DNA from: a virus
Taxonomy: Duplodnaviria > Caudoviricetes
Direction: 5' to 3' (one strand)
Virus record (IMG/VR): IMGVR_UViG_3300021960_000065
Location: 2,565-66,564 of that record
Length of the DNA stretch: 64,000 nucleotides
In this document: piece after piece, positions 1-64,000 of the stretch
How positions within the stretch are numbered: position 1 is the first letter of the stretch
How the letters are laid out: every line of letters starts with the position of its first letter
The notes under the pieces: generated by a model
The model's input: the letters and a program-made list of their open reading frames with translations, nothing else
Told to the model about the DNA's origin: nothing
Database searches by the model: none
Position numbers and translations under genes: made by a program

Positions 1-441
1 GTAATTTGCCCGCCCCGACATTGACTGATATTTGGCTCGCAAATATCGCCCTCGTGAATGCGACCCCGTTTGATTCACACGAGATGAATTGATAGCGGAT
101 GCGATCATCATCGCCGCCTCCTTTGAACCCAAATCATAGGTTAGTGACGATGAGGCAGCACTCGCTGCCTCGCTCGCACGCTTCAAATCAATGACATAGA
201 AATTGTCACTGTTGCTATATGTGCCAACAGAATCGTTTGCCAAATTGGTTCGCACCAAAAAGTGCATACCGAGAGCGTTGCCACCACCCGCCCAAGTGAA
301 AGTGGTCGCATCTGTGTATTCGGTGTCAGGATAGGTGAAATGGAGGCTGAAATAGCCACTTGGGGGTCGTGCATCATCACTCCCCATAGTGCGTGTGTCG
401 GCAGGGTAATCCTGTCGCTTGAACGCGCTCACCTCAGCCAT
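1..441 (-). CDS. Tail/virion structural protein, runs off window edge (not in ORF track)
   Basis: ATG at 441, directly after the stop of the 1944-aa gene; frame MAEVSAFKRQDYPAD...EAAMMIASAINS... is open to position 1 (translated by hand). Confidence 0.75.
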   Translation of the reverse strand, partial: MAEVSAFKRQDYPADTRTMGSDDARPPSGYFSLHFTYPDTEYTDATTFTWAGGGNALGMHFLVRTNLANDSVGTYSNSDNFYVIDLKRASEAASAASSSLTYDLGSKEAAMMIASAINSSRVNQTGSHSRGRYLRAKYQSMSGRANY

Positions 442-442
442 G

Positions 443-3400
443 TCAATCCCACACCGTTAGAGCATTATACAATTCCGTCACTTCGTCAGCGGTAAAAGCC
501 TTTTTCCATAGAGCAATATCGGCAAGACCGCCCTTGAAATAAATTGGGTCTGTGTTGTTTGAAGCCCCACTGTGGTGTCGCCCGTAAAAATATGTCCCCG
601 ATACGCTGTAAGTGTGCAAAGCAGTGCCAATAGTGAGCATATTGGTATTCCTTCCATAGAACCCGCTTGAAAGGGCAACGCCCTTCTGCAAATCGTCATT
701 ATTGCTCAAAGCAACGATGTTTTTTGTCGTGAATGTGATAGCGGTTGCCGTCAAAGAGGCAACAACCCCAACCACATTCCCACTTGGGTCAAACACTGTA
801 TCACCGATGCTAAATTGTGTTGTGGCATCAACCGTATCAACAGCAATTGTGACATTTTCGCCCGCTGTATAACCACCCGTTTTGTTCACAAGAACCCCTG
901 ATGCTGTCACATGGGGAACACCAATGGCGGTGGGCAAATGTGGACTGTTTGCCGCTGTTCCGTTGCGGTATGAAGATGAATCAATGTTCCCTAATTGTGT
1001 CACGCTTGATGATGAAGCACTCAATTCTTGAACGCCATTTACAAACACAGAAGCGGATGGGTATGTTCCTGTTCTCGCCACTACAACATGATGCCATGCG
1101 TCTTTGGGCAAGGGTGCGAGAAGGGTGATTCTGTAATCGGATTGTGTCCCCAAAGACTGTGCCGTTCTCACCAAAATGATGACATCCATCATGTTTGGCA
1201 TCATCGCATTTTCTTTGGTTTCAATGCCCACGCCAAATGTCCCGTTGTTTGTGTCAATACCCTGAATGACAGGGCCATTCCCATAGGCTTCGCTTGTCCA
1301 TGAGCCTGTGTTGGGTTTAGCCGAGAACAAAAATGACACCGACCAATCGTCATTGACGGCATCAATGATGGGAACACGCAATTGTGGGTCTTGACCCATC
1401 CCTGCGGATTGTTTGTGAAGGGATATGGCGGCGTTGTTTGCTGTTGCTAAATCAAGTCCCTTTGATTCAGGATCAACGGTGATAGGTGCATCCGAAGCAT
1501 CAATAGCCGATGCTGAAAAATTGCCGTAGGCGAGCAATTTGCGACCAAAGAGGGTTTCAAGAACCAATTCTTTCCCATCTGTTCCGTGATTCGTGCTAAA
1601 TAGCCCACTTTCATTCAAGCGTGCATAGAACAAGCAATCGTTGTCCATCGTGTGTGCTAAATTGTCAGCAACGCCCGATGAAACGAGGGTGTATTTACCA
1701 TGCAATCCACGATATGTGTTTTCTTTGACGGTATCGCTATTCTTCAATTTAGTGAAATCCAACACCGCAGCGGATGTTTGAACCTCTTGGAGATTTTGAA
1801 AGCCACTATACCCCGTTGGGCCTTGCGAATAGTGGTGAGTGTAAAAATCGGAATAGTCGTTGTCCGTTCCATCGCTGATGTCAAAGACCGTTCCCGTGTG
1901 TCCACCACCAAAGAAGAGAATACCGTGTGCATCAGGCAAAGGATAAACGATTTTGATGACCGCCTCTTTGCTATTGCCATCACGATCCACAAACAATTCA
2001 GTCCACTTCTTTGTCAAGTCGTCATCAAGAGGTTTTACCGTTCCCAAGAAACAACACGCACCGACTCCATTTACACGACACTGTGTTGCCCCAATGTTCG
2101 CCACGATATTTTCAAAAGTCCCTATCAAAGCATCATCAACAACAATATAACCCGGATTTGAAGATGAGGTGTTTTGTGATAAACGGTTGATAGCATCCAA
2201 TGCCTTTCTTTCAACGGCAATATGCGGGAATGAATTTGTGTCATAAACAGGCCAAAAGTCACCATTCTTTTGACGAGCATTTTTGACCGATTTGATGATG
2301 AATTCGCTTCCGATTCCGTTGTAGGTTCGCAAATTACCGCCACCATCCTCCACCCGCCCGTGAACACCGCCCTGAAATGTGGTGATCGGAATGTGTGTTT
2401 CACCATCCATGCCCAACGGCAAAGGGGCAGCAAAGGATGAAGCCTGATATGACCGACTGTTTGTAGCCAACAGTCCACCGTGTCCTATTGCTTGAATAGG
2501 GCGATATGGATAAGGGCTATTGTTGTGAAGCCATAGGGCGAAATTGCGACCTGTTGCGCCCGGAACAGTGCTGTGTATAACAATAGATATGCCCGCTTCT
2601 CCATCACGGCTCTCCACTTCTTGTCCGATAAATGCACGCACATACCCCATGTGTGTTCCTGTGTCAAGACTTGACACTGTTTCTGTCCCATTGGTTTCGG
2701 TGAATAATTGTGGTGGATTAAAGCCACTTCCACCGTTGGTGTTCTTTGCATTGGGATGACCTGCTTGATTGATGAGTCGGATGATTTCATTGACACCTTC
2801 TTTGAAATTGCTGACATTTTTTGAATTGGCAACCGTTCCAAGGTTTATATGGAGTGGGCGAACATGGTCTAAAACATCATCATTACGCTTGCCTTTTAGT
2901 GCAAAATGACCTGTTCGGCATTCAACGGGCGGTTGAAGCGGGAAGTCGTCATCACCAAACAAATGGTTGCTCGGATCAAAAGAGAAGCCTTCCATCGTTG
3001 GCCCTTTGTTGATGAACAATCGTGAATCGTCTGTTGGGTCAATGCAAATTGCTGTTTTTGATAGTGTAGGATTGGCTGATGTTGAACGCCCCAAACACAA
3101 CGCATAGCGCATTGGGTCAATGAACGCTTGAGCCATCGTGCTATTGCTTGTTCCAACCGTAGCGGAGAAGCCCGTGAGTGCCTTGACTGTGCCGTTGTAA
3201 TGAAAATCATCATCCGATAGCCAACAGCCCATGACAACGGGCAAACCAATAATAAATTGGTCTTGCACTTCACTCAATGTTGCATTTTTGTCAGCCCAAT
3301 CGTGCCACGAATCAAAATATAAGCGGTGATTCAATCCTTCAATTGACACTTTATACACACGAACACGAATTCCGCCTGTGTCGTTTATCACGCCTTCTCC

Positions 3401-6277
3401 AACCGTGACAGCGAATCCGTTGTTATCGTTTGGTGTTGCACCCGCTGACCCAAACGACCAATACGGTGAACCCAACGGTGTATTATTCACCAATGCTTCG
3501 GGTATGCCTGTTTTGAGCGTAATGTTTGTTGTTGCCACGCTCGCCACAACGCCAAGAAGTGAACCTGTGTTGTGGTTATACACTTCGTCACCGGGTTTGA
3601 ATTTGATGGTGGCATCAACCGTATCAACCGTAAGGCTCGTTTGACCGATGGGATAGCCAACGAGAGCATTGATTAACACACCTGTGCTTGTGGTGTTAAA
3701 AGACGGAACAACAATACCGCTTTCTTGGATAAACGGTTGAACATCATCAACCTCAATGTAGGCATCCGTGTAGGCAGAACCTCCTGTGGCGGTGGTTTCT
3801 CCGCCTGAATATGTTCCCAATTTCAAATACGATGCTGCGTTTTCCCGCATGAAACGGATGATTGTTCGCCCCGCAACCATGTTGTAATTGTGGACTTTGA
3901 AGGATGAAACCTCCCCTCGCAACCCCCAATCAATTGCCCACCGATTCTCATAATTTTGCATCTGTGGGCGATTGACAGCCGACATGGTGCAATCAACAAC
4001 GATTTCCATTGACTTGTCACTTGGTAATGGACTCCTTCGGTATTCGCTCTCAGGCAAAATTTGCTCAATGTCATAGAACATTGAGGGAAACAACGGCAAT
4101 TCAACCAATGCCCTCGTTGATGCGTAATAGGTGGAGGTTTGCCTGTCGTTTCGCACTGATGGATTGTTTGTCCCAATCACCTTATCCTTCCACACAGGCA
4201 ATTTGCTGTGTTCTGTTCGCACAGGGGCGACATCAATACCGCCTTGACCCAAACCACCAAGCGTGATGCTCACGGTTGGCGATCCCAAATCACCGATTTC
4301 TTTGATTGGGAAACCTTCATTCAGATCAAAATCCCTTTCGCTGATTTTGTCGGTTATGTCAATCAATTGTGAACGACCACGAAGGGCTACACCCCCACTT
4401 GACATATCGCCACTCACAGGATTGATTTCCTCAACACGCCCTCGCATTAAGGTCATTTCAATTGTGCAATTGTGATATGAATTGACTCCGTTTTGCTGAG
4501 TGTAAATGGTGTTGAGGGTCTTTGTTCTGTTCCTGTTTGACGGATGGATTAACAACAAATGACGGTCAGCCTCAAGGATGTTATCAATGATGTCAAATTG
4601 TTCATAATTGACAGGTTGCATGAATGGGTTGTCATTGTCGGTGATTATGTCTTTGTTTTTGTTTGATGATTGAATGGTGACGGTGTGATAAATGCTGTCG
4701 TTTTTGTCAGTGATTGAGCGTGTATTGCTGATAGCAATTGGAGAACCATAACCATCGTCACGGATGCGGTTGCCCGCAATCGTTTCTTGGATAATAGTGT
4801 GAGCGCAATTTTCAACATTGACAAATGGCGAAATTGCCAAATCTCCTGTGGGATTTGCTCGCAACGAGTGGTTGGTTAAACCCGATTGAAAATCCTTTGA
4901 GGGTATAGTGATGAGTCCACCCGGTGCGTGCAGGGTGAGAGCATCCCATGTGGGTGGTGAACCGAATTGGTTGGCTGTGTAGGGTCGCCTAATCCAATCC
5001 AAAATAGACCGATACACAGGATAGCCATTGGAGTTATCAACAAACACCGTGTTGGTGTCGGGCATGGTTTTTTCAACAACCAACCAACCTTTCTTTGACA
5101 TGGTGTTAATGCCGTCAATGTCGTTTCGGTATGTTTGAGCATGGGATGCGGGGGTGAACCACGAATTGTTGCCTTTCCAACCTGCAACCAATTCACCCGT
5201 TGGATCAATGGCGTTGTAATAGATGAGGATTTGCGGTGGCCCTCCTGCATCACGCAGGGCTTGAGGGGTTTCCAATACAGCGATTCGGCTCTCCTTCTCA
5301 GGAGTGACATGGCGAACATAATTTTCGTTGGTTGGCTTGGTTGGGTCAATCATGTCAAACAAAGCATCCTCATCGGTGTCCAAGCCTTTCAATGAGAACG
5401 GGCGAATGTCCTCCACAGCGATAGCCACCATCGTGTCCTGTGACGATGACACTACATTCCCATAGGTCGTGTCAATGAAAGAATTGCCACCTTGAGCGAC
5501 AATAGCGTGCTTAACGATGCTCGTGCTGACTGTTGTATATGTGCTGACTCGTGATGAGGTTTGCACATTCAGTGCTTCGCCAACAAACACACGCTCGGTC
5601 ACTTTGATTTTTTCATTTTGAGTCACCAATGTTTTCGCATACGGATCTTCATATTGGCTTTCAAATTGGTCGGCTAACCCTTGAACAGTGCGCTTGACGG
5701 ACTCAATTTTCGGTTGAGGCAATTGCTTCAAGAAGAAGTGACCCTCCACACGATTGTAGGTTGTCAAACCACACATACCCGCAATATCCGCCGTTGGCTC
5801 AATCACATTACCCGATACCGATGCAAATTCATCACCCGTTGCAGGTGGGTTGCCACTTCCGAGAATTGTGATGGATGGCACACCGTTGAACGCATCGGTA
5901 ATATCGCCCGATGAAAGAATGGTTGAGCCACCATTTGCATTGAGAATGAAATAATCATCCAAATCGCTGACTGTGTGCGATGGTGGTTGGGGTGGGGCGA
6001 GAATGTTAGAACCGAAATTCGCCAACATAGAGGCTTGTAATGCTGCACCTGTCGCTAACCCCTTTGTCACAAGCCAACGGATTGTGTGATAAGCCGAAAT
6101 CGCTGCATCATTTTGAAAAATTTCAATTGGTGGGCCTGAATAGCCGGGAAGAATCGGCACGAGCGTAATCGGCCCACCCTGAGCCAAATTGTTCACGGCA
6201 TTCGTCAATTCCGTAGTCGCTGTTGCCGAATCGGTGGCGATGGCTGTGAGGATGAGTGGTTCTGTCAATTCAGTCAT
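443..6277 (-). CDS. Large tail-tip/adhesin protein (1944 aa) with C-terminal LamG/concanavalin-like domain
   Basis: C-terminal WHHVVVAR...VFVNG...FKGGLADIALWKKAFTADEVTELYN is LamG-like; hub-like LMRGRVEEI..VALRGRS segment; lies downstream of the tape measure gene. Confidence 0.7.
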   Translation of the reverse strand: MTELTEPLILTAIATDSATATTELTNAVNNLAQGGPITLVPILPGYSGPPIEIFQNDAAISAYHTIRWLVTKGLATGAALQASMLANFGSNILAPPQPPSHTVSDLDDYFILNANGGSTILSSGDITDAFNGVPSITILGSGNPPATGDEFASVSGNVIEPTADIAGMCGLTTYNRVEGHFFLKQLPQPKIESVKRTVQGLADQFESQYEDPYAKTLVTQNEKIKVTERVFVGEALNVQTSSRVSTYTTVSTSIVKHAIVAQGGNSFIDTTYGNVVSSSQDTMVAIAVEDIRPFSLKGLDTDEDALFDMIDPTKPTNENYVRHVTPEKESRIAVLETPQALRDAGGPPQILIYYNAIDPTGELVAGWKGNNSWFTPASHAQTYRNDIDGINTMSKKGWLVVEKTMPDTNTVFVDNSNGYPVYRSILDWIRRPYTANQFGSPPTWDALTLHAPGGLITIPSKDFQSGLTNHSLRANPTGDLAISPFVNVENCAHTIIQETIAGNRIRDDGYGSPIAISNTRSITDKNDSIYHTVTIQSSNKNKDIITDNDNPFMQPVNYEQFDIIDNILEADRHLLLIHPSNRNRTKTLNTIYTQQNGVNSYHNCTIEMTLMRGRVEEINPVSGDMSSGGVALRGRSQLIDITDKISERDFDLNEGFPIKEIGDLGSPTVSITLGGLGQGGIDVAPVRTEHSKLPVWKDKVIGTNNPSVRNDRQTSTYYASTRALVELPLFPSMFYDIEQILPESEYRRSPLPSDKSMEIVVDCTMSAVNRPQMQNYENRWAIDWGLRGEVSSFKVHNYNMVAGRTIIRFMRENAASYLKLGTYSGGETTATGGSAYTDAYIEVDDVQPFIQESGIVVPSFNTTSTGVLINALVGYPIGQTSLTVDTVDATIKFKPGDEVYNHNTGSLLGVVASVATTNITLKTGIPEALVNNTPLGSPYWSFGSAGATPNDNNGFAVTVGEGVINDTGGIRVRVYKVSIEGLNHRLYFDSWHDWADKNATLSEVQDQFIIGLPVVMGCWLSDDDFHYNGTVKALTGFSATVGTSNSTMAQAFIDPMRYALCLGRSTSANPTLSKTAICIDPTDDSRLFINKGPTMEGFSFDPSNHLFGDDDFPLQPPVECRTGHFALKGKRNDDVLDHVRPLHINLGTVANSKNVSNFKEGVNEIIRLINQAGHPNAKNTNGGSGFNPPQLFTETNGTETVSSLDTGTHMGYVRAFIGQEVESRDGEAGISIVIHSTVPGATGRNFALWLHNNSPYPYRPIQAIGHGGLLATNSRSYQASSFAAPLPLGMDGETHIPITTFQGGVHGRVEDGGGNLRTYNGIGSEFIIKSVKNARQKNGDFWPVYDTNSFPHIAVERKALDAINRLSQNTSSSNPGYIVVDDALIGTFENIVANIGATQCRVNGVGACCFLGTVKPLDDDLTKKWTELFVDRDGNSKEAVIKIVYPLPDAHGILFFGGGHTGTVFDISDGTDNDYSDFYTHHYSQGPTGYSGFQNLQEVQTSAAVLDFTKLKNSDTVKENTYRGLHGKYTLVSSGVADNLAHTMDNDCLFYARLNESGLFSTNHGTDGKELVLETLFGRKLLAYGNFSASAIDASDAPITVDPESKGLDLATANNAAISLHKQSAGMGQDPQLRVPIIDAVNDDWSVSFLFSAKPNTGSWTSEAYGNGPVIQGIDTNNGTFGVGIETKENAMMPNMMDVIILVRTAQSLGTQSDYRITLLAPLPKDAWHHVVVARTGTYPSASVFVNGVQELSASSSSVTQLGNIDSSSYRNGTAANSPHLPTAIGVPHVTASGVLVNKTGGYTAGENVTIAVDTVDATTQFSIGDTVFDPSGNVVGVVASLTATAITFTTKNIVALSNNDDLQKGVALSSGFYGRNTNMLTIGTALHTYSVSGTYFYGRHHSGASNNTDPIYFKGGLADIALWKKAFTADEVTELYNALTVWD

Positions 6278-6280
6278 TCA

Positions 6281-8929
6281 TCACACCCCATACCTGTCCT
6301 CAAACCACTGCACAACATCGTCATGCTCGGAGGTGCTTAGGTGCTTTGGATAAATAAGCACTTCATGGACAATGAAGCCGTTTTGAGCCATGTTGTTGAT
6401 GGCGTTTGTCCCCGCACCGCTTGAAGTCATTTCACCAAACAATTCAACCCCACCCGTTTGGGCGGCGGTGTCATCAAAAATGATAGCGGGTGTCGGATTC
6501 CAATACGCATTGGATGTGTCACTTGAAGCACCACGATCTGACCGCACAAGCATATCAATTGTCAATGATGCCGATTGCTTTGTCCTAACGGCAACCAAAA
6601 CAGGCGTTCCTGCGGTTGGTGACGAACCGTGAGTGACGAGTGATGCGGTGTCACTGTCAGCGGTCATTTGTGATGAACCATTGTTCAAACGGATAACGAG
6701 TCCGTCATTTGACTCGGAGTGAATCAAGCCCAATGGGTCACTCCCGTATGCTGATGGTGTCACCACGAAATAGAATGAGTGGTCGCCATTAGTCATGCTT
6801 GGCCCTCCCGAATAGAGAACACTTGGATGATCAGCACCAATTGCCTTTGAAGTGATTGATGCGTGATGGTTGATTCTTGAAGTCCCTGTGTTTCCAAAGC
6901 CGTTCACCCACGACGACCCCTTGTAATATGTCACGCCTGTTGGATAGTCGGGGATAATGACACCCGATTGAATGGTTGGCGTGCCACCCGGCCACATATA
7001 CGGGCCACTTGGGTTTTGAACGACTTCGCTGATGCTCACAGCAACCAAGCCTGAACGGTTATTCGCACTCCCGCAATTCTCTTTCCAACGCCACCCGTTG
7101 CCCCACGAATAAAAGTGATAATTCGTTCCTGCACTCGTGGTTGGGCCACCTCGTGCTTTGTTTTTCCACCAAAATACAAATTCATCGTTGGTGACAACAG
7201 CCGTTGCGTCATCACGCAACAATTGGCTTTTGTCATTGGCATCAAGCCAAACCAACAAATCGTTGCCGTGAGGCGGTTCAATGTCAGCCTGTGTCCCCGA
7301 AACCGTGTGCAATTTGTTTTTCATTTCATCAGTCAAACGAGCCTTGCGTGAAATCCAATAGGCATCGTTGCCCAAACCTGTGCGGTCTGTGAAGCGTTGA
7401 TTTTGACTGAATCGCGCACGAGTCATTTGTCCTTTTGGTCGGCTTCCCTGTTTGCCGGGGTCAATCACCAAATCACCGTTGCCGAGTGTGAACCAAACAG
7501 GCGTATTGTCCGAATGCTCAAACAAAAATCCCTGTGTGGTTGGTTCAGCCGTATCACCCGACAGCATGGTGGATTGCACTACAACACAAGGGGGTCGGCC
7601 CAACGAATTGTTGCCCTGAAAGTCAATAGCAACAATACGCATACGCTCAATTGGGTTTGCCATTGGGTCAAGGTTAATTCCGCCTTCGGGTGAATAGGGG
7701 GCGGTATCGCTCTCACGATAATACGAGAATGGCGAAACACTCCCACCCGTCACAGGATTAGTGCCTGACGCATTGACGATGGCGTTGAGGTTTGATACGG
7801 GGATGCCATCGGAGTGATAGGTGGCGTTGGTGATGGTTGATGAAATGTCCAACAGCCCACTATCCCACCATGATTGAAACGGCAATTCATTGATTGGGAC
7901 AGAAAGAATGTGCGATGCGAGCATTTCCAAAGCCGTAGCCCTGTCCTCAACGCCCGCAATAACGCTGTCAGGGAAGTCACGGATGCGAAAATATCCGTAT
8001 TTGTAGCCACTCGCCAAGTTAAGCGGATGTCCACTCGCTGTGGTGACAGCACCACCCGGATCAATGTTTGTAAAATCGTAGCCAATGCACACCATCGGTA
8101 TGGGCATCAAGCCGTCTGTGTGTTTGCCCACACCGTCTTTACCTTGATGCGGATGGGCGGGGTTCTTGTTGTTGAAGAAATACAATTGTGGTATGTCATC
8201 CTCATCCTCAAAATCCCAAAGCCCCACCGTGTCGGGCGTTGCTGTCAAGGGCTTCACGATTGGGTCAATTGCACCCCTGCTTATTCGCACGCTTTCAATA
8301 ACCCCCCGATATTCCCCTCCTTCACCACCAATGAACAAGTCGGATGAACCTGCTTTGATGAGCCGTTCATCACCACCAAAGTCCTGTTCGGCGGCGAGGT
8401 TGCCGTTGATGAAAATTGACATTTTCTTGGAGGTGAATTGAGCATTGACATAAACCAATTCACGAGAGGACAGTGCTAAATCGTGAGGCTTTGATTGTCC
8501 ATCGGTATATGTCCCCCACGATACCTGTTCCGTTGGGACATTGAAATCGGTGCTAAGTCTTTCACTCGTTGTCCGTGTTTCAACATCAAACACCACAGGT
8601 GCGGGTTGAAATGGCTCGCCCACTTTGAGTGTGAATGCGTTTGGTTTGCGAACAATAACGCCACCGTGATCGGGAATGACAAACGCCTCAATGGTGAATG
8701 CACCGATGAGGTTGTTGAGTCCGTTGTTTTCCATTGGGAAATGCCGTCTGCCTATTTTCGGCTCATCGCTCTCATAGACCGACACTTTGTTGGTTGCCCC
8801 TGTCTTTTCACTGTGGCTGTTTGGGAATAAATCAACACCGCTTTCACGGAACGCACCCGTAGGCACAACCATCCCATCGGTATAGCCATTTAGCCTCACG
8901 GCTTTTGAATAGACCTTGCGGAGAGGCAT
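6281..8929 (-). CDS. Tail protein with two LamG-like domains; probable start MPLRKV at 8929
   Basis: FTIEAFV...LFIGG..EYRGVIESVRIS..TVGLWDF and LLVWLDAND...VHEVLIYPKHLS..V.QWF..RYG; upstream extension overlaps the previous gene. Confidence 0.7.
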   Translation of the reverse strand: MPLRKVYSKAVRLNGYTDGMVVPTGAFRESGVDLFPNSHSEKTGATNKVSVYESDEPKIGRRHFPMENNGLNNLIGAFTIEAFVIPDHGGVIVRKPNAFTLKVGEPFQPAPVVFDVETRTTSERLSTDFNVPTEQVSWGTYTDGQSKPHDLALSSRELVYVNAQFTSKKMSIFINGNLAAEQDFGGDERLIKAGSSDLFIGGEGGEYRGVIESVRISRGAIDPIVKPLTATPDTVGLWDFEDEDDIPQLYFFNNKNPAHPHQGKDGVGKHTDGLMPIPMVCIGYDFTNIDPGGAVTTASGHPLNLASGYKYGYFRIRDFPDSVIAGVEDRATALEMLASHILSVPINELPFQSWWDSGLLDISSTITNATYHSDGIPVSNLNAIVNASGTNPVTGGSVSPFSYYRESDTAPYSPEGGINLDPMANPIERMRIVAIDFQGNNSLGRPPCVVVQSTMLSGDTAEPTTQGFLFEHSDNTPVWFTLGNGDLVIDPGKQGSRPKGQMTRARFSQNQRFTDRTGLGNDAYWISRKARLTDEMKNKLHTVSGTQADIEPPHGNDLLVWLDANDKSQLLRDDATAVVTNDEFVFWWKNKARGGPTTSAGTNYHFYSWGNGWRWKENCGSANNRSGLVAVSISEVVQNPSGPYMWPGGTPTIQSGVIIPDYPTGVTYYKGSSWVNGFGNTGTSRINHHASITSKAIGADHPSVLYSGGPSMTNGDHSFYFVVTPSAYGSDPLGLIHSESNDGLVIRLNNGSSQMTADSDTASLVTHGSSPTAGTPVLVAVRTKQSASLTIDMLVRSDRGASSDTSNAYWNPTPAIIFDDTAAQTGGVELFGEMTSSGAGTNAINNMAQNGFIVHEVLIYPKHLSTSEHDDVVQWFEDRYGV

Positions 8930-8930
8930 A

Positions 8931-10193
8931 TCAAATCCCCAACAATTGTTCCGCTGCCGCAAATTCCAAGTCGTAATTCCAAACAGAATCGCCCGCTTCG
9001 TAGGTTGCCGTGAATTTTTGAACGACACCGCTGATGGCGACACCTTGACGAAGATACGGGTTGGGGCGAACAATTTCCCCTGAAATGTTATCAACGGGGT
9101 CAAATGCACCCGTGTTTTTGACAGCCGAGAAGTCTGTTCCCGGCCCTGTCGGAATGACGAATTGACGCAATTCTCGCATATCCACATTGGATGAAATCAG
9201 CGATTCGTATGGGATTCGCAACCCAACGATATATTTCTTCACGGACTCCGCTTGATCAATGCGAAGCAATTTGCCCACATCAAACGAAGCGAGCGAATCA
9301 GGCATTTCAATCAAATCGCCTGTGAATGACTGTGGGTTGATAAGACCACCACCCGCTGATGCGTTCACGGTCATGTTGAGCAAATCCTGCACCTTGTCAC
9401 CCCGTGTCATGCGAACACCCGACACCCCATTAACAAACGAGGCGGATGAGAAGAAAGAATGCGACCAATCAGCGTTCCCACTAACGACCAAATCACCCTG
9501 TTTCGTCAATGGTGTATTGCCGTCAGCACTCTTGATAATGTTGGTGAGTGTCACCCTTTCCCCTGTCAAAGTGCCGACCCCTTGATGTGAACCACTGTTC
9601 ACCTTATCGCCCGCACTTTGTGATATGGTGAAAATATCCGTGATGGCGGTTGTGGCCGCATTGACTTTGACTGATGCACCGTTTAGTGCTGTGACAATTG
9701 CATCAGCGATTTCTTCTGTGTTGGCGAGGCTCGCAGGAACATAAACCGGGATGATGCTTTTCGTGGCAACCGTAGCCGAAGGCACACCCGTTTGATAAAA
9801 CCGCAGGGTAATGTTCTCTCCCAAATCAGCCGTCACTTGACCTGACGATTTAAAAACGAATTCTTTGCCATGCAACGCATCTGTGATGGCGTTCATTGTG
9901 TTTCTTCCTTGAGCCTGTTGTTGCTTGAACCAAGAGTCGTAAAGCCCTGTGGCTCGTGATAAATCAAGGACAGCCGTAGCACCAACCGCACTTGATGCCA
10001 CATTATCATCGGTGAGAATGCCTTTGATGCCAATGCTGAATCGGTTGTCATTCATGTCAAACGCTGCACGCACACCTGCAATCGGAATGGGCCACACTTG
10101 AACACCACGAAGCACATCAAAGGCAACGGAGGTTGCTTCCAATTCAATGATTTTACCGTCACGCCTAATCAATTGAATCATTGGCATAATCAA
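8931..10193 (-). CDS. Distal tail/baseplate protein (Dit-like position)
   Basis: Directly after the tape measure gene; beta-rich termini (ISGVVQKFTATYEAG..WNYDLEF). Confidence 0.55.
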   Translation of the reverse strand: MIMPMIQLIRRDGKIIELEATSVAFDVLRGVQVWPIPIAGVRAAFDMNDNRFSIGIKGILTDDNVASSAVGATAVLDLSRATGLYDSWFKQQQAQGRNTMNAITDALHGKEFVFKSSGQVTADLGENITLRFYQTGVPSATVATKSIIPVYVPASLANTEEIADAIVTALNGASVKVNAATTAITDIFTISQSAGDKVNSGSHQGVGTLTGERVTLTNIIKSADGNTPLTKQGDLVVSGNADWSHSFFSSASFVNGVSGVRMTRGDKVQDLLNMTVNASAGGGLINPQSFTGDLIEMPDSLASFDVGKLLRIDQAESVKKYIVGLRIPYESLISSNVDMRELRQFVIPTGPGTDFSAVKNTGAFDPVDNISGEIVRPNPYLRQGVAISGVVQKFTATYEAGDSVWNYDLEFAAAEQLLGI

Positions 10194-11767
10194 ACACCCC
10201 TGCTAAATCCACCACTACGGCTTCGGCTTCTAAACGCCTTTGACACCTCATCACTTATGGCTCTCGCCAATTTTTGAGGATCGCCACTCGCACCATTGAG
10301 GGTGATATTGACATTATTCGTGCCTCCACCACCACTCATGCCTTCAATGGTGACAGGGATTGAACGCCCGTCAGGGAGAGGCACAACGGCTTCTGTTCCG
10401 TGTAGGGCTACGGGATAGCCTGAAGTCGGCCCTTTGGCAACACCGCCATCGGAGAAGCCAAGCAAACCGCCAACAGCACCACCGATACCACCCGCAACAC
10501 TGCTGATGCCACCGACCACCATATCAATGGCATCAATGATTGGTTGAAGATAGTCCATAATGGCATCAACAATTTTTGCGAAATGACCTTTGATTCCTTC
10601 CCAAACGCCTTTCCATGTGTCACCTATGGACTTGAAAATTTTCGCTGCGCCATCCAAATCCCCTCGCAAAAGAGCCAATGCAGCACGAATAACCTTGATG
10701 ACGGTGTTCACCACACCCATAACAACAGCAAGAATGATACCCCACCATGAAACCACCATTTTTGCATACGGTGCGATGAAGGGCCATAGCACTTGGATAA
10801 TTTTCATCACTACGGCAATAATCACGCCCGTCACAACAATGATGGTTGAAACAATTTCAAACACAAGTGCGATGATGTTTCCTATGAATTCAAAAATCCC
10901 CGAATTCTGCAACCAATCCACCAAGAATTGCCACAAATCACGGATGCTTTGAAAGAAATCGCTGATTGCCGAATCCCCAAATAGTGCGGTGATAAAACCC
11001 CATAGCGTTCCAAGTGCCGTGAAAATAGATGAAATGCCATCAATGACCGTTTGAATTGCCCCTGATTCAGCCAAAGCCGTGTAAAGTGAAGTCACGAGCG
11101 TCACGCTTGTCAATACACCTTCGGATATGATTGTGAACAGGATGCCCAATGTTGTCATTATCCCGCCAAAAATTTCCTCAGCATTGAAGGGCATAGAAAC
11201 GCTCGTAGTCAGCGTTTCCCATAGAGCCAACAATTCGTCAATGATTTTTTGTCCGTTTTCAAACACGGGTGCAAACAAGCCACCGCCACCTTCACCACTT
11301 AACACGCCTTTCAAGACATCAACAGCGGTTTGGACAGCACCAAATACGGTGCTGATGATCGGCATTTCCTCCAACCAAGCGCGAAGTGAACCGCCTCCTT
11401 GATCCAACGCAGCGGTAAAGAGCATCATCACCCCAAGAATCGCCATCACCATGCCGACGATGGGAAAAATCGCCATCGTCAAGCCCTTGAACAAACCAAG
11501 AACCAATGTCAGCGGAATAGCCAAACCCTTGAGGGCTTTAGTGAGAACGCCCCCCGTTTTCGTTTGTCGCTTAAACGAACCTGTCACGCTATCCGTCGCC
11601 ATTTGGACTTTGGTGTAGGTTTTGTAAATCGGCCCTAAAGTCTTGAGAAGCATTTGGTGTTGATTGGGCAAACGGATGATTTGGTCTTGGTATTTGTTGA
11701 GGGTTTGAATGACATCAAGAAGGGCGGCATCCATGCCCATGATTTGCTTGTTTCCCCCCGCCATCAC
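10190..11767 (-). CDS. Tape measure protein
   Basis: Long amphipathic/hydrophobic helices with periodic W/F; C-terminal FSDGGV..GYPVALHGTEAVVPL typical of TMPs; follows the chaperone pair. Confidence 0.85.
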   Translation of the reverse strand: MMAGGNKQIMGMDAALLDVIQTLNKYQDQIIRLPNQHQMLLKTLGPIYKTYTKVQMATDSVTGSFKRQTKTGGVLTKALKGLAIPLTLVLGLFKGLTMAIFPIVGMVMAILGVMMLFTAALDQGGGSLRAWLEEMPIISTVFGAVQTAVDVLKGVLSGEGGGGLFAPVFENGQKIIDELLALWETLTTSVSMPFNAEEIFGGIMTTLGILFTIISEGVLTSVTLVTSLYTALAESGAIQTVIDGISSIFTALGTLWGFITALFGDSAISDFFQSIRDLWQFLVDWLQNSGIFEFIGNIIALVFEIVSTIIVVTGVIIAVVMKIIQVLWPFIAPYAKMVVSWWGIILAVVMGVVNTVIKVIRAALALLRGDLDGAAKIFKSIGDTWKGVWEGIKGHFAKIVDAIMDYLQPIIDAIDMVVGGISSVAGGIGGAVGGLLGFSDGGVAKGPTSGYPVALHGTEAVVPLPDGRSIPVTIEGMSGGGGTNNVNITLNGASGDPQKLARAISDEVSKAFRSRSRSGGFSRGV

Positions 11768-12099
11768 TTCATCCCCGCATTCATCCGTTCAAAGAAGTCT
11801 ATGTCGCTTGTGGTCTTGACAGACCTCCCCTTCGTTTGACCCACAGCGTTCTCACGCTTCAATTTGTCCATTTCTTTTGCCTCTATTTCCTTGAATGCGA
11901 CCATCGTGTAATAGTCCAAAATCACACGCTCAGGAGGCAACCCATCCCATTGATGAGGCGAGCAATTGAAGAAGCGACCCAAAAAGAAAACGGGCATTTG
12001 GTTAATCAACACAGGCAATTTGTGCTGAGATACAGGGATTTCACCCTCTCCGTTCCATGTTGTAAAGGCACGAACATCGTCAAGGGTTATTCCAAAGGG
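11764..12099 (-). CDS. Tail assembly chaperone C-terminal extension (gpT-like), reached by -1 frameshift
   Basis: The -1 frame is open from the slippery site C CCT TTG (12099-12093) to the stop at 11764; no strong start of its own. Confidence 0.75.
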   Translation of the reverse strand, partial: PFGITLDDVRAFTTWNGEGEIPVSQHKLPVLINQMPVFFLGRFFNCSPHQWDGLPPERVILDYYTMVAFKEIEAKEMDKLKRENAVGQTKGRSVKTTSDIDFFERMNAGMK

Positions 12100-12449
12100 C
12101 CTGATGGGTTGCTCATGCTTTCGGTGAGCGAATCAAACGAGGGCAGGATTTTCGCCAATTCTTGACCGACTTCAGGTCGGATGTTGAGCAATTGGCTCTT
12201 TGACAATTCGGGTTCAGTCCTCTCAATGCAATTCACGAGCAAGAATTTCCAAAAGCCACCGAAATCAATGCTTGGCTGAGGTGTGCCATCCTCACCCTGC
12301 TTCAATGAAACGAATTTAGTGAGGGCGTTTTGCCTGTCAATCCACGACAGATCCTTAACCCATACGGTCATTTCACCGAATGGGGTGTCAATCGTGTGTT
12401 CTGTTGCGTCTGTTGATGCGACCAAATCATTGGGGTTGGCTTTCTTCAT
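12087..12449 (-). CDS. Tail assembly chaperone (gpG-like), probable start MKKANP
   Basis: Lies between tail tube and TMP; slippery heptamer just before the stop. Confidence 0.75.
   Translation of the reverse strand: MKKANPNDLVASTDATEHTIDTPFGEMTVWVKDLSWIDRQNALTKFVSLKQGEDGTPQPSIDFGGFWKFLLVNCIERTEPELSKSQLLNIRPEVGQELAKILPSFDSLTESMSNPSGPLE
12093..12099 (-). promoter_or_regulatory. -1 programmed ribosomal frameshift site C CCT TTG
   Basis: X XXY YYZ heptamer in the correct phase (GGC CCT TTG GAA TAA), with the -1 frame open. Confidence 0.75.
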
Positions 12450-12792
12450 CTGTTTCACCTTCACTGACGGCTTCGGCTTCACCGCTATCGTCAGCCTCAA
12501 GGCGAGCGATTAACTCAGCCTTCGTGCCTGTGGTTGAAAGCCCACGCTGACTACAAAGTGTCATCAATTCAGTCTTGTTCATTGACTCATAGTCGGTGGG
12601 TGTTTCTTCAACAGGTGCGGGCGTGGATAGTGGTTCAGGGACAGGTGGTGCGGGAGGGGTGATATTCACCGTTGCCTCCACATTTAACGGGGACAAATTC
12701 CCTGCGCTGACAATCACACCATCAGGCATGACAGTCCAATCAAGAGAAGTCTTTCGCCCGTCAATAATCACATACCCTGTTAGCCTTACCAT
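12427..12792 (-). CDS. SAP-domain protein
   Basis: YESMNKTELMTLCSQRGLSTTGTKAELIARLE matches the SAP consensus. Confidence 0.8.
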   Translation of the reverse strand: MVRLTGYVIIDGRKTSLDWTVMPDGVIVSAGNLSPLNVEATVNITPPAPPVPEPLSTPAPVEETPTDYESMNKTELMTLCSQRGLSTTGTKAELIARLEADDSGEAEAVSEGETDEESQPQ

Positions 12793-12829
12793 CTGTATCA
12801 ACCCTCACATTTGTCGCATATAATCCTTT

Positions 12830-15031
12830 TCACAGAATTGGATATGGATTTGTTTCTTCCACTTTAAGATGTCGCACCGCCAACTCCACATTTGCTGTGA
12901 CCGGGCCTTTGTCATCAGGGATGGGCATTTCAGCCTTCAATACCGTGTAGTCCTCAATCGTAATGGTCGCTTTTTGACGGTTGCTTGCCGAACCCGGTTT
13001 GCTCAACACAATCGTAATGTCGTTGGTGTTCAAGAAGTGCTTTCGCTGTCGCAATTGCTCAAAGAAGCGGTTGTCCTCCACCAATGCGTTGAATTTGAAG
13101 GTGTATTCTCGCTGTGCTTCGGTGATTTCAGTGGCGTAATTGACCGCCGCCTCCGACACTTGATCGGTGGATGCGTATGTGCCGTCTGTTCCACGAATGT
13201 AATAGCGAGCCGTGTTGGTGTTGTTCACGCTGAATTCCAATTGCGTAGCACGAACCACAGGTGCGCCAAAGGCACTGAAAATGATGTGTTGAAACAAATA
13301 GGGTTTTTCACCGTTCACGGCAATACCCGACACCCTTCGCTTGATATTGGTGTTGGCGGTGTTCTCAAACAGTCGGTGAGGCGTGACAAAGCGTGACTCC
13401 GTGTCGGTGAACATACGGGTGGCTTCGTATTCGCCATTCAATTTGACTTCACCTTCGGTGTCAGCCGAACAGGTCACGCTGTTCACCTTGCACCCTGAGA
13501 ACACACGCAATAGGTGTTCCGAGCCGGGTGTAGCATCGCTCTTTCGGAATGATTGTTCAATAGCGAAGGTTGGGACACTGCTGTTTCCATAGAAGGTGTG
13601 AGTGATGCCATATCGCAATTCGTTGGTGGTGGCGAGGATAGCGGGGCTTCCTCTTCGTGTTGCGCCTTGTGTTGAATCGTAGGTGAAAATGATGCGGTCA
13701 ATGCCGCAGGATGTAGCGGTGTGAGTGAGGCAAAATGGTTCTTCAACATACACATACGCACCGTCAATAGCGATGACCCTGCGGATTTCATGTTTGTTGA
13801 TGGTAGGCAATTCATCATCAGCACCGGGAATTTGGATGGTGTCTTTGTCCACGATTTGAATGTATTCGCCCACGCTAAAACGCCCTGCAATCGTTGATCC
13901 GACATCCACACGAATGTCACCGTGTGCGATGTCGGCTTCCAATTTAGCGAGAATATAAACCACAGCATTGGTTTGGTTTGCTCTCGTCACAGCGTCAGCG
14001 GTGCTAATCGTAGCACAGCCCGACAGGGTGGTTGTTGATGCACTCGTATAAGACCCGTAAAGCATTGAAAGACCATCCGATGAAAGCGTTTTGAAAACAC
14101 CTCCCGTTGCCCCTGCATTTTCGTGAGTTTGAGCATATGTTGAAGATGTTAGGTTAATTGTTGAACCCGTTCCTGTTCCCGCACTTCTTGCACCAAGCAA
14201 AGCATCAGCATTTAGATCAATGTTTGAACCTATGCCCACCGCCCCTGTGCCTGAGTCCACACCTGTCACAGCATCGGTGTTCGCACTTCCGTATTGCTGT
14301 GCTTGAAACGAAGCCGAAGCACCGTAATTGATGTTTAAGGGCAATTCGGTCAAAACGGTATCAGCCGCCGTGACATTTGACAATTCACCCCAACCAAGAG
14401 CCGTGTGTCCACCAAGCCCGTAGCGTAGCCAACGCAGACTGTGGGCGTTTGTGTCAAACGACCCACCTTGAAGCATTTCACGACCACTCGTGAGAATGTT
14501 CACATCACGACCCATGCCGACAATGTGTTGCTTTCGCACATCCACTTCGGGTTCAGGGAGAGCGAATGAATTGAGCAAACCCAAGAATTGATCTGCTTTG
14601 ATTCTGTCATCAGGCGTAGCGTAGGTCATTTCAGCATCCATTGTCGGAATGCGTGCCGAATCAATGATGAAATAATCACCCGTGTTTGCCGTGATAGCAC
14701 CCGTAGTGGCGAGGCGTGGTGAAATGGTGATGGTGGTGTCGGTGTTTGCTGTGATGTAATACGACCTGCGGGTTGAAGCAAAATCATCAGCAGTTAAGGC
14801 GTTTGAACCACCCGATGAATAAATGCGAAGGGTTGCACCCACAAGCATATTCTTGGGGACTTCTTGATACCAATAGACATTTGACCCAATCGTAATGACA
14901 CTTGAATTGTCGGTTGAGCCGTTTGCGGTAGCCCATCCCGTTGAAGCATTGTCGCCTTGTCCAAAGAAACCCGTTTCCTTAGCCATTGACACCTCAACCA
15001 AATCACCCTTATACACTTGATTTACTGCCAT
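12830..15031 (-). CDS. Major tail tube protein with large inserted beta domains
   Basis: Tube-type segments FLGLLNSFALPEP...GGSF and PTFAIEQ...RVFSGCKVNSVTCSAD; sits between terminator and chaperone. Confidence 0.75.
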   Translation of the reverse strand: MAVNQVYKGDLVEVSMAKETGFFGQGDNASTGWATANGSTDNSSVITIGSNVYWYQEVPKNMLVGATLRIYSSGGSNALTADDFASTRRSYYITANTDTTITISPRLATTGAITANTGDYFIIDSARIPTMDAEMTYATPDDRIKADQFLGLLNSFALPEPEVDVRKQHIVGMGRDVNILTSGREMLQGGSFDTNAHSLRWLRYGLGGHTALGWGELSNVTAADTVLTELPLNINYGASASFQAQQYGSANTDAVTGVDSGTGAVGIGSNIDLNADALLGARSAGTGTGSTINLTSSTYAQTHENAGATGGVFKTLSSDGLSMLYGSYTSASTTTLSGCATISTADAVTRANQTNAVVYILAKLEADIAHGDIRVDVGSTIAGRFSVGEYIQIVDKDTIQIPGADDELPTINKHEIRRVIAIDGAYVYVEEPFCLTHTATSCGIDRIIFTYDSTQGATRRGSPAILATTNELRYGITHTFYGNSSVPTFAIEQSFRKSDATPGSEHLLRVFSGCKVNSVTCSADTEGEVKLNGEYEATRMFTDTESRFVTPHRLFENTANTNIKRRVSGIAVNGEKPYLFQHIIFSAFGAPVVRATQLEFSVNNTNTARYYIRGTDGTYASTDQVSEAAVNYATEITEAQREYTFKFNALVEDNRFFEQLRQRKHFLNTNDITIVLSKPGSASNRQKATITIEDYTVLKAEMPIPDDKGPVTANVELAVRHLKVEETNPYPIL

Positions 15032-15037
15032 TTTTCA

Positions 15038-15472
15038 TCACGCTACTGTCGGTAAGGCTTGGGCGAAGGTGACGACCTCCGCTTGCATTGTGTAGCGAAA
15101 CATTCGTTTGCTACGATCTGACAAGTCTGTTCTTGTCTTGAAAATGAGTCGGTCAAAATTAACCCCATCGCCTTTGCGATTTGAGTGAAGAATCCTCCGC
15201 ACTTCGTCACGAAGGGCTGACAAACGCTCACGGCTTTTCACGGTGCGAATGTCAATGGTGAGGTTAATGTGTTCATTGACAAAATCAAAGAACAATTCAG
15301 GTTGGGCTTCGTTGTGAGCCGTTTCAAAAATACGGATAATGTCGTGGTCTTGAAGGCGTGTCCTTTTGCCTTCGCCAACATCCACATTGGCAATATCCAA
15401 AATGGATGGCTTAGGCGACACATTCCAATTGCGGTCAAGCAACGAAACCACCGTAGCAATTGCGTCACTCAC
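15038..15472 (-). CDS. Tail terminator/completion protein
   Basis: 144 aa; LTIDIRT...LRDEVRRIL pattern; directly upstream of the tube gene. Confidence 0.6.
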   Translation of the reverse strand: MSDAIATVVSLLDRNWNVSPKPSILDIANVDVGEGKRTRLQDHDIIRIFETAHNEAQPELFFDFVNEHINLTIDIRTVKSRERLSALRDEVRRILHSNRKGDGVNFDRLIFKTRTDLSDRSKRMFRYTMQAEVVTFAQALPTVA

Positions 15473-15737
15473 CCCTCATCGCCTCCGTGAATCGTGCTAA
15501 AGCACTCGCCCTATTTGAAGCGAATGGGTTGGACTCCTTATGCGTTTGCATGATTTTAGCCAAATCCTCATCGGATAACTCAATCCCATCCTCTTGGTAT
15601 GTTCTTTTTTCATATTCAGCCATGCGTTCAAGGTGTGCTTCGCCATTCTCCGCTTCATCCATCAATGCACGCTGCAATTCCTTGCTTGCTTCGTGCATTC
15701 GCTGAAACATTTTGATGACTCCTTCCAAGCACCTCAC
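15465..15737 (-). CDS. Hypothetical acidic helical protein
   Basis: Coupled ORF in the neck region. Confidence 0.55.
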   Translation of the reverse strand: MRCLEGVIKMFQRMHEASKELQRALMDEAENGEAHLERMAEYEKRTYQEDGIELSDEDLAKIMQTHKESNPFASNRASALARFTEAMRGE

Positions 15738-15910
15738 TCCTTCATCGCATCCATTCCTGCATCCGTTGCCTTCGCTTTGACATTACAAGTGCCACACAGG
15801 TCACGGCCCGATGTGTTGCTTTCAATCCTGCCGTATTTGCCGCAATCAGCACAATGATCAATGATTCTTCCTTTTGGTGTCACTTGTCGTTGTGGTGCTT
15901 TTTCAATCAT
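15734..15910 (-). CDS. Small zinc-ribbon protein (58 aa, below ORF-track cutoff)
   Basis: MIEKAPQRQ...HCADCGKY...LCGTC...; fills the gap exactly. Confidence 0.6.
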   Translation of the reverse strand: MIEKAPQRQVTPKGRIIDHCADCGKYGRIESNTSGRDLCGTCNVKAKATDAGMDAMKE

Positions 15911-15914
15911 GTTA

Positions 15915-17531
15915 TCAGCCTCCCATTCCCGCTACAATGATGCTTTCTTGAAACGGCACGAGCAATTTGGACACTTCCGCTTCTAATTTTTGATGCTTCT
16001 GTGAAATATCAATGTTTTGCGTGCCTTCGGGGAACATAACGCTGTAATCATCACTCATCAAAATATCCATGACGACCAATTTGGTGCAAGCCTCTTGAAT
16101 GGATTTATCCACATACCTGTTGCCGTAAATGTAGGCACAGCGTAGGGAATGGTTCTCAAAGAACGGGTATTCGTTGTTGAAGGCAACCATACCGTTTTCC
16201 TCAACAGACCACCATGATTTTTGGCGTTCTTCGTCTGTAATGTCACATTTGAATGACACTTGATGGATAACATCATCCTCAGCGATATTGCCGTCAAAGT
16301 CGTTTTGTTGGTCGCTGACAATGGTGAAAGTCGTGCCTGAAAGGGTGCAAAGAGCGATACGGTTGGTTGTTCCGCTTTTGATGAACACCAACGCATGACT
16401 CTTGACGAAACCGCCCGCACTATCCACCGTGAACGAAGTGGCAGGTGAACCCGTCACGCTCGTCACCGTAGCGGTATGCTCGTTGTATTTGTTGCTGTCA
16501 TAGGTGAGGGCTGTGTTGTGAGTCACGGCAATTGTAGCGTTTGCACCACCTTCGGTGCTACGCATGGATGAAATTTCCACTACACCGTCACCGTTGTCGC
16601 TATTGGCAATAGCCAAGAATTCGTCATGGACATTCAACGCCGCGCTCGCACTCTCCCTATTCTCAGCCGTTAGTGAGCCAATTTGAATTGCCGATTTCTT
16701 GAATTCGGGGTCTTTGTTCACAAGCGCACCAATGTTCTCGGCAGCGGATTTGTGATCAAAATCCCCCCTCCATTTCGTCTGTGCATCCGAACCTTCGGTT
16801 AGCGTAGCCACACCGTTAGCACCGGGACACAGGACGATGGATTCGCCTGACACGAGGGTGTGGTCGCTGACCTGCAACCCAATTCGTGCCGCCGCCATTT
16901 CACGATAATAGTCGCCCTGCCACGCACCCATTTTGAGAATGCGTTGAATGTTGCCGTTTTGTAGGAAAATAGCACCCACATAATCCGTGTAATATCGCCT
17001 TCGGTATGGCTTGAATGTAGTGAAATTTTGATATTCCTCAGCCACCAAGCGTGGTCGCCATGCGTTTCGTGTCACTTTGTCAATGTAGTCTTGACGGGTG
17101 CGAATCAATTCTTCAACATGGCTCTTTTTGATGCCTCGCTCTTTACTGTTTGTGATAGCCGACTGATGTTGAATGTAGGCGTTGTTGGCTGTGGTGAATG
17201 ACTCAGCCCCCTCAGCCGTAGCGATGACATACACTTTGCCACCACTCCCCACCGAAGCGATTGAAGTCACGGTGTAGGTTTTGCCGAGAGCGTCAGCATC
17301 ATCATAGACCAACACCGTGTCATTAGCGGAATAACCCCACCTGCGATAATCCACACCGCTGATAGGGAATTTGATGTTTGCACCGTCAATTACCGAATCA
17401 TCGCTAAGTGCGGTTGGATCGGGCAACGGCAATTGAAGAAAGTCAGCGACATGGGCTACATCGGTATAGACCAAATCATCAGGATAAAGAGGGGCATCGG
17501 GGCGATGGCCGGGTGAAAATGTGCGTGGCAT
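15915..17531 (-). CDS. Head-tail adaptor (gp6/gp15-like) with inserted domains
   Basis: N-terminal YTDVAHVADFL, QDYIDKVT, C-terminal YIYG...IQEACTKLV pattern; follows the capsid genes. Confidence 0.65.
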   Translation of the reverse strand: MPRTFSPGHRPDAPLYPDDLVYTDVAHVADFLQLPLPDPTALSDDSVIDGANIKFPISGVDYRRWGYSANDTVLVYDDADALGKTYTVTSIASVGSGGKVYVIATAEGAESFTTANNAYIQHQSAITNSKERGIKKSHVEELIRTRQDYIDKVTRNAWRPRLVAEEYQNFTTFKPYRRRYYTDYVGAIFLQNGNIQRILKMGAWQGDYYREMAAARIGLQVSDHTLVSGESIVLCPGANGVATLTEGSDAQTKWRGDFDHKSAAENIGALVNKDPEFKKSAIQIGSLTAENRESASAALNVHDEFLAIANSDNGDGVVEISSMRSTEGGANATIAVTHNTALTYDSNKYNEHTATVTSVTGSPATSFTVDSAGGFVKSHALVFIKSGTTNRIALCTLSGTTFTIVSDQQNDFDGNIAEDDVIHQVSFKCDITDEERQKSWWSVEENGMVAFNNEYPFFENHSLRCAYIYGNRYVDKSIQEACTKLVVMDILMSDDYSVMFPEGTQNIDISQKHQKLEAEVSKLLVPFQESIIVAGMGG

Positions 17532-17541
17532 TGACTCTCAC

Positions 17542-17865
17542 CTAACCCATGATGTGACTACCCATGTTAAAGTGCATCGCATCCCCGCACACACCGCATT
17601 TGGGTGTCCAACAGAAATAAAGTGTTCCGCACCCACGACACCGTGTGCCTGAACCTATGTTTTGAATGTTTTTACGCTCGTTGCGTTTAATTTCCACCTT
17701 TTTGTTGGTGGAGAATTTCTCCATGTTTTTCTTGGAGAATAGGGATTCGCTTTCATCAAATGACGAACCCGAAGCATTGGCGATTTCAGCCATACGCAAT
17801 TTGCGCCTTCGCTGAATATCAATTGAAGTGTCAAGGTCAATTTCTTGGACTTTCATTCGTGCCAT
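17542..17865 (-). CDS. Zinc-ribbon protein
   Basis: CRGCG...CGVCG. Confidence 0.7.
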   Translation of the reverse strand: MARMKVQEIDLDTSIDIQRRRKLRMAEIANASGSSFDESESLFSKKNMEKFSTNKKVEIKRNERKNIQNIGSGTRCRGCGTLYFCWTPKCGVCGDAMHFNMGSHIMG

Positions 17866-17891
17866 TTTGGTTCACCCCCGTTGGGCGAACC

Positions 17892-18227
17892 TCATGCACG
17901 AGTGCCTGTCACCGTGATATAGACTGTTTGAGCCGACAGGTTTGTTAAGTCAGGGATTGCCGACAAAGCACCCACTGCTACATTTGGGTCGGCAGGGTTG
18001 CCGTATGCGAGCAATTTTTTGTTTGCTCGGTCATATTTCCACACAAAGCCACCACTATCGGAGTCAATGGTGACGGTTTCAATGACAGGAACATATTGAG
18101 TTAGGTCAAGCGATTCGCCCGCAGCGAGCCACGAATCATCAGGAGTGATTTTGAGGGAAGCAGAAATCCTGCTTCCTGATACTTGATTGCGTCCTAATTG
18201 CACCACTGTCAAAGCCATGTCGCTCAC
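17892..18227 (-). CDS. Small beta-rich virion protein (possible decoration protein)
   Basis: GFVWKYDRANKKLLAY; follows the capsid gene. Confidence 0.55.
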   Translation of the reverse strand: MSDMALTVVQLGRNQVSGSRISASLKITPDDSWLAAGESLDLTQYVPVIETVTIDSDSGGFVWKYDRANKKLLAYGNPADPNVAVGALSAIPDLTNLSAQTVYITVTGTRA

Positions 18228-18262
18228 CCTTCCGTATTACTATGTCATATTTAACGATATTC

Positions 18263-18859
18263 TCAATTATACACGATGACAACAAAAATTGAACCCGTGT
18301 CCGAAGCCCACGCTGTTCCTGTCGTCAATTTGATTTGCACTTTACCACAAACCATGCCTGTCCAAGGTGCGACTTCATCAATCAATGTAGCCGTTCCTGC
18401 ACTACTGAGAGTCTTGGGTGCTTCGGGGGTGGATGAATGCCCACTCACACCTGCACGCACAACGAGAGCATTCGCTTGTTGCGCGGGTGCTGCCTGAATT
18501 GCCGCACCCTCAGCCGTTTGAAATTTGTAGGGGCGTGGGGAGGCGGTGGTGTAGTCAAGGTTGCTAATTTGCTCGTGATAGGATAGGGGCAAAGCCGATC
18601 CTGCACCGTCATCCAAATCAGCATAAAGCAATTGAAATGTTCCACCATGCACTTGAGTGTTGGTGTTGGTTGTCAATTTGCTACGGGTTGCGTCAAGGAT
18701 AATGTTGTTCACTTGACCGTTGAGCGAAACATCAGCCGTCACCGTAGTGTTGCCTGACAAATCGTCTTGAGTGAATTCATAGACGAGGCGATTGACACGA
18801 GTGCGACCTGCGTATCGTGCTTCACCGTCATAGAGCGTGGCTTTGTGTTCAGCCATCAC
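18263..18859 (-). CDS. Beta-rich virion protein
   Basis: Thr/Ala/Ser-rich; in the capsid operon. Confidence 0.55.
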   Translation of the reverse strand: MMAEHKATLYDGEARYAGRTRVNRLVYEFTQDDLSGNTTVTADVSLNGQVNNIILDATRSKLTTNTNTQVHGGTFQLLYADLDDGAGSALPLSYHEQISNLDYTTASPRPYKFQTAEGAAIQAAPAQQANALVVRAGVSGHSSTPEAPKTLSSAGTATLIDEVAPWTGMVCGKVQIKLTTGTAWASDTGSIFVVIVYN

Positions 18860-19281
18860 TCGTCACCCCCGCTTGATGCGGAGGCTCTAACGGTTTCAAT
18901 GATGGTGGATTTGTTTGCACGAGCGTCAATTTCAACGCCGTTTGCTTCACACCATTCAACCATTTTTGCCTTTGTCCATGTTTCATCAAAGGACTCCGAT
19001 TCTTCCGTGATTTGTGGTGCTTCTTCCACAACAGGCTCAGGGGTTGGCTCAATAGCCTCAACCATTCGCTTTGTCTTTTCAGCAACGACTTCTTCATCAA
19101 TACCTTTTACAGACCATTGAGGGAAATTGTCGCCCTTGAATCGTTCAGCCAAGTGGCGAGGGATGTCCTCACGAGTGCTTTGACGGCTGAATCCGTATGT
19201 CACTCCACCTTCGGTGAATTCCACATAGGGTCTATCGCCCACATATTGAACGGTAATCGTCAAAAGACGACCCCCAATCAA
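18856..19281 (-). CDS. Protein with C-terminal HeH/Rho-N-like helix-extended-helix motif
   Basis: WTKAKMVEWCEANGVEIDARANKSTII. Confidence 0.6.
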   Translation of the reverse strand: MIGGRLLTITVQYVGDRPYVEFTEGGVTYGFSRQSTREDIPRHLAERFKGDNFPQWSVKGIDEEVVAEKTKRMVEAIEPTPEPVVEEAPQITEESESFDETWTKAKMVEWCEANGVEIDARANKSTIIETVRASASSGGDE

Positions 19282-19679
19282 GCGTAATACAAAAGGGTCA
19301 CTCGGTGGGTGTCGCCCGCTGTTCCTGATGCGGTGGTGAAAGCAACAGTGCTTCCCGATGCACGCACAAGCGTAGGCAATTCGTTGCCACCGCTTCGGTT
19401 GGTGACACTCAGCACTTCAAGCACCGTTCCACCGTTTCCAAGACCCGTGATTGCCACAGGCGAGCCTTCATCGGAGTCAGCGTCAGCCAAATCCACAACG
19501 GTTGGTGTGGATGCTGCCGTCACAACAACATCAACCACCATCAAGTGCAAAGCACCTGCGGCGGCGTTAGAACCGATTGGGGATTGAAGCCATGCGGTTG
19601 AGGTGTTGTCCGACCCCGACCACATTCGCTGATCCATTACTACTGCGCTGCCCGTTCCTGTCAAATTCGTGTTTGCCAT
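19278..19679 (-). CDS. Putative capsid decoration/cement protein
   Basis: Directly after the MCP gene; strong GGAGG RBS; small and beta-rich. Confidence 0.55.
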   Translation of the reverse strand: MANTNLTGTGSAVVMDQRMWSGSDNTSTAWLQSPIGSNAAAGALHLMVVDVVVTAASTPTVVDLADADSDEGSPVAITGLGNGGTVLEVLSVTNRSGGNELPTLVRASGSTVAFTTASGTAGDTHRVTLLYYA

Positions 19680-19710
19680 GTGTATTCCTCCTTGTTTCTC
19701 CTATTTAACC

Positions 19711-20877
19711 TCAACTCAAGTCACGGATTTTACCGCTTGCCTTGAAGAAAGCACAAATCAATTCGCCCATCGTGTGAAACATTCCCATTTGCCCCAAGCG
19801 GTTGATACCGAATGGGTCGCCCGTTTCAATACCGCTTTCGTGGTAAAGGGTAGGCTTGGCGGTGGTGAACCACAGGTAGTCGGTGTCAAGGAAATAGAGG
19901 CGAGAAGAACCGCCCGTTTCCTTGTGAACATCTTTGGAGGGGATGATTGGGACACCGTTGTAGGTAGCGACCATGAAGCCACCCTGAATGCCCGGAACAC
20001 CCTTCACACCATTGACACCCGGCACGACACGCTTCATTTCAACGAAGCGTTGTTGAGGTTGTAGCAATTGCTGAATGGTTTCAAGAGTGTCGTAGCCCGT
20101 AAGGATGACCTTTGGCTGACCGCCCGCTTCCCACACTTGTCGGAACATTCCGTCAAGGATGTTCAGGGACAATGCACGCTCGGCACTTGATGCACCTGCA
20201 TCCACTTGAGCGTCATACCACTGAGCCGACCCTGCGGTTTGACCTGCACGAGAGAGCGAATAGATGTTGTGATCCGATTCAGCACTCACATCGGTGAAGG
20301 TGTTGAAGTCCTCCACATAGGAATTGGAGGTGATACGGTCAAGGGACTCAAAGTCGTTTCCTGCGGTGGTATCAATGTCACTCAACAGCATTTGGTTGAT
20401 GTGTTCAGTGTGGTGCTTTGCCATTTCCATTTTGATGACAGCACGAGCATCACCAAGACCGTCATCCTTGTCAGCAAGGAACATGGCGGTTTCGGTGAGG
20501 TCAAAGGTGTGAGCCACAGTCTTTGGCTTCGTGCTAACCTCAGCGAAGGTTGGCTTGGTGGTTTCAGGGAGGGTTGCGTTCTCAGGAACACCGCCACCCT
20601 TCGTGAAGTCGGGCTTGGCGGTGGTGACACGCCATCCACTCTTCTCCCAAGGCTTCTTGGGGAGAATGCTGAAAGCGTTGAATTCTTGGTTCAATTGCGA
20701 CCAAACCTTGCGACCAAAAATCGCTTGGTAAGTGCCACTCGTTGAAGAGGCGAGAGGTGAATCGGCTTTCAAGAGGTCAGTGCCACTGTAAGCCCATGCG
20801 TTCTGTCCTGCACCTGCACCGTAATACAGGCGTTCCATGTCCTCAATTGTTCGGATATATCCTTGACTTCCACTCAT
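19711..20877 (-). CDS. Major capsid protein (HK97 fold)
   Basis: 388 aa after the protease; FSILPKKPW, F+SLDR, YNGVPIIPS, YFLDTD motifs; GGTGA RBS. Confidence 0.9.
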   Translation of the reverse strand: MSGSQGYIRTIEDMERLYYGAGAGQNAWAYSGTDLLKADSPLASSTSGTYQAIFGRKVWSQLNQEFNAFSILPKKPWEKSGWRVTTAKPDFTKGGGVPENATLPETTKPTFAEVSTKPKTVAHTFDLTETAMFLADKDDGLGDARAVIKMEMAKHHTEHINQMLLSDIDTTAGNDFESLDRITSNSYVEDFNTFTDVSAESDHNIYSLSRAGQTAGSAQWYDAQVDAGASSAERALSLNILDGMFRQVWEAGGQPKVILTGYDTLETIQQLLQPQQRFVEMKRVVPGVNGVKGVPGIQGGFMVATYNGVPIIPSKDVHKETGGSSRLYFLDTDYLWFTTAKPTLYHESGIETGDPFGINRLGQMGMFHTMGELICAFFKASGKIRDLS

Positions 20878-20888
20878 TTTCAATCACC

Positions 20889-22217
20889 TCAAAGGTTTCC
20901 TCCAACCATTGAACGATGGCCCAATTCTTCCAAAGCACGCCATGCGTCAAGTCCATTTCCAAGTGCTGCGTATTCGTCATGCGTCGGCACTCGCACAGCG
21001 TTCTCGGAAGGCACAGGAACGGCTGACTTTTGGATTTCAGCGTTCTCAGTGCGGAGGGAGTCAATTTCAGCCTTCAGGAAGGCGATTTGGGAAGTGAAGT
21101 CTTTGGACTTGTGGATTTCCAATGCTCGTTGCGTTTCGGCTTCGTAGCGTTCATTCCACTCCTTCTCCACAAGGGACTTCACAGCCTCTTCGTCACGGAT
21201 TGAGGCGTAGGTTCGGTAGCCACGCTCAAGGGACTCAGGGGAGAGGTCAGCACCCTTGATGACATTTCCACCCTTTGATTGTGGGTGTTGCATCTGTGGT
21301 GCGTTCTTGATGACATACTTGTTGGCACGAGCGTTGCCGAGAGCAGGTCGTGGGGCGAGGGTTGCATCCTCACCACTGCCGTAAAGGTCGCCTTGTCCTC
21401 GGTGGTTGAAACCATGTTCACCATCAACGCCCACCATGTAGGCTTTGCCGAGTCCAAAGTGACCTCGTAGGCCATCCAAATCAACACCTTGCTCGTGTGC
21501 GAATTTTTCAAGGGTGTCAATGTAGGCGACAGCCGATTGCTCGGCTTTGCCCAAGTCATCCTTTTCGCACTCGCACTCGGCCATGTTGCATGAACCGCAC
21601 ACCTTTGCGCTCTTTTCCATTTCTAAACCCTTGCTGATTCGGGCAAGGGCATCTCTTACTTCGGTCAAAACATTCGTTTCTTCTGTCATTTCGTTCACAT
21701 CCATTTTCAATAGGGTGTAGCGGGATTCAGGATTGATTCCCTTTTTGCACAGGGTAATTTCGTGCAATTCCATGTCCGTAATTTCCCTGTGGCTTCCATG
21801 TTCGGGAGTCGTCTTGTTCACTCGGAACAAGGCTTGTCCACCAATGGAGAATGCTCGCAATTCGCCGTTGCGAATTTGCTTTTGGACTTCACGGGCTTTT
21901 TCAATGTCGTTTCGGATTTGGCAAACCACGAATAGCCCGTGATCATCCACTTCGGATTTCCAAACCCGCCCTTCACTATCAGTGTAGGAAGGAAGCACTT
22001 GACCCACTTGAATACCGCTGTGGGCCAATTGAACATTACGATAGGATGGGTTGTCCATAAAGCCCCCAAATGCCTTCTTCAATGCACTAACGGGGATTCT
22101 GTCACCCTGCTTGTCCACCATATCAACGGAGGCATACCCGGCAATAACCAAGTCCCCATTGGAGTCGGACTTCAGGATGAAGTCTTGTCCAACAGCCGAC
22201 CATGTTGCCGTGTTCAT
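20889..22217 (-). CDS. Prohead protease fused to scaffold domain
   Basis: IAGYASVDMVDKQGD, LAHS (His), AFSIGG (Ser), LHEITLC..GIN; helical C-terminal half. Confidence 0.9.
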   Translation of the reverse strand: MNTATWSAVGQDFILKSDSNGDLVIAGYASVDMVDKQGDRIPVSALKKAFGGFMDNPSYRNVQLAHSGIQVGQVLPSYTDSEGRVWKSEVDDHGLFVVCQIRNDIEKAREVQKQIRNGELRAFSIGGQALFRVNKTTPEHGSHREITDMELHEITLCKKGINPESRYTLLKMDVNEMTEETNVLTEVRDALARISKGLEMEKSAKVCGSCNMAECECEKDDLGKAEQSAVAYIDTLEKFAHEQGVDLDGLRGHFGLGKAYMVGVDGEHGFNHRGQGDLYGSGEDATLAPRPALGNARANKYVIKNAPQMQHPQSKGGNVIKGADLSPESLERGYRTYASIRDEEAVKSLVEKEWNERYEAETQRALEIHKSKDFTSQIAFLKAEIDSLRTENAEIQKSAVPVPSENAVRVPTHDEYAALGNGLDAWRALEELGHRSMVGGNL

Positions 22218-22240
22218 TGAACAAGGAAAATCGGGTTATC

Positions 22241-22249
22241 CTATATGAA
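22241..22249 (-). promoter_or_regulatory. TATA-like element TTCATATAG upstream of protease/MCP
   Basis: 24-32 nt upstream of ATG 22217; the same 9-mer occurs at 63949 on +. Confidence 0.45.
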
Positions 22250-22261
22250 GCGATTGGTTGC

Positions 22262-25200
22262 TCACATAATAGGCATTTGCTCGCCATCGCCTTCCTGTTC
22301 AACGATTACTTCTTTTTCTTCGGCCTGTTCCACATTCGTTTTGCGTGGCACTCTAAACACGGCACGACCACCTTCAATATCCAATTCGCCTTCCATTTCG
22401 TTGCCGACCTTATCCGTTCTCTTGACGGATATGTGCTTCGGCATATTCAACGGTGTTTCATCAGCCATTCCGTTGGGGTCAAACATGGGTATGCCCTCGT
22501 CATCAACCAAAGAAGTCGGCCCTCGTGGTGAAGTCATCATATCCATTTCACCACCCCATCCCCCACCTGATAGTGAACCGCTGATTCTCGCAAGCGTTGT
22601 TCCCTGTTTGGTTTCAATGGTGTCATCATCAATTGCTTCATTGACCGACCATTCGCCTTCTTCCGTTCTTTCAAGGCCATATTCAGCACCATATCGCTCA
22701 AGCATATTCTCAGTCAAGCCCTTGATTTTGTCAATAAGGCTCTCCGCTGAGAACGCTTTGTCAGCACTGATGATGTGTGATCGTGCATGGCTCAATATGC
22801 TCGCCACCTTATCCTCTTCACCATTTGGCTCAACCAAAGTGGCTCGTGTGAATGTAAAGGTGTCCTTTGTCACGAATGGTGGTGGATAGAGGGATAACTC
22901 CCGCTGACCCATTTTTAGGAGGTGAACACCAACAGAACCCCAAACCCCAATCTGTTTTTCTGCGTGTCGTGCCAAAGGACTGTTTGGTTCAATGCTCATC
23001 ACATTGAATGCGTTGCCATCCCACTCGCCTTTCACCACCAACGGTGAACGATGACCGGGATATTCCAACAGAATGTTTTCTCCATCGTTTGACACAAACG
23101 GCAGGGTTGTGCCTTTTGTCAAACCGTCTTGACTTGGAGTGTATAGCACCCACAAATGATGAGCCTCTTTGCCCTTAGCAAAGGTGGACTGTGCGTCACG
23201 AATCCACAGGTCGCCACCAATCGCCTCACTATTTTTCAACAAACCCTCTTTGTCGGTAAATTTCGTATCAAGAGGCATAGGGAATGATATGTTGTCATTC
23301 GTGTGATACATGGTGCGAAGGATTTGGAGTCTGTCCTCCAATGGATCCATGTGAATATCCTCGCCACGATGCACCAACAAATCCATAGCACGCAGGTGCT
23401 TGCCCTTCAAGAAAGCATCAAACACAAAGTCGCCCATCTGTTCACGGACACCTTCTTTCACAATGTCAGGCAATTTGGTTTCTTTGCCCTTCTTATCCTT
23501 AGCAGTGATTTTGCTGCCCTTCTTTTCAACAAACAGACGCTTCCCTTCGGGCTTCTTTTGAACAACCCAATCCCCTGAAAAGCCACGCAATTCCTCAATG
23601 TCATCCAATTTATACACTGTGTGGGCAGGAACGAGTGGCGTTTCAAAAACACCTGTTGGTTCATAGTCATCGGCTTTGAACAAGTCACCACTAATGGCGG
23701 GAATGTGACCCATGTTGTTTGTGACATAGAGTGCAGGTGCATCCTTTTGCTTTGGTGCGATTGGGCGGTCAGCGTGAGTGGGGTCAATCATCTGCAAATG
23801 GCCTTCGTGGACTGTTTTTTGCAGGGAATCAAACGGCTTATCCTTGACATCAAAGCGGATGCCGTTTGCGTCTTTATCCCAATTCCATGCCAATGTTGCG
23901 GGCATTTTGTGACCCCAAGCATCCATGTCACCACTCAAATATACAGGCGGAGTGGTGGCTTCACTTGTTGGGTGAACAGGCCCAACATTGACTTCTTTTG
24001 GTGCTAACCCATCTCCAAGCACCATAGGGGCGAGCGTGCGGGTGTTCGGATTTGACCCACGCATCATGTAATAATTCGCTGCCTGAGCCAATTGCTGAAC
24101 ATTCCCACGACTGATGGTATTCGCCAACACATTCTCATTTGGTGCATTGGTGCTGAATACATCCGAGCCATAGCGTTGCATGACTTCTTTTGCCATTTCT
24201 TGCATGACTTGACCCAAATTGGCATCCATTTTTTCATAGTGGTCGTTGTGATAAGTGTGATATTGTTCGTCACCGGGATGACGCTCTCGTGTTGGGCCGA
24301 TGCGTGGCATACCCATGTCGCTATGGGATGAAATGATTCGCCCAAGTGGTTGTTGAGTGAGAGCCAACGAGGGAATAATCATCCGCTTGCCACTCCCTGC
24401 CACTTCGCTTGGGTGCAGGTGTTGTTGATTGGCAACGGTATTCCAAAGACCCCTTCGCCTGTTGAATGAACGCACACGGGGGTTTTCCGATCCTGCTTCC
24501 CAACCACTCCCAATTGCTGATTTATGTGGATGGTTTTGCATAACAGGGTGATTGATGGTCTGTGGGAAAAATGACGAACCACTTCCGTGAAACGAATCGT
24601 CTTGGTCGTTTAGGGGATGGGTTCGGTCTGTCAAATATCCCATTAGTGCTTCACCAAGCCAACCCTCAAACGCTGCGGGATAGGATTGAGTGAGAGCCGA
24701 CACCAACGAATTGGCATCACGACCAACACCGCCCCAAAATTGATACGGACTCCAATGATGATGGGTATGTGATGGCTCAATCCCACCTTCGTCATTCAAC
24801 ACAAACGGTGACTTGAAGTGATTCAAACCTTGAGGAACAGGCTCAGGACTCACAGGCCCATGATGATGTGAAGCCCGTTCCCACCATTTTGAAAGCGGAG
24901 TCATGCGCTCAAACCAATTACGCTTTGCACGATCCCATGATAGCCCCGCATCGGCTTTGAAATTGTTAGCAATACGCCTTGCTTCAGGGCTTTCTTCACC
25001 TTCTGTTTGCCCCATTTTCTTGAGCAATTCCATGAAAGCGTGCCGTTGCTCAGGGGTTTGCCATTCAGTCCCAAACAGGTATGAAAGCAAACCAAGACGG
25101 CTTGTGTTTTTCGCCATCATCCCCCCTTTCTGTTGAACATTTGCACCCCATTGGCGTGCCTTCATTTCACGATATTCTTCATCGCTCAAAAACGAATTGC

Positions 25201-25771
25201 GGTCATTACGGTCTTGTTGATACAAGTCCATCATGCTCTCGCTTGGGCGACCAAGCAAATCCTCGTATTCAAAGGGAACAATGTCACGCCTCTCCATTTC
25301 CTGCATGGCGTGAAGCATATTGTGTCCATCCTCATCCTCTTTGATCATTTCAAACAAATGCTCAATGAAATGAGGGTTGCCCCATTGTGAACCATGTAGC
25401 AAAGGCATTACACAGTTATCCCAAGACAACGGGTGGCGTTTGCCAAATGGATTTTCCTCATGCGCTTTCGGCCAATCCTCAGCGTAATTTGTGCTAAATC
25501 GCCGTTGTCCTGCAACATAATCGTCATACCCATCGGGCAAATTGAGGTTTGAAAGGATGCTTGGTTTATCCAAATCCTGCATTCGGTATGGCGGTTGTTC
25601 CGTAGCCATTGGCATCATAGCCATGAGTGCGGAATCCTCCTTCTCAATGGCTTTACCGTCAGCATAGAATTCCTCACACGCTTTGAGGTAAAGCGTGGAG
25701 TCAAAATTAGGGTTGGTGTGAAAAGAAACCAAAGCATCGGTTCGGATGCGAATGAATTCTTCACGGTTCAC
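22262..25771 (-). CDS. Large head-region protein with degenerate ATP-dependent ligase adenylation domain
   Basis: WVVQKKPEGKRL (KxDG-like), FVFDAFL, AMDLL..RGED....PLEDRLQILR, LWIRDAQS. Confidence 0.65.
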   Translation of the reverse strand: MNREEFIRIRTDALVSFHTNPNFDSTLYLKACEEFYADGKAIEKEDSALMAMMPMATEQPPYRMQDLDKPSILSNLNLPDGYDDYVAGQRRFSTNYAEDWPKAHEENPFGKRHPLSWDNCVMPLLHGSQWGNPHFIEHLFEMIKEDEDGHNMLHAMQEMERRDIVPFEYEDLLGRPSESMMDLYQQDRNDRNSFLSDEEYREMKARQWGANVQQKGGMMAKNTSRLGLLSYLFGTEWQTPEQRHAFMELLKKMGQTEGEESPEARRIANNFKADAGLSWDRAKRNWFERMTPLSKWWERASHHHGPVSPEPVPQGLNHFKSPFVLNDEGGIEPSHTHHHWSPYQFWGGVGRDANSLVSALTQSYPAAFEGWLGEALMGYLTDRTHPLNDQDDSFHGSGSSFFPQTINHPVMQNHPHKSAIGSGWEAGSENPRVRSFNRRRGLWNTVANQQHLHPSEVAGSGKRMIIPSLALTQQPLGRIISSHSDMGMPRIGPTRERHPGDEQYHTYHNDHYEKMDANLGQVMQEMAKEVMQRYGSDVFSTNAPNENVLANTISRGNVQQLAQAANYYMMRGSNPNTRTLAPMVLGDGLAPKEVNVGPVHPTSEATTPPVYLSGDMDAWGHKMPATLAWNWDKDANGIRFDVKDKPFDSLQKTVHEGHLQMIDPTHADRPIAPKQKDAPALYVTNNMGHIPAISGDLFKADDYEPTGVFETPLVPAHTVYKLDDIEELRGFSGDWVVQKKPEGKRLFVEKKGSKITAKDKKGKETKLPDIVKEGVREQMGDFVFDAFLKGKHLRAMDLLVHRGEDIHMDPLEDRLQILRTMYHTNDNISFPMPLDTKFTDKEGLLKNSEAIGGDLWIRDAQSTFAKGKEAHHLWVLYTPSQDGLTKGTTLPFVSNDGENILLEYPGHRSPLVVKGEWDGNAFNVMSIEPNSPLARHAEKQIGVWGSVGVHLLKMGQRELSLYPPPFVTKDTFTFTRATLVEPNGEEDKVASILSHARSHIISADKAFSAESLIDKIKGLTENMLERYGAEYGLERTEEGEWSVNEAIDDDTIETKQGTTLARISGSLSGGGWGGEMDMMTSPRGPTSLVDDEGIPMFDPNGMADETPLNMPKHISVKRTDKVGNEMEGELDIEGGRAVFRVPRKTNVEQAEEKEVIVEQEGDGEQMPIM

Positions 25772-25780
25772 GGTATCACC

Positions 25781-26575
25781 TCATTGGTGATTACCGATTT
25801 TCTCAATGAGGAATGCGATTTCATTGAGCAATCCTGAGTCACCACCCATCTTGTGTAGTGTGGCTAAGGAATCCTCAATGGGTGCGAGGTTTGGCTCGCC
25901 TTTCCTGTCGCCACCATCAACCAAATTCATGTGCAGGGTGCTTCCGTTTTCGTCATATCCCGTCTTAGCAAAAGCAAAAATTTTCGCTGTTTCACTGATT
26001 GGTGACGAAGCGGGGGCTTTTTCTGTGTAAAACGGAATAGTGCCGTTTGTTTGATATGGTTTTGCTTCAACAGGCGTTCCACCCGAATAGTCAATGAATT
26101 GCGGTGAAATGTTTTCAACGCCACTTTCTTGTTGATATTTGGCGATGATTTCCGAAGTCAAATCCTCTTTCTTGACCTTCTTTGAATCGGCTTCTTCCTT
26201 ATCCTTGATTTTATCCGAAATGAACGGGTTTGGTGCTGATGCACCGCCCACATTCATTTGGGTTTTCATGCTGTGGCGAGGCTTGTTCGTTCCTCCCGTT
26301 GATGACGAAACAGGGGCATCGCCTTTCTTGACTTCTTTGAATGGGATTTTCTTATCGCCACGATCAGACTTGTAGTCGCCTGTTTCTTTGCCTTTCTTGG
26401 AGGCTTCAATTTTCTTGCCAACAGCCTTTTCCCAACCCGACAATTTGCCGTCTTTGTCACGGTCAGCCAAATGGGGTTTTTCCAAAGTCGCCTTTTCCAA
26501 TTCCTTAACCAAAGCGAACAATTCTCCGTGTGGAGTCTTTGCGGGTTCGTGCCATCGTGGTTGCATTTTCATCAC
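25781..26575 (-). CDS. Lys-rich hypothetical head-region protein
   Basis: Coupled ORF; EF-hand-like ADRDKDGKLSGWE; ELEK|A motif. Confidence 0.65.
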   Translation of the reverse strand: MMKMQPRWHEPAKTPHGELFALVKELEKATLEKPHLADRDKDGKLSGWEKAVGKKIEASKKGKETGDYKSDRGDKKIPFKEVKKGDAPVSSSTGGTNKPRHSMKTQMNVGGASAPNPFISDKIKDKEEADSKKVKKEDLTSEIIAKYQQESGVENISPQFIDYSGGTPVEAKPYQTNGTIPFYTEKAPASSPISETAKIFAFAKTGYDENGSTLHMNLVDGGDRKGEPNLAPIEDSLATLHKMGGDSGLLNEIAFLIEKIGNHQ

Positions 26576-26946
26576 CTGTAATTTCTGCTTGAAGGGCTAA
26601 CTTTTGGAGGCATCGCTGCCTCCATTGATTGCCACATTCGCAATTCCTCATCGGCACTACGCTTCTCAATCATAGCACCGTCACCTGAATTAAAGGCGGA
26701 GGTGAAAGAACCTCCATCGCCCAATTCCCTGTTAAGTGGGTCATAGACTTCATCAGCCATAGGGGTGATGGCCCGTAGCCAACCTGCCTTTCGCATCATT
26801 GTAGCGGGGTCATCCATAGCCTTCGTGAGCATGGCGTTTTCGGATTTTAGTGAGGTGACTTCGGCACGAAGGCTTCTCACCTCAGCAACCAATTCCTTAA
26901 GCAAATCAGCGGTTGCTTCTCCAACGGACAATTCCTCGCTCATCAC
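26572..26946 (-). CDS. Coiled-coil head-region protein
   Basis: Heptad pattern; MLTK|A motif. Confidence 0.65.
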   Translation of the reverse strand: MMSEELSVGEATADLLKELVAEVRSLRAEVTSLKSENAMLTKAMDDPATMMRKAGWLRAITPMADEVYDPLNRELGDGGSFTSAFNSGDGAMIEKRSADEELRMWQSMEAAMPPKVSPSSRNYR

Positions 26947-27542
26947 ATACCACCCATCATTGGTCCGGGCATCGGCATACCGCCCGGTGGCATTCCCGCA
27001 GGGCCGGGTGAAGGCATATTCATCAACGAGGATAAGTCGGGCATACCCCCGCCCATTTCAGCACCCGGTGTGTGTTGAACCATAGCGGAGTCCTTCAAAC
27101 GAATAACTTCGCACATATTGCGAATGTCCTCAACACGGCTTCGCAAAGCCATCATAGAGTTAGCGTGTCCAAGAACGGTATCACCGTCAAGGTTTTCGGA
27201 ATATCGGGATTGGCCGATTGTTCCAATGTGTGCTGTAATGTCGGTGGCAAGATCGGTGAGGCGTTGCTCAAAATCGGACAGGGCTTCTTTGCTTGAGGAA
27301 TACACTTTGCCCGATTGAGTGAGGGCATCCATTTCCTTTGGCGTTGGCGCACCCATTGACTCAGGTGGAGTCGGTGCGGGTGCGGGAGGTGAAACCTGTG
27401 CGGGCATCTGTGCCTGTTGTCCTGTTGGGTCGCCATCCTGTTTTCGCAACATCATGCTCTCACGCAAAGCGACCACTCTCATGCGGTCAGCAATTGATGG
27501 TGAAGCACGATACATTTGAATCAGTCCTGTTGTGGTCGCCAA
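26943..27542 (-). CDS. Pro/Met/Gly-rich helical protein (start uncertain)
   Basis: Coupled ORF after the portal gene. Confidence 0.6.
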   Translation of the reverse strand: MATTTGLIQMYRASPSIADRMRVVALRESMMLRKQDGDPTGQQAQMPAQVSPPAPAPTPPESMGAPTPKEMDALTQSGKVYSSSKEALSDFEQRLTDLATDITAHIGTIGQSRYSENLDGDTVLGHANSMMALRSRVEDIRNMCEVIRLKDSAMVQHTPGAEMGGGMPDLSSLMNMPSPGPAGMPPGGMPMPGPMMGGM

Positions 27543-27895
27543 AAGGTTGAGGAACGGCCATATCGGGACACTCCGAGAACGGTTGCCCCCTCAGTGCCGT
27601 CATAGTCGCTGACAGTGTTGCGGTGTTGCGACACATTACCAAGAACACGCCCATCGCCTTGAACACCACTCTCATCGCTTTTGGCAATCTGTGCCGTAGC
27701 CATGAAAGACTTGTGCAAATCCAAATCACGCTCAAGAATAGCGAGAGCATTCTTTGCCTCACTGATGTGCTTGGCAACATCATCGGTATTGTTGTGTGCG
27801 ATTGCCTGTTGCATGGCTTCCATGCTCGCTAAAGCACGCCTTGCCATAGGATCCATTTTCGTAATCAGTCCAAAATCAAGAAAGCCTTCCGTCAT
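27521..27895 (-). CDS. Hypothetical helical protein
   Basis: GGAGG RBS; LITK|M and IAK|S motifs. Confidence 0.6.
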   Translation of the reverse strand: MTEGFLDFGLITKMDPMARRALASMEAMQQAIAHNNTDDVAKHISEAKNALAILERDLDLHKSFMATAQIAKSDESGVQGDGRVLGNVSQHRNTVSDYDGTEGATVLGVSRYGRSSTFWRPQQD

Positions 27896-27937
27896 CTCAA
27901 TCAACCCTCCCCACACGCTTCACACAAATGAATGTTT

Positions 27938-29731
27938 TCATAAACCTAACCTCCGATTGAGGTTATTTAATTTTTCATCAACATTGGATTCGGCAGGGCT
28001 TCTTTCGCTTCGCCTGTCTTGAACGGTTTGGCTCATGTGATGCTCTCCGTCAAAGCGATTCACACGGTCAGGGCTTTTGCCACCACTTCTCCGTGAATGC
28101 AAATTCAATTGTGATTTGCCTCGTGTTCTCAATGGTCGCAAATCCGTTCCATGAGTGGTTGTCATAGCCGAAGGTATGGGGCGAGAGCCGTGAATGTCAT
28201 CCTCAACATTCCGTTTCCAAATTTCATCCATCGTTGGTGGTAAAATGTGGGATTTAGCCATCGCACCCCCACCTTGTTGCGGTGGCGCACCTTCGGGCGG
28301 TGGCCCTGCTTGTGGTGGTGGCGGTGGTGCTTCTTTGTAATCAAAGTGAAGGTAGCCATTGTCATCACGCAATTGAGCATCATAGCCCGCTTGCTTCATT
28401 TGCATCATGTTGCGGATAGCCATTTCATCCCTTCGCATAGCCATGATTTCATCCTCTTCCTCATGTGGATTGAGAGTGATTTCCCACTCGCTAATTTGAA
28501 GGGCTTCAAGCAATAGAGGGAATAGACGATTGTTATACAGGTTTTGACTTGAAGCCAAAGCCCGATTGGTGACGACAATTTGCATTCCTTCGTTGTTCAA
28601 GCCACCGCCCGACACATCATTCATAAACACATTTGACACACCGTAAAACGATGAAATGCGTTGGCGAATGTCGTCTTTGATCGGGATATATTGTAATTCT
28701 TCAAGGGTGTCCATCATACGCACATATTCAAGACCCCCACGACCCGTTTCTGTTTCAACACCAACCGTAGGAATGTATTGTGGGTCACGCTCAAGGTGTT
28801 CCTGAATGTTGCGTGCGGTTCGCTCAACGGTTTCAAGGTTGGATGATTTAATCACCATCACACCTCTCGGCATCCGCCTCTTTTGGTAAGCCGAATACAC
28901 ATAATTGTCCATCGCAATCAGCGTGTTCACTTGTCGCCATAGTGTAGCGACGGGCGAGCGACCATACAATTTTGAGGGCGACCATTTGCTCAAATGAATG
29001 ACTTCGCCTTCGGTATAGACCTGTCCTGCACCAACACCTGCGAGGTTCATGTAATGAATGGGAACAACGGGCAATCCTGTTTTCGGACATTTCTCATCCT
29101 TGTCGCTTGTGCGGAATGACCTGTCCAACAGGCTCGTGTATTGCTTGCCCCCACGCACACCACGCTTATCGGCAACGATACGCATGAAAATGGGGTCAGC
29201 ACGAGTGATTTCTTTGATGCGGTAAAATTGTGGTTGTCCTGTGTTGGGATCCACGAAATACTCCTTCGTGAGAATCAGGTATGCGTCATCAACAATGTTC
29301 AAGTCCATTTCCACTTCACGAAGGACTTCAAGGAATGATTGTGTCATTCGGTTGTCCTCGTGGAGAAGGGCGTTTGCATATTCCAATTGTCCCTTATCCG
29401 CCTCACGAACCTCGCCTCCGCACATACGGCACGAGTCCACTGCCTTGTTGTATTCTTCATCGCACTCTCGGCACTTCTTCACAAATTTTGGTTTCCATGT
29501 CCAACCTTTGCGGAATGTTTCAGTCGCCAAGTGATTGAGAATTGAACGCAACACCAAACACTCGTATGAGGCAGCGTATAGTGCGGGGATGGTAATACCC
29601 TGCAACAATGGAGGCTCTTGGACACCTGTGGTGAACAATGGCATCTGTGGCGTGGGTGTTTCATGGCGTTCCATGTCCATGCCAAGAGCCGAAAACAAAC
29701 GGTCAATGCGTTTCTTTTCACTCATGGGCAA
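27938..29731 (-). CDS. Portal protein with zinc-ribbon insertion
   Basis: DLNIVDDAYL, EVIH..KWSPSKLYGRSPV, RISSFYGVSN; position between TerL and protease. Confidence 0.88.
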   Translation of the reverse strand: MPMSEKKRIDRLFSALGMDMERHETPTPQMPLFTTGVQEPPLLQGITIPALYAASYECLVLRSILNHLATETFRKGWTWKPKFVKKCRECDEEYNKAVDSCRMCGGEVREADKGQLEYANALLHEDNRMTQSFLEVLREVEMDLNIVDDAYLILTKEYFVDPNTGQPQFYRIKEITRADPIFMRIVADKRGVRGGKQYTSLLDRSFRTSDKDEKCPKTGLPVVPIHYMNLAGVGAGQVYTEGEVIHLSKWSPSKLYGRSPVATLWRQVNTLIAMDNYVYSAYQKRRMPRGVMVIKSSNLETVERTARNIQEHLERDPQYIPTVGVETETGRGGLEYVRMMDTLEELQYIPIKDDIRQRISSFYGVSNVFMNDVSGGGLNNEGMQIVVTNRALASSQNLYNNRLFPLLLEALQISEWEITLNPHEEEDEIMAMRRDEMAIRNMMQMKQAGYDAQLRDDNGYLHFDYKEAPPPPPQAGPPPEGAPPQQGGGAMAKSHILPPTMDEIWKRNVEDDIHGSRPIPSAMTTTHGTDLRPLRTRGKSQLNLHSRRSGGKSPDRVNRFDGEHHMSQTVQDRRSERSPAESNVDEKLNNLNRRLGL

Positions 29732-30965
29732 TCACCTCAAACGCTCGCTTCAATTTGTCCTCCGACATTCCCCACGCCTTGAGCAATTCAACCTGCTCTT
29801 TCTTTGAAGCGTAGGTGTAGGTCAAAAGACGCATAGCCGTTTCATCGCCTTCATAGGATTTGAGCAAAACCGCAGCATTCCTTTTGTTTTCATTCAAATG
29901 TGGATAGGCTTTACGGATTGCCTTTTGCACTGAAAGGTCGCCTTCAATGACGAATTGGCGATCTTCCCACATAATGTTGCCCACGCCAAGACTCTCCTTT
30001 AACACAACGGTAAATTCATCACCTCTTTTGCTCGTGAACGGCAAAAACAAACGAGGCGAACCTGATGGCGTAATTTCCAAGTGTCCACCAACATCCCAAA
30101 GGTTAGCGATGAAATTGTCAGCATTTTTGAGCATAATTTTGGGGGACTGTTTGCCGTAAAGCAGTGCCTTTGAGTCATTATTCCTCGCTTTGCCAACCAC
30201 TTCAATATCAAATAAAAAGCCGTGTGATTTGATGAGCATGGCAATTTCAGCCGAAGTCGCTGTGCTATGTGATGCGAGCATTTGTGAAGTCATCCCACCA
30301 TAATCGTCTATGTTTTGTGATGCTTTGCTCAATATGTCATATTCTCGTCGGCTCAAACGACTTTCAGCGTTGAGTCGGTTAGACCATTTTTTCCATATTG
30401 CTTCTCGTGTTTCTTCGTCAGCGTTTCGTGACGAAACAACCGCTTTACGAAACAGGAATTCCAAGCGTTCACCATGCGTAGCGAGCATATTGAAATCGTT
30501 ATCACGGACATCAATGTGTCCCCAATCGCTGTCACGCCACCATGAAAATTCTTTGAGCAAAGCATCCTGTTCCTGCTTTAACAAATTGATTAGGCGAGGG
30601 ATAATGGCTTCTTCACCATTTTCCTGCATGATTTTAATTATTTGATCGCCACTCGCGCCAAAATTGTCCATGAAATAACTGCGTGTTATTCCCACCATTG
30701 GCGTTGCCGTTGTTCCCGGTTGGTCGGTTGGCATCCCTTCATTTTCGTTGCCCGAAAATCCTTGAATCTGTGAACCCGCTGTTGCTTGAGGTGGCATTTC
30801 CTGCTGTTGCTCTTGTTGAGTGCTTTTGGCTTCCTCTTGTTTTGCTTCTTCCAATTCTTTGGTTTTTTCAGCAACCTTCTCCGAAGCCATTTGCTGATTG
30901 TTTGGCAACAATTTGAGGATGGCACTATCCATCGTATTCAGCATGGGATTCCATTCAATTTTCAT
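29718..30965 (-). CDS. Protein with degenerate LAGLIDADG-like C-terminal domain
   Basis: FIANLWDVGGHLEIT..GSPRL, LKESLGVGNI, AIRKAYPHL..KRNAAVLL. Confidence 0.5.
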   Translation of the reverse strand: MKIEWNPMLNTMDSAILKLLPNNQQMASEKVAEKTKELEEAKQEEAKSTQQEQQQEMPPQATAGSQIQGFSGNENEGMPTDQPGTTATPMVGITRSYFMDNFGASGDQIIKIMQENGEEAIIPRLINLLKQEQDALLKEFSWWRDSDWGHIDVRDNDFNMLATHGERLEFLFRKAVVSSRNADEETREAIWKKWSNRLNAESRLSRREYDILSKASQNIDDYGGMTSQMLASHSTATSAEIAMLIKSHGFLFDIEVVGKARNNDSKALLYGKQSPKIMLKNADNFIANLWDVGGHLEITPSGSPRLFLPFTSKRGDEFTVVLKESLGVGNIMWEDRQFVIEGDLSVQKAIRKAYPHLNENKRNAAVLLKSYEGDETAMRLLTYTYASKKEQVELLKAWGMSEDKLKRAFEVIAHE

Positions 30966-32398
30966 GCGTCAGCCCACCCTATTCTCTTTGTCCAAGCCTC
31001 GCTGTCAAGAATCACGATGCTGTCTTTATACTCTTTCGTAGCCTGAACCGCAAGGGCGAGGGCAATAACTGTATCGTCGTGTTTTCCAAGCGACTCCATT
31101 TTACCATTCGGCAACATGGTGAACATGGACAATTCGTTTATCAAAATGTCCATCAATCTTCGTGTAGCCCCATCCTCTTTGTAGGGCAAAATCAAATGCC
31201 GTTGTTCAAAGTGCAATTGAAGAGTGTGAATGACCGCTTCTTTTTTCATACGGCTCATGGTGAATGGTTTGATGGGCAAATCGCTGATTTCTTTCAACAC
31301 TTGATGAAATGCCTGTGCGAAATTGTTGGTTTCCAATTCCACAATGACGGGATTGTAGCGAGTGTTCAATTCTATGATTTTGTCAATTTGGTCGTTGAAT
31401 GACATTCCTTTTTCACGGTGCATCCAAACCACACGCTTGTGTCGGTTTTCATCCACCGCAATCACGACCATGCAGGTGTAGTCGGCTGAACGATCAGGGC
31501 TGATTGCAGGATCCCAACCAATGTAATAATTCACATCCTCTCGGTTGGGGTCGGCATACGGGTCAAATTCAAACGCATATTCCAAGTCCTTACATGGCTC
31601 AACCATATCTTCGGGAAATAGACTCGCATCGCTCGCAATTGGGCGACACAGGTATTCACGGGTAAATGCAATTGAAGTCATTTCGCTTCTTCGCCCTTGT
31701 AGTGCCTCAAGACTCCAACGCTCAGGCCACAGCGGTTCACCCGTCTGCTCACTAATGGCGGGGTATTCACGGACTTGATACCCACTCAAACCCTTCAATT
31801 CTTGGTAAAGGTCGGTGTAGGAGAACGGAGTGCCGACAATGCACAATTGTGCTGAGTGGTGAAGCACAGGCAACAAAGCGGTGTAAAACCACGAAGCGAT
31901 GTGTGCTAATTGTGTTGATGCTTCACTTGACAGAATATCGTCAAGCACCACGATGTCAGGGTGCGCGCCACGCACAGCCTTACCGACTGACATAGCCGAT
32001 ATGGATGATTTGTTTGTCATTTTGAATTTCTGTTTCGCCCATCCTCGTGCGGGTTTCAAGTGCGAAAGCACAGGATTTGACTCAATCAATTCATTCATTT
32101 TCCCCATGTGTTCAATTGACTGATGCTGACTGTGTGAAAAGAATAGCACTTCTGTGCCGGGATTGTAGGCCATTTTCCATAGCAAATAGACTCGGTAAAA
32201 CACCGATTTGCCGTGATCACGAGAAGCGATTACACAGGTTTTGTTGTGTTCCTCCGACATGGCAAACCATTCTTCGTGAAAGTCGGCTAATTGATAGCCT
32301 TCTTCTTTGCCACAAATGTCCTCAAAAAAGAATTTGAAATCCCTTCGGCCCATTTCCCAATCCACTTTATTGGCGAGGTCAAGGACACCTGCTGACAC
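30962..32398 (-). CDS. terL: Terminase large subunit
   Basis: Walker A ASRDHGKS, Walker B VVLDD, VGTP, nuclease IGWDPA...ADYT, HDDTVIALALA. Confidence 0.95.
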   Translation of the reverse strand: MSAGVLDLANKVDWEMGRRDFKFFFEDICGKEEGYQLADFHEEWFAMSEEHNKTCVIASRDHGKSVFYRVYLLWKMAYNPGTEVLFFSHSQHQSIEHMGKMNELIESNPVLSHLKPARGWAKQKFKMTNKSSISAMSVGKAVRGAHPDIVVLDDILSSEASTQLAHIASWFYTALLPVLHHSAQLCIVGTPFSYTDLYQELKGLSGYQVREYPAISEQTGEPLWPERWSLEALQGRRSEMTSIAFTREYLCRPIASDASLFPEDMVEPCKDLEYAFEFDPYADPNREDVNYYIGWDPAISPDRSADYTCMVVIAVDENRHKRVVWMHREKGMSFNDQIDKIIELNTRYNPVIVELETNNFAQAFHQVLKEISDLPIKPFTMSRMKKEAVIHTLQLHFEQRHLILPYKEDGATRRLMDILINELSMFTMLPNGKMESLGKHDDTVIALALAVQATKEYKDSIVILDSEAWTKRIGWADA

Positions 32399-32408
32399 GA
32401 GGCATCAC

Positions 32409-34400
32409 CTAAACCCAACCATTCGGCAAAAGTGAATAATTGACATCCGCATTGTTGTCTTTCAACAGACTGTTCCGCATACCGCTTGGCAAAAGGGATA
32501 GGTTGGTATCATGGGTCATTTTTTCGGTTGGGCCAAAAAATTCTTCCATGTCATCCAAGAATTGAGGATGCACTCTTTCAATTTCATCACCGTAATTTTT
32601 GAGGTGGCTAAGGGCTTTTTTGTTGCCCTCTCGCGCTGATGTCATCAATTCCCCAACCTCTTCGGATGACATATTGCGGATTGCTTTCATCGGCGTGGAT
32701 TCTTCCTTCGCACCACCCTTTTCGCCACCCACTTTTGTGGTCGCTTCTGTGTTTCCACGAGTCCTTTTCCTTCGCTCGCTGCGTGCTGTGGCTTCGGTTT
32801 CAGTGGCTTTGTTGTCCTCAACAGGTGCGGATTCTTCGCTGCCTCCAAACAGTGTCGTTTGTTTTGCCGTTGGCAATTTAGTGGCTTCTTCCTCAACCTG
32901 TGGTTCAAGTTGCTTTACACGCTCAGTCTGTTCCTCAACCTGTGGTGGTTCAGGCTCTTTTTTCTTTGGCGTTCTCTTTCGCTTAGGGCGTTTGAAATTA
33001 TCAATTATGTTTGTATTTGGGCGTTCCAATTTTCGCCCCGCTTTTGCTTGAGAAGTCCTTTGTGTTCCATCGCCTTCGGTCAATTGCGGCGGTGGAGAAC
33101 GACCTTCCCCTAATTGCGGGGGATTCCGAATCGGCCCTGATCCTAACTGTCTTACCGAACCATCCTGCATTGGTATTTCATCCAAAGGTTCAATTTTTTC
33201 TTCTCCCCTCGTTGAAAGTGCGGTGTTGCTTGGTTTTGGTATAGGCACAGGCAAATGATTTTGGTTAATTGGGCGTTTGTATTCCCGCGTGGTTGTTTTT
33301 TCTCGTGTCGGTTCAACCGCTTCACGCTTTTGATTTGGTTTCAATTCACCACCGACCAATTTTTGAGTGGCATCATCAAGACTCATTGGTTCTTCTTTAG
33401 GAAATTCCAAAGAAGCAAGGTCAGGCACACGGACTTCGGGAGTGCGCTCTTGAATGTCCATCCACACTTCCATCGCTTCATCTTCGGTCATTTGGCCCGA
33501 TTCAACCTGAGCCGCAATTGCATCAACATATTGCTGTCTGCGATTTACGGCTGTGTTGTATTCGTCGTATGCACCCCAACCTTCATCGCTTCCTTTCCGA
33601 TCACCAATGTTGCCTTTTGTTCTTTCACTCAATTCTTCTTGGGGCTTTGTCTTGGGGACATCAGCCGATGAAAGTGGTCGCACCTGTTCGTTTGGCTTGT
33701 TCCGACTTTTTTCCCGTTGGTTGCCCATTCGTGCCATGATTTCAGCGGGCGATTGGCGTTCAGGGTTGAGGGTGTTAAGGGCATTATACATTCGTTGGTC
33801 GGAAGGTGCGCCCGTAATTTTTGCTCTTTGACTTGGGCTTATGCCTTCGGGTCGCATGGTTGGTGGGAGGCTTCGTGTGCGTTCTGTTTGAACAGGCGCA
33901 GGAGGTTGCTCAGTGTTGAAGTCCTCTCGCATCGGCACTTGGTTTGGTTCAAGCGGCCTTTCAGCACCGCCCTCTTGACCGAATCCACCCGGCCCTAAGT
34001 CAGCCATCATCGTTGGTGGCGAGCCACTTGCTCTTTGTGTTGCAGTGGCATTAACATTACCTGTTGCTTGTCCGAATGGGTCTTGAAATTCTCCTTGATT
34101 TCTTGGGGGCAAAGGAATGCTTTGCGCTTCTTGCTGCCCACCCATTTGTTGTGGGTTATTTGACACGCTTTGCTGAGGTGGGTTTCTGTTTGTTGTGAAT
34201 GAATTTTTCATTCGTTGCATAAAGCCGGGTCGTTGTTGGCGTGCTTGCATGGCTCGCATTTGATCTTCAAAGCCCTTCGTCAAATCCCAAGCCATTGAAA
34301 ATGCTGTGTCCTTTGTGATGACTTGACGGGGCTGACTCTTCCCCAACATTTCGGCACGAGCCTTAATGAGCAAATCGTCAAACCTATCCATGTCAATCAC
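32409..34400 (-). CDS. Low-complexity Q/P/E-rich protein carrying the AFxxAW tag
   Basis: LLIK|A and TAFSMAWDLTK|G near the N-terminus; mostly disordered composition. Confidence 0.7.
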   Translation of the reverse strand: MIDMDRFDDLLIKARAEMLGKSQPRQVITKDTAFSMAWDLTKGFEDQMRAMQARQQRPGFMQRMKNSFTTNRNPPQQSVSNNPQQMGGQQEAQSIPLPPRNQGEFQDPFGQATGNVNATATQRASGSPPTMMADLGPGGFGQEGGAERPLEPNQVPMREDFNTEQPPAPVQTERTRSLPPTMRPEGISPSQRAKITGAPSDQRMYNALNTLNPERQSPAEIMARMGNQREKSRNKPNEQVRPLSSADVPKTKPQEELSERTKGNIGDRKGSDEGWGAYDEYNTAVNRRQQYVDAIAAQVESGQMTEDEAMEVWMDIQERTPEVRVPDLASLEFPKEEPMSLDDATQKLVGGELKPNQKREAVEPTREKTTTREYKRPINQNHLPVPIPKPSNTALSTRGEEKIEPLDEIPMQDGSVRQLGSGPIRNPPQLGEGRSPPPQLTEGDGTQRTSQAKAGRKLERPNTNIIDNFKRPKRKRTPKKKEPEPPQVEEQTERVKQLEPQVEEEATKLPTAKQTTLFGGSEESAPVEDNKATETEATARSERRKRTRGNTEATTKVGGEKGGAKEESTPMKAIRNMSSEEVGELMTSAREGNKKALSHLKNYGDEIERVHPQFLDDMEEFFGPTEKMTHDTNLSLLPSGMRNSLLKDNNADVNYSLLPNGWV

Positions 34401-35230
34401 TTCCTGTATCGCAGGTAATCCATTCCTTTGTAAATGCGGTCAGCGGAGTCAAGCATACCGATGTTCCAAAATGGTCGGCTTGCTGTCACAATTGTTGGGT
34501 CGGGATTTTGAGGCACAGGGGGTTTTTCGTTTGCGGCTTCACCTGCTGCGGGCAAAGGCACACTTGGATTTGGTGCTTGACCGGGCAAAGGCACACTTGA
34601 GTTTTCAGGTGGTGCAGGTGGTGCAGGTGGTGCGCCCGCAGGTGCAGGGGCTTGTGGCTGTTGCCCTCCGCCTTGTTGTCCCATTTGTGCTAACTGACCC
34701 ATAGCCTGTTGCTGTTGCTGTTGATTTTTGCGATTTGTCCATAAATTCTTTCCCGCTTGAGCGAGTGCCGATAAACCACCTGTGGCAACCATAGTCATTG
34801 GGTTATAGCCCATGCCACCCTGTGCTTTGGGCTGACCTTGAGCCTGTTGAGCGAGCAATTGAGCGTGCTGTTGAGCGTAGGCGTTATCGCCTCCACCCTG
34901 TTGCCCTGCCGCCTGTTGCGACTGTTGTTGCCCCTGCATCAAACCACCAACCATTTGATTGGCTTGGTTTTGACTACGCAAACCCTTTCGTTGAGCCATT
35001 ACTGCGTTTTGATAGCCTTGTTTTCCTCCCGCAGCACCGGGCGACATTTGTTGGACTTGAGCATTCACCTGTCCTTGTTCAGTCGGATCCAATTTTCCAT
35101 ATTGACGACCCGCTTTGAATTTAGCATATTGGTCGCCAATCATTTGTCCAAGACCCTTTTCCAAATCCTCACGCTCACGAATCATTCTCGCTCGTGCAAT
35201 TCTGTCAATACCGATGCTTCTGTTATTCAT
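34397..35230 (-). CDS. Gln/Gly/Pro-rich protein
   Basis: DLEK|G motif; polyQ and PAP repeats. Confidence 0.7.
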   Translation of the reverse strand: MNNRSIGIDRIARARMIREREDLEKGLGQMIGDQYAKFKAGRQYGKLDPTEQGQVNAQVQQMSPGAAGGKQGYQNAVMAQRKGLRSQNQANQMVGGLMQGQQQSQQAAGQQGGGDNAYAQQHAQLLAQQAQGQPKAQGGMGYNPMTMVATGGLSALAQAGKNLWTNRKNQQQQQQAMGQLAQMGQQGGGQQPQAPAPAGAPPAPPAPPENSSVPLPGQAPNPSVPLPAAGEAANEKPPVPQNPDPTIVTASRPFWNIGMLDSADRIYKGMDYLRYRK

Positions 35231-37071
35231 TCAAATGCCACCTTTACCAATTGAAACAATTCATAGTCCACGCCCATTGATTTGGATATTTCCTCCCAAT
35301 GACCCCGACTGTTGAGAATCGTGATAACATCGGTTGGAGGGATGTTATAGCGTGATGCCATCTCTCCTATATCATTTGTGCTATGCGATGAAAATGTGTG
35401 AGTGGGCATGGATTTGACAATCACATCGTTATTGAGTGCGATTTCCCGTTGGACTTGTTCAAGAGCGTGAGCAATTTCCTCTTTGCCGATGAGGTTCATA
35501 AAGCCCGCAGCACCTCTTCCGAGTGCATCAGCAAGTCTTTCGCTCATTCCTCTCCAACCCGGCAGATACTTTGGGTTCATCTCCGCTTGTTGTTCGGGAG
35601 TCTGTGTTAGCGTATCAACATTGAGGTCAGCGGGTGGCATTTGCGGAGGAACAGCGGGCTGACGCTGTGGTGGCGGATGCTGTGGCTGTGGCGGTGGTTG
35701 GTGAATAGGGGGTGCGGGCGGTTGTTGCACAGGCACAGGTGGTGCGGGTGCTTCAACACGAACAGGAGGTGCTTGTGGTTGCACCTGCCTTTCCACCGCA
35801 GGTTGTTCGGGTGGTGCTTGTGGCACTTGTGCGCCACGCATATCAGGGCGAATCAATTGCGAAGGGTCATTGATGTGTTCAGGCACAATACCGGGATTCT
35901 GTTGGTTAATGTAGCGGATAATCCCATCAATCAACCTATCCTCACGCCTTTTCCCTTGACCCATTTGCATGGCATCGTCAAGAGTGAAGTCATCGGGCAA
36001 TTGATAATGCTCTTTGAATTTGCCGAAAATTTGCTGACCGTAATAGCCGAAATTGTTCTTCGCTTGATCAAGGAGGCTGACACCTCGTTTGCTTTGCCAA
36101 TGGTCGTCAGGGAGGTAATTGACATATTGTCCTGCATTCGCCATTTGGTTCTGTTGTTCAACCGCCGCCTGTGCTGCATCCGCTTCTTGAGGTTGATGAG
36201 GCGAGGTGTTGCGAATGTTGTAAGAGCGTGATAGTGGACTCATTTGGTGGGGCATATATTGAGCCAAAACAGGATGAGAAGCCCAAAATTGCTTCACCAT
36301 TTGAGGCGTGAGGTTATCACGATTATAGCCCTGCTTTGCCAAATTGTCCATCATGTCGTAAATGTGTTTGCTCGCCTCGTGGGTGATGAACACGCTGTTC
36401 GGCTTAACACGGTGGGATTCAATGTATTCTCGTGTTTTGCGACCACCACGCATTTGTTGAAGCCCCTCGTGATACGGGCGATTCCACGATTCAGCGAATT
36501 TGTTTTCTTGATCGCGATTGCCAATCCGCAATTTGCGTTGTCCAAATTGGTCGTATTCCCAAGGCGAGTCTTTGTTTTGTGCGCCCCAAACACCACCACT
36601 CCATTCAGCGTTTAGCACAGTCCTCCCCATATCACTCTCAAACGGTGCGGGTAATGGTTCGGGAATTTTGCTTGGGTCTTTTCCTGTTGCGAGCAATTCA
36701 GCACGCTTTGCCTCCCAAATACGATTTTGAGAATTGACGGCAGCGTTGATTGTTCCCGACCCTGCACTGATGGCTTTTTGCACAGCCTGTTGGTAAAGTC
36801 CCTCTTGGCCCGCCTGTGGCCCGGCATGAATGATTGCTGCGGTTGTTGCATCCACAGCACCTTGATAAATCGCCTCCCAAACAGCATCCGCTTCAACGCC
36901 TGATAGTGAGCCACCGCCAATGTCATCCATTGGTCGTGGGAATGCTTCAAGCCCGTTTTGTCCTGTCATCCCAACCAATTGGTCTATGAGGGCATTGAAA
37001 TCGTAATGGCCCTCGCCCTTGATAATCAAACAGGTATCAAGAATAGCCCAAGGGTTGCTTGACAGAATCAT
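35227..37071 (-). CDS. Hypothetical protein with Pro/Gln-rich linker
   Basis: LIIK|G near the N-terminus; ATGA-coupled. Confidence 0.7.
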   Translation of the reverse strand: MILSSNPWAILDTCLIIKGEGHYDFNALIDQLVGMTGQNGLEAFPRPMDDIGGGSLSGVEADAVWEAIYQGAVDATTAAIIHAGPQAGQEGLYQQAVQKAISAGSGTINAAVNSQNRIWEAKRAELLATGKDPSKIPEPLPAPFESDMGRTVLNAEWSGGVWGAQNKDSPWEYDQFGQRKLRIGNRDQENKFAESWNRPYHEGLQQMRGGRKTREYIESHRVKPNSVFITHEASKHIYDMMDNLAKQGYNRDNLTPQMVKQFWASHPVLAQYMPHQMSPLSRSYNIRNTSPHQPQEADAAQAAVEQQNQMANAGQYVNYLPDDHWQSKRGVSLLDQAKNNFGYYGQQIFGKFKEHYQLPDDFTLDDAMQMGQGKRREDRLIDGIIRYINQQNPGIVPEHINDPSQLIRPDMRGAQVPQAPPEQPAVERQVQPQAPPVRVEAPAPPVPVQQPPAPPIHQPPPQPQHPPPQRQPAVPPQMPPADLNVDTLTQTPEQQAEMNPKYLPGWRGMSERLADALGRGAAGFMNLIGKEEIAHALEQVQREIALNNDVIVKSMPTHTFSSHSTNDIGEMASRYNIPPTDVITILNSRGHWEEISKSMGVDYELFQLVKVAFE

Positions 37072-38738
37072 CGCTTCCCCACCACACCCGTCACCAAAGG
37101 AATAGAAGTGTCCTCAAAGCGATATGCCGATTTGTCCTCTTCACGCTCAAGACTCTCATCACCCGGTGCGGAGGCTCGCTCAGGACTCGCTTGACCGCCA
37201 CGCTTTGCGTTTTCATCAAATACGGGAGGGGATTTCTTCAAGCCCTCAATGATTTTCACCAATTTGTCCAATTGTCGCTTCAAGTCGCTGATTTCCAAAC
37301 GAGTCAATGATTTGGACTTCATCAATGGTTCAGCGGATAGTGGGTCGTGCATCAATGACCCTGTTGCCATAGCACCTTTAGACGGCTTGAATTGACTCAT
37401 GCTCGTTCCCTTTGGGGCTGAAACACCCATTTTCGTGCCACTTGGATTCATACCGATGGTTTGGATTTTGCCCTGCAAACCCGAAGTGTCACGGTGAACG
37501 GTAATGTCACGGGGCAACGCACCCTGTTGCCTTCGCATTTTTTCGTTAGCCAATTTTCGTTGATAGGCAATTGGATCGCGAAGGCGTAGCGGAATACCTG
37601 CTGCGCGAGGATTACCCGAAAACATCCTTCGCTCACCAAACGCCTGACGCTTGGTTTGACGGTCAATGTTCTGTTCAGCGGATGCTGCCCTTCGTGCCGT
37701 TTTACCTTTGATGTCACGGCTCGCTTCTTTTTTGCCCCGCTTCATTTGACGCTTTCGTTCACGCTTCTTTTTGCTTTTGGATTTGCGCTCATCCTCATCG
37801 GATTCTTCATCCTCATCGTATTTGCGACCCTTTTTTTTTCTTCGGGCCTTGATGATGTCGGAAGTCAATGATGGTGTGTCAGCGGATGCGTTTTTCATTT
37901 GCCACGCTGTTTGAAGCGTAGGATTGAGTGAAAATGATTCTTCTTCACTCGGTTGCTCGGTTGGCGTTGGGAAAAAATGACGAACATCGGCATCATCAAA
38001 TCCATATTCGTTTTTGAAATCTTCAATGATTTGATTGCCGACCATCGGCCCTTGTTCCAAAAAGTCCTCCGCTTGTTGAAGTGTTTGCACTTCATCGGGG
38101 GATTCAAGTCCCGCTACAAACCGCCCTGATTTGAAATGTCCCGTTGGGAATTTCTTGACACCAATTAGGCTAACGAAGGGCTTTTGGTTATGTTCAGCCA
38201 ATTGTTCAGCATCCATTTGAGTGTCAAGGGCTTCCGAATCAAAAATTTCTTCGGCTACTTCATTGGGGTTTCGTTTGATAATACTCCCCCAAACGCTTTC
38301 AAAAATATCGTTGCTACGACCAAAAAGCAAACCCGGCCCTTCACGCATGACAGGACTGATTTGCGCCCCTGTGCTTGCTGACAAACCACCGGGCAAACCC
38401 ATGTCCACGCCTGTGCGTGCCTCAGCGAGCATATCCTCGTCTTTGCTTTGAGGTGTTGATGCGAGCGTATCAGCAATTTCTTCAGGCTTGATTGAAACAT
38501 GGGGCAATTCACCCTCCATTTCCTTGAGTGCCTTTTCCCTTCGCTTCATCGGACTTAACTGATCACGAAACGACTGTGATTCTCCACCTTCACGGCTATG
38601 ATGGGACAACCCATCAGCATCGTTATTTGGGTTCACATCATAGTCACCCATCATTTCGCGCCCATTGAACCCGCCTGTGAATTCTTGAACCCGTATGGAT
38701 TCTTCATTCACATTTCTTCGGGGGTTGGCTACGGGCAT
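37068..38738 (-). CDS. Multi-segment protein with highly basic central block
   Basis: IFESVWGSIIK|R, DIIK|A, PLMK|S separate acidic and basic segments. Confidence 0.7.
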   Translation of the reverse strand: MPVANPRRNVNEESIRVQEFTGGFNGREMMGDYDVNPNNDADGLSHHSREGGESQSFRDQLSPMKRREKALKEMEGELPHVSIKPEEIADTLASTPQSKDEDMLAEARTGVDMGLPGGLSASTGAQISPVMREGPGLLFGRSNDIFESVWGSIIKRNPNEVAEEIFDSEALDTQMDAEQLAEHNQKPFVSLIGVKKFPTGHFKSGRFVAGLESPDEVQTLQQAEDFLEQGPMVGNQIIEDFKNEYGFDDADVRHFFPTPTEQPSEEESFSLNPTLQTAWQMKNASADTPSLTSDIIKARRKKKGRKYDEDEESDEDERKSKSKKKRERKRQMKRGKKEASRDIKGKTARRAASAEQNIDRQTKRQAFGERRMFSGNPRAAGIPLRLRDPIAYQRKLANEKMRRQQGALPRDITVHRDTSGLQGKIQTIGMNPSGTKMGVSAPKGTSMSQFKPSKGAMATGSLMHDPLSAEPLMKSKSLTRLEISDLKRQLDKLVKIIEGLKKSPPVFDENAKRGGQASPERASAPGDESLEREEDKSAYRFEDTSIPLVTGVVGKR

Positions 38739-38744
38739 GAAAAA

Positions 38745-39539
38745 TCACCTCCAATGTGGGTGGACTGTGTTGCGTGTTCCGCACTTAGGACAGCGTTTTT
38801 GTTCCCACTCTTGAGGGGTTTGAATGTAGCCACAACCTCGGCATTGGAGGTCGTTATCAGTCCAACCTTCATCCTCGCCTTCTTCAAGGTCATCCCAAGA
38901 CTTTTTGTTAATGGTTTTACTACAAAACGGGCAATCTCCCCTGCCTTCTGTCAATTTGTCATAATCAAGAGGCTCAATTTCAAAGTCACGCTCTTGGTAG
39001 GATTCGTCTGTGTTTGGCCCATAGCGATCAAAATCCGTATAGGTTTCCATCATTACATCGCCAATGTCTTGACCGCAAACGGGACAATCGCCACCCGAAG
39101 TGTGCAAATTTTCCATCCCTTCAATGTCCAAGTCTTTGATGCGTTCCATGTAGCCACATTCACCGCAAGCAAAATTGAGTCGCCCATTTTCTTCTTGCAT
39201 AATCAAACCTTCTCCACGACACTCAGGGCATTGGTGCGAGGATATTGCTCTTGGTTCATTCTTGACAATTCCCCAACCCACAACAAACGCCTTTGCCATC
39301 CCTTGATGGCTCGCGCAATACTGCCCCTCGCTATCAACACGAGCCATGCACATTGAATTAGCACAGGTTGGATAGGTCAAGAAGCGTTTCTTTTCAAAGG
39401 ATTTCTTCAAATCCTTGTCTTTGTAGCATGGGCATTTTGGGTCACTCTTTGAGCAATTCATTACGCCTTTTTTCATGCACGCACATGGGCTTGATTTTGT
39501 AGCCCCACAACAACATGAATCACGCTTCAACAATTCCAC
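38745..39539 (-). CDS. Cys-rich multi-zinc-ribbon protein with internal tag (probable GTG start)
   Basis: Many CxxC pairs; AFVVGWGIVK|N. Confidence 0.65.
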   Translation of the reverse strand: MELLKRDSCCCGATKSSPCACMKKGVMNCSKSDPKCPCYKDKDLKKSFEKKRFLTYPTCANSMCMARVDSEGQYCASHQGMAKAFVVGWGIVKNEPRAISSHQCPECRGEGLIMQEENGRLNFACGECGYMERIKDLDIEGMENLHTSGGDCPVCGQDIGDVMMETYTDFDRYGPNTDESYQERDFEIEPLDYDKLTEGRGDCPFCSKTINKKSWDDLEEGEDEGWTDNDLQCRGCGYIQTPQEWEQKRCPKCGTRNTVHPHWR

Positions 39540-40135
39540 CTCTTCAATGCAGCACCCTTTGGTGTCAATTTGCCACCTTTGCTCGTTGGCCCTTTTACCC
39601 CGCCCATCCGAGCGCAAAACGACTTTCGCCTCTTGGCTTTCTTTGAACCGGGTTTGAGTGTTGATGGTTTTTCAGTGACGGGGGGTTTGAGGTTTGCACC
39701 CTCTTCACGCTTGAATTTTGCACGCCCTTTTGCATTCAACCCACCTTCACGACTGTGGCGATTTGGGTTGTAGCCATGAAACGGTTTGTCGGACTTTTTG
39801 CTCAACAACGCTTTCGCCAATGTGTCACAGGTTTCGCAATTACACGCTGACTTTTTTGTGTCACTTGGCACACAATTTGGGACTTTTTTGCCCCGCTTGG
39901 TTTTCATGCCCACTTGTTCGTAGCCATCCCAACACGGATCTTCTTTGACAACCCCTCTTGGGCCTGTCCAATATCCACTTGCGATTCTTGCGAATTCGCA
40001 TTGATTACAATAGCCGGGTATTACCACCTTTCCCCGATAGCGAGGCCGTGTAGGATCTATGGGGTTTCCACAATTGTCGCATGGTTCATCCATTTTGACA
40101 ATTTGCCACACCTTATTGAAAGTGGATGACATCAT
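39527..40135 (-). CDS. Tagged protein with CWxGY module and basic RRKSFCARM domain
   Basis: TFNKVWQIVK|M; PCWDGYEQVGMK..GKKVPNCVP; GGLNAKGR...RRKSFCARM...ALKRWNC, which I recall from T4-like marine phage proteins. Confidence 0.7.
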   Translation of the reverse strand: MMSSTFNKVWQIVKMDEPCDNCGNPIDPTRPRYRGKVVIPGYCNQCEFARIASGYWTGPRGVVKEDPCWDGYEQVGMKTKRGKKVPNCVPSDTKKSACNCETCDTLAKALLSKKSDKPFHGYNPNRHSREGGLNAKGRAKFKREEGANLKPPVTEKPSTLKPGSKKAKRRKSFCARMGGVKGPTSKGGKLTPKGAALKRWNC

Positions 40136-40554
40136 CGTTGCCCCCTAAATTTGTTGTAGGTTGCCGCCACTTTCAACGGCAACGAGGAATACCACTTGGC
40201 TAATTTTGGCGTAGCCGAATAGGAACGCACCATAGGCTTGAAGGCTTCATCAATTGCTTTAAGCAATTCATCGGCTTCTTTTCGTGAAACCATCGGCAAA
40301 GGTTGTGCTAAATCGCTGAAAGCCATACGAATAACAACAATTGCCCCGTATGCTTCCTCCGCATATTTCGTGTGCGTTTCCATCCCAAAAGCATCCAAAC
40401 CCTTCGCCCACAGTCGCACCGTTTCCTCCAATGCGTCACAAAGCGTGGAGGTTTGTTCTATGGACAAGATGTTGCTTGGGGTTTCCAAAAGCGACCCATA
40501 TTCCGTGTTTTTCAACATGAGTGCGGGAATGGTTTGGTAGTCTTTGTCACTCAT
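40132..40554 (-). CDS. Hypothetical helical protein
   Basis: Coupled ORF with GGTGA RBS. Confidence 0.6.
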   Translation of the reverse strand: MSDKDYQTIPALMLKNTEYGSLLETPSNILSIEQTSTLCDALEETVRLWAKGLDAFGMETHTKYAEEAYGAIVVIRMAFSDLAQPLPMVSRKEADELLKAIDEAFKPMVRSYSATPKLAKWYSSLPLKVAATYNKFRGQR

Positions 40555-41257
40555 CACCAAGCACCCCCGCATCAGCCAAAGCCTTTCGCATCATTCGCCA
40601 TTCGTCAGGCGACTTCTCGCTAAAGTGAGCCTGTATAACGGTCAGCACATTAACCTGTTGTGAATTTTCAATGTTCTCGGCTGTGCTTAGGTGTTTTGCT
40701 AAGTCGCCAAGTGTGTCACGGACTTCACGGTGCAATTTCACCGCAGCATCCAATCCTTTGTAGTCAAGCATTCCCGTTTCTTCCCGTTCCGCTTGCATCA
40801 AATTGAGGTGATCGTTGAACAACCCATTCAAGCGTTGAAGGTTGCTATCGGTTTGACGAATGGCATCGGCTACACTCGTGATAGCCGTTGGCAACGCTTC
40901 AATTGCCGCCTGTCGCTGAATAACAGGCTGAGTGTGATTTTCCATGTGGTGTGATAAAGCACTTGAAGAAACCTCCAAATCCTCAGCCATTTGGTCTATG
41001 TCAATCAAACGCTCAAGAATGGCGACTTCAATGTTGGCTCGCTCAGGGTGTGTGCAAAGCGGGCAATCGCTATTGCTGTTGTTGTGATATTCACCCGAAT
41101 GTCGCCTCATGTGCCTGTGAGCCGTTCCTTCCGCCCAATCCTGATTACGATCCATGTCTTGAACATCAATCAGCCCAATGCGGATATTCTGTTCCATCGT
41201 GTCACGACTTGGGTGCAAACAGAAGGGGCAATTCCGCCTTGTCTGCCGACCCACCAT
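40547..41257 (-). CDS. Putative terminase small subunit (two CxxCxHP-HTH-HxxxH repeats plus coiled coil)
   Basis: CPFCLHPSR...HMRRH and CPLCTHPER...HMENH; first gene of the block leading to terL. Confidence 0.5.
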   Translation of the reverse strand: MVGRQTRRNCPFCLHPSRDTMEQNIRIGLIDVQDMDRNQDWAEGTAHRHMRRHSGEYHNNSNSDCPLCTHPERANIEVAILERLIDIDQMAEDLEVSSSALSHHMENHTQPVIQRQAAIEALPTAITSVADAIRQTDSNLQRLNGLFNDHLNLMQAEREETGMLDYKGLDAAVKLHREVRDTLGDLAKHLSTAENIENSQQVNVLTVIQAHFSEKSPDEWRMMRKALADAGVLGDE

Positions 41258-41276
41258 GTTTTATGCGAAGGCATTC

Positions 41277-41484
41277 TCATTTATTTGGTTGCCGATGATG
41301 ATAGCAATATCCATTATGGATGGCCTCTTTGCGACACGGCTCACCCGCCCTTGTCACACCTTTACAGCGACCACTATCAAGGAATTCCTTTTTGACAACG
41401 ACCTTTTCTTGTAGTGGTTGGGGTTTTAGAGGCTGTTCCACTTTTGGAGGTTGCCATTGACTCCTGTTCGCCTCAATACCGAAA
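41277..41484 (-). CDS. Small CxxxTxxGxxC...CxxH zinc-finger ORF, start unclear
   Basis: RCKGVTRAGEPCRKEAIHNGYCYHH; only a GTG at 41441 or a +1 shift from the upstream gene could start it. Confidence 0.55.
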
Positions 41485-41721
41485 GGAAGAATACTGACGC
41501 ACAGCCACCGTGAAAGTGAATAACATTCCAAAGAAAAAGCCCATGATTTGACTCGTGGACATTTCCGGGCCTTTCCACATCATAATTAAAAATCCCATAA
41601 GGATAAATGAAATGATGAAGATCATGGTTGCACTTTCAACGAGCATTTTTTGCGGGCTTAACAGATTGACACCTGCACTTGCCCAATTGATTTCAGCCTC
41701 TTTGTTTCGTTCTTCCGCCAT
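41473..41721 (-). CDS. Small membrane protein (2 TM)
   Basis: Two hydrophobic stretches; GAGGTG RBS. Confidence 0.75.
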   Translation of the reverse strand: MAEERNKEAEINWASAGVNLLSPQKMLVESATMIFIISFILMGFLIMMWKGPEMSTSQIMGFFFGMLFTFTVAVRQYSSFRY

Positions 41722-41731
41722 TTGTCACACC

Positions 41732-42391
41732 TCACAGAACCGCAGCACCGCCTAATGCAGCACCCGTTTTCATCATATTGCCCATTCCGCCTTGTTGTTG
41801 CACTTGATTACCAAGCATACCACCGAGAAGGCTTCCAAAGAAGCCGGGTTGATTTTGTTGCATCATACCCCCACCTTGCTGATGAGCCATGAGGAACATT
41901 TGCATTTGCTGTTGGTTTTGGTTGAGAATTTGTTGTGCTTGGGATTGAACCCTTTGGAGTGTCAAGGCCAAATTTTCACTTGAAAGGGTCTGCAATTGAG
42001 AAGGCATCGTGGCTGTGTCCAATTTGATAGCATCGCCTTCTTGTTTGAAATTAACACCTGAAAAGAAGTCTTTCATGCACATGAGCATGATTTCACCCAT
42101 CAATTCCATAATCATCGGCAAATTTTGCGACACAATGAACATGGACATTGGGTCATACATTTGAAGCATTTTGGAGGTTGCCACCACAGGGTCGTTTGCC
42201 GCCTGTTGCATCATTGGATTTTGGGATTGCATCATCATCATAGTTGGATCCATGCCATAGCCACCCATGCCCATGCCCATACCCATGTTGCCCATGCCCA
42301 TGTTGCCCATGCCCATCATGTTGGGTTGTCCCATTTGCCCACCACCAAAAGTGGTTGTGCTGTCCGTTTTATTTCCTCCAAACAATCCCAT
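41732..42391 (-). CDS. Met/Gly/Gln-rich protein with glycine-zipper-like C-terminus
   Basis: MGLFGG start, GNMGM repeats, GFFGSLLGGMLG...GAALGGAAVL. Confidence 0.75.
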   Translation of the reverse strand: MGLFGGNKTDSTTTFGGGQMGQPNMMGMGNMGMGNMGMGMGMGGYGMDPTMMMMQSQNPMMQQAANDPVVATSKMLQMYDPMSMFIVSQNLPMIMELMGEIMLMCMKDFFSGVNFKQEGDAIKLDTATMPSQLQTLSSENLALTLQRVQSQAQQILNQNQQQMQMFLMAHQQGGGMMQQNQPGFFGSLLGGMLGNQVQQQGGMGNMMKTGAALGGAAVL

Positions 42392-42399
42392 GTTATCAC

Positions 42400-43305
42400 C
42401 TATTGCGCGGCCATTTGTTCCTGCATCATCGTGGTATTCACTTGTTGTGGTGCGATGCCCACCATTTGCTGTTGTTGAGCCATTTGTTCCATTTGTAAGG
42501 CTCGCAAATCAAAAGTCACCGTCACCAAATCCGCTACACCTGAAACGGGGTTAGGGTGTTGGGTTAAAGTCACTCCCTTTGAATGCTGTGCGTCCTGTTG
42601 AATCATGTTGAAAAATTCAGCGTATTTCAACAACGACTCAGGGGTTGAACGGTTTTGTGCCTTAGACGAACCCGAAAAACCCGGCACACGCATGAAGCGT
42701 GTTCCCTTTGATACCTTTGAGAATCCTTCTTGTTCAAGGGTGTGTTCTTCAATCATGCACCGAAGGGTGTGATAAATGTGCAAATGTGCAGGGCAAAGTG
42801 TGCTTGACATTTCATCCCCGTGATCGCCATGCGTGCGTGCGTGAGGCTTTCGTGCCTGTTGAGTTTCCTCATCAAACCAATAAATGTCAGCCAACGATAA
42901 TCCTGTTCGCTCATCGCTAATGTGGTGATAGGCGTTATCGCCCTCAAGGAAACGCCTTACATCCACACCACAACAGGCACACTCGTGTGCTGCATTGTAG
43001 CGATACACCTTGAACAAACCCAAATTGTAATTTGGTGGTCGGAGAGCCTTGCGAAGCATTTTGATGTTTTTCTTTCGTGCCTTTACGGGGTTCTTGGGGT
43101 TGGTAATCAATTTGATTTCAACCGTAGGGATGACAATTTCTTGATCCATACCTGCGCCCTGTGACCCTGACGAAGCCATTTCAGCCCGTTGCTGTGCCTT
43201 GAGGAATTCAAAAGCGATACCCGTTTGGGATGAAAGGGTTCTCAAATCGGCATCCGATAACCCGTTAAGCGACATTCCGCCACGAGCGAATGGGTTCATA
43301 CGCAT
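42400..43305 (-). CDS. Putative zinc-binding protein (probable start MRMNPF)
   Basis: ECACCG...LCPAH; GGAGG RBS before 43305. Confidence 0.65.
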   Translation of the reverse strand: MRMNPFARGGMSLNGLSDADLRTLSSQTGIAFEFLKAQQRAEMASSGSQGAGMDQEIVIPTVEIKLITNPKNPVKARKKNIKMLRKALRPPNYNLGLFKVYRYNAAHECACCGVDVRRFLEGDNAYHHISDERTGLSLADIYWFDEETQQARKPHARTHGDHGDEMSSTLCPAHLHIYHTLRCMIEEHTLEQEGFSKVSKGTRFMRVPGFSGSSKAQNRSTPESLLKYAEFFNMIQQDAQHSKGVTLTQHPNPVSGVADLVTVTFDLRALQMEQMAQQQQMVGIAPQQVNTTMMQEQMAAQ

Positions 43306-43322
43306 AGACTCCCTCCGAACCA

Positions 43323-43336
43323 TGTGAGTCCTAACA
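43323..43336. promoter_or_regulatory. Palindromic operator-like site TGTGAG-TC-CTAACA
   Basis: Same consensus at 62223 and 63055. Confidence 0.45.
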
Positions 43337-43358
43337 TATTCAAAATGGTTTCCCCCCC

Positions 43359-44087
43359 TCACAACATTTGAACCGTGTCATAAATGGCACGCTCAACATT
43401 CAATCCATATTGGGCTGACATAGCCTCAACATTCGTGGCAATTCCCGCTTTACGCAAACGCCTCATTTCCTCTTGAAAAGGCAACACCAAAGGGTGTTGT
43501 CGCTTCATGCCTTCATCCCACATCCTTTGAGAATCAACATCCCACCACAAATCCATTTTGTTCACCAACAAACACACGACCTTTGGTTTGAAAATTTTCG
43601 CCTTTTTCTTCAAATAACGATTGAAAGACTTTGGGTATTTCGTGTTCGTCATAATGTCCACGAGGTATTTCAATCCTCCAACGGCTTCGCCCAACAGGTA
43701 TTGGGATTGCAGGATTCGGTGATCAACAACATAGAAAACAATGCTGATATTTCGCCCAACCATGTCCTCAGCCCACATATTCCAATAACGAGCCTGTCCT
43801 CCGAAGTCAGCGGTGGATATGGGGATTTTTTCACCATTCCATCGCACCTGTTTCTTTGTTGTGTGAGGCATGGTGAATTGTCCATGCTTCATGGCATGTG
43901 TTGTGCGGAGTGCTAACGGTATTGGCTCAATGTCACCCGGCACAGTCAGGTATTGGTCTAAGGTTGTTTTACCCGACATAGACGGGCCATAAACACCGAA
44001 TTTGTGCGGTTTGAGGATTCTGTAAATGTATGACCCCAATTGTGCTGAACCAAGCAACAAATGCCCAACAAACATCCATGACGACAT
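43359..44087 (-). CDS. Ras-superfamily small GTPase, Arf/Sar1-like
   Basis: G1 GPSMSGKT, G2 T in LRTTH, G3 DFGGQ..YW..W, G4 NKMD, G5 SAQ; hydrophobic N-terminal helix. Confidence 0.85.
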   Translation of the reverse strand: MSSWMFVGHLLLGSAQLGSYIYRILKPHKFGVYGPSMSGKTTLDQYLTVPGDIEPIPLALRTTHAMKHGQFTMPHTTKKQVRWNGEKIPISTADFGGQARYWNMWAEDMVGRNISIVFYVVDHRILQSQYLLGEAVGGLKYLVDIMTNTKYPKSFNRYLKKKAKIFKPKVVCLLVNKMDLWWDVDSQRMWDEGMKRQHPLVLPFQEEMRRLRKAGIATNVEAMSAQYGLNVERAIYDTVQML

Positions 44088-44092
44088 TTAAA

Positions 44093-44317
44093 TCACGCAC
44101 CAAACATCCATTCCCATACGGATGTTGGTGTGATTTGCCAAAACGCATCAAGTCCGACCATTACAAGAAACGAAAGCGAAGCACCAACCAAGAAGGCGAG
44201 AATTGCTTTGATTGTCCAAGTCATGCGCTCAAGCCTTCGCTCATAGGCGTTTTCAGCGAGAATACTCGCCATCGCTTCCGCCTGTCTTTCTTGTTGTGTG
44301 TTGAACGGCCAAGCCAT
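44093..44317 (-). CDS. Small membrane protein (1 TM)
   Basis: Hydrophobic segment AILAFLVGASLSFLVMVGL. Confidence 0.7.
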   Translation of the reverse strand: MAWPFNTQQERQAEAMASILAENAYERRLERMTWTIKAILAFLVGASLSFLVMVGLDAFWQITPTSVWEWMFGA

Positions 44318-44330
44318 GATAATGCCTCAG

Positions 44331-44777
44331 TTATTGCTGTTCAGGTTCTTTTTTGGACTCTTCGGTTTGAACGGGAACGGTAAATGTGGTTGATTGTTGT
44401 TGTTGTCCGTAATTGCCGTTGTAAAATTCTTGGTTGCTTGAATACTTTCGCATTCTTCGTGCTTGAAGGCGAGCCTGTTGCGTTTGCCACTTGTCATAAC
44501 GGGATTCTTGAGCGAATTCCGCACGCATAGCGAGGCTATCACGAAGCCCACCCACATGAAACAGCACCATTGACAAACATAGGAAACCGAAAGAAATCAA
44601 ACCGAATTGAAGGCCCAATTCACCCGCACTCGCATCAGGCAAATACCACCCCAAGTGTGATACTCCAACAGCAGTGCCGACCAACAATGATTGCCACAGC
44701 AACATGGCGATCAAGTTAATGTCAATTCGGTTTTCATCCATCGCCCAAGGCGGAACAGGCGGTTTCATTTCTTGCAT
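44331..44777 (-). CDS. Membrane protein (2 TM) with polar C-terminal tail
   Basis: Two hydrophobic segments; GGAGG RBS. Confidence 0.75.
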   Translation of the reverse strand: MQEMKPPVPPWAMDENRIDINLIAMLLWQSLLVGTAVGVSHLGWYLPDASAGELGLQFGLISFGFLCLSMVLFHVGGLRDSLAMRAEFAQESRYDKWQTQQARLQARRMRKYSSNQEFYNGNYGQQQQSTTFTVPVQTEESKKEPEQQ

Positions 44778-44779
44778 CG

Positions 44780-44920
44780 TTAATCATCCTCCTTCTTTTG
44801 TTTGTTGAAATACTCGCTAATGATGTGATTGATGAACGAGGATTTTGACTCACGCCCCCTCGCAGCCTCCATTTTAGCAAATAAATCATCGCTCATCACG
44901 ACTGACACATGACGGCTCAT
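44780..44920 (-). CDS. Ribbon-helix-helix (CopG/Arc-like) regulator, 46 aa (below ORF-track cutoff)
   Basis: MSRHVSVVMSDDLFAKMEAARGRESKSSFINHIISEYF. Confidence 0.75.
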   Translation of the reverse strand: MSRHVSVVMSDDLFAKMEAARGRESKSSFINHIISEYFNKQKKEDD

Positions 44921-44927
44921 GTGTGCT

Positions 44928-44952
44928 TGTCAAGAATGTCAAGCATATCAAG
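44928..44952. promoter_or_regulatory. Three direct repeats T(G/A)TCAAG at 9-bp period; candidate RHH operator overlapping the promoter
   Basis: TGTCAAG-AA-TGTCAAG-CA-TATCAAG immediately upstream of the RHH ATG. Confidence 0.55.
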
Positions 44953-44965
44953 GTTGTGATTATTG

Positions 44966-46039
44966 TCAGCATTTTAGCACAGCCCACCCATGCTCAAAAG
45001 GTGTTTCTGTTTCCTGCGATAAAGTGAAGTCAAATATGTCCGTTTGTTTTTTGTTGTTAGGCACAAAGCGCGAGTGTCCAAATCGTGATAATGTTTCCAA
45101 TGGGTCAAAGCCCTCAATGTTGGTGGCAACCATTTCGGGCATATCACCACGACTTTCAGCCTTTGCGCCCGATTTGTCGGGGCGAATCATTATTTGAGTG
45201 TTTAAGCCCAAGTCAGCATATTTTGACGCAGCATCAGCGGAGTCAAAGGCAACAATTGGCTGACCCTCATTGATGCGTTCATTCAAGGCTGAAAGGTATC
45301 GTTGTATATCGTAATTTTCGGAATATGAAGAAGGTTGATTTTCATAGGGCGGGTCAGAAGCGAGCAAATTGCTTAGGTTAATGTCCCATTCGTTGAGTGC
45401 ATCCGCAGCATCACCTTGACGCAATTCCACATTTTCAAAAATAGGTTGATATTCAAGAAAATTGACATCCTCGCCTCTTTTGAAAGGTGTCAAAGTCCCC
45501 GAAGGTATGTTGTTGTAGCCCGTTGGCATCCGCACCATTCCTTGAAACCCTGTTTTTTTGTTCATGTAATACATTTGAGCCATTTCATATTCTTCTATGG
45601 GTGTCAAAGGAATTCCTTGTTTGATTTTATGCAGGTAATAATTCAAAGAACCCTTTTTGGGCAAATTGCCTTGTTGAATGGCACGCAGGGTTGCACCACG
45701 AACATCCTCACGCCATTTGGCAGGTGTCATGTCACTATCGTATTGGCTAAAAGGAATTGTCAAACCACCTTCGGTATTTTTCAAATGGCGCAGCATATTG
45801 ACGAGTCCTGCGTCATATTCGTTCATTCGCACTTGACCCGTTGGCATCAAACCCTGAACAAATCCACCGGGGCCACTCGCAGGATCGTCTAACCCTGTTG
45901 TTCCTGCCCTTTGTTCAGCCACACGCATGAGAGTGTTGTAGTGTGGTTGGTTTTTATTGCCGGGATGTTTGATGAATGAGGATATGCCTTTTCCTCGCAA
46001 CCAATTCGGATCTCTCCGAAATGCGTTGATGTCCACCAT
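44966..46039 (-). CDS. Dam-like (D12 class) DNA adenine methyltransferase, divergent, with C-terminal tag
   Basis: IKHPGNK, DPASGPGG, MNEYDAGLVN, YMNKKTGFQG, ASDPPY; ends in PFEHGWAVLKC. Confidence 0.7.
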   Translation of the reverse strand: MVDINAFRRDPNWLRGKGISSFIKHPGNKNQPHYNTLMRVAEQRAGTTGLDDPASGPGGFVQGLMPTGQVRMNEYDAGLVNMLRHLKNTEGGLTIPFSQYDSDMTPAKWREDVRGATLRAIQQGNLPKKGSLNYYLHKIKQGIPLTPIEEYEMAQMYYMNKKTGFQGMVRMPTGYNNIPSGTLTPFKRGEDVNFLEYQPIFENVELRQGDAADALNEWDINLSNLLASDPPYENQPSSYSENYDIQRYLSALNERINEGQPIVAFDSADAASKYADLGLNTQIMIRPDKSGAKAESRGDMPEMVATNIEGFDPLETLSRFGHSRFVPNNKKQTDIFDFTLSQETETPFEHGWAVLKC

Positions 46040-48207
46040 CAGTCCTCACCCCTCGCTTCCCGTTCACGCCTTATGCGCTCATCGTTTTCTTTGCGCTTTC
46101 GGTCTTTGATTTCATTGAGTCGGTCTTGAGCCACTTTGCCCAACAACCAATTCAACGGGACTCGCTCTTGTCCCCTATTGAGCCATTCTTCAAAGGTGTT
46201 TGGATTTCGGTCTGTAGTGTTAATGTAGTCTTGTCCTAATTTGTAAAAACCCTTTTTTCCATATTCACTGCCGACTTCTCCGCTGAACAAATCCCCGCCC
46301 CACTTTTTGCCTTTTGGTGCAGGGTCTTGCTTGGGGGTTGTTTGTAATCCCGGCTTCCGCCCTTGCGGTGAAAAATTTGATCTTCCTTGAACATTCAATT
46401 CTTGTTGCATGAAGGCATCAGCAATTGCTCTTGTCACAGGGTCATAGAACGCTTTGTTTTTGGGGACTCTTTTATTCGGAACGGTTTGTTTAGCCGTTTT
46501 TTGCTTGACATAATTCTCGCCCTCGTTGTAATGAAGGCCAATGCCATTTCTTTCAGCCCATCGTTGATATGCGGAGTGTAATTCGGCGGGTATTTCAATT
46601 GCACTCTCCACAGGATATTCACTGTAAGCGTATTTGTTTTCCTTGAATGGCCCTGTGGTTGTGAATGGCGCAAATTCGCCCGTAGCCATCAATTCTTCAA
46701 TTTTTTCATCATACAAAGCCTCTTTTTTTGCTTCAAAATTTTCAAATGCTTCAATATCTTCTGCATCGTAATACGCGCCACCCCTTGCATATCTTGGTTG
46801 TTCACCACCAAAATCCCGATCAACCATTTCGTGAATTTTGGGGGTCATTTCGCTCTCAAGTCTTTCCCTATCCCACATCCTTTTGGGGGTCAAAAAGTCC
46901 TCATCCCGAACCAAGTCGTTTTGTTGAGCGACCATGTTTGCCAAGTGTTGCCTTAATTGCATCCGACCCAATTCCATTCGCACATCTTCGGGCAAATCCA
47001 TTAGGCGTTTGCCTTTTTTGGAGGTTTGAGGCAGTGTGCCGTCATTTGTTTTGAAATGACGCTTAATCGCATCAATTAGGGGTTTGGCGAATTGCGTAGC
47101 CATTTTTACCCTCTCGCCGTGTTGTTCTTCGCGAGCCGTTATTGGATTTAGGTTGAAATCACCCGCTTGCGCCAAAATGTTGTAGGCTTGGCCGATTGCA
47201 GCGTTTATCATGTTCTGTTGAATGCGTGCTTTTGGAGGCATCAAGAGGCGTTTGCTTTCGGGTGCTTCATCGTTTTGTGGTGGCTCACCCATCAATTCAC
47301 GCAACGCCTTCGTTCTTCGCCCCCAACCCAATTTGGGCGACAATTGATTGGCTATTTGCTTACCGCTAATCGGTTCAGGAACACCCGCCTTTTTCTGTTC
47401 TCGCTCAACCATTTGTAGGTATTTGCGTTTAGCCGATTGGGGAACATCAGGGTGATGTAGCCATCTGCCCGCTACATAGCCGGGATGAAAGGGGTATTCT
47501 GTCGTATATGCCGCCATTTCATGCCCGGCACTCCTAATGTCACGACTTCGGCTTGGATTTTGAAAAGCCATCAAATTTGGCAGTGAACCTTCTTTCAACC
47601 ATGAACGGAGTGCATTAGGGTTGTCCAAAAGGAAACCTGCTTGTGATTCATACGGAAAATTTACCTGCATCCACCTTTCATCTTCGGGAAGGTTTTCTCT
47701 TACACGCCTTTCTTGTCGGCTTTGTAGCCGAGAGGGATAAAGTGGGTCATTCGTAGTGTCGTGTCCCCATTCGTATGTGTTTGTAAATTGGTTGTGCGAC
47801 AAATCCGAAAGGTCATATAAACCCTCTATTTCACTGTGTGTGGCTTCATGTCCTGATTCGTGTTTATCGGTGTCAATGATGTCTTGAGCCATGACATCAT
47901 CCCGCTTCGCATCAAGTGCGGGTATGCGCCGTCCTTTTGCATCCAAAACAGGAAAACCAAATTTCGCCTCTGTGCCTTCTCGTGGTGGTTCTCTCTCCCA
48001 CTTTGAACCACTTACGGGTTTGGGTAAAGTGCGCCATCCTTGCCCCCTTCCAAATGGTGCAAGGAATGTTGTTGCGGTGTTTTTGGAGGGGTGATATAAA
48101 CCCAAATAATCCCCTTCGCGATCTTCACTGTTGGGGTGCATTTGAAAATCACTCTCTTTGATAACAGCATCCCACCCCGCTTCAAGAGCGTCAATGTCTG
48201 CCATCAC
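46039..48207 (-). CDS. Tagged protein with HExxH zincin-like motif
   Basis: ALEAGWDAVIK|E; HESGHEATH; HEMAAYTTE. Confidence 0.65.
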   Translation of the reverse strand: MMADIDALEAGWDAVIKESDFQMHPNSEDREGDYLGLYHPSKNTATTFLAPFGRGQGWRTLPKPVSGSKWEREPPREGTEAKFGFPVLDAKGRRIPALDAKRDDVMAQDIIDTDKHESGHEATHSEIEGLYDLSDLSHNQFTNTYEWGHDTTNDPLYPSRLQSRQERRVRENLPEDERWMQVNFPYESQAGFLLDNPNALRSWLKEGSLPNLMAFQNPSRSRDIRSAGHEMAAYTTEYPFHPGYVAGRWLHHPDVPQSAKRKYLQMVEREQKKAGVPEPISGKQIANQLSPKLGWGRRTKALRELMGEPPQNDEAPESKRLLMPPKARIQQNMINAAIGQAYNILAQAGDFNLNPITAREEQHGERVKMATQFAKPLIDAIKRHFKTNDGTLPQTSKKGKRLMDLPEDVRMELGRMQLRQHLANMVAQQNDLVRDEDFLTPKRMWDRERLESEMTPKIHEMVDRDFGGEQPRYARGGAYYDAEDIEAFENFEAKKEALYDEKIEELMATGEFAPFTTTGPFKENKYAYSEYPVESAIEIPAELHSAYQRWAERNGIGLHYNEGENYVKQKTAKQTVPNKRVPKNKAFYDPVTRAIADAFMQQELNVQGRSNFSPQGRKPGLQTTPKQDPAPKGKKWGGDLFSGEVGSEYGKKGFYKLGQDYINTTDRNPNTFEEWLNRGQERVPLNWLLGKVAQDRLNEIKDRKRKENDERIRREREARGED

Positions 48208-49718
48208 AAGCCCTCCAATTCAAAGTCCTCATCAAAAATGCGTGGTTGAATGAAGGGTTGTCCTCTCAAATTAGGGGGCATAATCCTGTCCCGAATTTGA
48301 CGGGCATTGATTGCACCCTTTGCCCGTTCCACCAATTCACGCATTTGACCCATGTTGAATTGTTCTATTCCATCGTCAGCCATTTCTTGCGTCATGGTGA
48401 CAGGTCTTGCTCGGTTTGGCATCACGGGATTGATTTGTGTTCCTTTGGGAACGGACATTGACATTTGACCCCTCACAGGATAACGAGCATCATGTGAATG
48501 ATGCCACTGTTGCGCCCTTTGTTGCTCATTTGGCATGAAATTGTCCACAGCGATATTGGTCTTGGGGTCAATTCCCATTTCACGCAGCCCACGATCCAAC
48601 GCACGCATAGAAGCCAATCCCGCAGGTGAGGCGAGTGCTTCTTCTATTCGCCCGGTGTTTTCCAAAAGCGAACCCATTGTGTTCAAACCAAGCCCCATGC
48701 CCCTGAAAAGTGGGTTCACATCAACCATTGGGGCTTGGCCCAATGCACTTATTTTGCCCGAAGTCACGGGCATAGTGTTTTGCCCCTTTTCTCGCAATTC
48801 GTCAGCATATTCCAAATAATTAGGAACACCGCCGCCGTATTGAACCATTTGCGGGTAATAGAACGAATAATTCTCTAATCGGTTTCGCAATTCATTGGGT
48901 AAAGGCATACGCCCCGCATGTTGTTTGGCGTTATTGAGCAACCTTTGCACTGCATAAAGAGGAATTTCGTTGTGTTCAAGAAATTCTTCGGGTGAAGAGG
49001 ATATGCCTTGTTCCGCCAACGCCTCCCACCATTCATCGTCATCGTCATAATCATCTCTTCGCAACCCCACACTCTCAGGTGTTTCATACCCCAAGCGTGT
49101 AGCGAATTCTGTTGGGTCTTGTTCCAATTGCTCTAAATGTTGTATTGCGGATGTAATAGGGATTCTCCCCAATGTTTCAATGCCCAATTCGGGTGGTATT
49201 TCACGCTGAAATGGCCCTGCATCAGCCATGAGGTGCGGTTGATACCACATATTGTAAGTGAAATCATCCCGCCCTATTTGCTTTTGAATGGCGTTCCACC
49301 CTGCCTCAAAAGCATCCTCCGATGCGGTGAACATACCACCAAACGATTCGGATGAACAGGCATCCCATTCATTTTGAAGTCGTTTCAAATCTTCAACCAA
49401 AGTGAATCCGTCTGCTGACCTTGTTCTATCCGCAACCCAAGGTTGAGCGATCCACTCTTCCAATTCTTTTTGTAATTCCTCGCATGGTTGTTCAATGATG
49501 ATTTCAATATCATCCCATGAGGCTTTTCCAAAATGCTTCCTCAACACCTCACGAAATTTCATTCGTGCTTCTTCACAACATTTGTCGCCACCCATATCGG
49601 CTTGAACGGCATCCTCAGCCTCAACGGTGATTTCAGGGTCATACATTGACGGCTCATTCACATTAGCGGGGTGTGTGAAAATACGGGGTTGCCCCTGTGG
49701 TCTTTCAAGCCCAACCAT
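48204..49718 (-). CDS. Protein with internal tag and GNAT-like C-terminal domain
   Basis: AFEAGWNAIQK|Q; VDVNPLFRGMGLG (acetyl-CoA motif A). Confidence 0.6.
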   Translation of the reverse strand: MVGLERPQGQPRIFTHPANVNEPSMYDPEITVEAEDAVQADMGGDKCCEEARMKFREVLRKHFGKASWDDIEIIIEQPCEELQKELEEWIAQPWVADRTRSADGFTLVEDLKRLQNEWDACSSESFGGMFTASEDAFEAGWNAIQKQIGRDDFTYNMWYQPHLMADAGPFQREIPPELGIETLGRIPITSAIQHLEQLEQDPTEFATRLGYETPESVGLRRDDYDDDDEWWEALAEQGISSSPEEFLEHNEIPLYAVQRLLNNAKQHAGRMPLPNELRNRLENYSFYYPQMVQYGGGVPNYLEYADELREKGQNTMPVTSGKISALGQAPMVDVNPLFRGMGLGLNTMGSLLENTGRIEEALASPAGLASMRALDRGLREMGIDPKTNIAVDNFMPNEQQRAQQWHHSHDARYPVRGQMSMSVPKGTQINPVMPNRARPVTMTQEMADDGIEQFNMGQMRELVERAKGAINARQIRDRIMPPNLRGQPFIQPRIFDEDFELEGL

Positions 49719-49720
49719 GT

Positions 49721-50782
49721 TTATTGCCCCCTATTCAACAATTGCCAAATGATTTCCATTTCCTCGTTTGATATGCTTGGGTTGTCGTGATCCAAATAGG
49801 TGATGTTTGACCCTCGCCTAAAGCAATTGCGACACTTTAGGCTGTTGGTGAGTGGGTCAATGACCTTATCACATTTGGCGGGGTTGCCGGGCAAAGAAGC
49901 AGGGCAAACAGAAGCACCCTCCACCACATTGTCATAATTGGTGAAATCAATTGCGGGGTGTTTGCCCAATTCTCTCAAGGGTCGTGACAAATTGTTGAAG
50001 TCCGACTTACCGGGTAATGATACCTTGACCGCCAAATTTTCAGGGAAGGCATCATCCTCCCAACCCCTCGCATCCAAAAATTGCTGAATAAAGGGTATTT
50101 GGCGTGTTGAAAGCCACCCATTGACTGATGGGTTTTCTTCCATGACATTGGATATGAGAGCCAATTCACCCGCCCCCATTAAGTCGCCCGCTGCCTTGAA
50201 ACGCACTACGGGTTGGTCTTTTCTTGAACCTCTTTCAAGCATAGCCGATGGAGTCAAATTGTGAGCAACACCACTTCCAAACGCTTCAGGGTTGTTCAAC
50301 AATTTGTCCAAATTGTTCCAAATTCGTGCTTGGGGACTGTTCAAAGCATATGTTCCTTGGCACGCATAACAATGTCCACAAGCAGTGTTGGGGTCATTGG
50401 GTGTTGAATAAACACAGGCTCTTGGCGGAGTGTCAAAGAATGAAGGGCCGGGCATTTTTCGTGTTTTGCTATACGGGGCGAATTCTCTTGGCTTGAGTCC
50501 CGCATCCGCCCCCGTCAAAGAATCCTGCACTTCATCCCATTCGGGTATTGGGACATTGGCTTCAAGTGGGTAATCCACCACTCTTGGTTGCCCGTTGCTA
50601 CGCAAATAGGCATCAACGATTTGTGGGTTGTTGATTATCCATTCGGTAATGTCCATAGACCTATTCGCTTTTGGGTCAGGCAATTTGCCTCCATAGCGTT
50701 TTTCCCACCAAAACATATCGTCGGGATCGCCTAACGCTTTGATGAGCAGATGGCCCAACGACATGGTTAAGGCATCCGCCAT
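49721..50782 (-). CDS. Gp88-like Cys-cluster (radical-SAM-related) protein, probable start MADAL
   Basis: AC....ACGHCYA, VRFKAAGDL, WLSTR, CP...C...CRNCF. Confidence 0.65.
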   Translation of the reverse strand: MADALTMSLGHLLIKALGDPDDMFWWEKRYGGKLPDPKANRSMDITEWIINNPQIVDAYLRSNGQPRVVDYPLEANVPIPEWDEVQDSLTGADAGLKPREFAPYSKTRKMPGPSFFDTPPRACVYSTPNDPNTACGHCYACQGTYALNSPQARIWNNLDKLLNNPEAFGSGVAHNLTPSAMLERGSRKDQPVVRFKAAGDLMGAGELALISNVMEENPSVNGWLSTRQIPFIQQFLDARGWEDDAFPENLAVKVSLPGKSDFNNLSRPLRELGKHPAIDFTNYDNVVEGASVCPASLPGNPAKCDKVIDPLTNSLKCRNCFRRGSNITYLDHDNPSISNEEMEIIWQLLNRGQ

Positions 50783-50843
50783 GTGTTTTGCACGCCTCTT
50801 CAATTGAAAATCCTTTTTGTTAAGGTTGTCAACCATCACAGGG

Positions 50844-50851
50844 TTAATATG
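50844..50851 (+). promoter_or_regulatory. TATA-like element TTAATATG upstream of the thermosome gene
   Basis: About 25-30 nt before ATG 50874 in a divergent intergenic region. Confidence 0.45.
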
Positions 50852-50873
50852 CTTGGTTTGTGTGGCGGTGAAC

Positions 50874-52445
50874 ATGATGCCCAACGGTCAAGCACCCGTA
50901 TTCATTTTGCGTGAAGGAACAGAAAGAAGTCATGGTCGTGTAGCCCAATCCAACAATATCGCTGCGGCACGAGCCGTTGCCGATGCTGTGCGTTCAACGC
51001 TTGGGCCGAAGGGCATGGACAAAATGCTCGTTGATGAGGGCGGTGATGTCATCATCACAAACGATGGGGCTACAATCCTTCGTGAAATGGACATTGAACA
51101 CCCCGCAGCGAAGATGATTATTGAAGTGTCAAAGACTCAAGAGCAGGAGTGTTATGACGGCACTACAACGGCAGTTATCCTCTCAGGTGAATTGTTGAAG
51201 AAGTCGGAGGAATTGATTTCACAAAACATCCACCCAACCACCATTTGCGACACATTCCGTAAAGTCGGAACGGAATTGAATGCGATGATTGACGACTTGG
51301 CGTTTGACGGTGATGCTGATGCTCTTTTGAGCGTGGCTCAAACCTCGCTCACGGGCAAATCCGCAGGTTCAATCAAGGAATTCTTGGGTCGCATTTGCGT
51401 TGATGCTGTCGCACGCCTCTCAGCGAGTGGTCGTGTGGACTTGAATGAAATCATGGTCGTCAAGGCTGTCGGTGGCGAGGCTATTGACAGTCGCTTGGTT
51501 TCATCAGTGGTTCTTGACAAAGAACGCTGTCACCCCAATATGCCCATTTCAGTCACCTCACCGAAGGTTTTGCTTTACAACAATTCCCTGATGGTGCAAA
51601 CCACTGAAATGGATGCCAACATCCAAATCACCGACCCCAATCAAATCACCGCATTCCTTGAGCAAGAAGAGGAATTCCTTCGCAACCTCGTTAATGACAT
51701 TGTGTCAAGCGGTGCAAAGGTGGTCGTTTGCCAAAAGGAAATTGATGATTTGGCAAAGCATTACCTTGCCAAAGCGGGTGTTCTCGCTGTTGAAAAAGTC
51801 CCCAAGTCCGACATTGAGGCTTTGTCACGAACCACAGGGGCTTCAATCCTGAATAACCTTGAGGATGTGCGGGCAGGAGAGGATGTTTTGGGCGAATGTG
51901 GCTTGGTTGAGGAAAAGAAAATCGGTGAATTGCCGATGGTTTTCTTTGAAGATCCTGCAAACGCTGTGCCTGTCACTCTCATCCTTCGTGGTGGGACTGT
52001 TCCTTTCGTTGAGGAAATTGAGCGTGCCTTTGACGATGCCGTTGGTGTCGTGTCCGTTGCTCACGAGGATGGCAAAGTGCTAACGGGTGGCGGGTCTGTT
52101 TTCGCTGCGCTTTCGCACAAATTGCACGACTTGGCTCAAACCCAACATGGTCGTGAGCGTATGGCGACTGAGGCGTTTGCCGAAGCGTTGCTTGTTGTTC
52201 CTCGCACGCTCGTGGAGAACGCAGGGCTTGACCCCGTTGATGAAATGATGACACTACGCACCCACCACGCATCAAACGACAACACCGCATACGGTGTTAA
52301 TGTCTTTGAGGGTGGTTTGGCGGATATGGCTGAGGCAGGAGTCTTTGAGCCAAAGCGTGTGGTTGCTCAAGCAATCAAGTCAGCGGTTGAAACCGCTATT
52401 ATGATTCTCCGCATTGACGATGTGATTTCATCAAAGAAGGCTTAG
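50874..52445 (+). CDS. ths: Thermosome subunit (group II chaperonin)
   Basis: [40 protein letters not shown]; helical protrusion present. Confidence 0.97.
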
Positions 52446-53666
52446 AACATCCTTTGGGTGCATTGGTTCAGGCGAAAAGTGCCGTTGCTCAAGCAATTGC
52501 GAAAGGTGTTCACGCGCCATAGGTTTGTCACCAAGCGTGTAGGTATCAATTGACCCTGTTCTGTGCATAGGATCGTAGCGTTGAGTCCATTCCATCAATT
52601 GTGCTTGTTTTTCAGGTGGGACATTCAAATCCCATTTTTCATAAGCATCCATCATGCCCGGTGTGTTCACGAATTGGTTTGTTTCTTGGACATTCATACC
52701 TTGTCGTGTGCTGTCACGATTGACAAACGCCCCAAGGTTCTCCATCAGTCTTTTGTGTGCTGCATCGGCAGCATCACTCCTTGCGTCTTTCAATGACCCC
52801 AAAGTGCCATAATGCTCAATTAGGGCAGGAAGAACCCGTTCACTATACAGCCCTTGACCTTGATAGCCGTCATCAATGTTCGCATGAACAATCGGAATGG
52901 GTTGGTTGGTGTAAGGTTCGGTGAATAGTGAATAGGCCGTTGTGTGAGGTTCATTTTTTTGATATGGTCTTAACTCCCCATCAGCATCCAATCGTGACTC
53001 AATGAATCTGTTAAATTGGGTTGGCAATTGTGGGCGTGGGAGGTCAATAGCGAAACGCCCCACTTCAAATGGCTTAGGGAGGCTTGTGTCAAACAACGCC
53101 CATTGGTCTTTGTTTGGGAGTTTTGCACTCAAAGGACTCCCAACGAGCGAATAACCTGACTCATCGTATTTTTCAATGCCGTCATCCTCATCCTGTGATT
53201 CCATGTGTTGTTGATTCATTTGTCGTATTTGTTCCATCATTTGAGCATAATTCTCGTCAAACATTGGGTTTTCATAAGTCAAAACACCGGGACTACGCTC
53301 GTTTTCCACAGCGTCGGGCCAAATGTCCTGTGGCGGTATGGGTTCGCTTGACACAAATGATGCCTGTTCGCCCACTTGGTTAGGATCGTAGCCTAACATA
53401 GCGAGCATCATAGGACTGTGATCAGCACCGGGTGTCATTCGTGGGTCGCCCTCATCACGCCAAAACGGAATGACGGACACATGGGGGCTTTGCCTGTTGG
53501 TGAATGAAATCCACCTGCGTGCAATTTCAGGGTCAAGGGAGGCATAAACCTCGCCAAAATTGCTACGAATACCTTCACGCAGGATAGGGTCAAGGTTCTC
53601 CGAGGGTGTTGCGTGGTAATACATGGGCATTTTCACAATAGCCCAAGCGGAGTCAAATGCACTCAT
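52431..53666 (-). CDS. Tagged ADP-ribosyltransferase-like (Tpt1/KptA-type) plus GNAT-like two-domain protein
   Basis: AFDSAWAIVK|MP; YYHAT..NL..IL.EGI, VYAS, IPP; linker GIEK|Y; YQGQGLY. Confidence 0.65.
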   Translation of the reverse strand: MSAFDSAWAIVKMPMYYHATPSENLDPILREGIRSNFGEVYASLDPEIARRWISFTNRQSPHVSVIPFWRDEGDPRMTPGADHSPMMLAMLGYDPNQVGEQASFVSSEPIPPQDIWPDAVENERSPGVLTYENPMFDENYAQMMEQIRQMNQQHMESQDEDDGIEKYDESGYSLVGSPLSAKLPNKDQWALFDTSLPKPFEVGRFAIDLPRPQLPTQFNRFIESRLDADGELRPYQKNEPHTTAYSLFTEPYTNQPIPIVHANIDDGYQGQGLYSERVLPALIEHYGTLGSLKDARSDAADAAHKRLMENLGAFVNRDSTRQGMNVQETNQFVNTPGMMDAYEKWDLNVPPEKQAQLMEWTQRYDPMHRTGSIDTYTLGDKPMAREHLSQLLEQRHFSPEPMHPKDVLSLL

Positions 53667-54220
53667 GCTTCATCCCTCCACAAATCATCACGAATGGGCC
53701 AAGAAGGTTCATCCATCCGATTCCACACCGACTGTGGATTTTCACCCAATGCGTTAGTCCAAAGCCCCCTTGACGCATCACTTAGTGAATTGGATGGTGT
53801 GAGGGGTCGTTTCATGTATTCGTTGAGAATCGCCGCCGCCATGTCATACATCGCTGTTCCATATCCCCTTCTTCTAACCTGATGTGGGACAAATGAATGA
53901 TAGGGCCAAAAAGACTGACCTTGTTTTCGTTGTTCACCCGTTGTGAAGATTGACATTGGGAGGTCATTGAGTGCCAATCTCCCCAATACATATTCTTCGG
54001 GATTAGGGTGATGGATTTCAACAAGCATTCGGGTTGCATCATCAATCCTATCATCAAAATTTTCACTATTTGGTGTTGCCGTCATTCGGAATGAATCATT
54101 CGTTATGGGATCTTCAAAGTCAGCATGAAATTCATCACCTTCTCGCCTAAGCGAATTGGGAACAATGGGCATTTTCACGATAGCCCATGCTGAATCAAAC
54201 GCCTCGCAAAATGTCATCAT
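53663..54220 (-). CDS. Tagged GNAT acetyltransferase
   Basis: AFDSAWAIVK|MP; VRRRGYGTAMY. Confidence 0.75.
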   Translation of the reverse strand: MMTFCEAFDSAWAIVKMPIVPNSLRREGDEFHADFEDPITNDSFRMTATPNSENFDDRIDDATRMLVEIHHPNPEEYVLGRLALNDLPMSIFTTGEQRKQGQSFWPYHSFVPHQVRRRGYGTAMYDMAAAILNEYMKRPLTPSNSLSDASRGLWTNALGENPQSVWNRMDEPSWPIRDDLWRDEA

Positions 54221-55004
54221 ACCACCTCCTTAATTGAGAAGCCTTTTCACTAAGTCTGTTCGTGTAGGTGAAAACGGCCTGAATTTCTTCTTTGTTCGCA
54301 TTGTCCCAATCAATGCTATCCTCTAAACGGTCTATTTCAGCCCGCAATTCGTCTATTTTTCCTAACCTTTCCATTTCGCTTTTGGCATTCATTCTCGCAC
54401 GATTGCCCATAATTTGTGCTTGTTCGTAGGGGTCTTTGACTCCTTTAATAGCCGTAGCGATTTCTTTGATTTTTTGCATACGGGGTGTTTGAGGATTTTC
54501 CACATACCCTTCTTCATTGACACTTGGGTGACTATACAAAGCCCTCAATTTAGCCATGAAATTGGGGTGCTTTGTGTCAGCCTCGTGTTCAGCGGTATAT
54601 GCGGGGTATTCGTGTCCTTGTGGCTGTTGTCCGTAAAGACGCTGTAATCGTGGTTCAGCCCAATGCACTGCTTGGTGAGTGGCTTCATGGAGTCCGACAG
54701 CACCCGTGTGATACATCAAATCCTTCTCCTGTTCTTCTGTTAGTGAATCAACACCGTCAGGAAATTGCCTTCCAAAGTGAACAGCAGGGTTTAGCACCGC
54801 ATAACTTGATGGGCGGTCAAAAGGCGGTGGCCCTCCAATCGTCGGTTGTCGCAATATAGCACCTCCACTTGCGTTTTGATTGTCCTCATCAAATGTGAAG
54901 TCCATTGGGCCAAAACCACCCTCGGCATAAGGAAAACCCCTAATGTATTCTGTGTGTGAAATGCTCGCCTTCAACAGCGACCAAACGGTTTCAAACGGGT
55001 TCAT
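54195..55004 (-). CDS. Tagged HExxH zincin-like protein
   Basis: PFETVWSLLK|A; LHEATH...HEYPAYTAE. Confidence 0.65.
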   Translation of the reverse strand: MNPFETVWSLLKASISHTEYIRGFPYAEGGFGPMDFTFDEDNQNASGGAILRQPTIGGPPPFDRPSSYAVLNPAVHFGRQFPDGVDSLTEEQEKDLMYHTGAVGLHEATHQAVHWAEPRLQRLYGQQPQGHEYPAYTAEHEADTKHPNFMAKLRALYSHPSVNEEGYVENPQTPRMQKIKEIATAIKGVKDPYEQAQIMGNRARMNAKSEMERLGKIDELRAEIDRLEDSIDWDNANKEEIQAVFTYTNRLSEKASQLRRWYDDILRGV

Positions 55005-55764
55005 TTTCTTCCACCTCGTCAGTAGCGTAAGTCGCCAAGTAATTGGCGCGAAGCCAATTGTTCAATTCTTGAGGCGTGGTTCTCACCTGCCCCATACCGT
55101 GTAAAATTTTGTGCTGTCGCAACAATTCCCTTTGTTGCTCATCGGTCATGGTTTGTAAATGGCCGAAATCCCACATCATCCGATCTATCCAATCGTAGCG
55201 TTGCATAGAAGCATCACGCCAATTTTTCAAGCGAGTAGCCAATTCATTCAATTCTTCCTCCCCCAACCTTCGCATTGTGTGTGGGGGGACATCTCCTTTA
55301 GTGCGCCATTGAATCGTGTGTTCGGGATAGGCATAGTGTGTCAATTCACCTGAGTCGTATTCATCTCGTTGCCATTTGGGTTCTTTAATCCACTCAGGGG
55401 CATCGGGATGGTTTTCATCAATTTCAAAAATATCTGAACCGTAGGCACGAGCCTGATTGAAAGCACCGAGCATTCCCGCAGGTGCTTGAAGGGTTTCTCT
55501 CTCGGTTGGCCCTGCGGCGTATTTCCAAGTGTCGCCCAACATCATCCGTTCCCAATCCTCTTCGCTGTAATCACGCAAAAATCGTTCTTTGATTTGTTCA
55601 ATGGGCCAATCATAGTCCTCGTTCCTGCGACTGTCATAGACATATTCCTGTAAATCCGCCGCTTCATCGCCAACATTCAAGCCCTCACGCTCAACATCGT
55701 CACCCCAATAAGTGCCGTGATAAAGGGCTTTCATAATAACCCATGCGGAGTCAAAGGCGTTCAT
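54991..55764 (-). CDS. Tagged ADP-ribosyltransferase-like protein (probable start MNAFDSAW)
   Basis: AFDSAWVIMK|A; LYHGT..EGL, ARAYG, IFEID, VPP. Confidence 0.6.
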   Translation of the reverse strand: MNAFDSAWVIMKALYHGTYWGDDVEREGLNVGDEAADLQEYVYDSRRNEDYDWPIEQIKERFLRDYSEEDWERMMLGDTWKYAAGPTERETLQAPAGMLGAFNQARAYGSDIFEIDENHPDAPEWIKEPKWQRDEYDSGELTHYAYPEHTIQWRTKGDVPPHTMRRLGEEELNELATRLKNWRDASMQRYDWIDRMMWDFGHLQTMTDEQQRELLRQHKILHGMGQVRTTPQELNNWLRANYLATYATDEVEENEPV

Positions 55765-56696
55765 CACGCAACCCTCCAATGTAGGTTGTCTTGAAACTCG
55801 CTGAACGCCCCCGTTGGGTCGTTTGCTTCTTCCCACCGTCCGTCAAATTGACGCAATTCTGTCATGGGAATGTCCTGTGCGCTCAAACCTTTCGGCAAAT
55901 CGGGGATAAGACGACCCATGCCGGGAACCAATTCACGCCCAAAGAAAAACGAGGGAGGCACAGCATCACGCCTTCGCCCAAAGGATGCAGGAATACCATA
56001 CCCACCTGTCGCTTTGCGGTGTTCTTCATTCATGTTGTAATCAAAGGATTCGGGGTATTCCTCCGCTAAATGGGGCAATTGAGCATATCTGTTGGAGGTT
56101 AAGCCCATCAAACGCCTCATGTCCTCTCCGTATATCATGTCCTCATCATAATTGAATTGGGGTTTTCGCAATTTGCGATCATAACCACTTGACACCATGT
56201 AAGCGGGAATGTAGGGTGCGCCCATCGTCCTTAACGCTTCAACACGGTGGTTGCCCTCTCCAATGCCCCATCCCGATGGGGTGAAGTGCAATTGGGGGAT
56301 GGCTACATTACCAACAGCATCCAACCCTGCCGCCGCTTTGTCGTAGCGTTTTCTGCCTTCTTCTATTACATCAAGTCCCTTTTCTTCATCAGAACGGCGT
56401 TTCCACCATTCCGAATCACGACCTAACATTCCATGTTCCATTATGCTCTCCATCAATTCTTCAATGCGCTGTTTGCCGTAATCTCCCCCGTAAGTGCTTG
56501 AAGGCAAAACCTCCTGCCAATGCCTCGTGGGGGGCAACATTTCAGTCGGCACAAAATCCAACGGGGATGAAGAACCCGCATACCTGCGTTTGTTCTTACC
56601 TCGTCCACCTAACACTTCATAGAGAGGGGCATAGATTTCCTCCCACATCCCCTCATCAATTTTGATGATTGCCCATGCGGTGTCAAAAGCGGTCAT
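55764..56696 (-). CDS. Tagged ParB/Srx-like protein
   Basis: AFDTAWAIIK|I; IEELMESIMEHG, IGEGNHRVEAL...IPA. Confidence 0.7.
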   Translation of the reverse strand: MTAFDTAWAIIKIDEGMWEEIYAPLYEVLGGRGKNKRRYAGSSSPLDFVPTEMLPPTRHWQEVLPSSTYGGDYGKQRIEELMESIMEHGMLGRDSEWWKRRSDEEKGLDVIEEGRKRYDKAAAGLDAVGNVAIPQLHFTPSGWGIGEGNHRVEALRTMGAPYIPAYMVSSGYDRKLRKPQFNYDEDMIYGEDMRRLMGLTSNRYAQLPHLAEEYPESFDYNMNEEHRKATGGYGIPASFGRRRDAVPPSFFFGRELVPGMGRLIPDLPKGLSAQDIPMTELRQFDGRWEEANDPTGAFSEFQDNLHWRVA

Positions 56697-57412
56697 GCAA
56701 TCACCTCTCCACCAATTTCGCTCATCAGTGTTTCCATATTTGTGTTGGGAAACGCTGCCCCATACGGTGTAATAACGGATAATTCGCCCACGACACGAGA
56801 ATCATCAGGAATGAGCATACGCACACCATGTGACGGATGGTCGTTTTTATCCTGTTGTTGTGTCAAAACGAAGCCACCAAATTTGTTGGGTATTCGCTTA
56901 CCGTCTTTGTCGTAATCGTAGGGCCAATAGGAAGCCAACGGTGCGGGCTGTCCTTCTTGATTAAGCACCACAGGATTGCCACGCTTATCGTATTCAATAT
57001 CGTAATCCATCAAATCCTGTGGATTTGCTTGATTAAAGAGCATTTGATCAATAATCTCACGGCTTGTCATACCCTGCACGAACCCGTGTTTGTTGCGACG
57101 ACCCTCATTCCAAGCCCTCGCTTGATCGTTTCTTTTGATGTTAAATTCAGCAAAGGCATCCATTGGGATGGTGGATGAAGTGGCGAGAGTGGTGTAGTCA
57201 CGCATTTTGCCGTCAGGCTTTCGCAATTTCGCTTGAAGGGACATCATGGGGCGTTCTTTCCAATAATTACGCAGGTTTCGGAATGAACGGATAGGTTGCT
57301 CGCCCTCAAGCAAGGTGTGTTGCTTTTCACCCAACCACCTCTCCCCTTCAGGAGTCATAGTGGGTGCTTCGTAGCCTTTTACCACCAACCACCCGGTGTC
57401 AAACGGGGTCAT
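56693..57412 (-). CDS. Tagged hypothetical protein
   Basis: PFDTGWLVVK|G. Confidence 0.65.
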   Translation of the reverse strand: MTPFDTGWLVVKGYEAPTMTPEGERWLGEKQHTLLEGEQPIRSFRNLRNYWKERPMMSLQAKLRKPDGKMRDYTTLATSSTIPMDAFAEFNIKRNDQARAWNEGRRNKHGFVQGMTSREIIDQMLFNQANPQDLMDYDIEYDKRGNPVVLNQEGQPAPLASYWPYDYDKDGKRIPNKFGGFVLTQQQDKNDHPSHGVRMLIPDDSRVVGELSVITPYGAAFPNTNMETLMSEIGGEVIA

Positions 57413-57518
57413 TTTTCTTTACCCCCGTCACCATGCACTTCTTGGTCTTAGCCTCACGCTCATCCAAACGCTTGCTGTGATAGTCAAACCACTCATCAAG
57501 CAATTTACAGCGCGTCAT
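57399..57518 (-). CDS. Small hypothetical ORF (39 aa)
   Basis: ATGA overlap with the lyase stop; MTRCKLLDEWFDYH...; fills the gap. Confidence 0.4.
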   Translation of the reverse strand: MTRCKLLDEWFDYHSKRLDEREAKTKKCMVTGVKKNDPV

Positions 57519-58402
57519 AGCCTCACCACCGACCTGATACGCCCTGTGGCTTCTTGCATTTTACCTTTAATGACGGAGGTAAGAGTGGGGTAGCGAATCT
57601 GTTTGGCGAATTCCGCCGCCTCTCGCACCGCTTTATCGTTCAAGGGGCAGCGAATGCCCTTGTCCCTGCACCACTTGAGCAGATCCTCAGTCGCCAAATT
57701 CGCACCTGAGTCCTTGACAAAGGGGCAACCCCCCAAACCACCGATGCTTGTGTCAAATTCAAACACACCGTTGAGGTATGCGGTTTCCACATTGGGCATG
57801 AGGTTTTTGCCGTGATGCAAATGCACAGCGAGGTTTTCTGTGTAATCGTTGGCTACATCAATACCCAAAGCGATGTCAAAGGGTTTTGCTGTTCCCGAAG
57901 TGTCGCATAACACGATTTTTTCACCATAGGTGAGTCCTTTTTGCACGACTTCGGCTAATTGTTCAACGCAACCGCCAAATGCCTTTGAAATATACACACG
58001 CACATTTTCACGAGGCACACCCGTCAGCATTTTGTCATAAATTGCTGTGATTGCCTCAAGGTCTTTACCGAAATTTTTCTTGTTGAAATCATCATTAGGG
58101 GACAGCACAATGTTGAATTTGGTCGCCCCAACCGCCTTTGCACGCTCTAAACCCCTGTCATTCATCACCAATACCGAATATGAAACACCGTTGTTCCTGC
58201 GGAGAACCCCCTGCACCACCTCTTCGCCATCAGCCATGTTCGGAACAAGGCGCGGATTGACAAACGAAGCCACTTCAATGTGCTTCACATTTGTCTTTTC
58301 AATGAGGCTGATTAGGTGCAATTTGTCCTCCGTAGCCACGAAATGCGACAGGTTTTGAAGGCCGTCGCGGGGTGCTACCTCAAAAATGGTAATACCCGCC
58401 AT
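57515..58402 (-). CDS. hmgL: Hydroxymethylglutaryl-CoA lyase (DRE-TIM metallolyase)
   Basis: EVAPRDGLQN, IEVASFVNPRLVPNMAD, LCDTSG, VHLH, GGLGGCPF, GANLATEDL. Confidence 0.92.
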   Translation of the reverse strand: MAGITIFEVAPRDGLQNLSHFVATEDKLHLISLIEKTNVKHIEVASFVNPRLVPNMADGEEVVQGVLRRNNGVSYSVLVMNDRGLERAKAVGATKFNIVLSPNDDFNKKNFGKDLEAITAIYDKMLTGVPRENVRVYISKAFGGCVEQLAEVVQKGLTYGEKIVLCDTSGTAKPFDIALGIDVANDYTENLAVHLHHGKNLMPNVETAYLNGVFEFDTSIGGLGGCPFVKDSGANLATEDLLKWCRDKGIRCPLNDKAVREAAEFAKQIRYPTLTSVIKGKMQEATGRIRSVVRL

Positions 58403-58443
58403 GTGCGCTGTGAGGGCGTGACGGCTGAAAAAGTTAGCGGGGG

Positions 58444-58467
58444 TCAGGCGGTGTCAAAGGCGGTCAA
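58444..58467 (-). pseudogene. Orphan tag remnant TTG ACC GCC TTT GAC ACC GCC TGA
   Basis: Nearly identical to the ATGACCGCCTTTGACACCGC leaders at 59587 and 60297, but with TTG start and TGA in place of TGG. Confidence 0.75.
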
Positions 58468-59069
58468 TATATCCCCTCCCTTAGCACAAACGGTGGATGG
58501 CGTTTCATACCTAAAGACATATAGCGTTTGAACCAATCGGAGTCTTTCAATTGATTTTGTAGGCGTTGATCGTAATTTGCGACCATTGAAAGGTGTCGTC
58601 GCCTCATCATATCGGGATCTTCATCGCCTGTGTAAAGTGAATCAACATCGGGATATTTTTCGTTCCCTGTGAAAATCACCCTAAGCATTTCGGGCGGTAT
58701 CGCTTCGGTCACAGAAAAATCGTGATATGTTGGATTGAAATTAAATCCTTCTAAACCTTCTGCTTCATCTGCGATTTCAATTACAACAGGGCTTGAATCG
58801 GGTGTCTGTGAGCCAATGTCCATGTGTGGTTCAAGGTTTCCTATGGCGTAGGCTAAGGCTCTCAATGGCTCTTGAGCCATGAATGCTCGGCTTTCGCCTT
58901 CATAGGGTGTTTCATCCTCTTCCATGTATTCAAAGTCATCCGCGTAATTGCCCTCATCGTGAGCGTGTGGGTTAAGGCCGTGTTGTAGGATTGAAGAGAG
59001 GTTTTTTGACGAAGTGCCGTGATAATACGGCATTTTCAACAAAGCCCAAGCGGTATCAAAGGCGGTCAT
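58464..59069 (-). CDS. Tagged ADP-ribosyltransferase-like protein (Tpt1/KptA-type)
   Basis: AFDTAWALLK|MP; YYHGTSSKNLSSILQHGL, ALAYA, PVVIEI, AIPPE. Confidence 0.75.
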   Translation of the reverse strand: MTAFDTAWALLKMPYYHGTSSKNLSSILQHGLNPHAHDEGNYADDFEYMEEDETPYEGESRAFMAQEPLRALAYAIGNLEPHMDIGSQTPDSSPVVIEIADEAEGLEGFNFNPTYHDFSVTEAIPPEMLRVIFTGNEKYPDVDSLYTGDEDPDMMRRRHLSMVANYDQRLQNQLKDSDWFKRYMSLGMKRHPPFVLREGIY

Positions 59070-59587
59070 GGCACGAAATCCCCCTTATCCTCTTCATCGG
59101 GCCATTCCATGCCAATAGCACGAGCAAAATCGGCTACACTTGGCGATTGTTGATGAGTCCTACGCATAAATTGGCCTTTTCCGCTTTCCATTGGGACATA
59201 ACGACCTCCTGCGTTGAAGATTTCTTCTATCATGTCCTCAAGCCATTTTTCATCCGAAGGCTTAACGCTTCTATGCCTTGACAAAGGCGAACCCACAATT
59301 GCGTTCACTAAAGAGGCTCTTTCCAATTCTCCGAAAACTTCCTCAATGCCAACATCTGTCCCATCTCCCCGTGAAAACCCCCCTCTTGCGATCCACTCTC
59401 CATCTCGCCCATCCCGCATGGCTTCTGCAAAGTCCCCTGTGCGATAATCGGGAAGATATTCACGATGAGGCGCAATTTTTGACCCAACAACCGCTAATTC
59501 AGCATTGGGTGAAAACCAAGAAGGGCGTTTTTGAGGCAGGTTGAAATCCACTTTCAACAAATCCCAAGCGGTGTCAAAGGCGGTCAT
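59066..59587 (-). CDS. Tagged hypothetical protein
   Basis: AFDTAWDLLK|V. Confidence 0.65.
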   Translation of the reverse strand: MTAFDTAWDLLKVDFNLPQKRPSWFSPNAELAVVGSKIAPHREYLPDYRTGDFAEAMRDGRDGEWIARGGFSRGDGTDVGIEEVFGELERASLVNAIVGSPLSRHRSVKPSDEKWLEDMIEEIFNAGGRYVPMESGKGQFMRRTHQQSPSVADFARAIGMEWPDEEDKGDFVP

Positions 59588-60297
59588 GGACTATCCCTCA
59601 CTCTTTCAGCCATCCATTCCTTGATTTTGCGCTGACTGTTGCCATACATCGGCAACACATCCTCCGGGTCAATCGCTCTTGGTGTTATCAATTCGTGCAT
59701 CATTTCGGGAACATCGGCAGGTATTTCAAAGGGTATTTCGGTCATATCAGGTGCGTCAATAGCGAACATTTGGGTATAAGGATCGCGTGTGGGAATGAAT
59801 TGCTCTCCCCCAATAACCCCCCTGTCCCATTGTGCCAAAGGCATATTGAATGCTTCGTATTTTCTTTGGATGTTTTCCTTCAATTCATCCATAAATTGTT
59901 GGTCGTATGGTGTGTCAAAATCAACATTGGCTTCTTCTAAGGCTTGATAAAAATTGCCCATAGCATCCGCTGCAAGCATATTCCCTGCAATCGTTTCATC
60001 ACGGTAAGGTTGGGTGTCAATGATGTAATGCTCTTTGCCGCCCTGAACCCGATTGCGAAATTGATTTAGCAATTGACTCACTGACAATTTGCTATTGGAC
60101 TCAGCACCGATTGGGATTGAAAAAACACCGTGTGGCCTGTTTAGGATTTCGTTGTGCGGAAGGGTGCTTATTGCGGCGTGGTTGTGATTGCCACCCATGC
60201 TTGGATCTATCGGTTCACCAATTGGCACATGACCCCCGTGATATGCGAAACGAGGGACATTTTTCACAATATCCCATGCGGTGTCAAAGGCGGTCAT
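59584..60297 (-). CDS. Tagged protein, possibly ART-like
   Basis: AFDTAWDIVK|N; AYHGG, GVFS, YIID, ELITPRAIDPE. Confidence 0.5.
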   Translation of the reverse strand: MTAFDTAWDIVKNVPRFAYHGGHVPIGEPIDPSMGGNHNHAAISTLPHNEILNRPHGVFSIPIGAESNSKLSVSQLLNQFRNRVQGGKEHYIIDTQPYRDETIAGNMLAADAMGNFYQALEEANVDFDTPYDQQFMDELKENIQRKYEAFNMPLAQWDRGVIGGEQFIPTRDPYTQMFAIDAPDMTEIPFEIPADVPEMMHELITPRAIDPEDVLPMYGNSQRKIKEWMAERVRDSP

Positions 60298-60836
60298 AGG
60301 TCATCCCTCACAAGCCAAGAAGAAGGCCCATATTTCTTCGTTTTGCTTCTCCACAAATTCTTAGCGTCTTGTGTTTGAAAGTCGGAAGGTTCAAGGGTTT
60401 CACCACGCCGATCCAAAATAGAAGCCACCATATCATAAATTGCGGTCATATATCCCCTTCTTCGGTAATCCGAGTCTGTTCCAACCATTGTCGGCTCAAA
60501 AAAGGATTCATTGGTTGGTTTCCGAAAAGCGGCATCTGCCCGATTGTATTTAAGCGGGCGGTTTTCTTCTAAAATCAAGGCGTTTATCTGTTCATTGTCT
60601 TGTCGCCCCCGATCCACAGGTTGAACAATCGCTTCCATAGGCAAACGCTCTCCCGTTTTTGGATCGTCAAAAAGTGCTGAATAATGCGTAAAATCAAATA
60701 AATTTTCAAGAGGAATAGCATTATGTTTAGCCCATTGTTTGTAGCGTTGTTGCCATTCATCCCCTTCACTTTCAATAAGAGAATGGGGAACAATGGGCAT
60801 TTTCACCAAATCCCAAGCGGATTCAAATGCGGTCAT
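60294..60836 (-). CDS. Tagged GNAT acetyltransferase
   Basis: AFESAWDLVK|MP; YRRRGYMTAIY; paralog of 53663..54220. Confidence 0.75.
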   Translation of the reverse strand: MTAFESAWDLVKMPIVPHSLIESEGDEWQQRYKQWAKHNAIPLENLFDFTHYSALFDDPKTGERLPMEAIVQPVDRGRQDNEQINALILEENRPLKYNRADAAFRKPTNESFFEPTMVGTDSDYRRRGYMTAIYDMVASILDRRGETLEPSDFQTQDAKNLWRSKTKKYGPSSWLVRDDL

Positions 60837-61348
60837 GGATTCGGCCTCCCCACCCTGTCGTCACCTGCGTGCTTCTCACGCAACCTCCGCATGAAACCCA
60901 AACCCTGTTCACTCATCATATGAGGTGGCGGTTGATACATTCGCCTGTTTTGATTTTCAGCCAAACGCAAAATCAATTGAATCAAGGCTTCTTGATACCC
61001 GCGCCCCTCATAGCCGGGTTCGGTTTTGATTGAATAGGGATAAATGCCTCTTGGGTCGTCAATGTTGTCACGGTCAATGGAGAGTGAGGTGGGGTGGATA
61101 TAATGTTCAGCCCTCCACATACGATGGCCCATATCATTGGGTTCGTTGTCCGAAATGTGAGCCACACCCAAACCATCAGGACTTAAACGAGCAACAGCAG
61201 GTAAGCGTTCATTTGTTTCGGGGTCTATGAAATCGCCTTCAAATTGATGAAAGGGGAATTGCCCCTGCATGACTGTCCCGACATCACGAATTGAATCCAT
61301 GTCAAGAGGTGCTTTCAACAAAGCCCACGCTTGCCCAAACGCCCCCAT
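60833..61348 (-). CDS. Tagged GNAT acetyltransferase (probable start MGAFGQAW)
   Basis: AFGQAWALLK|A; YEGRGYQEAL. Confidence 0.7.
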   Translation of the reverse strand: MGAFGQAWALLKAPLDMDSIRDVGTVMQGQFPFHQFEGDFIDPETNERLPAVARLSPDGLGVAHISDNEPNDMGHRMWRAEHYIHPTSLSIDRDNIDDPRGIYPYSIKTEPGYEGRGYQEALIQLILRLAENQNRRMYQPPPHMMSEQGLGFMRRLREKHAGDDRVGRPNP

Positions 61349-61387
61349 GCTGTGCGTCAAGGCACATCATGTCAAAAATGTAGCGGA

Positions 61388-62212
61388 TTAGAACAGAACG
61401 CTCGCCTTTTGTTTCTTCTCCCATGACTCCCACGCCGTGATGTCCTCGTCATCAATGGGATTTCCCAATTCTTCAAGCCAATGGTTGTTGAAGCATTTTC
61501 GGCACGAACCACACGAACCCGAAATGTCACCCGTGTTTGTTCGGTTGAGGTTCAATGGACACAAGAAACGAAGGAAATTTTTCTCGTAAATGGGGTCTGT
61601 GAGGTAATAATTATCAAAGAAAAAGAGTGACACTCCGTGATTTTGCGTCAAATCAACAATGTCAGGCTTCTCGCCTTTTTTGCACTGATAGGAAAAGAAA
61701 ATTGGCCGTTGCACCTGAGCCAACGCTTCATCACGCCTCTCCAACGAATGAGCATCAAGACTGAAATGCAAATGGACATTGGGGTGATCCTCAACGAGTG
61801 CGGCCATATCCGCCTTTCGTGTCACGACCCAAAGCACAACATTGGGGTGATTTCGCCCAATGTAATTCACCGCATCAACGGATTCTTCAAATAAATCCCC
61901 GCCACCGTTCCAACGAAGGTAGTCAAGGCCTTGTTTGTGATATTCCTTGACAATATCCTCAGCAAATTGGGATGGACTCTCACGGCAATAATTCATCAGC
62001 CACAATTGTTTGCGGAGGCTGTTATTCCAAGCCGTTCCGCCCGTAGCATAATAGCAGGTTTCAATGCACACCTTTGATGGTCGGCAGGTGTTCGCAATAG
62101 GGAAATTGACAGAAAACCCCGTCACCTTGTTGCCTGATAGCAAAGAGGATGGTCGCTTGTCCGACTCAACCAATTCATTCGTTTTCTTGATGACTTTGGA
62201 CACCCGCTTCAT
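61388..62212 (-). CDS. Gp88-like Cys-cluster protein, untagged
   Basis: TCRPSKVCIETCYYA, LRWNGGGDL, WVVTRK, FSLD, CP...CGSCRKCF. Confidence 0.7.
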   Translation of the reverse strand: MKRVSKVIKKTNELVESDKRPSSLLSGNKVTGFSVNFPIANTCRPSKVCIETCYYATGGTAWNNSLRKQLWLMNYCRESPSQFAEDIVKEYHKQGLDYLRWNGGGDLFEESVDAVNYIGRNHPNVVLWVVTRKADMAALVEDHPNVHLHFSLDAHSLERRDEALAQVQRPIFFSYQCKKGEKPDIVDLTQNHGVSLFFFDNYYLTDPIYEKNFLRFLCPLNLNRTNTGDISGSCGSCRKCFNNHWLEELGNPIDDEDITAWESWEKKQKASVLF

Positions 62213-62222
62213 GTGTTATCCC

Positions 62223-62236
62223 TGTCAGTCCTAACA
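62223..62236. promoter_or_regulatory. Palindromic operator-like site TGTCAG-TC-CTAACA
   Basis: Between a T-rich TATA-like element and ATG 62212; flanked by CC/GG. Confidence 0.45.
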
Positions 62237-62253
62237 GGATGATCCATAAAAGG

Positions 62254-62979
62254 TTAGCGGGATTTTACAACATCCCATGCCGAAGTGAATGCGTCATCGC
62301 TTTTCCATTCGTCACTAAAACCTCGTGGGAAACCGTATTCCTTTCCTTCCCTTTCAGGGGGCGGGACAAGTGATGGTGGTCGCCCCCTTCTTTGAAGTTG
62401 CCTATTCAAAGCCCCTTCCATTTGTGCTGTGATATTGGTGCGTTGTTCGGTGTCGCCTCGGAACGACCTGCGAGCCGCCTCTTCCACCAATTGTCCGTGA
62501 AGTGGATCGTATTCGCCCGTTCCCATGTTTTGTTGAAATTCACTAATGCGAGCCGCCAATTCTTCATCGCTCATGTCAGCCAATGGATTGGGAGGGCGGG
62601 GTGGCATTGGCATCTGTGGTGAAGGGAATGGCTCAAATTCCCCCTCATCCTCTTCCTCAACGATGGGCTTGCCATCGCTATCCAAAGCCCCGTCAATCAA
62701 CATATCCGACACGCACTGCACGCAATACGCACCGCCATTAAATTCGGGGTGATTCTCAATGGGATGTGGACTGTCAATTTCTCCACGATAGCCGGGAGTG
62801 TCATACCCGCCCTGCTCTCCCATGCACGATTCGCACACATCCTGACCGCACTGTTCACAGCCGTATTGTTTGCCATCGGGTATTGGCTCATTACAATACG
62901 AGCATTCAGGGTCGTCGTCATATTTGAGGATTTTACCTTTCATGGCACTATCCCAAGCGATGCGAAATGCCGTAGGCAT
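62254..62979 (-). CDS. Zinc-finger protein with the tag at both ends
   Basis: AFRIAWDSAMK|G ... CSYC, CEQC, CESC, CVQC ... AFTSAWDVVK|SR. Confidence 0.7.
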   Translation of the reverse strand: MPTAFRIAWDSAMKGKILKYDDDPECSYCNEPIPDGKQYGCEQCGQDVCESCMGEQGGYDTPGYRGEIDSPHPIENHPEFNGGAYCVQCVSDMLIDGALDSDGKPIVEEEDEGEFEPFPSPQMPMPPRPPNPLADMSDEELAARISEFQQNMGTGEYDPLHGQLVEEAARRSFRGDTEQRTNITAQMEGALNRQLQRRGRPPSLVPPPEREGKEYGFPRGFSDEWKSDDAFTSAWDVVKSR

Positions 62980-63120
62980 GGTGTGTGGGAGAACATTCTC
63001 CTAAAAAAAAATTTGGCGGAAATTTTGCGATGAACGACTGAGAAGTGTTAGGGATGTGAGGACTGACAAAAAAAATCCTCAAATTTTTTCCGTGTAGCAT
63101 ATGTGGTTAGGGAGGCACGC

Positions 63121-63182
63121 CCAAAAAAAAAAAAAATATGCTCATCGGCAAGCCGATGGCATTGTTTTTTTCTTTTTTTTGG
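63121..63182. repeat. Inverted repeat: A-tract, CATCGGC-AA-GCCGATG, T-tract
   Basis: Perfect 7-bp stem at 63143-63158, extended imperfectly by A14 and a T-rich arm. Confidence 0.7.
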
Positions 63183-63359
63183 CTCGCAGTGGCCCGCCCA
63201 CCCGTCAGGGTGGGCGAGGCGGGGGTGGCTCGGCCCGGCTGAGTGGGGTCGGGTGGCTCGCAGTGAGCCGATTGGGTGGGGGTCGGTGGGTGGTTGGTGG
63301 TGGCTCGCCCACCCCCTCGCCCGCCCTAATCAACGCACTGCGAGCCTGTCGCCCGCCCA

Positions 63360-63578
63360 TCACCGCACTAAATGGCTCGCCCGCCCCTCCCGGTTGCTCA
63401 TCGGTGGGCGAATCGGGGCGTTTGGGGGCGGTTTGTGAGCCGTTCTCGCCCCTCGCCCACCCATCACCGCACTAATCGCCCGCCTCGCCCATCCTGCCCC
63501 CTCTAACGCATCAAAATCGGTGGGTCGGTCAATCACCGCACTAATGTGGCCTCGCCCGCCCCCTCGTCACCGCACTAA
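63360..63578 (+). repeat. Four direct repeats of TCACCGCACTAA (iteron-like)
   Basis: Exact copies at 63360, 63464, 63533 and 63567; variant at 63330. Confidence 0.8.
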
Positions 63579-63731
63579 ATTCTCAGCAAAATCGCACCGT
63601 GAACGAGCCACCGCGCAGGTGTATCGGTGGTGGCATTTTCGGTTGCTGACCCGCCAAAACCCGCAGGGGATCCGAACCGCCCCATGACCCATGCAACATG
63701 GGCATGGCCCATGCGTTCATGTCATGTTCAT

Positions 63732-63883
63732 GTGATGAGGTTTCATCACTTTCATCATGTATCACCACCAATCAATCCCCTATTTTCCCCCTTTCCCCCA
63801 TGTGTATTTAGTGAAGTGATGAGTGATGAAAGTGATGAAAGTGATGAGGGTTCGGAGGGGTGGATTTGGGGGTGTCCGAACCC
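63732..63883. repeat. GTGATGA repeats and inverted repeats
   Basis: 17-bp perfect IR at 63741-63757/63824-63840; GGGTTCGGA/TCCGAACCC at 63848/63875. Confidence 0.75.
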
Positions 63884-64000
63884 CCTGAAATCCGCCCAAA
63901 AGCACCCCCTCCAAAACGCCCCACAGCCCACCGATTTACCGCATAGGGTTCATATAGACCGCAGGGACTCGGTGAGGCACAGCGGAGATGAAAACCATGC

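Follow-up and report, generated by a model that had tools for sequence, protein, structure and literature searches.

The window analysed here is a 64,000-nt stretch of viral DNA that encodes, according to profile scans, a large terminase, a portal protein, an S78 prohead protease and an HK97-type capsid protein. It represents part of the genome of a magrovirus-like tailed virus that infects marine archaea; the record itself is probably incomplete too, the full genome being ~105 kb. The HK97-type major capsid protein (19711..20877, minus strand) has its only named relatives, at 31% identity, among haloarchaeal tailed viruses, and the gene at 20889..22217 (minus strand) combines an S78-type prohead protease (residues about 14-238) with a probable scaffold part that ends in a conserved C-terminal helix. 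A group II chaperonin (thermosome) gene lies on the plus strand at 50874..52445 (Pfam Cpn60_TCP1, E 6.6e-163) and served as the anchor for retrieving relatives; together with a 5.8-kb Laminin_G_3 protein and an HMGL-like gene, it fits the description of magrovirus group A/Apasviridae in the accessible portions of two reports (PMC11706807, PMC5434244).

Convergent with the thermosome gene is a row of 12 consecutive minus-strand ORFs (52431-61348), 11 of which are headed by a 36-nt block encoding a tag of 12 residues, M-[T/S/N]-[A/P]-F-[D/E]-x-A-W-x-[LIV]-[LIVM]-K; position 8 is [W/F] in the broader consensus, and [M/A]-P often comes after the Lys. The leader pattern ATGACCGCNTTTGANNCCGCNTGG has 10 matches with at most three mismatches (5 exact), which all lie within 53643-60836 on the minus strand, as against none in 100 dinucleotide shuffles, which bears out the leader-headed gene row described in the initial annotation; one of the matches (58444-58467) is an untranslatable remnant rather than a gene start. 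Mean pairwise nucleotide identity among the leaders (n=11) is 0.53-0.83 at nt 0-35 from the ATG, 0.25-0.34 directly past the Lys codon and 0.22-0.38 upstream; the similarity thus ends where it had been said to end, at or shortly after the Lys. The K-M-P extension of the tag previously remarked on is likewise seen in four genes, those beginning at 52431, 53663, 58464 and 60294.

The first cassette (60833..61348), separated by a 39-nt gap from its upstream gene, carries the tag MGAFGQAWALLK-AP on a body that aligns with a GNAT-like family. Linked to it by an ATGA overlap is 60294..60836 (MTAFESAWDLVK-MP), whose body, with an RRRGYMTA motif, is GNAT-like by alignment and matches Pfam Acetyltransf_9 at E 1.2e-3, under the curated cut-off. 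The next two cassettes are 59584..60297 (MTAFDTAWDIVK), of body family c24 with relatives in loci L007 and L009, and 59066..59587 (MTAFDTAWDLLK), whose body stands alone in the comparison of loci. The body of 58464..59069 (MTAFDTAWALLK-MPYYHGT) has an ADP-ribosyltransferase-superfamily fold, Tpt1/KptA- or DarT-like, with a profile match against the PDB at E 1.6e-4 and a structure model (pLDDT 71.5) whose top Foldseek match is KptA (E 2.2e-4, TM 0.37-0.41). The TTGA of the solo leader remnant TTGACCGCCTTTGACACCGCCTGA (58444..58467, TTG...TGA), in which the start and Trp codons are spoiled, forms the stop of this gene. An untagged HMGL-like gene of the pyruvate carboxyltransferase type (57515..58402; Pfam PF00682, E 1.4e-20) lies within the array and is followed by the tagged cassettes 56693..57412 (MTPFDTGWLVVK), with orthologues in L001 and L003, and 55764..56696 (MTAFDTAWAIIK), which contains an invariant E-G-x-H-R motif and, as modelled, a body weakly resembling the ParB/Srx fold. 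Further along are 54991..55764 (MNAFDSAWVIMK-ALYHGT, family c17); 54195..55004 (MNPFETVWSLLK), with a HEATH (HExxH) string in a body for which no family or PDB match was found; and 53663..54220, with a GNAT-like body and a tag preceded by a 5-residue N-terminal extension (MMTFCEAFDSAWAIVK-MP). The last cassette, 52431..53666 (MSAFDSAWAIVK-MPMYYHAT, 411 aa, family c16), adjoins the thermosome gene in the window, L001 and L003, and this arrangement is conserved.

The tag is found beyond the array. Scored with a position-weight matrix derived from 83 leaders (10 loci; F and K invariant throughout), the 63 window ORFs gave 15 matches at a threshold of at least 12 bits, against none in 50 shuffles; the matches include N-terminal, C-terminal and internal copies. 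On the minus strand, a Cys-rich protein (62254..62979) has a tag-like peptide at both ends, MPTAFRIAWDSAMK at the start and DDAFTSAWDVVKSR directly before the stop; a 357-aa protein (44966..46039) ends in the tag TPFEHGWAVLKC; a 721-aa protein (46039..48204) begins with the tag variant MADIDALEAGWDAVIK; and a 660-aa protein (32409..34391), encoded directly upstream of the large terminase gene, contains the tag at residues 32-42 as numbered in the longer ORF call (32409-34400). One C-terminally tagged protein clusters with the two GP88-like proteins, whose Cys motifs are putatively radical-SAM-like. By the matrix scan, the tag is absent from the capsid protein, the protease/scaffold protein and the portal. 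In metagenomes, the leader profile retrieves, at E 1e-3 or better, at least 150 clusters of proteins defined at the 50% identity level, and in 140 of the 150 clusters listed the tag falls inside the first 8 residues; a second match to the strict pattern occurs in 9 of the 150 representatives, and at least three of these second matches resemble unrelated P-L...F strings. The exact leader pattern occurs 56 times in IMG/VR, spread over 25 contigs, and only 5 times, as scattered singles, in 596 Gb of cellular genomes. Judged by its capsid protein, HVTV-1 is the nearest cultured relative; the part of it scanned (92,320 of 102,319 bases) contained no such tag, and therefore no relative's virion proteomics can be borrowed.

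The bodies behind the tag are unrelated, comprising an ADP-ribosyltransferase fold, GNAT-like and weakly ParB/Srx-like proteins and, in relatives, NUDIX. Among 149 tagged representatives, Pfam assigned GNAT families to 11, 5 and 2, PARP to 3, Tpt1 to 2 and NUDIX to 1 (E 2.6e-21). When the tag is removed, the bodies form many BLAST clusters without mutual similarity; this diversity of folds, together with nucleotide similarity that reaches background exactly past codon 12, makes it extremely improbable that the genes are plain paralogues of one diverged family whose N-terminus is merely its best-conserved part. What kinship there is lies within families shared by some cassettes: the ART-like c8, c16 and c17, with YHGT or YHAT directly after the tag, and the GNAT-like c12 and c37, which co-align. 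In both of the structure models obtained (n=2), the tag forms a separate helix spanning residues 3-11, at pLDDT <50 in the better of the two, in which the body averages 82.

The leader block is almost certainly, above all, a peptide tag. For Ala, Leu, Val and Lys, codon choice in the block is about as variable as in bulk genes, and the third positions of most leader codons vary where the amino acids do not. A comparison of synonymous divergence among leaders, suggested in the initial annotation as a check on exchange through the block, gave a synonymous codon identity of 0.53 within genomes vs 0.44 between lineages; the sites are not homogenised, and therefore the DNA is not kept uniform by frequent exchange. 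These figures count against the converse proposal, in which a 35-bp block would be conserved chiefly as DNA, as a homology site for integrase-free insertion, deletion and shuffling, with the peptide incidental. The same peptide also occurs at C-termini and inside proteins, without any cassette boundary, and it survives the deep divergence of one cargo family, that of 55764..56696, in which 39 of 45 homologues conform to the strict pattern and body identity falls to 28%. Conservation chiefly as DNA is accordingly improbable, although some codons are fixed beyond amino-acid need: Thr is ACC in 12/12 cases in the window leaders vs 30% in bulk genes, a strong bias in most lineages, and Phe is TTT in 10/10 vs 53%, fixed in some lineages.

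The DNA that encodes the tag is also a cassette adaptor. Every overlap recorded earlier is present, six being 4-nt ATGA overlaps (60836/60833, 60297/60294, 59587/59584, 59069/59066, 56696/56693 and 53666/53663) and one, at 55764, a 1-nt TGATG overlap; at 55004/54991 and 54220/54195, the upstream gene's stop is the TGA within the next leader's TTTGA. Across the loci, 68 of the 83 leaders overlap the stop of the upstream ORF (ATGA 52, 1-nt 5, 14-nt TTTGA 7, other 4), and 54 contain stop codons in both alternative frames within the first 24 nt. Since ATGA and TTTGA supply stops for the upstream gene in either other frame, neighbours remain translationally coupled whatever is inserted, which suits the earlier description of each new gene as automatically tagged and translationally coupled. 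A GGAGG-like (Shine-Dalgarno-like) string stands 8-14 nt upstream of the leaders and, with the leader block, constitutes a short repeat at each gene boundary. The overlaps, this string and the ACC and TTT biases could point to a role of the block at the level of RNA or translation, in ribosome loading or re-initiation, with the peptide as a by-product. Such a role is very unlikely, given that a search of Rfam returned no match, that no consistent or unusually stable fold was found around six leaders (z-scores -1.78 to +1.18), that amino acids stay constant over variable third positions, and that the motif is present at C-termini too.

Across L001-L014, synteny holds for the genes left of the thermosome but not for the array, where gene content, gene order and copy number all vary; the limits of these differences coincide with leaders, as the initial annotation had expected of related genomes. 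L001 has a thermosome gene 99% identical to that of the window and flanks of 87-91% identity, yet only 3 of 11 tagged genes are common at the DNA level. In most pairs, homology blocks end 0 to +10 nt or -13 to -24 nt from the leader ATG. At leader boundaries entire cassettes come and go, are duplicated and change order, presumably through recombination. A variant contig of run X3 lacks the two-cassette block 59066..59587 and 58464..59069, and the leader remnant at 58444..58467 holds both that junction and the homology break between the window and L001; neither L003 nor a contig of run X6 has 55764..56696, which is excised exactly from start codon to start codon; and the whole gene 46039..48204 is missing from L003, with its junction in a shared TGATGG. 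The three best-resolved indels delete whole cassettes, start codon to start codon, with junctions at ATGA, at TGATGG and in a 19-nt identical leader stretch. Additionally, 15 of 21 contig loose ends listed from independent runs lie within a leader +/- 6 nt, many of which may be other tagged genes that match the leader only. The array is hypervariable, and its cassettes are very probably turned over at junctions located at the tag start.

The suggestion that the leader serves as a homology block for cassette swapping holds in part. Gene-content junctions coincide with leaders, and one crossover lies somewhere within 19 identical leader bases; in the other two resolved indels, the crossover falls in the 4-6 nt stop/start overlap (ATGA or TGATGG), outside the 35-bp block, which is itself conserved mainly as peptide. 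Paralogue expansion inside arrays (an ART-like family three times in L001, a GNAT-like family three times in L004) is in keeping with shuffling through shared DNA. The odds are about even that the leader or microhomology actually guides the exchanges, and since the leader is the gene boundary here, selection for intact genes after illegitimate recombination would yield the same junction map. That short boundary repeats can drive shuffling is indicated by the PeSL (promoter-early stem-loop) elements of T4-type phages, which, in the accessible text of their description, bound indels and replacements between near-identical genomes (PMC2839356). Like PeSLs as described there, the leader is a short conserved element at each cassette boundary that bounds indels and carries expression signals; unlike these intergenic promoter-terminator elements, it is coding (the first 12 codons and the stop/start overlap), showed no stem-loop in the six leaders folded, and heads cassettes that are co-translated in an operon rather than transcriptionally insulated. 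Integron arrays are similar in that single-gene cassettes, swappable and without promoters of their own, follow one another in one direction and a boundary element recurs between them. They differ in that their boundary is the attC hairpin and not a translated tag common to the cassettes, and the scan of 50 window proteins, in a record that is probably a fragment, revealed no recombinase or integrase family.

We propose that the region is a hypervariable array of tagged-cargo cassettes, a system like the T4 CTS/internal proteins, with a probability of about 0.5. The tag is a protein-level address signal common to otherwise unrelated proteins. Each cassette is one small gene consisting of 12 codons for a short amphipathic tag helix and an unrelated enzyme body; the tag would dock the cargo to a virus-encoded receptor, most likely within the assembling capsid, and the cargo may enter the particle and be delivered along with the DNA, to act as enzymes of host takeover or anti-defence. 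The S78 protease (20889..22217) is a candidate tag-processing enzyme, possibly removing the tag after the invariant Lys. Virion targeting as the role of the tag is put forward tentatively, and the strong Thr=ACC bias of the leaders is left unexplained by the tagged-cargo model.

Alternatively, the tag could dock its bearers to some hub that is not the capsid, such as the viral thermosome, another viral complex or a host machine, by which enzymes would be gathered intracellularly and left unpackaged. The tag can be N-terminal, C-terminal or internal, and some proteins have two (9/150 representatives; 62254-62979), as is usual for short linear docking motifs. As ejected capsid cargo, certain tagged proteins are odd, namely one C-terminally tagged member of the GP88 cluster and one tagged at both ends, and a general docking motif fits them as well as packaging does. 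The array adjoins the thermosome gene in the window, and a Cpn60/TCP1 chaperonin is encoded by 4 of 5 other array-bearing contigs checked; against this, the array (about 15.8-23.1 kb) and thermosome gene (39.2-40.7 kb) of the 107-kb record G004 are 16 kb apart, one array-bearing record estimated to be 88% complete lacks a chaperonin match, and we know of no chaperonin that uses a client tag. The absence of the tag from cellular genomes, apart from five scattered single matches, implies that host proteins do not use it in this form, which disfavours the host version. Overall, a hub outside the capsid is possible but rather unlikely.

The tagged-cargo reading finds its closest parallel in T4, which packages the ADP-ribosyltransferase Alt and whose capsid-targeting leader is cleaved after Glu. 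The T4 internal proteins, in the portions of the reports available, have only an N-terminal leader in common, which directs capsid packaging, and are encoded at variable hot-spots (PMC12373910, PMC3012670; for T4-type Ip loci, Repoila et al. 1994 as cited within these). Shared with that system, as so described, are a short N-terminal leader as the sole similarity among unrelated small proteins, hot-spot genes that differ between close relatives, a prohead protease gene, and cargo of ADP-ribosyltransferase fold. In contrast, the present virus is archaeal, with a HK97/halovirus-type capsid protein and an S78 protease that is not T4-like; its motif is different, ending in Lys, and is also C-terminal and internal; its arrays are much longer, at 11-14 genes; and packaging and cleavage are here putative. 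In the partial accounts at hand, the ejection proteins of giant phages (SPN3US, phiKZ group) are similarly numerous head-packaged, prohead-protease-processed and host-delivered proteins, and MuF polymorphic toxins similarly join a conserved N-terminal part to variable C-terminal effector domains; these use long propeptides or a whole MuF domain in place of a 12-residue tag, and are described without a coupled cassette array. Encapsulin cargo-loading peptides are short, stand at either terminus and send diverse enzymes inside an HK97-fold shell. The tag resembles them as a short terminal peptide on diverse enzymes, but the tag motif is presumably unrelated to their consensus, and the window belongs to a genuine virus that has genes for terminase, portal and tail and whose capsid protein is only a putative binding partner of the tag. 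A row of tagged effector-gene cassettes resembling the T4 "internal protein" system has not yet been described for archaeal viruses.

A clade-specific peptide of 12 residues stands at the start of otherwise unrelated proteins in a tightly coupled cassette array at 52431–61348, where 12 consecutive minus-strand ORFs adjoin the plus-strand thermosome gene. Eleven of the 12 begin with a common leader, i.e., the 36 nt that encode the tag, and these tagged genes have the consensus M-[T/S/N/G]-[A/P]-F-[D/E/G]-x-[A/G/V]-W-x-[LIV]-[LIVM]-K; the twelfth is an untagged HMGL-like gene inside the array, assigned with Pfam/PHROGs. The initial annotation had described conserved leader DNA whose similarity stops at or shortly after the Lys, along with stop/start overlaps between the genes, and this description holds. 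Its leader pattern has 10 matches in the window, all on the minus strand at 53643–60836, and 0 in 100 shuffles; every overlap it listed is present, and the TGA within the next leader's TTTGA is the stop of two further array genes. Mean pairwise DNA identity of the 11 window leaders is 0.53–0.83 over nt 0–35 from the ATG and returns to background directly after the Lys codon, and it is at background upstream of the ATG too. A GGAGG-like string is located 8–14 nt upstream of the leaders, within the last codons of the preceding gene.

Relatives were collected with the thermosome as anchor, giving 57 loci. In 14 of these (L001–L014; thermosome 55–99% identical), one thermosome flank is syntenic and the other carries the array, with up to 14 tagged genes; the 43 loci with 36–39% identical thermosomes, which belong to other magrovirus groups, never have more than one tagged gene within 10 kb. 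Variable gene content with breakpoints at the leaders had been predicted from the window alone, and both are borne out: array content, order, and copy number differ between the 14 loci, and in most pairs among 10 loci, homology blocks end 0 to +10 or −13 to −24 nt from a leader ATG. The near-duplicates L001 and L002 are 99% identical to the window in the thermosome and 87–91% in the flanks; at the DNA level, they have 3 of the 11 tagged genes in common with it (52431–53666, 54991–55764, and part of 56693–57412), plus the HMGL-like gene. Locus L003, which is 92–97% identical to the window, differs by lacking 55764–56696. Five contigs with capsid proteins 95–99% identical to that of the window were checked for near-identical arrays, and the thermosome region was present in none.

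Three events illustrate whole-cassette turnover bounded by the tag start. In the first, the 55764–56696 cassette is missing from L003, with a crossover at the shared ATGA, such that the upstream part retains the context of the upstream leader and codon 2 onward belongs to the downstream leader; a contig from an independent sequencing run (X6) has the same joint, 55760 to 56693, with a shorter side of 84 nt. In the second, a contig from run X3, otherwise >99% identical to the window, runs on past 58466 with 11 letters identical to those directly before the ATG at 59587, so that gene 59584–60297 directly adjoins a solo leader with its ATG intact, and the window holds two extra cassettes (58467–59587). 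The crossover may lie anywhere within 19 nt, since the two leaders are identical over that length, and an X6 joint (58442 to 59551) agrees. The third event is outside the array: 46039–48204 is missing from L003, with its junction in a shared TGATGG, and the flanking genes start M-A-D-I-D-A-L and M-V-D-I-N-A-F. The window shares this 2.1-kb gene, whose 721-aa product has a tag-like N-terminus, with L001, L004, L005, L013, and L014; at L003:7315–7333, it is precisely absent. Also outside the array, L003 contains an extra 236-aa gene (1170–1880, corresponding to window 40547–40551) between two conserved genes, which begins with the tag variant N-R-A-F-E-K-G-W-A-I-S-K.

The solo leader (58444–58467) is a decayed tag start, located at the point where the array gives way to the untagged HMGL-like gene; it spans 24 nt in the window, is apparently longer in X6, and is reduced in L001 to a TGACC-flanked deletion. 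Among 21 listed loose ends of contigs from runs X3–X6, 15 lie within a leader ±6 nt, 1 is found 14 nt ahead of a leader ATG, and 5 lie in the thermosome gene. These are taken as support for leader conservation and forks rather than as recombinants because some are surely other tagged genes that match the leader only; many joints with a short side below 30 nt and leader-only contig matches were likewise left out of the recombinant counts. Whether the leader guides recombination, as a homology block would, or merely marks where viable recombinants join is a matter of about even odds. The comparison of synonymous divergence among leaders that had been suggested gave a codon identity of 0.53 within a genome vs 0.44 between lineages. 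By this figure, which is confounded by GC differences, homogenization of leaders by gene conversion within genomes is only weakly indicated.

The leader is also suited to joining genes. Among 83 leaders in 10 loci (orthologues included, hence not independent), 52 overlap the upstream ORF by 4 nt (ATGA), 5 by 1 nt, 7 by 14 nt (the TGA inside TTTGA), and 4 by 7, 8, or 17 nt; 9 follow the upstream ORF after a gap of 1–39 nt, and 6 have no upstream ORF found. Stops in both alternative frames occur within the first 24 nt of 54 of the 83 leaders, and therefore an upstream insert in either non-zero frame ends within 14 nt of the next start. In the window lineage, Phe is encoded by TTT in 10 of 10 leaders vs 53% in bulk genes (p 0.002), a bias with a reason, since TTC would destroy the TTTGA stop; the leaders of L004, L005, and L013 nevertheless use TTC. 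In-frame read-through would be expected to yield fused two-tag proteins. A second strict-pattern match is found in 9 of the 150 listed representatives of the tag-profile search, of which at least 3 look like unrelated P-L...F strings; protein P0141 is a real two-tag case, with an internal ...G-E-P-M-T-A-F-D-T-A-W-S-L-L-K-M-P that retains the Met of the second cassette. The second residue of the tag is T, S, or N because, with the ATGA overlap, its codon must begin with A (of 126 representatives with the tag starting at residue 3, drawn from at least 150 clusters, 95 have T, 16 have S, and 10 have N). Stops in both frames combined with a restart codon amount to coding DNA that doubles as a cassette adaptor.

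The block is a peptide tag first, and its main interest lies in the protein rather than in the repeated DNA. A six-frame search of the window located the tag peptide at the C-terminus of 44966–46039 (...TPFEHGWAVLKC, followed by the stop), at both ends of 62254–62979, and at residues 32–42 of a 660-aa protein upstream of the terminase gene, with looser forms at the N-terminus of 46039–48204 and 39527–40135 and in the interior of 48204–49718. A matrix built from the 83 leaders finds 15 sites of at least 12 bits in 63 window ORFs vs 0 in 50 shuffles. The terminal Lys is invariant across the 10 loci. Codon choice for Ala, Leu, Val, and Lys is about as variable in the leaders as it is in bulk genes. 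In the 55764–56696 family, the strict motif is retained in 39 of 45 homologues as body identity falls to 28%, and the other 6 mostly have variant tags or a truncated or extended N-terminus. AlphaFold models of two cargos predict the tag as a separate helix (residues 3–11) before the folded body, with a helix pLDDT of <50 in the model whose body has a mean pLDDT of 82.

Several observations stand beside these. Thr is encoded by ACC at 12 of 12 window leader positions vs 30% in bulk genes, and similarly in most lineages; in L013, this applies to 8 of 8 positions vs 21%, and the adjoining Ala codons vary freely. This bias lies outside what the proposed model accounts for. An RNA-element reading of the leader was set aside: Rfam has no match in 50000–64000, and folds around six leaders (z −1.78 to +1.18) have no common hairpin or unusual stability. 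In a GP88-type BLAST cluster of three proteins (49721–50875, 61388–62212, and 44966–46039), two paralogues have Pfam GP88 matches and Cys motifs; the third, without a GP88 match, is the sole tag carrier, at its C-terminus. Residues 24–40 of the capsid protein (19711–20877) read G-Q-N-A-W-A-Y-S-G-T-D-L-L-K-A-D-S-P, loosely tag-like with an insertion and with the L-L-K-A ending in common. No weight is given to this as a relative of the tag, for it is kept in 18 distinct relatives, yet so is the whole protein; it could be a maturation cleavage site.

The tag belongs to a viral clade. On 25 IMG/VR contigs, the exact pattern for M-T-A-F-D-T-A-W was matched 56 times in 46 loci, and a contig usually had several of these matches. 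In 596 Gb of cellular genomes, it has 5 isolated matches only, in unrelated bacteria, where about four are expected by chance (by arithmetic with equal base frequencies), so that the tag characterizes the viral clade rather than host cells. A profile of 65 tag-bearing N-termini returned 75 proteins at E ≤1 in a word-indexed search and at least 150 cluster representatives at E ≤1e-3 in an exhaustive one. Of the 150 representatives listed, 140 have the tag within the first 8 residues; M-P comes directly after the Lys in 90 and A-P in 31, although P is favored there by the profile itself. A 107-kb virus record rated complete (G004) has 16 tag sites in approximately 99 ORFs, 11 of them in one array. 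One match, P0199, was treated as a chance look-alike; it carries N-F-E-K-A-W-D-L-T-K repeats in a repetitive, apparently bacterial protein of surface-anchor type. A small family with tag-K-(G/S/A)-N-P-N-x-(R/Q) is found at L015:18573–19043, L036 (~12441), L004:19516–19992, and L005:19726–20208. In two distant magrovirus-type loci, no other tagged gene was seen near the thermosome, and this family may be the ancestral tag bearer.

With the tag removed, the proteins of 16 loci fall into many mutually unrelated BLAST clusters. The cargo at 58464–59069 (cluster c8) is called a predicted ADP-ribosyltransferase-superfamily fold: a profile of its 9 sequences matches the Tpt1/KptA RNA 2'-phosphotransferase in PDB (E 1.6e-4 over 24 residues) and, more weakly, DarT, and the top 20 Foldseek matches listed for its model (pLDDT 71.5) are all Tpt1/KptA or DarT, with a best E of 2.2e-4 and a TM of only 0.37–0.41. 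The 9 sequences have His17 in Y-H-G-T and a conserved P-P-E region, with Pro126 invariant. Three cargos of clusters c12 and c37 (60294–60836, 53663–54220, and 60833–61348) have in common an R-G-Y-x-x-A motif conserved in 10 sequences; one member matches Pfam Acetyltransf_9 below threshold (E 1.2e-3, 19.3 bits vs a cut-off of 25), and two tag-profile matches bear GNAT/RimI names from their sources. Among 149 listed tagged representatives, GNAT families are the commonest in Pfam (11, 5, and 2 members), the 11 matching Acetyltransf_1 with a best E of 6.6e-5, followed by DUF7002 (4), PARP (3), Tpt1 (2), and one clear NUDIX (E 2.6e-21). For 55764–56696, the resemblance to ParB/Srx-like proteins is suggestive rather than established: Foldseek ranks sulfiredoxin, Noc, ParB, and SbnI highest for its model (pLDDT 82), but with E values no better than 0.18, and the VIA Z is 4.8 at best, and E147-G148-x-H150-R151 is invariant in 38 sequences of the family.

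PDB sequence searches with 55764–56696, 52431–53666, 54195–55004, and profile A7 returned nothing significant, and the remaining window cargos have no assignable family in Pfam, PHROGs, or PDB. Likewise, the large tagged proteins at 32409–34391, 46039–48204, and 48204–49718, together with most cargo bodies, have no significant Pfam or PHROGs family, and the ESM Atlas gave no usable match for 32409–34391 or 48204–49718. An HExxH metalloprotease is not claimed for 54195–55004, as it would rest on the HEATH string alone.

The source is a single virus record of 66,564 bp, of which the window covers bases 2565–66564; it has no terminal repeats, and nearly all window genes are on the minus strand. 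Pfam and PHROGs identify a large terminase (30962–32353), a portal (27938–29725), an S78 prohead protease with a long C-terminal extension (20889–22217), an HK97-type major capsid protein (19711–20877; Pfam SU10_MCP and Phage_capsid, PHROG major head protein E 2.3e-50), a tape-measure-like protein, two Laminin_G_3 giants, and a group II chaperonin, i.e., the thermosome (50874–52445, plus strand). In the phage collection, the capsid protein matched 9 records, all 9 of archaeal viruses: a Methanofastidiosa virus, with 26% identity, and eight tailed viruses of haloarchaea, of the HVTV-1, HCTV-1, and HCTV-5 types, with 31%. A magrovirus paper gives the same pattern of capsid relatives (PMC5434244), and magrovirus group A/Apasviridae is described as having a thermosome, a ~6-kb LamG-like protein, and a pyruvate-carboxyltransferase-type gene (PMC11706807). 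Because of this gene content and the literature match, we treat the record as that of a magrovirus-like virus, probably to be placed in group A/Apasviridae, with Poseidoniales as the presumed host. In CheckV estimates for close relatives, 59,975 bp is rated 57% complete, which implies a full genome of ~105 kb; therefore, the record probably covers only part of the genome.

Judged by the capsid protein, HVTV-1 is the closest cultured relative. It has no tag match of at least 10 bits in 92,320 of its 102,319 bases, and thus its published virion data are not usable for tagged proteins. Between its portal and protease genes, HVTV-1 (NC_020158.1) encodes a 1313-aa protein annotated as 'zeta toxin' (68622–72563), and the window has an unannotated 1120-aa protein (22262–25624) in the same position. 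The C-terminal 40 residues of the protease/scaffold (20889–22217) form a helix, I-R-V-P-T-H-E-E-F-x-A-L-G-x-G-L-D-G-W-R-A-L-E-E-L, strongly conserved in 47 relatives and probably the capsid-binding end; its L-D-G-W-R-A-L-E-E-L part was considered as a counterpart of the tag and proved out of register on alignment. Beside the array, 41732–44087 encodes a conserved set of three proteins, syntenic in L001–L012: one is of low complexity and rich in Gly and Met, one has 307 aa, and one has 242 aa and weakly matches the Gtr1/RagA GTPase (E 2.5e-4). Near the end of the record, the GC-rich non-coding stretch 63100–63600 has four copies of C-C-A-T-C-A-C-C-G-C-A-C-T-A-A-(A/T) beside C-T-C-G-C-C-C-G-C-C-C repeats, is 91% conserved in L001 and L002, and may be an origin or regulatory region.

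That the tag targets proteins to the virion is a tentative reading, to which we give somewhat less than an even chance. The ART-fold, acetyltransferase-like, and NUDIX enzyme types, the prohead protease, the flexibility of the helix, and the invariant Lys at the end of the tag with [M/A]-P after it all fit packaging, and none is specific to it. We consider it somewhat less likely that the tag docks proteins to some other hub, for which the adjacent viral thermosome is the obvious candidate: a chaperonin is encoded in 4 of 5 other array-bearing records, although array and thermosome gene are 16 kb apart in the 107-kb record G004. Complex predictions of the tag with the capsid protein (A4), the protease/scaffold (A5), or tag N-termini (A3) scored 0.00, which means 'no answer' in runs that had no controls and counts neither way.

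The array is best read as a polymorphic effector locus of archaeal viruses that resembles CTS/internal-protein loci and whose cassettes behave like those of PeSL systems or integrons. As in T4-type CTS/internal-protein loci, a short N-terminal peptide stands on otherwise unrelated proteins (11 window genes; 83 leaders in 10 loci), and the loci differ between close relatives (3 of 11 tagged genes between the window and L001). In T4, the leader is cut off at a fixed site by the prohead protease; here, an S78 protease gene is present and the tag ends in an invariant Lys, and tag removal, like packaging into the prohead and ejection alongside the DNA, is putative. By descent, the capsid protein points elsewhere, its nine matches in the phage collection all being archaeal viruses; the system would work like a CTS locus without being a member of that lineage. 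The internal proteins of T4 enter the host along with the DNA, act as inhibitors of its restriction systems, and are encoded in a variable hot-spot (PMC12373910, PMC3012670).

The nearest precedent for a DNA-level role would be the PeSLs of T4-type phages, which are described as short conserved boundary elements that mediate ORF insertion, deletion, and replacement and form mini-circles, with PeSL-like elements at T-even Ip loci (PMC2839356). Here, too, a conserved repeated element bounds indels between close relatives; however, PeSLs are intergenic, with a promoter and a terminator stem-loop, whereas the present boundary is a coding leader, with no common hairpin around the six leaders folded. 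Integrons depend on an IntI-type tyrosine recombinase and attC hairpins. No recombinase family was found among 50 window proteins of a record that is probably a fragment of a ~105-kb genome; most genes overlap by 1–14 nt and therefore leave no intergenic room for attC, and 50000–64000 has no Rfam match. Encapsulin-type cargo loading likewise involves an HK97-fold shell protein, such as the capsid protein here, with a targeting peptide that binds its inner face, a role that is putative for the tag.

We propose, with a probability of about 0.3, an integrase-free, integron-like cassette system in archaeal magrovirus-like viruses in which the boundary is a translated 12-residue address tag and 36 nt perform three jobs. 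They would direct whatever enzyme is encoded downstream to the virion or to a different hub of the virus, supply a stop for a preceding gene in either of the other frames together with a new translation start, and serve as a recombination linker. The outcome would be a population-wide, open-ended, and rapidly reshuffled set of injected host-modifying enzymes (ART, GNAT, NUDIX, and nuclease-like). Literature searches, including the magrovirus papers, returned no description of the tagged array, and the annotation tables of PMC11706807 may list its GNAT/ART genes. Should the tag prove to be a capsid-targeting signal, no earlier one is known to us from an archaeal virus, none having been found in the literature searched, and it could also serve to load foreign proteins into HK97-type archaeal capsids.

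Viruses of Poseidoniales (Marine Group II archaea) are plentiful in the ocean and uncultured, and to our knowledge almost nothing has been established on how they take over or disarm their hosts. The array marks a genomic hot-spot of gene turnover in this virus–host arms race, and the 12-residue profile provides a sequence handle on the likely effector repertoire of the viral clade, i.e., at least 150 protein clusters, most of them without a known family.
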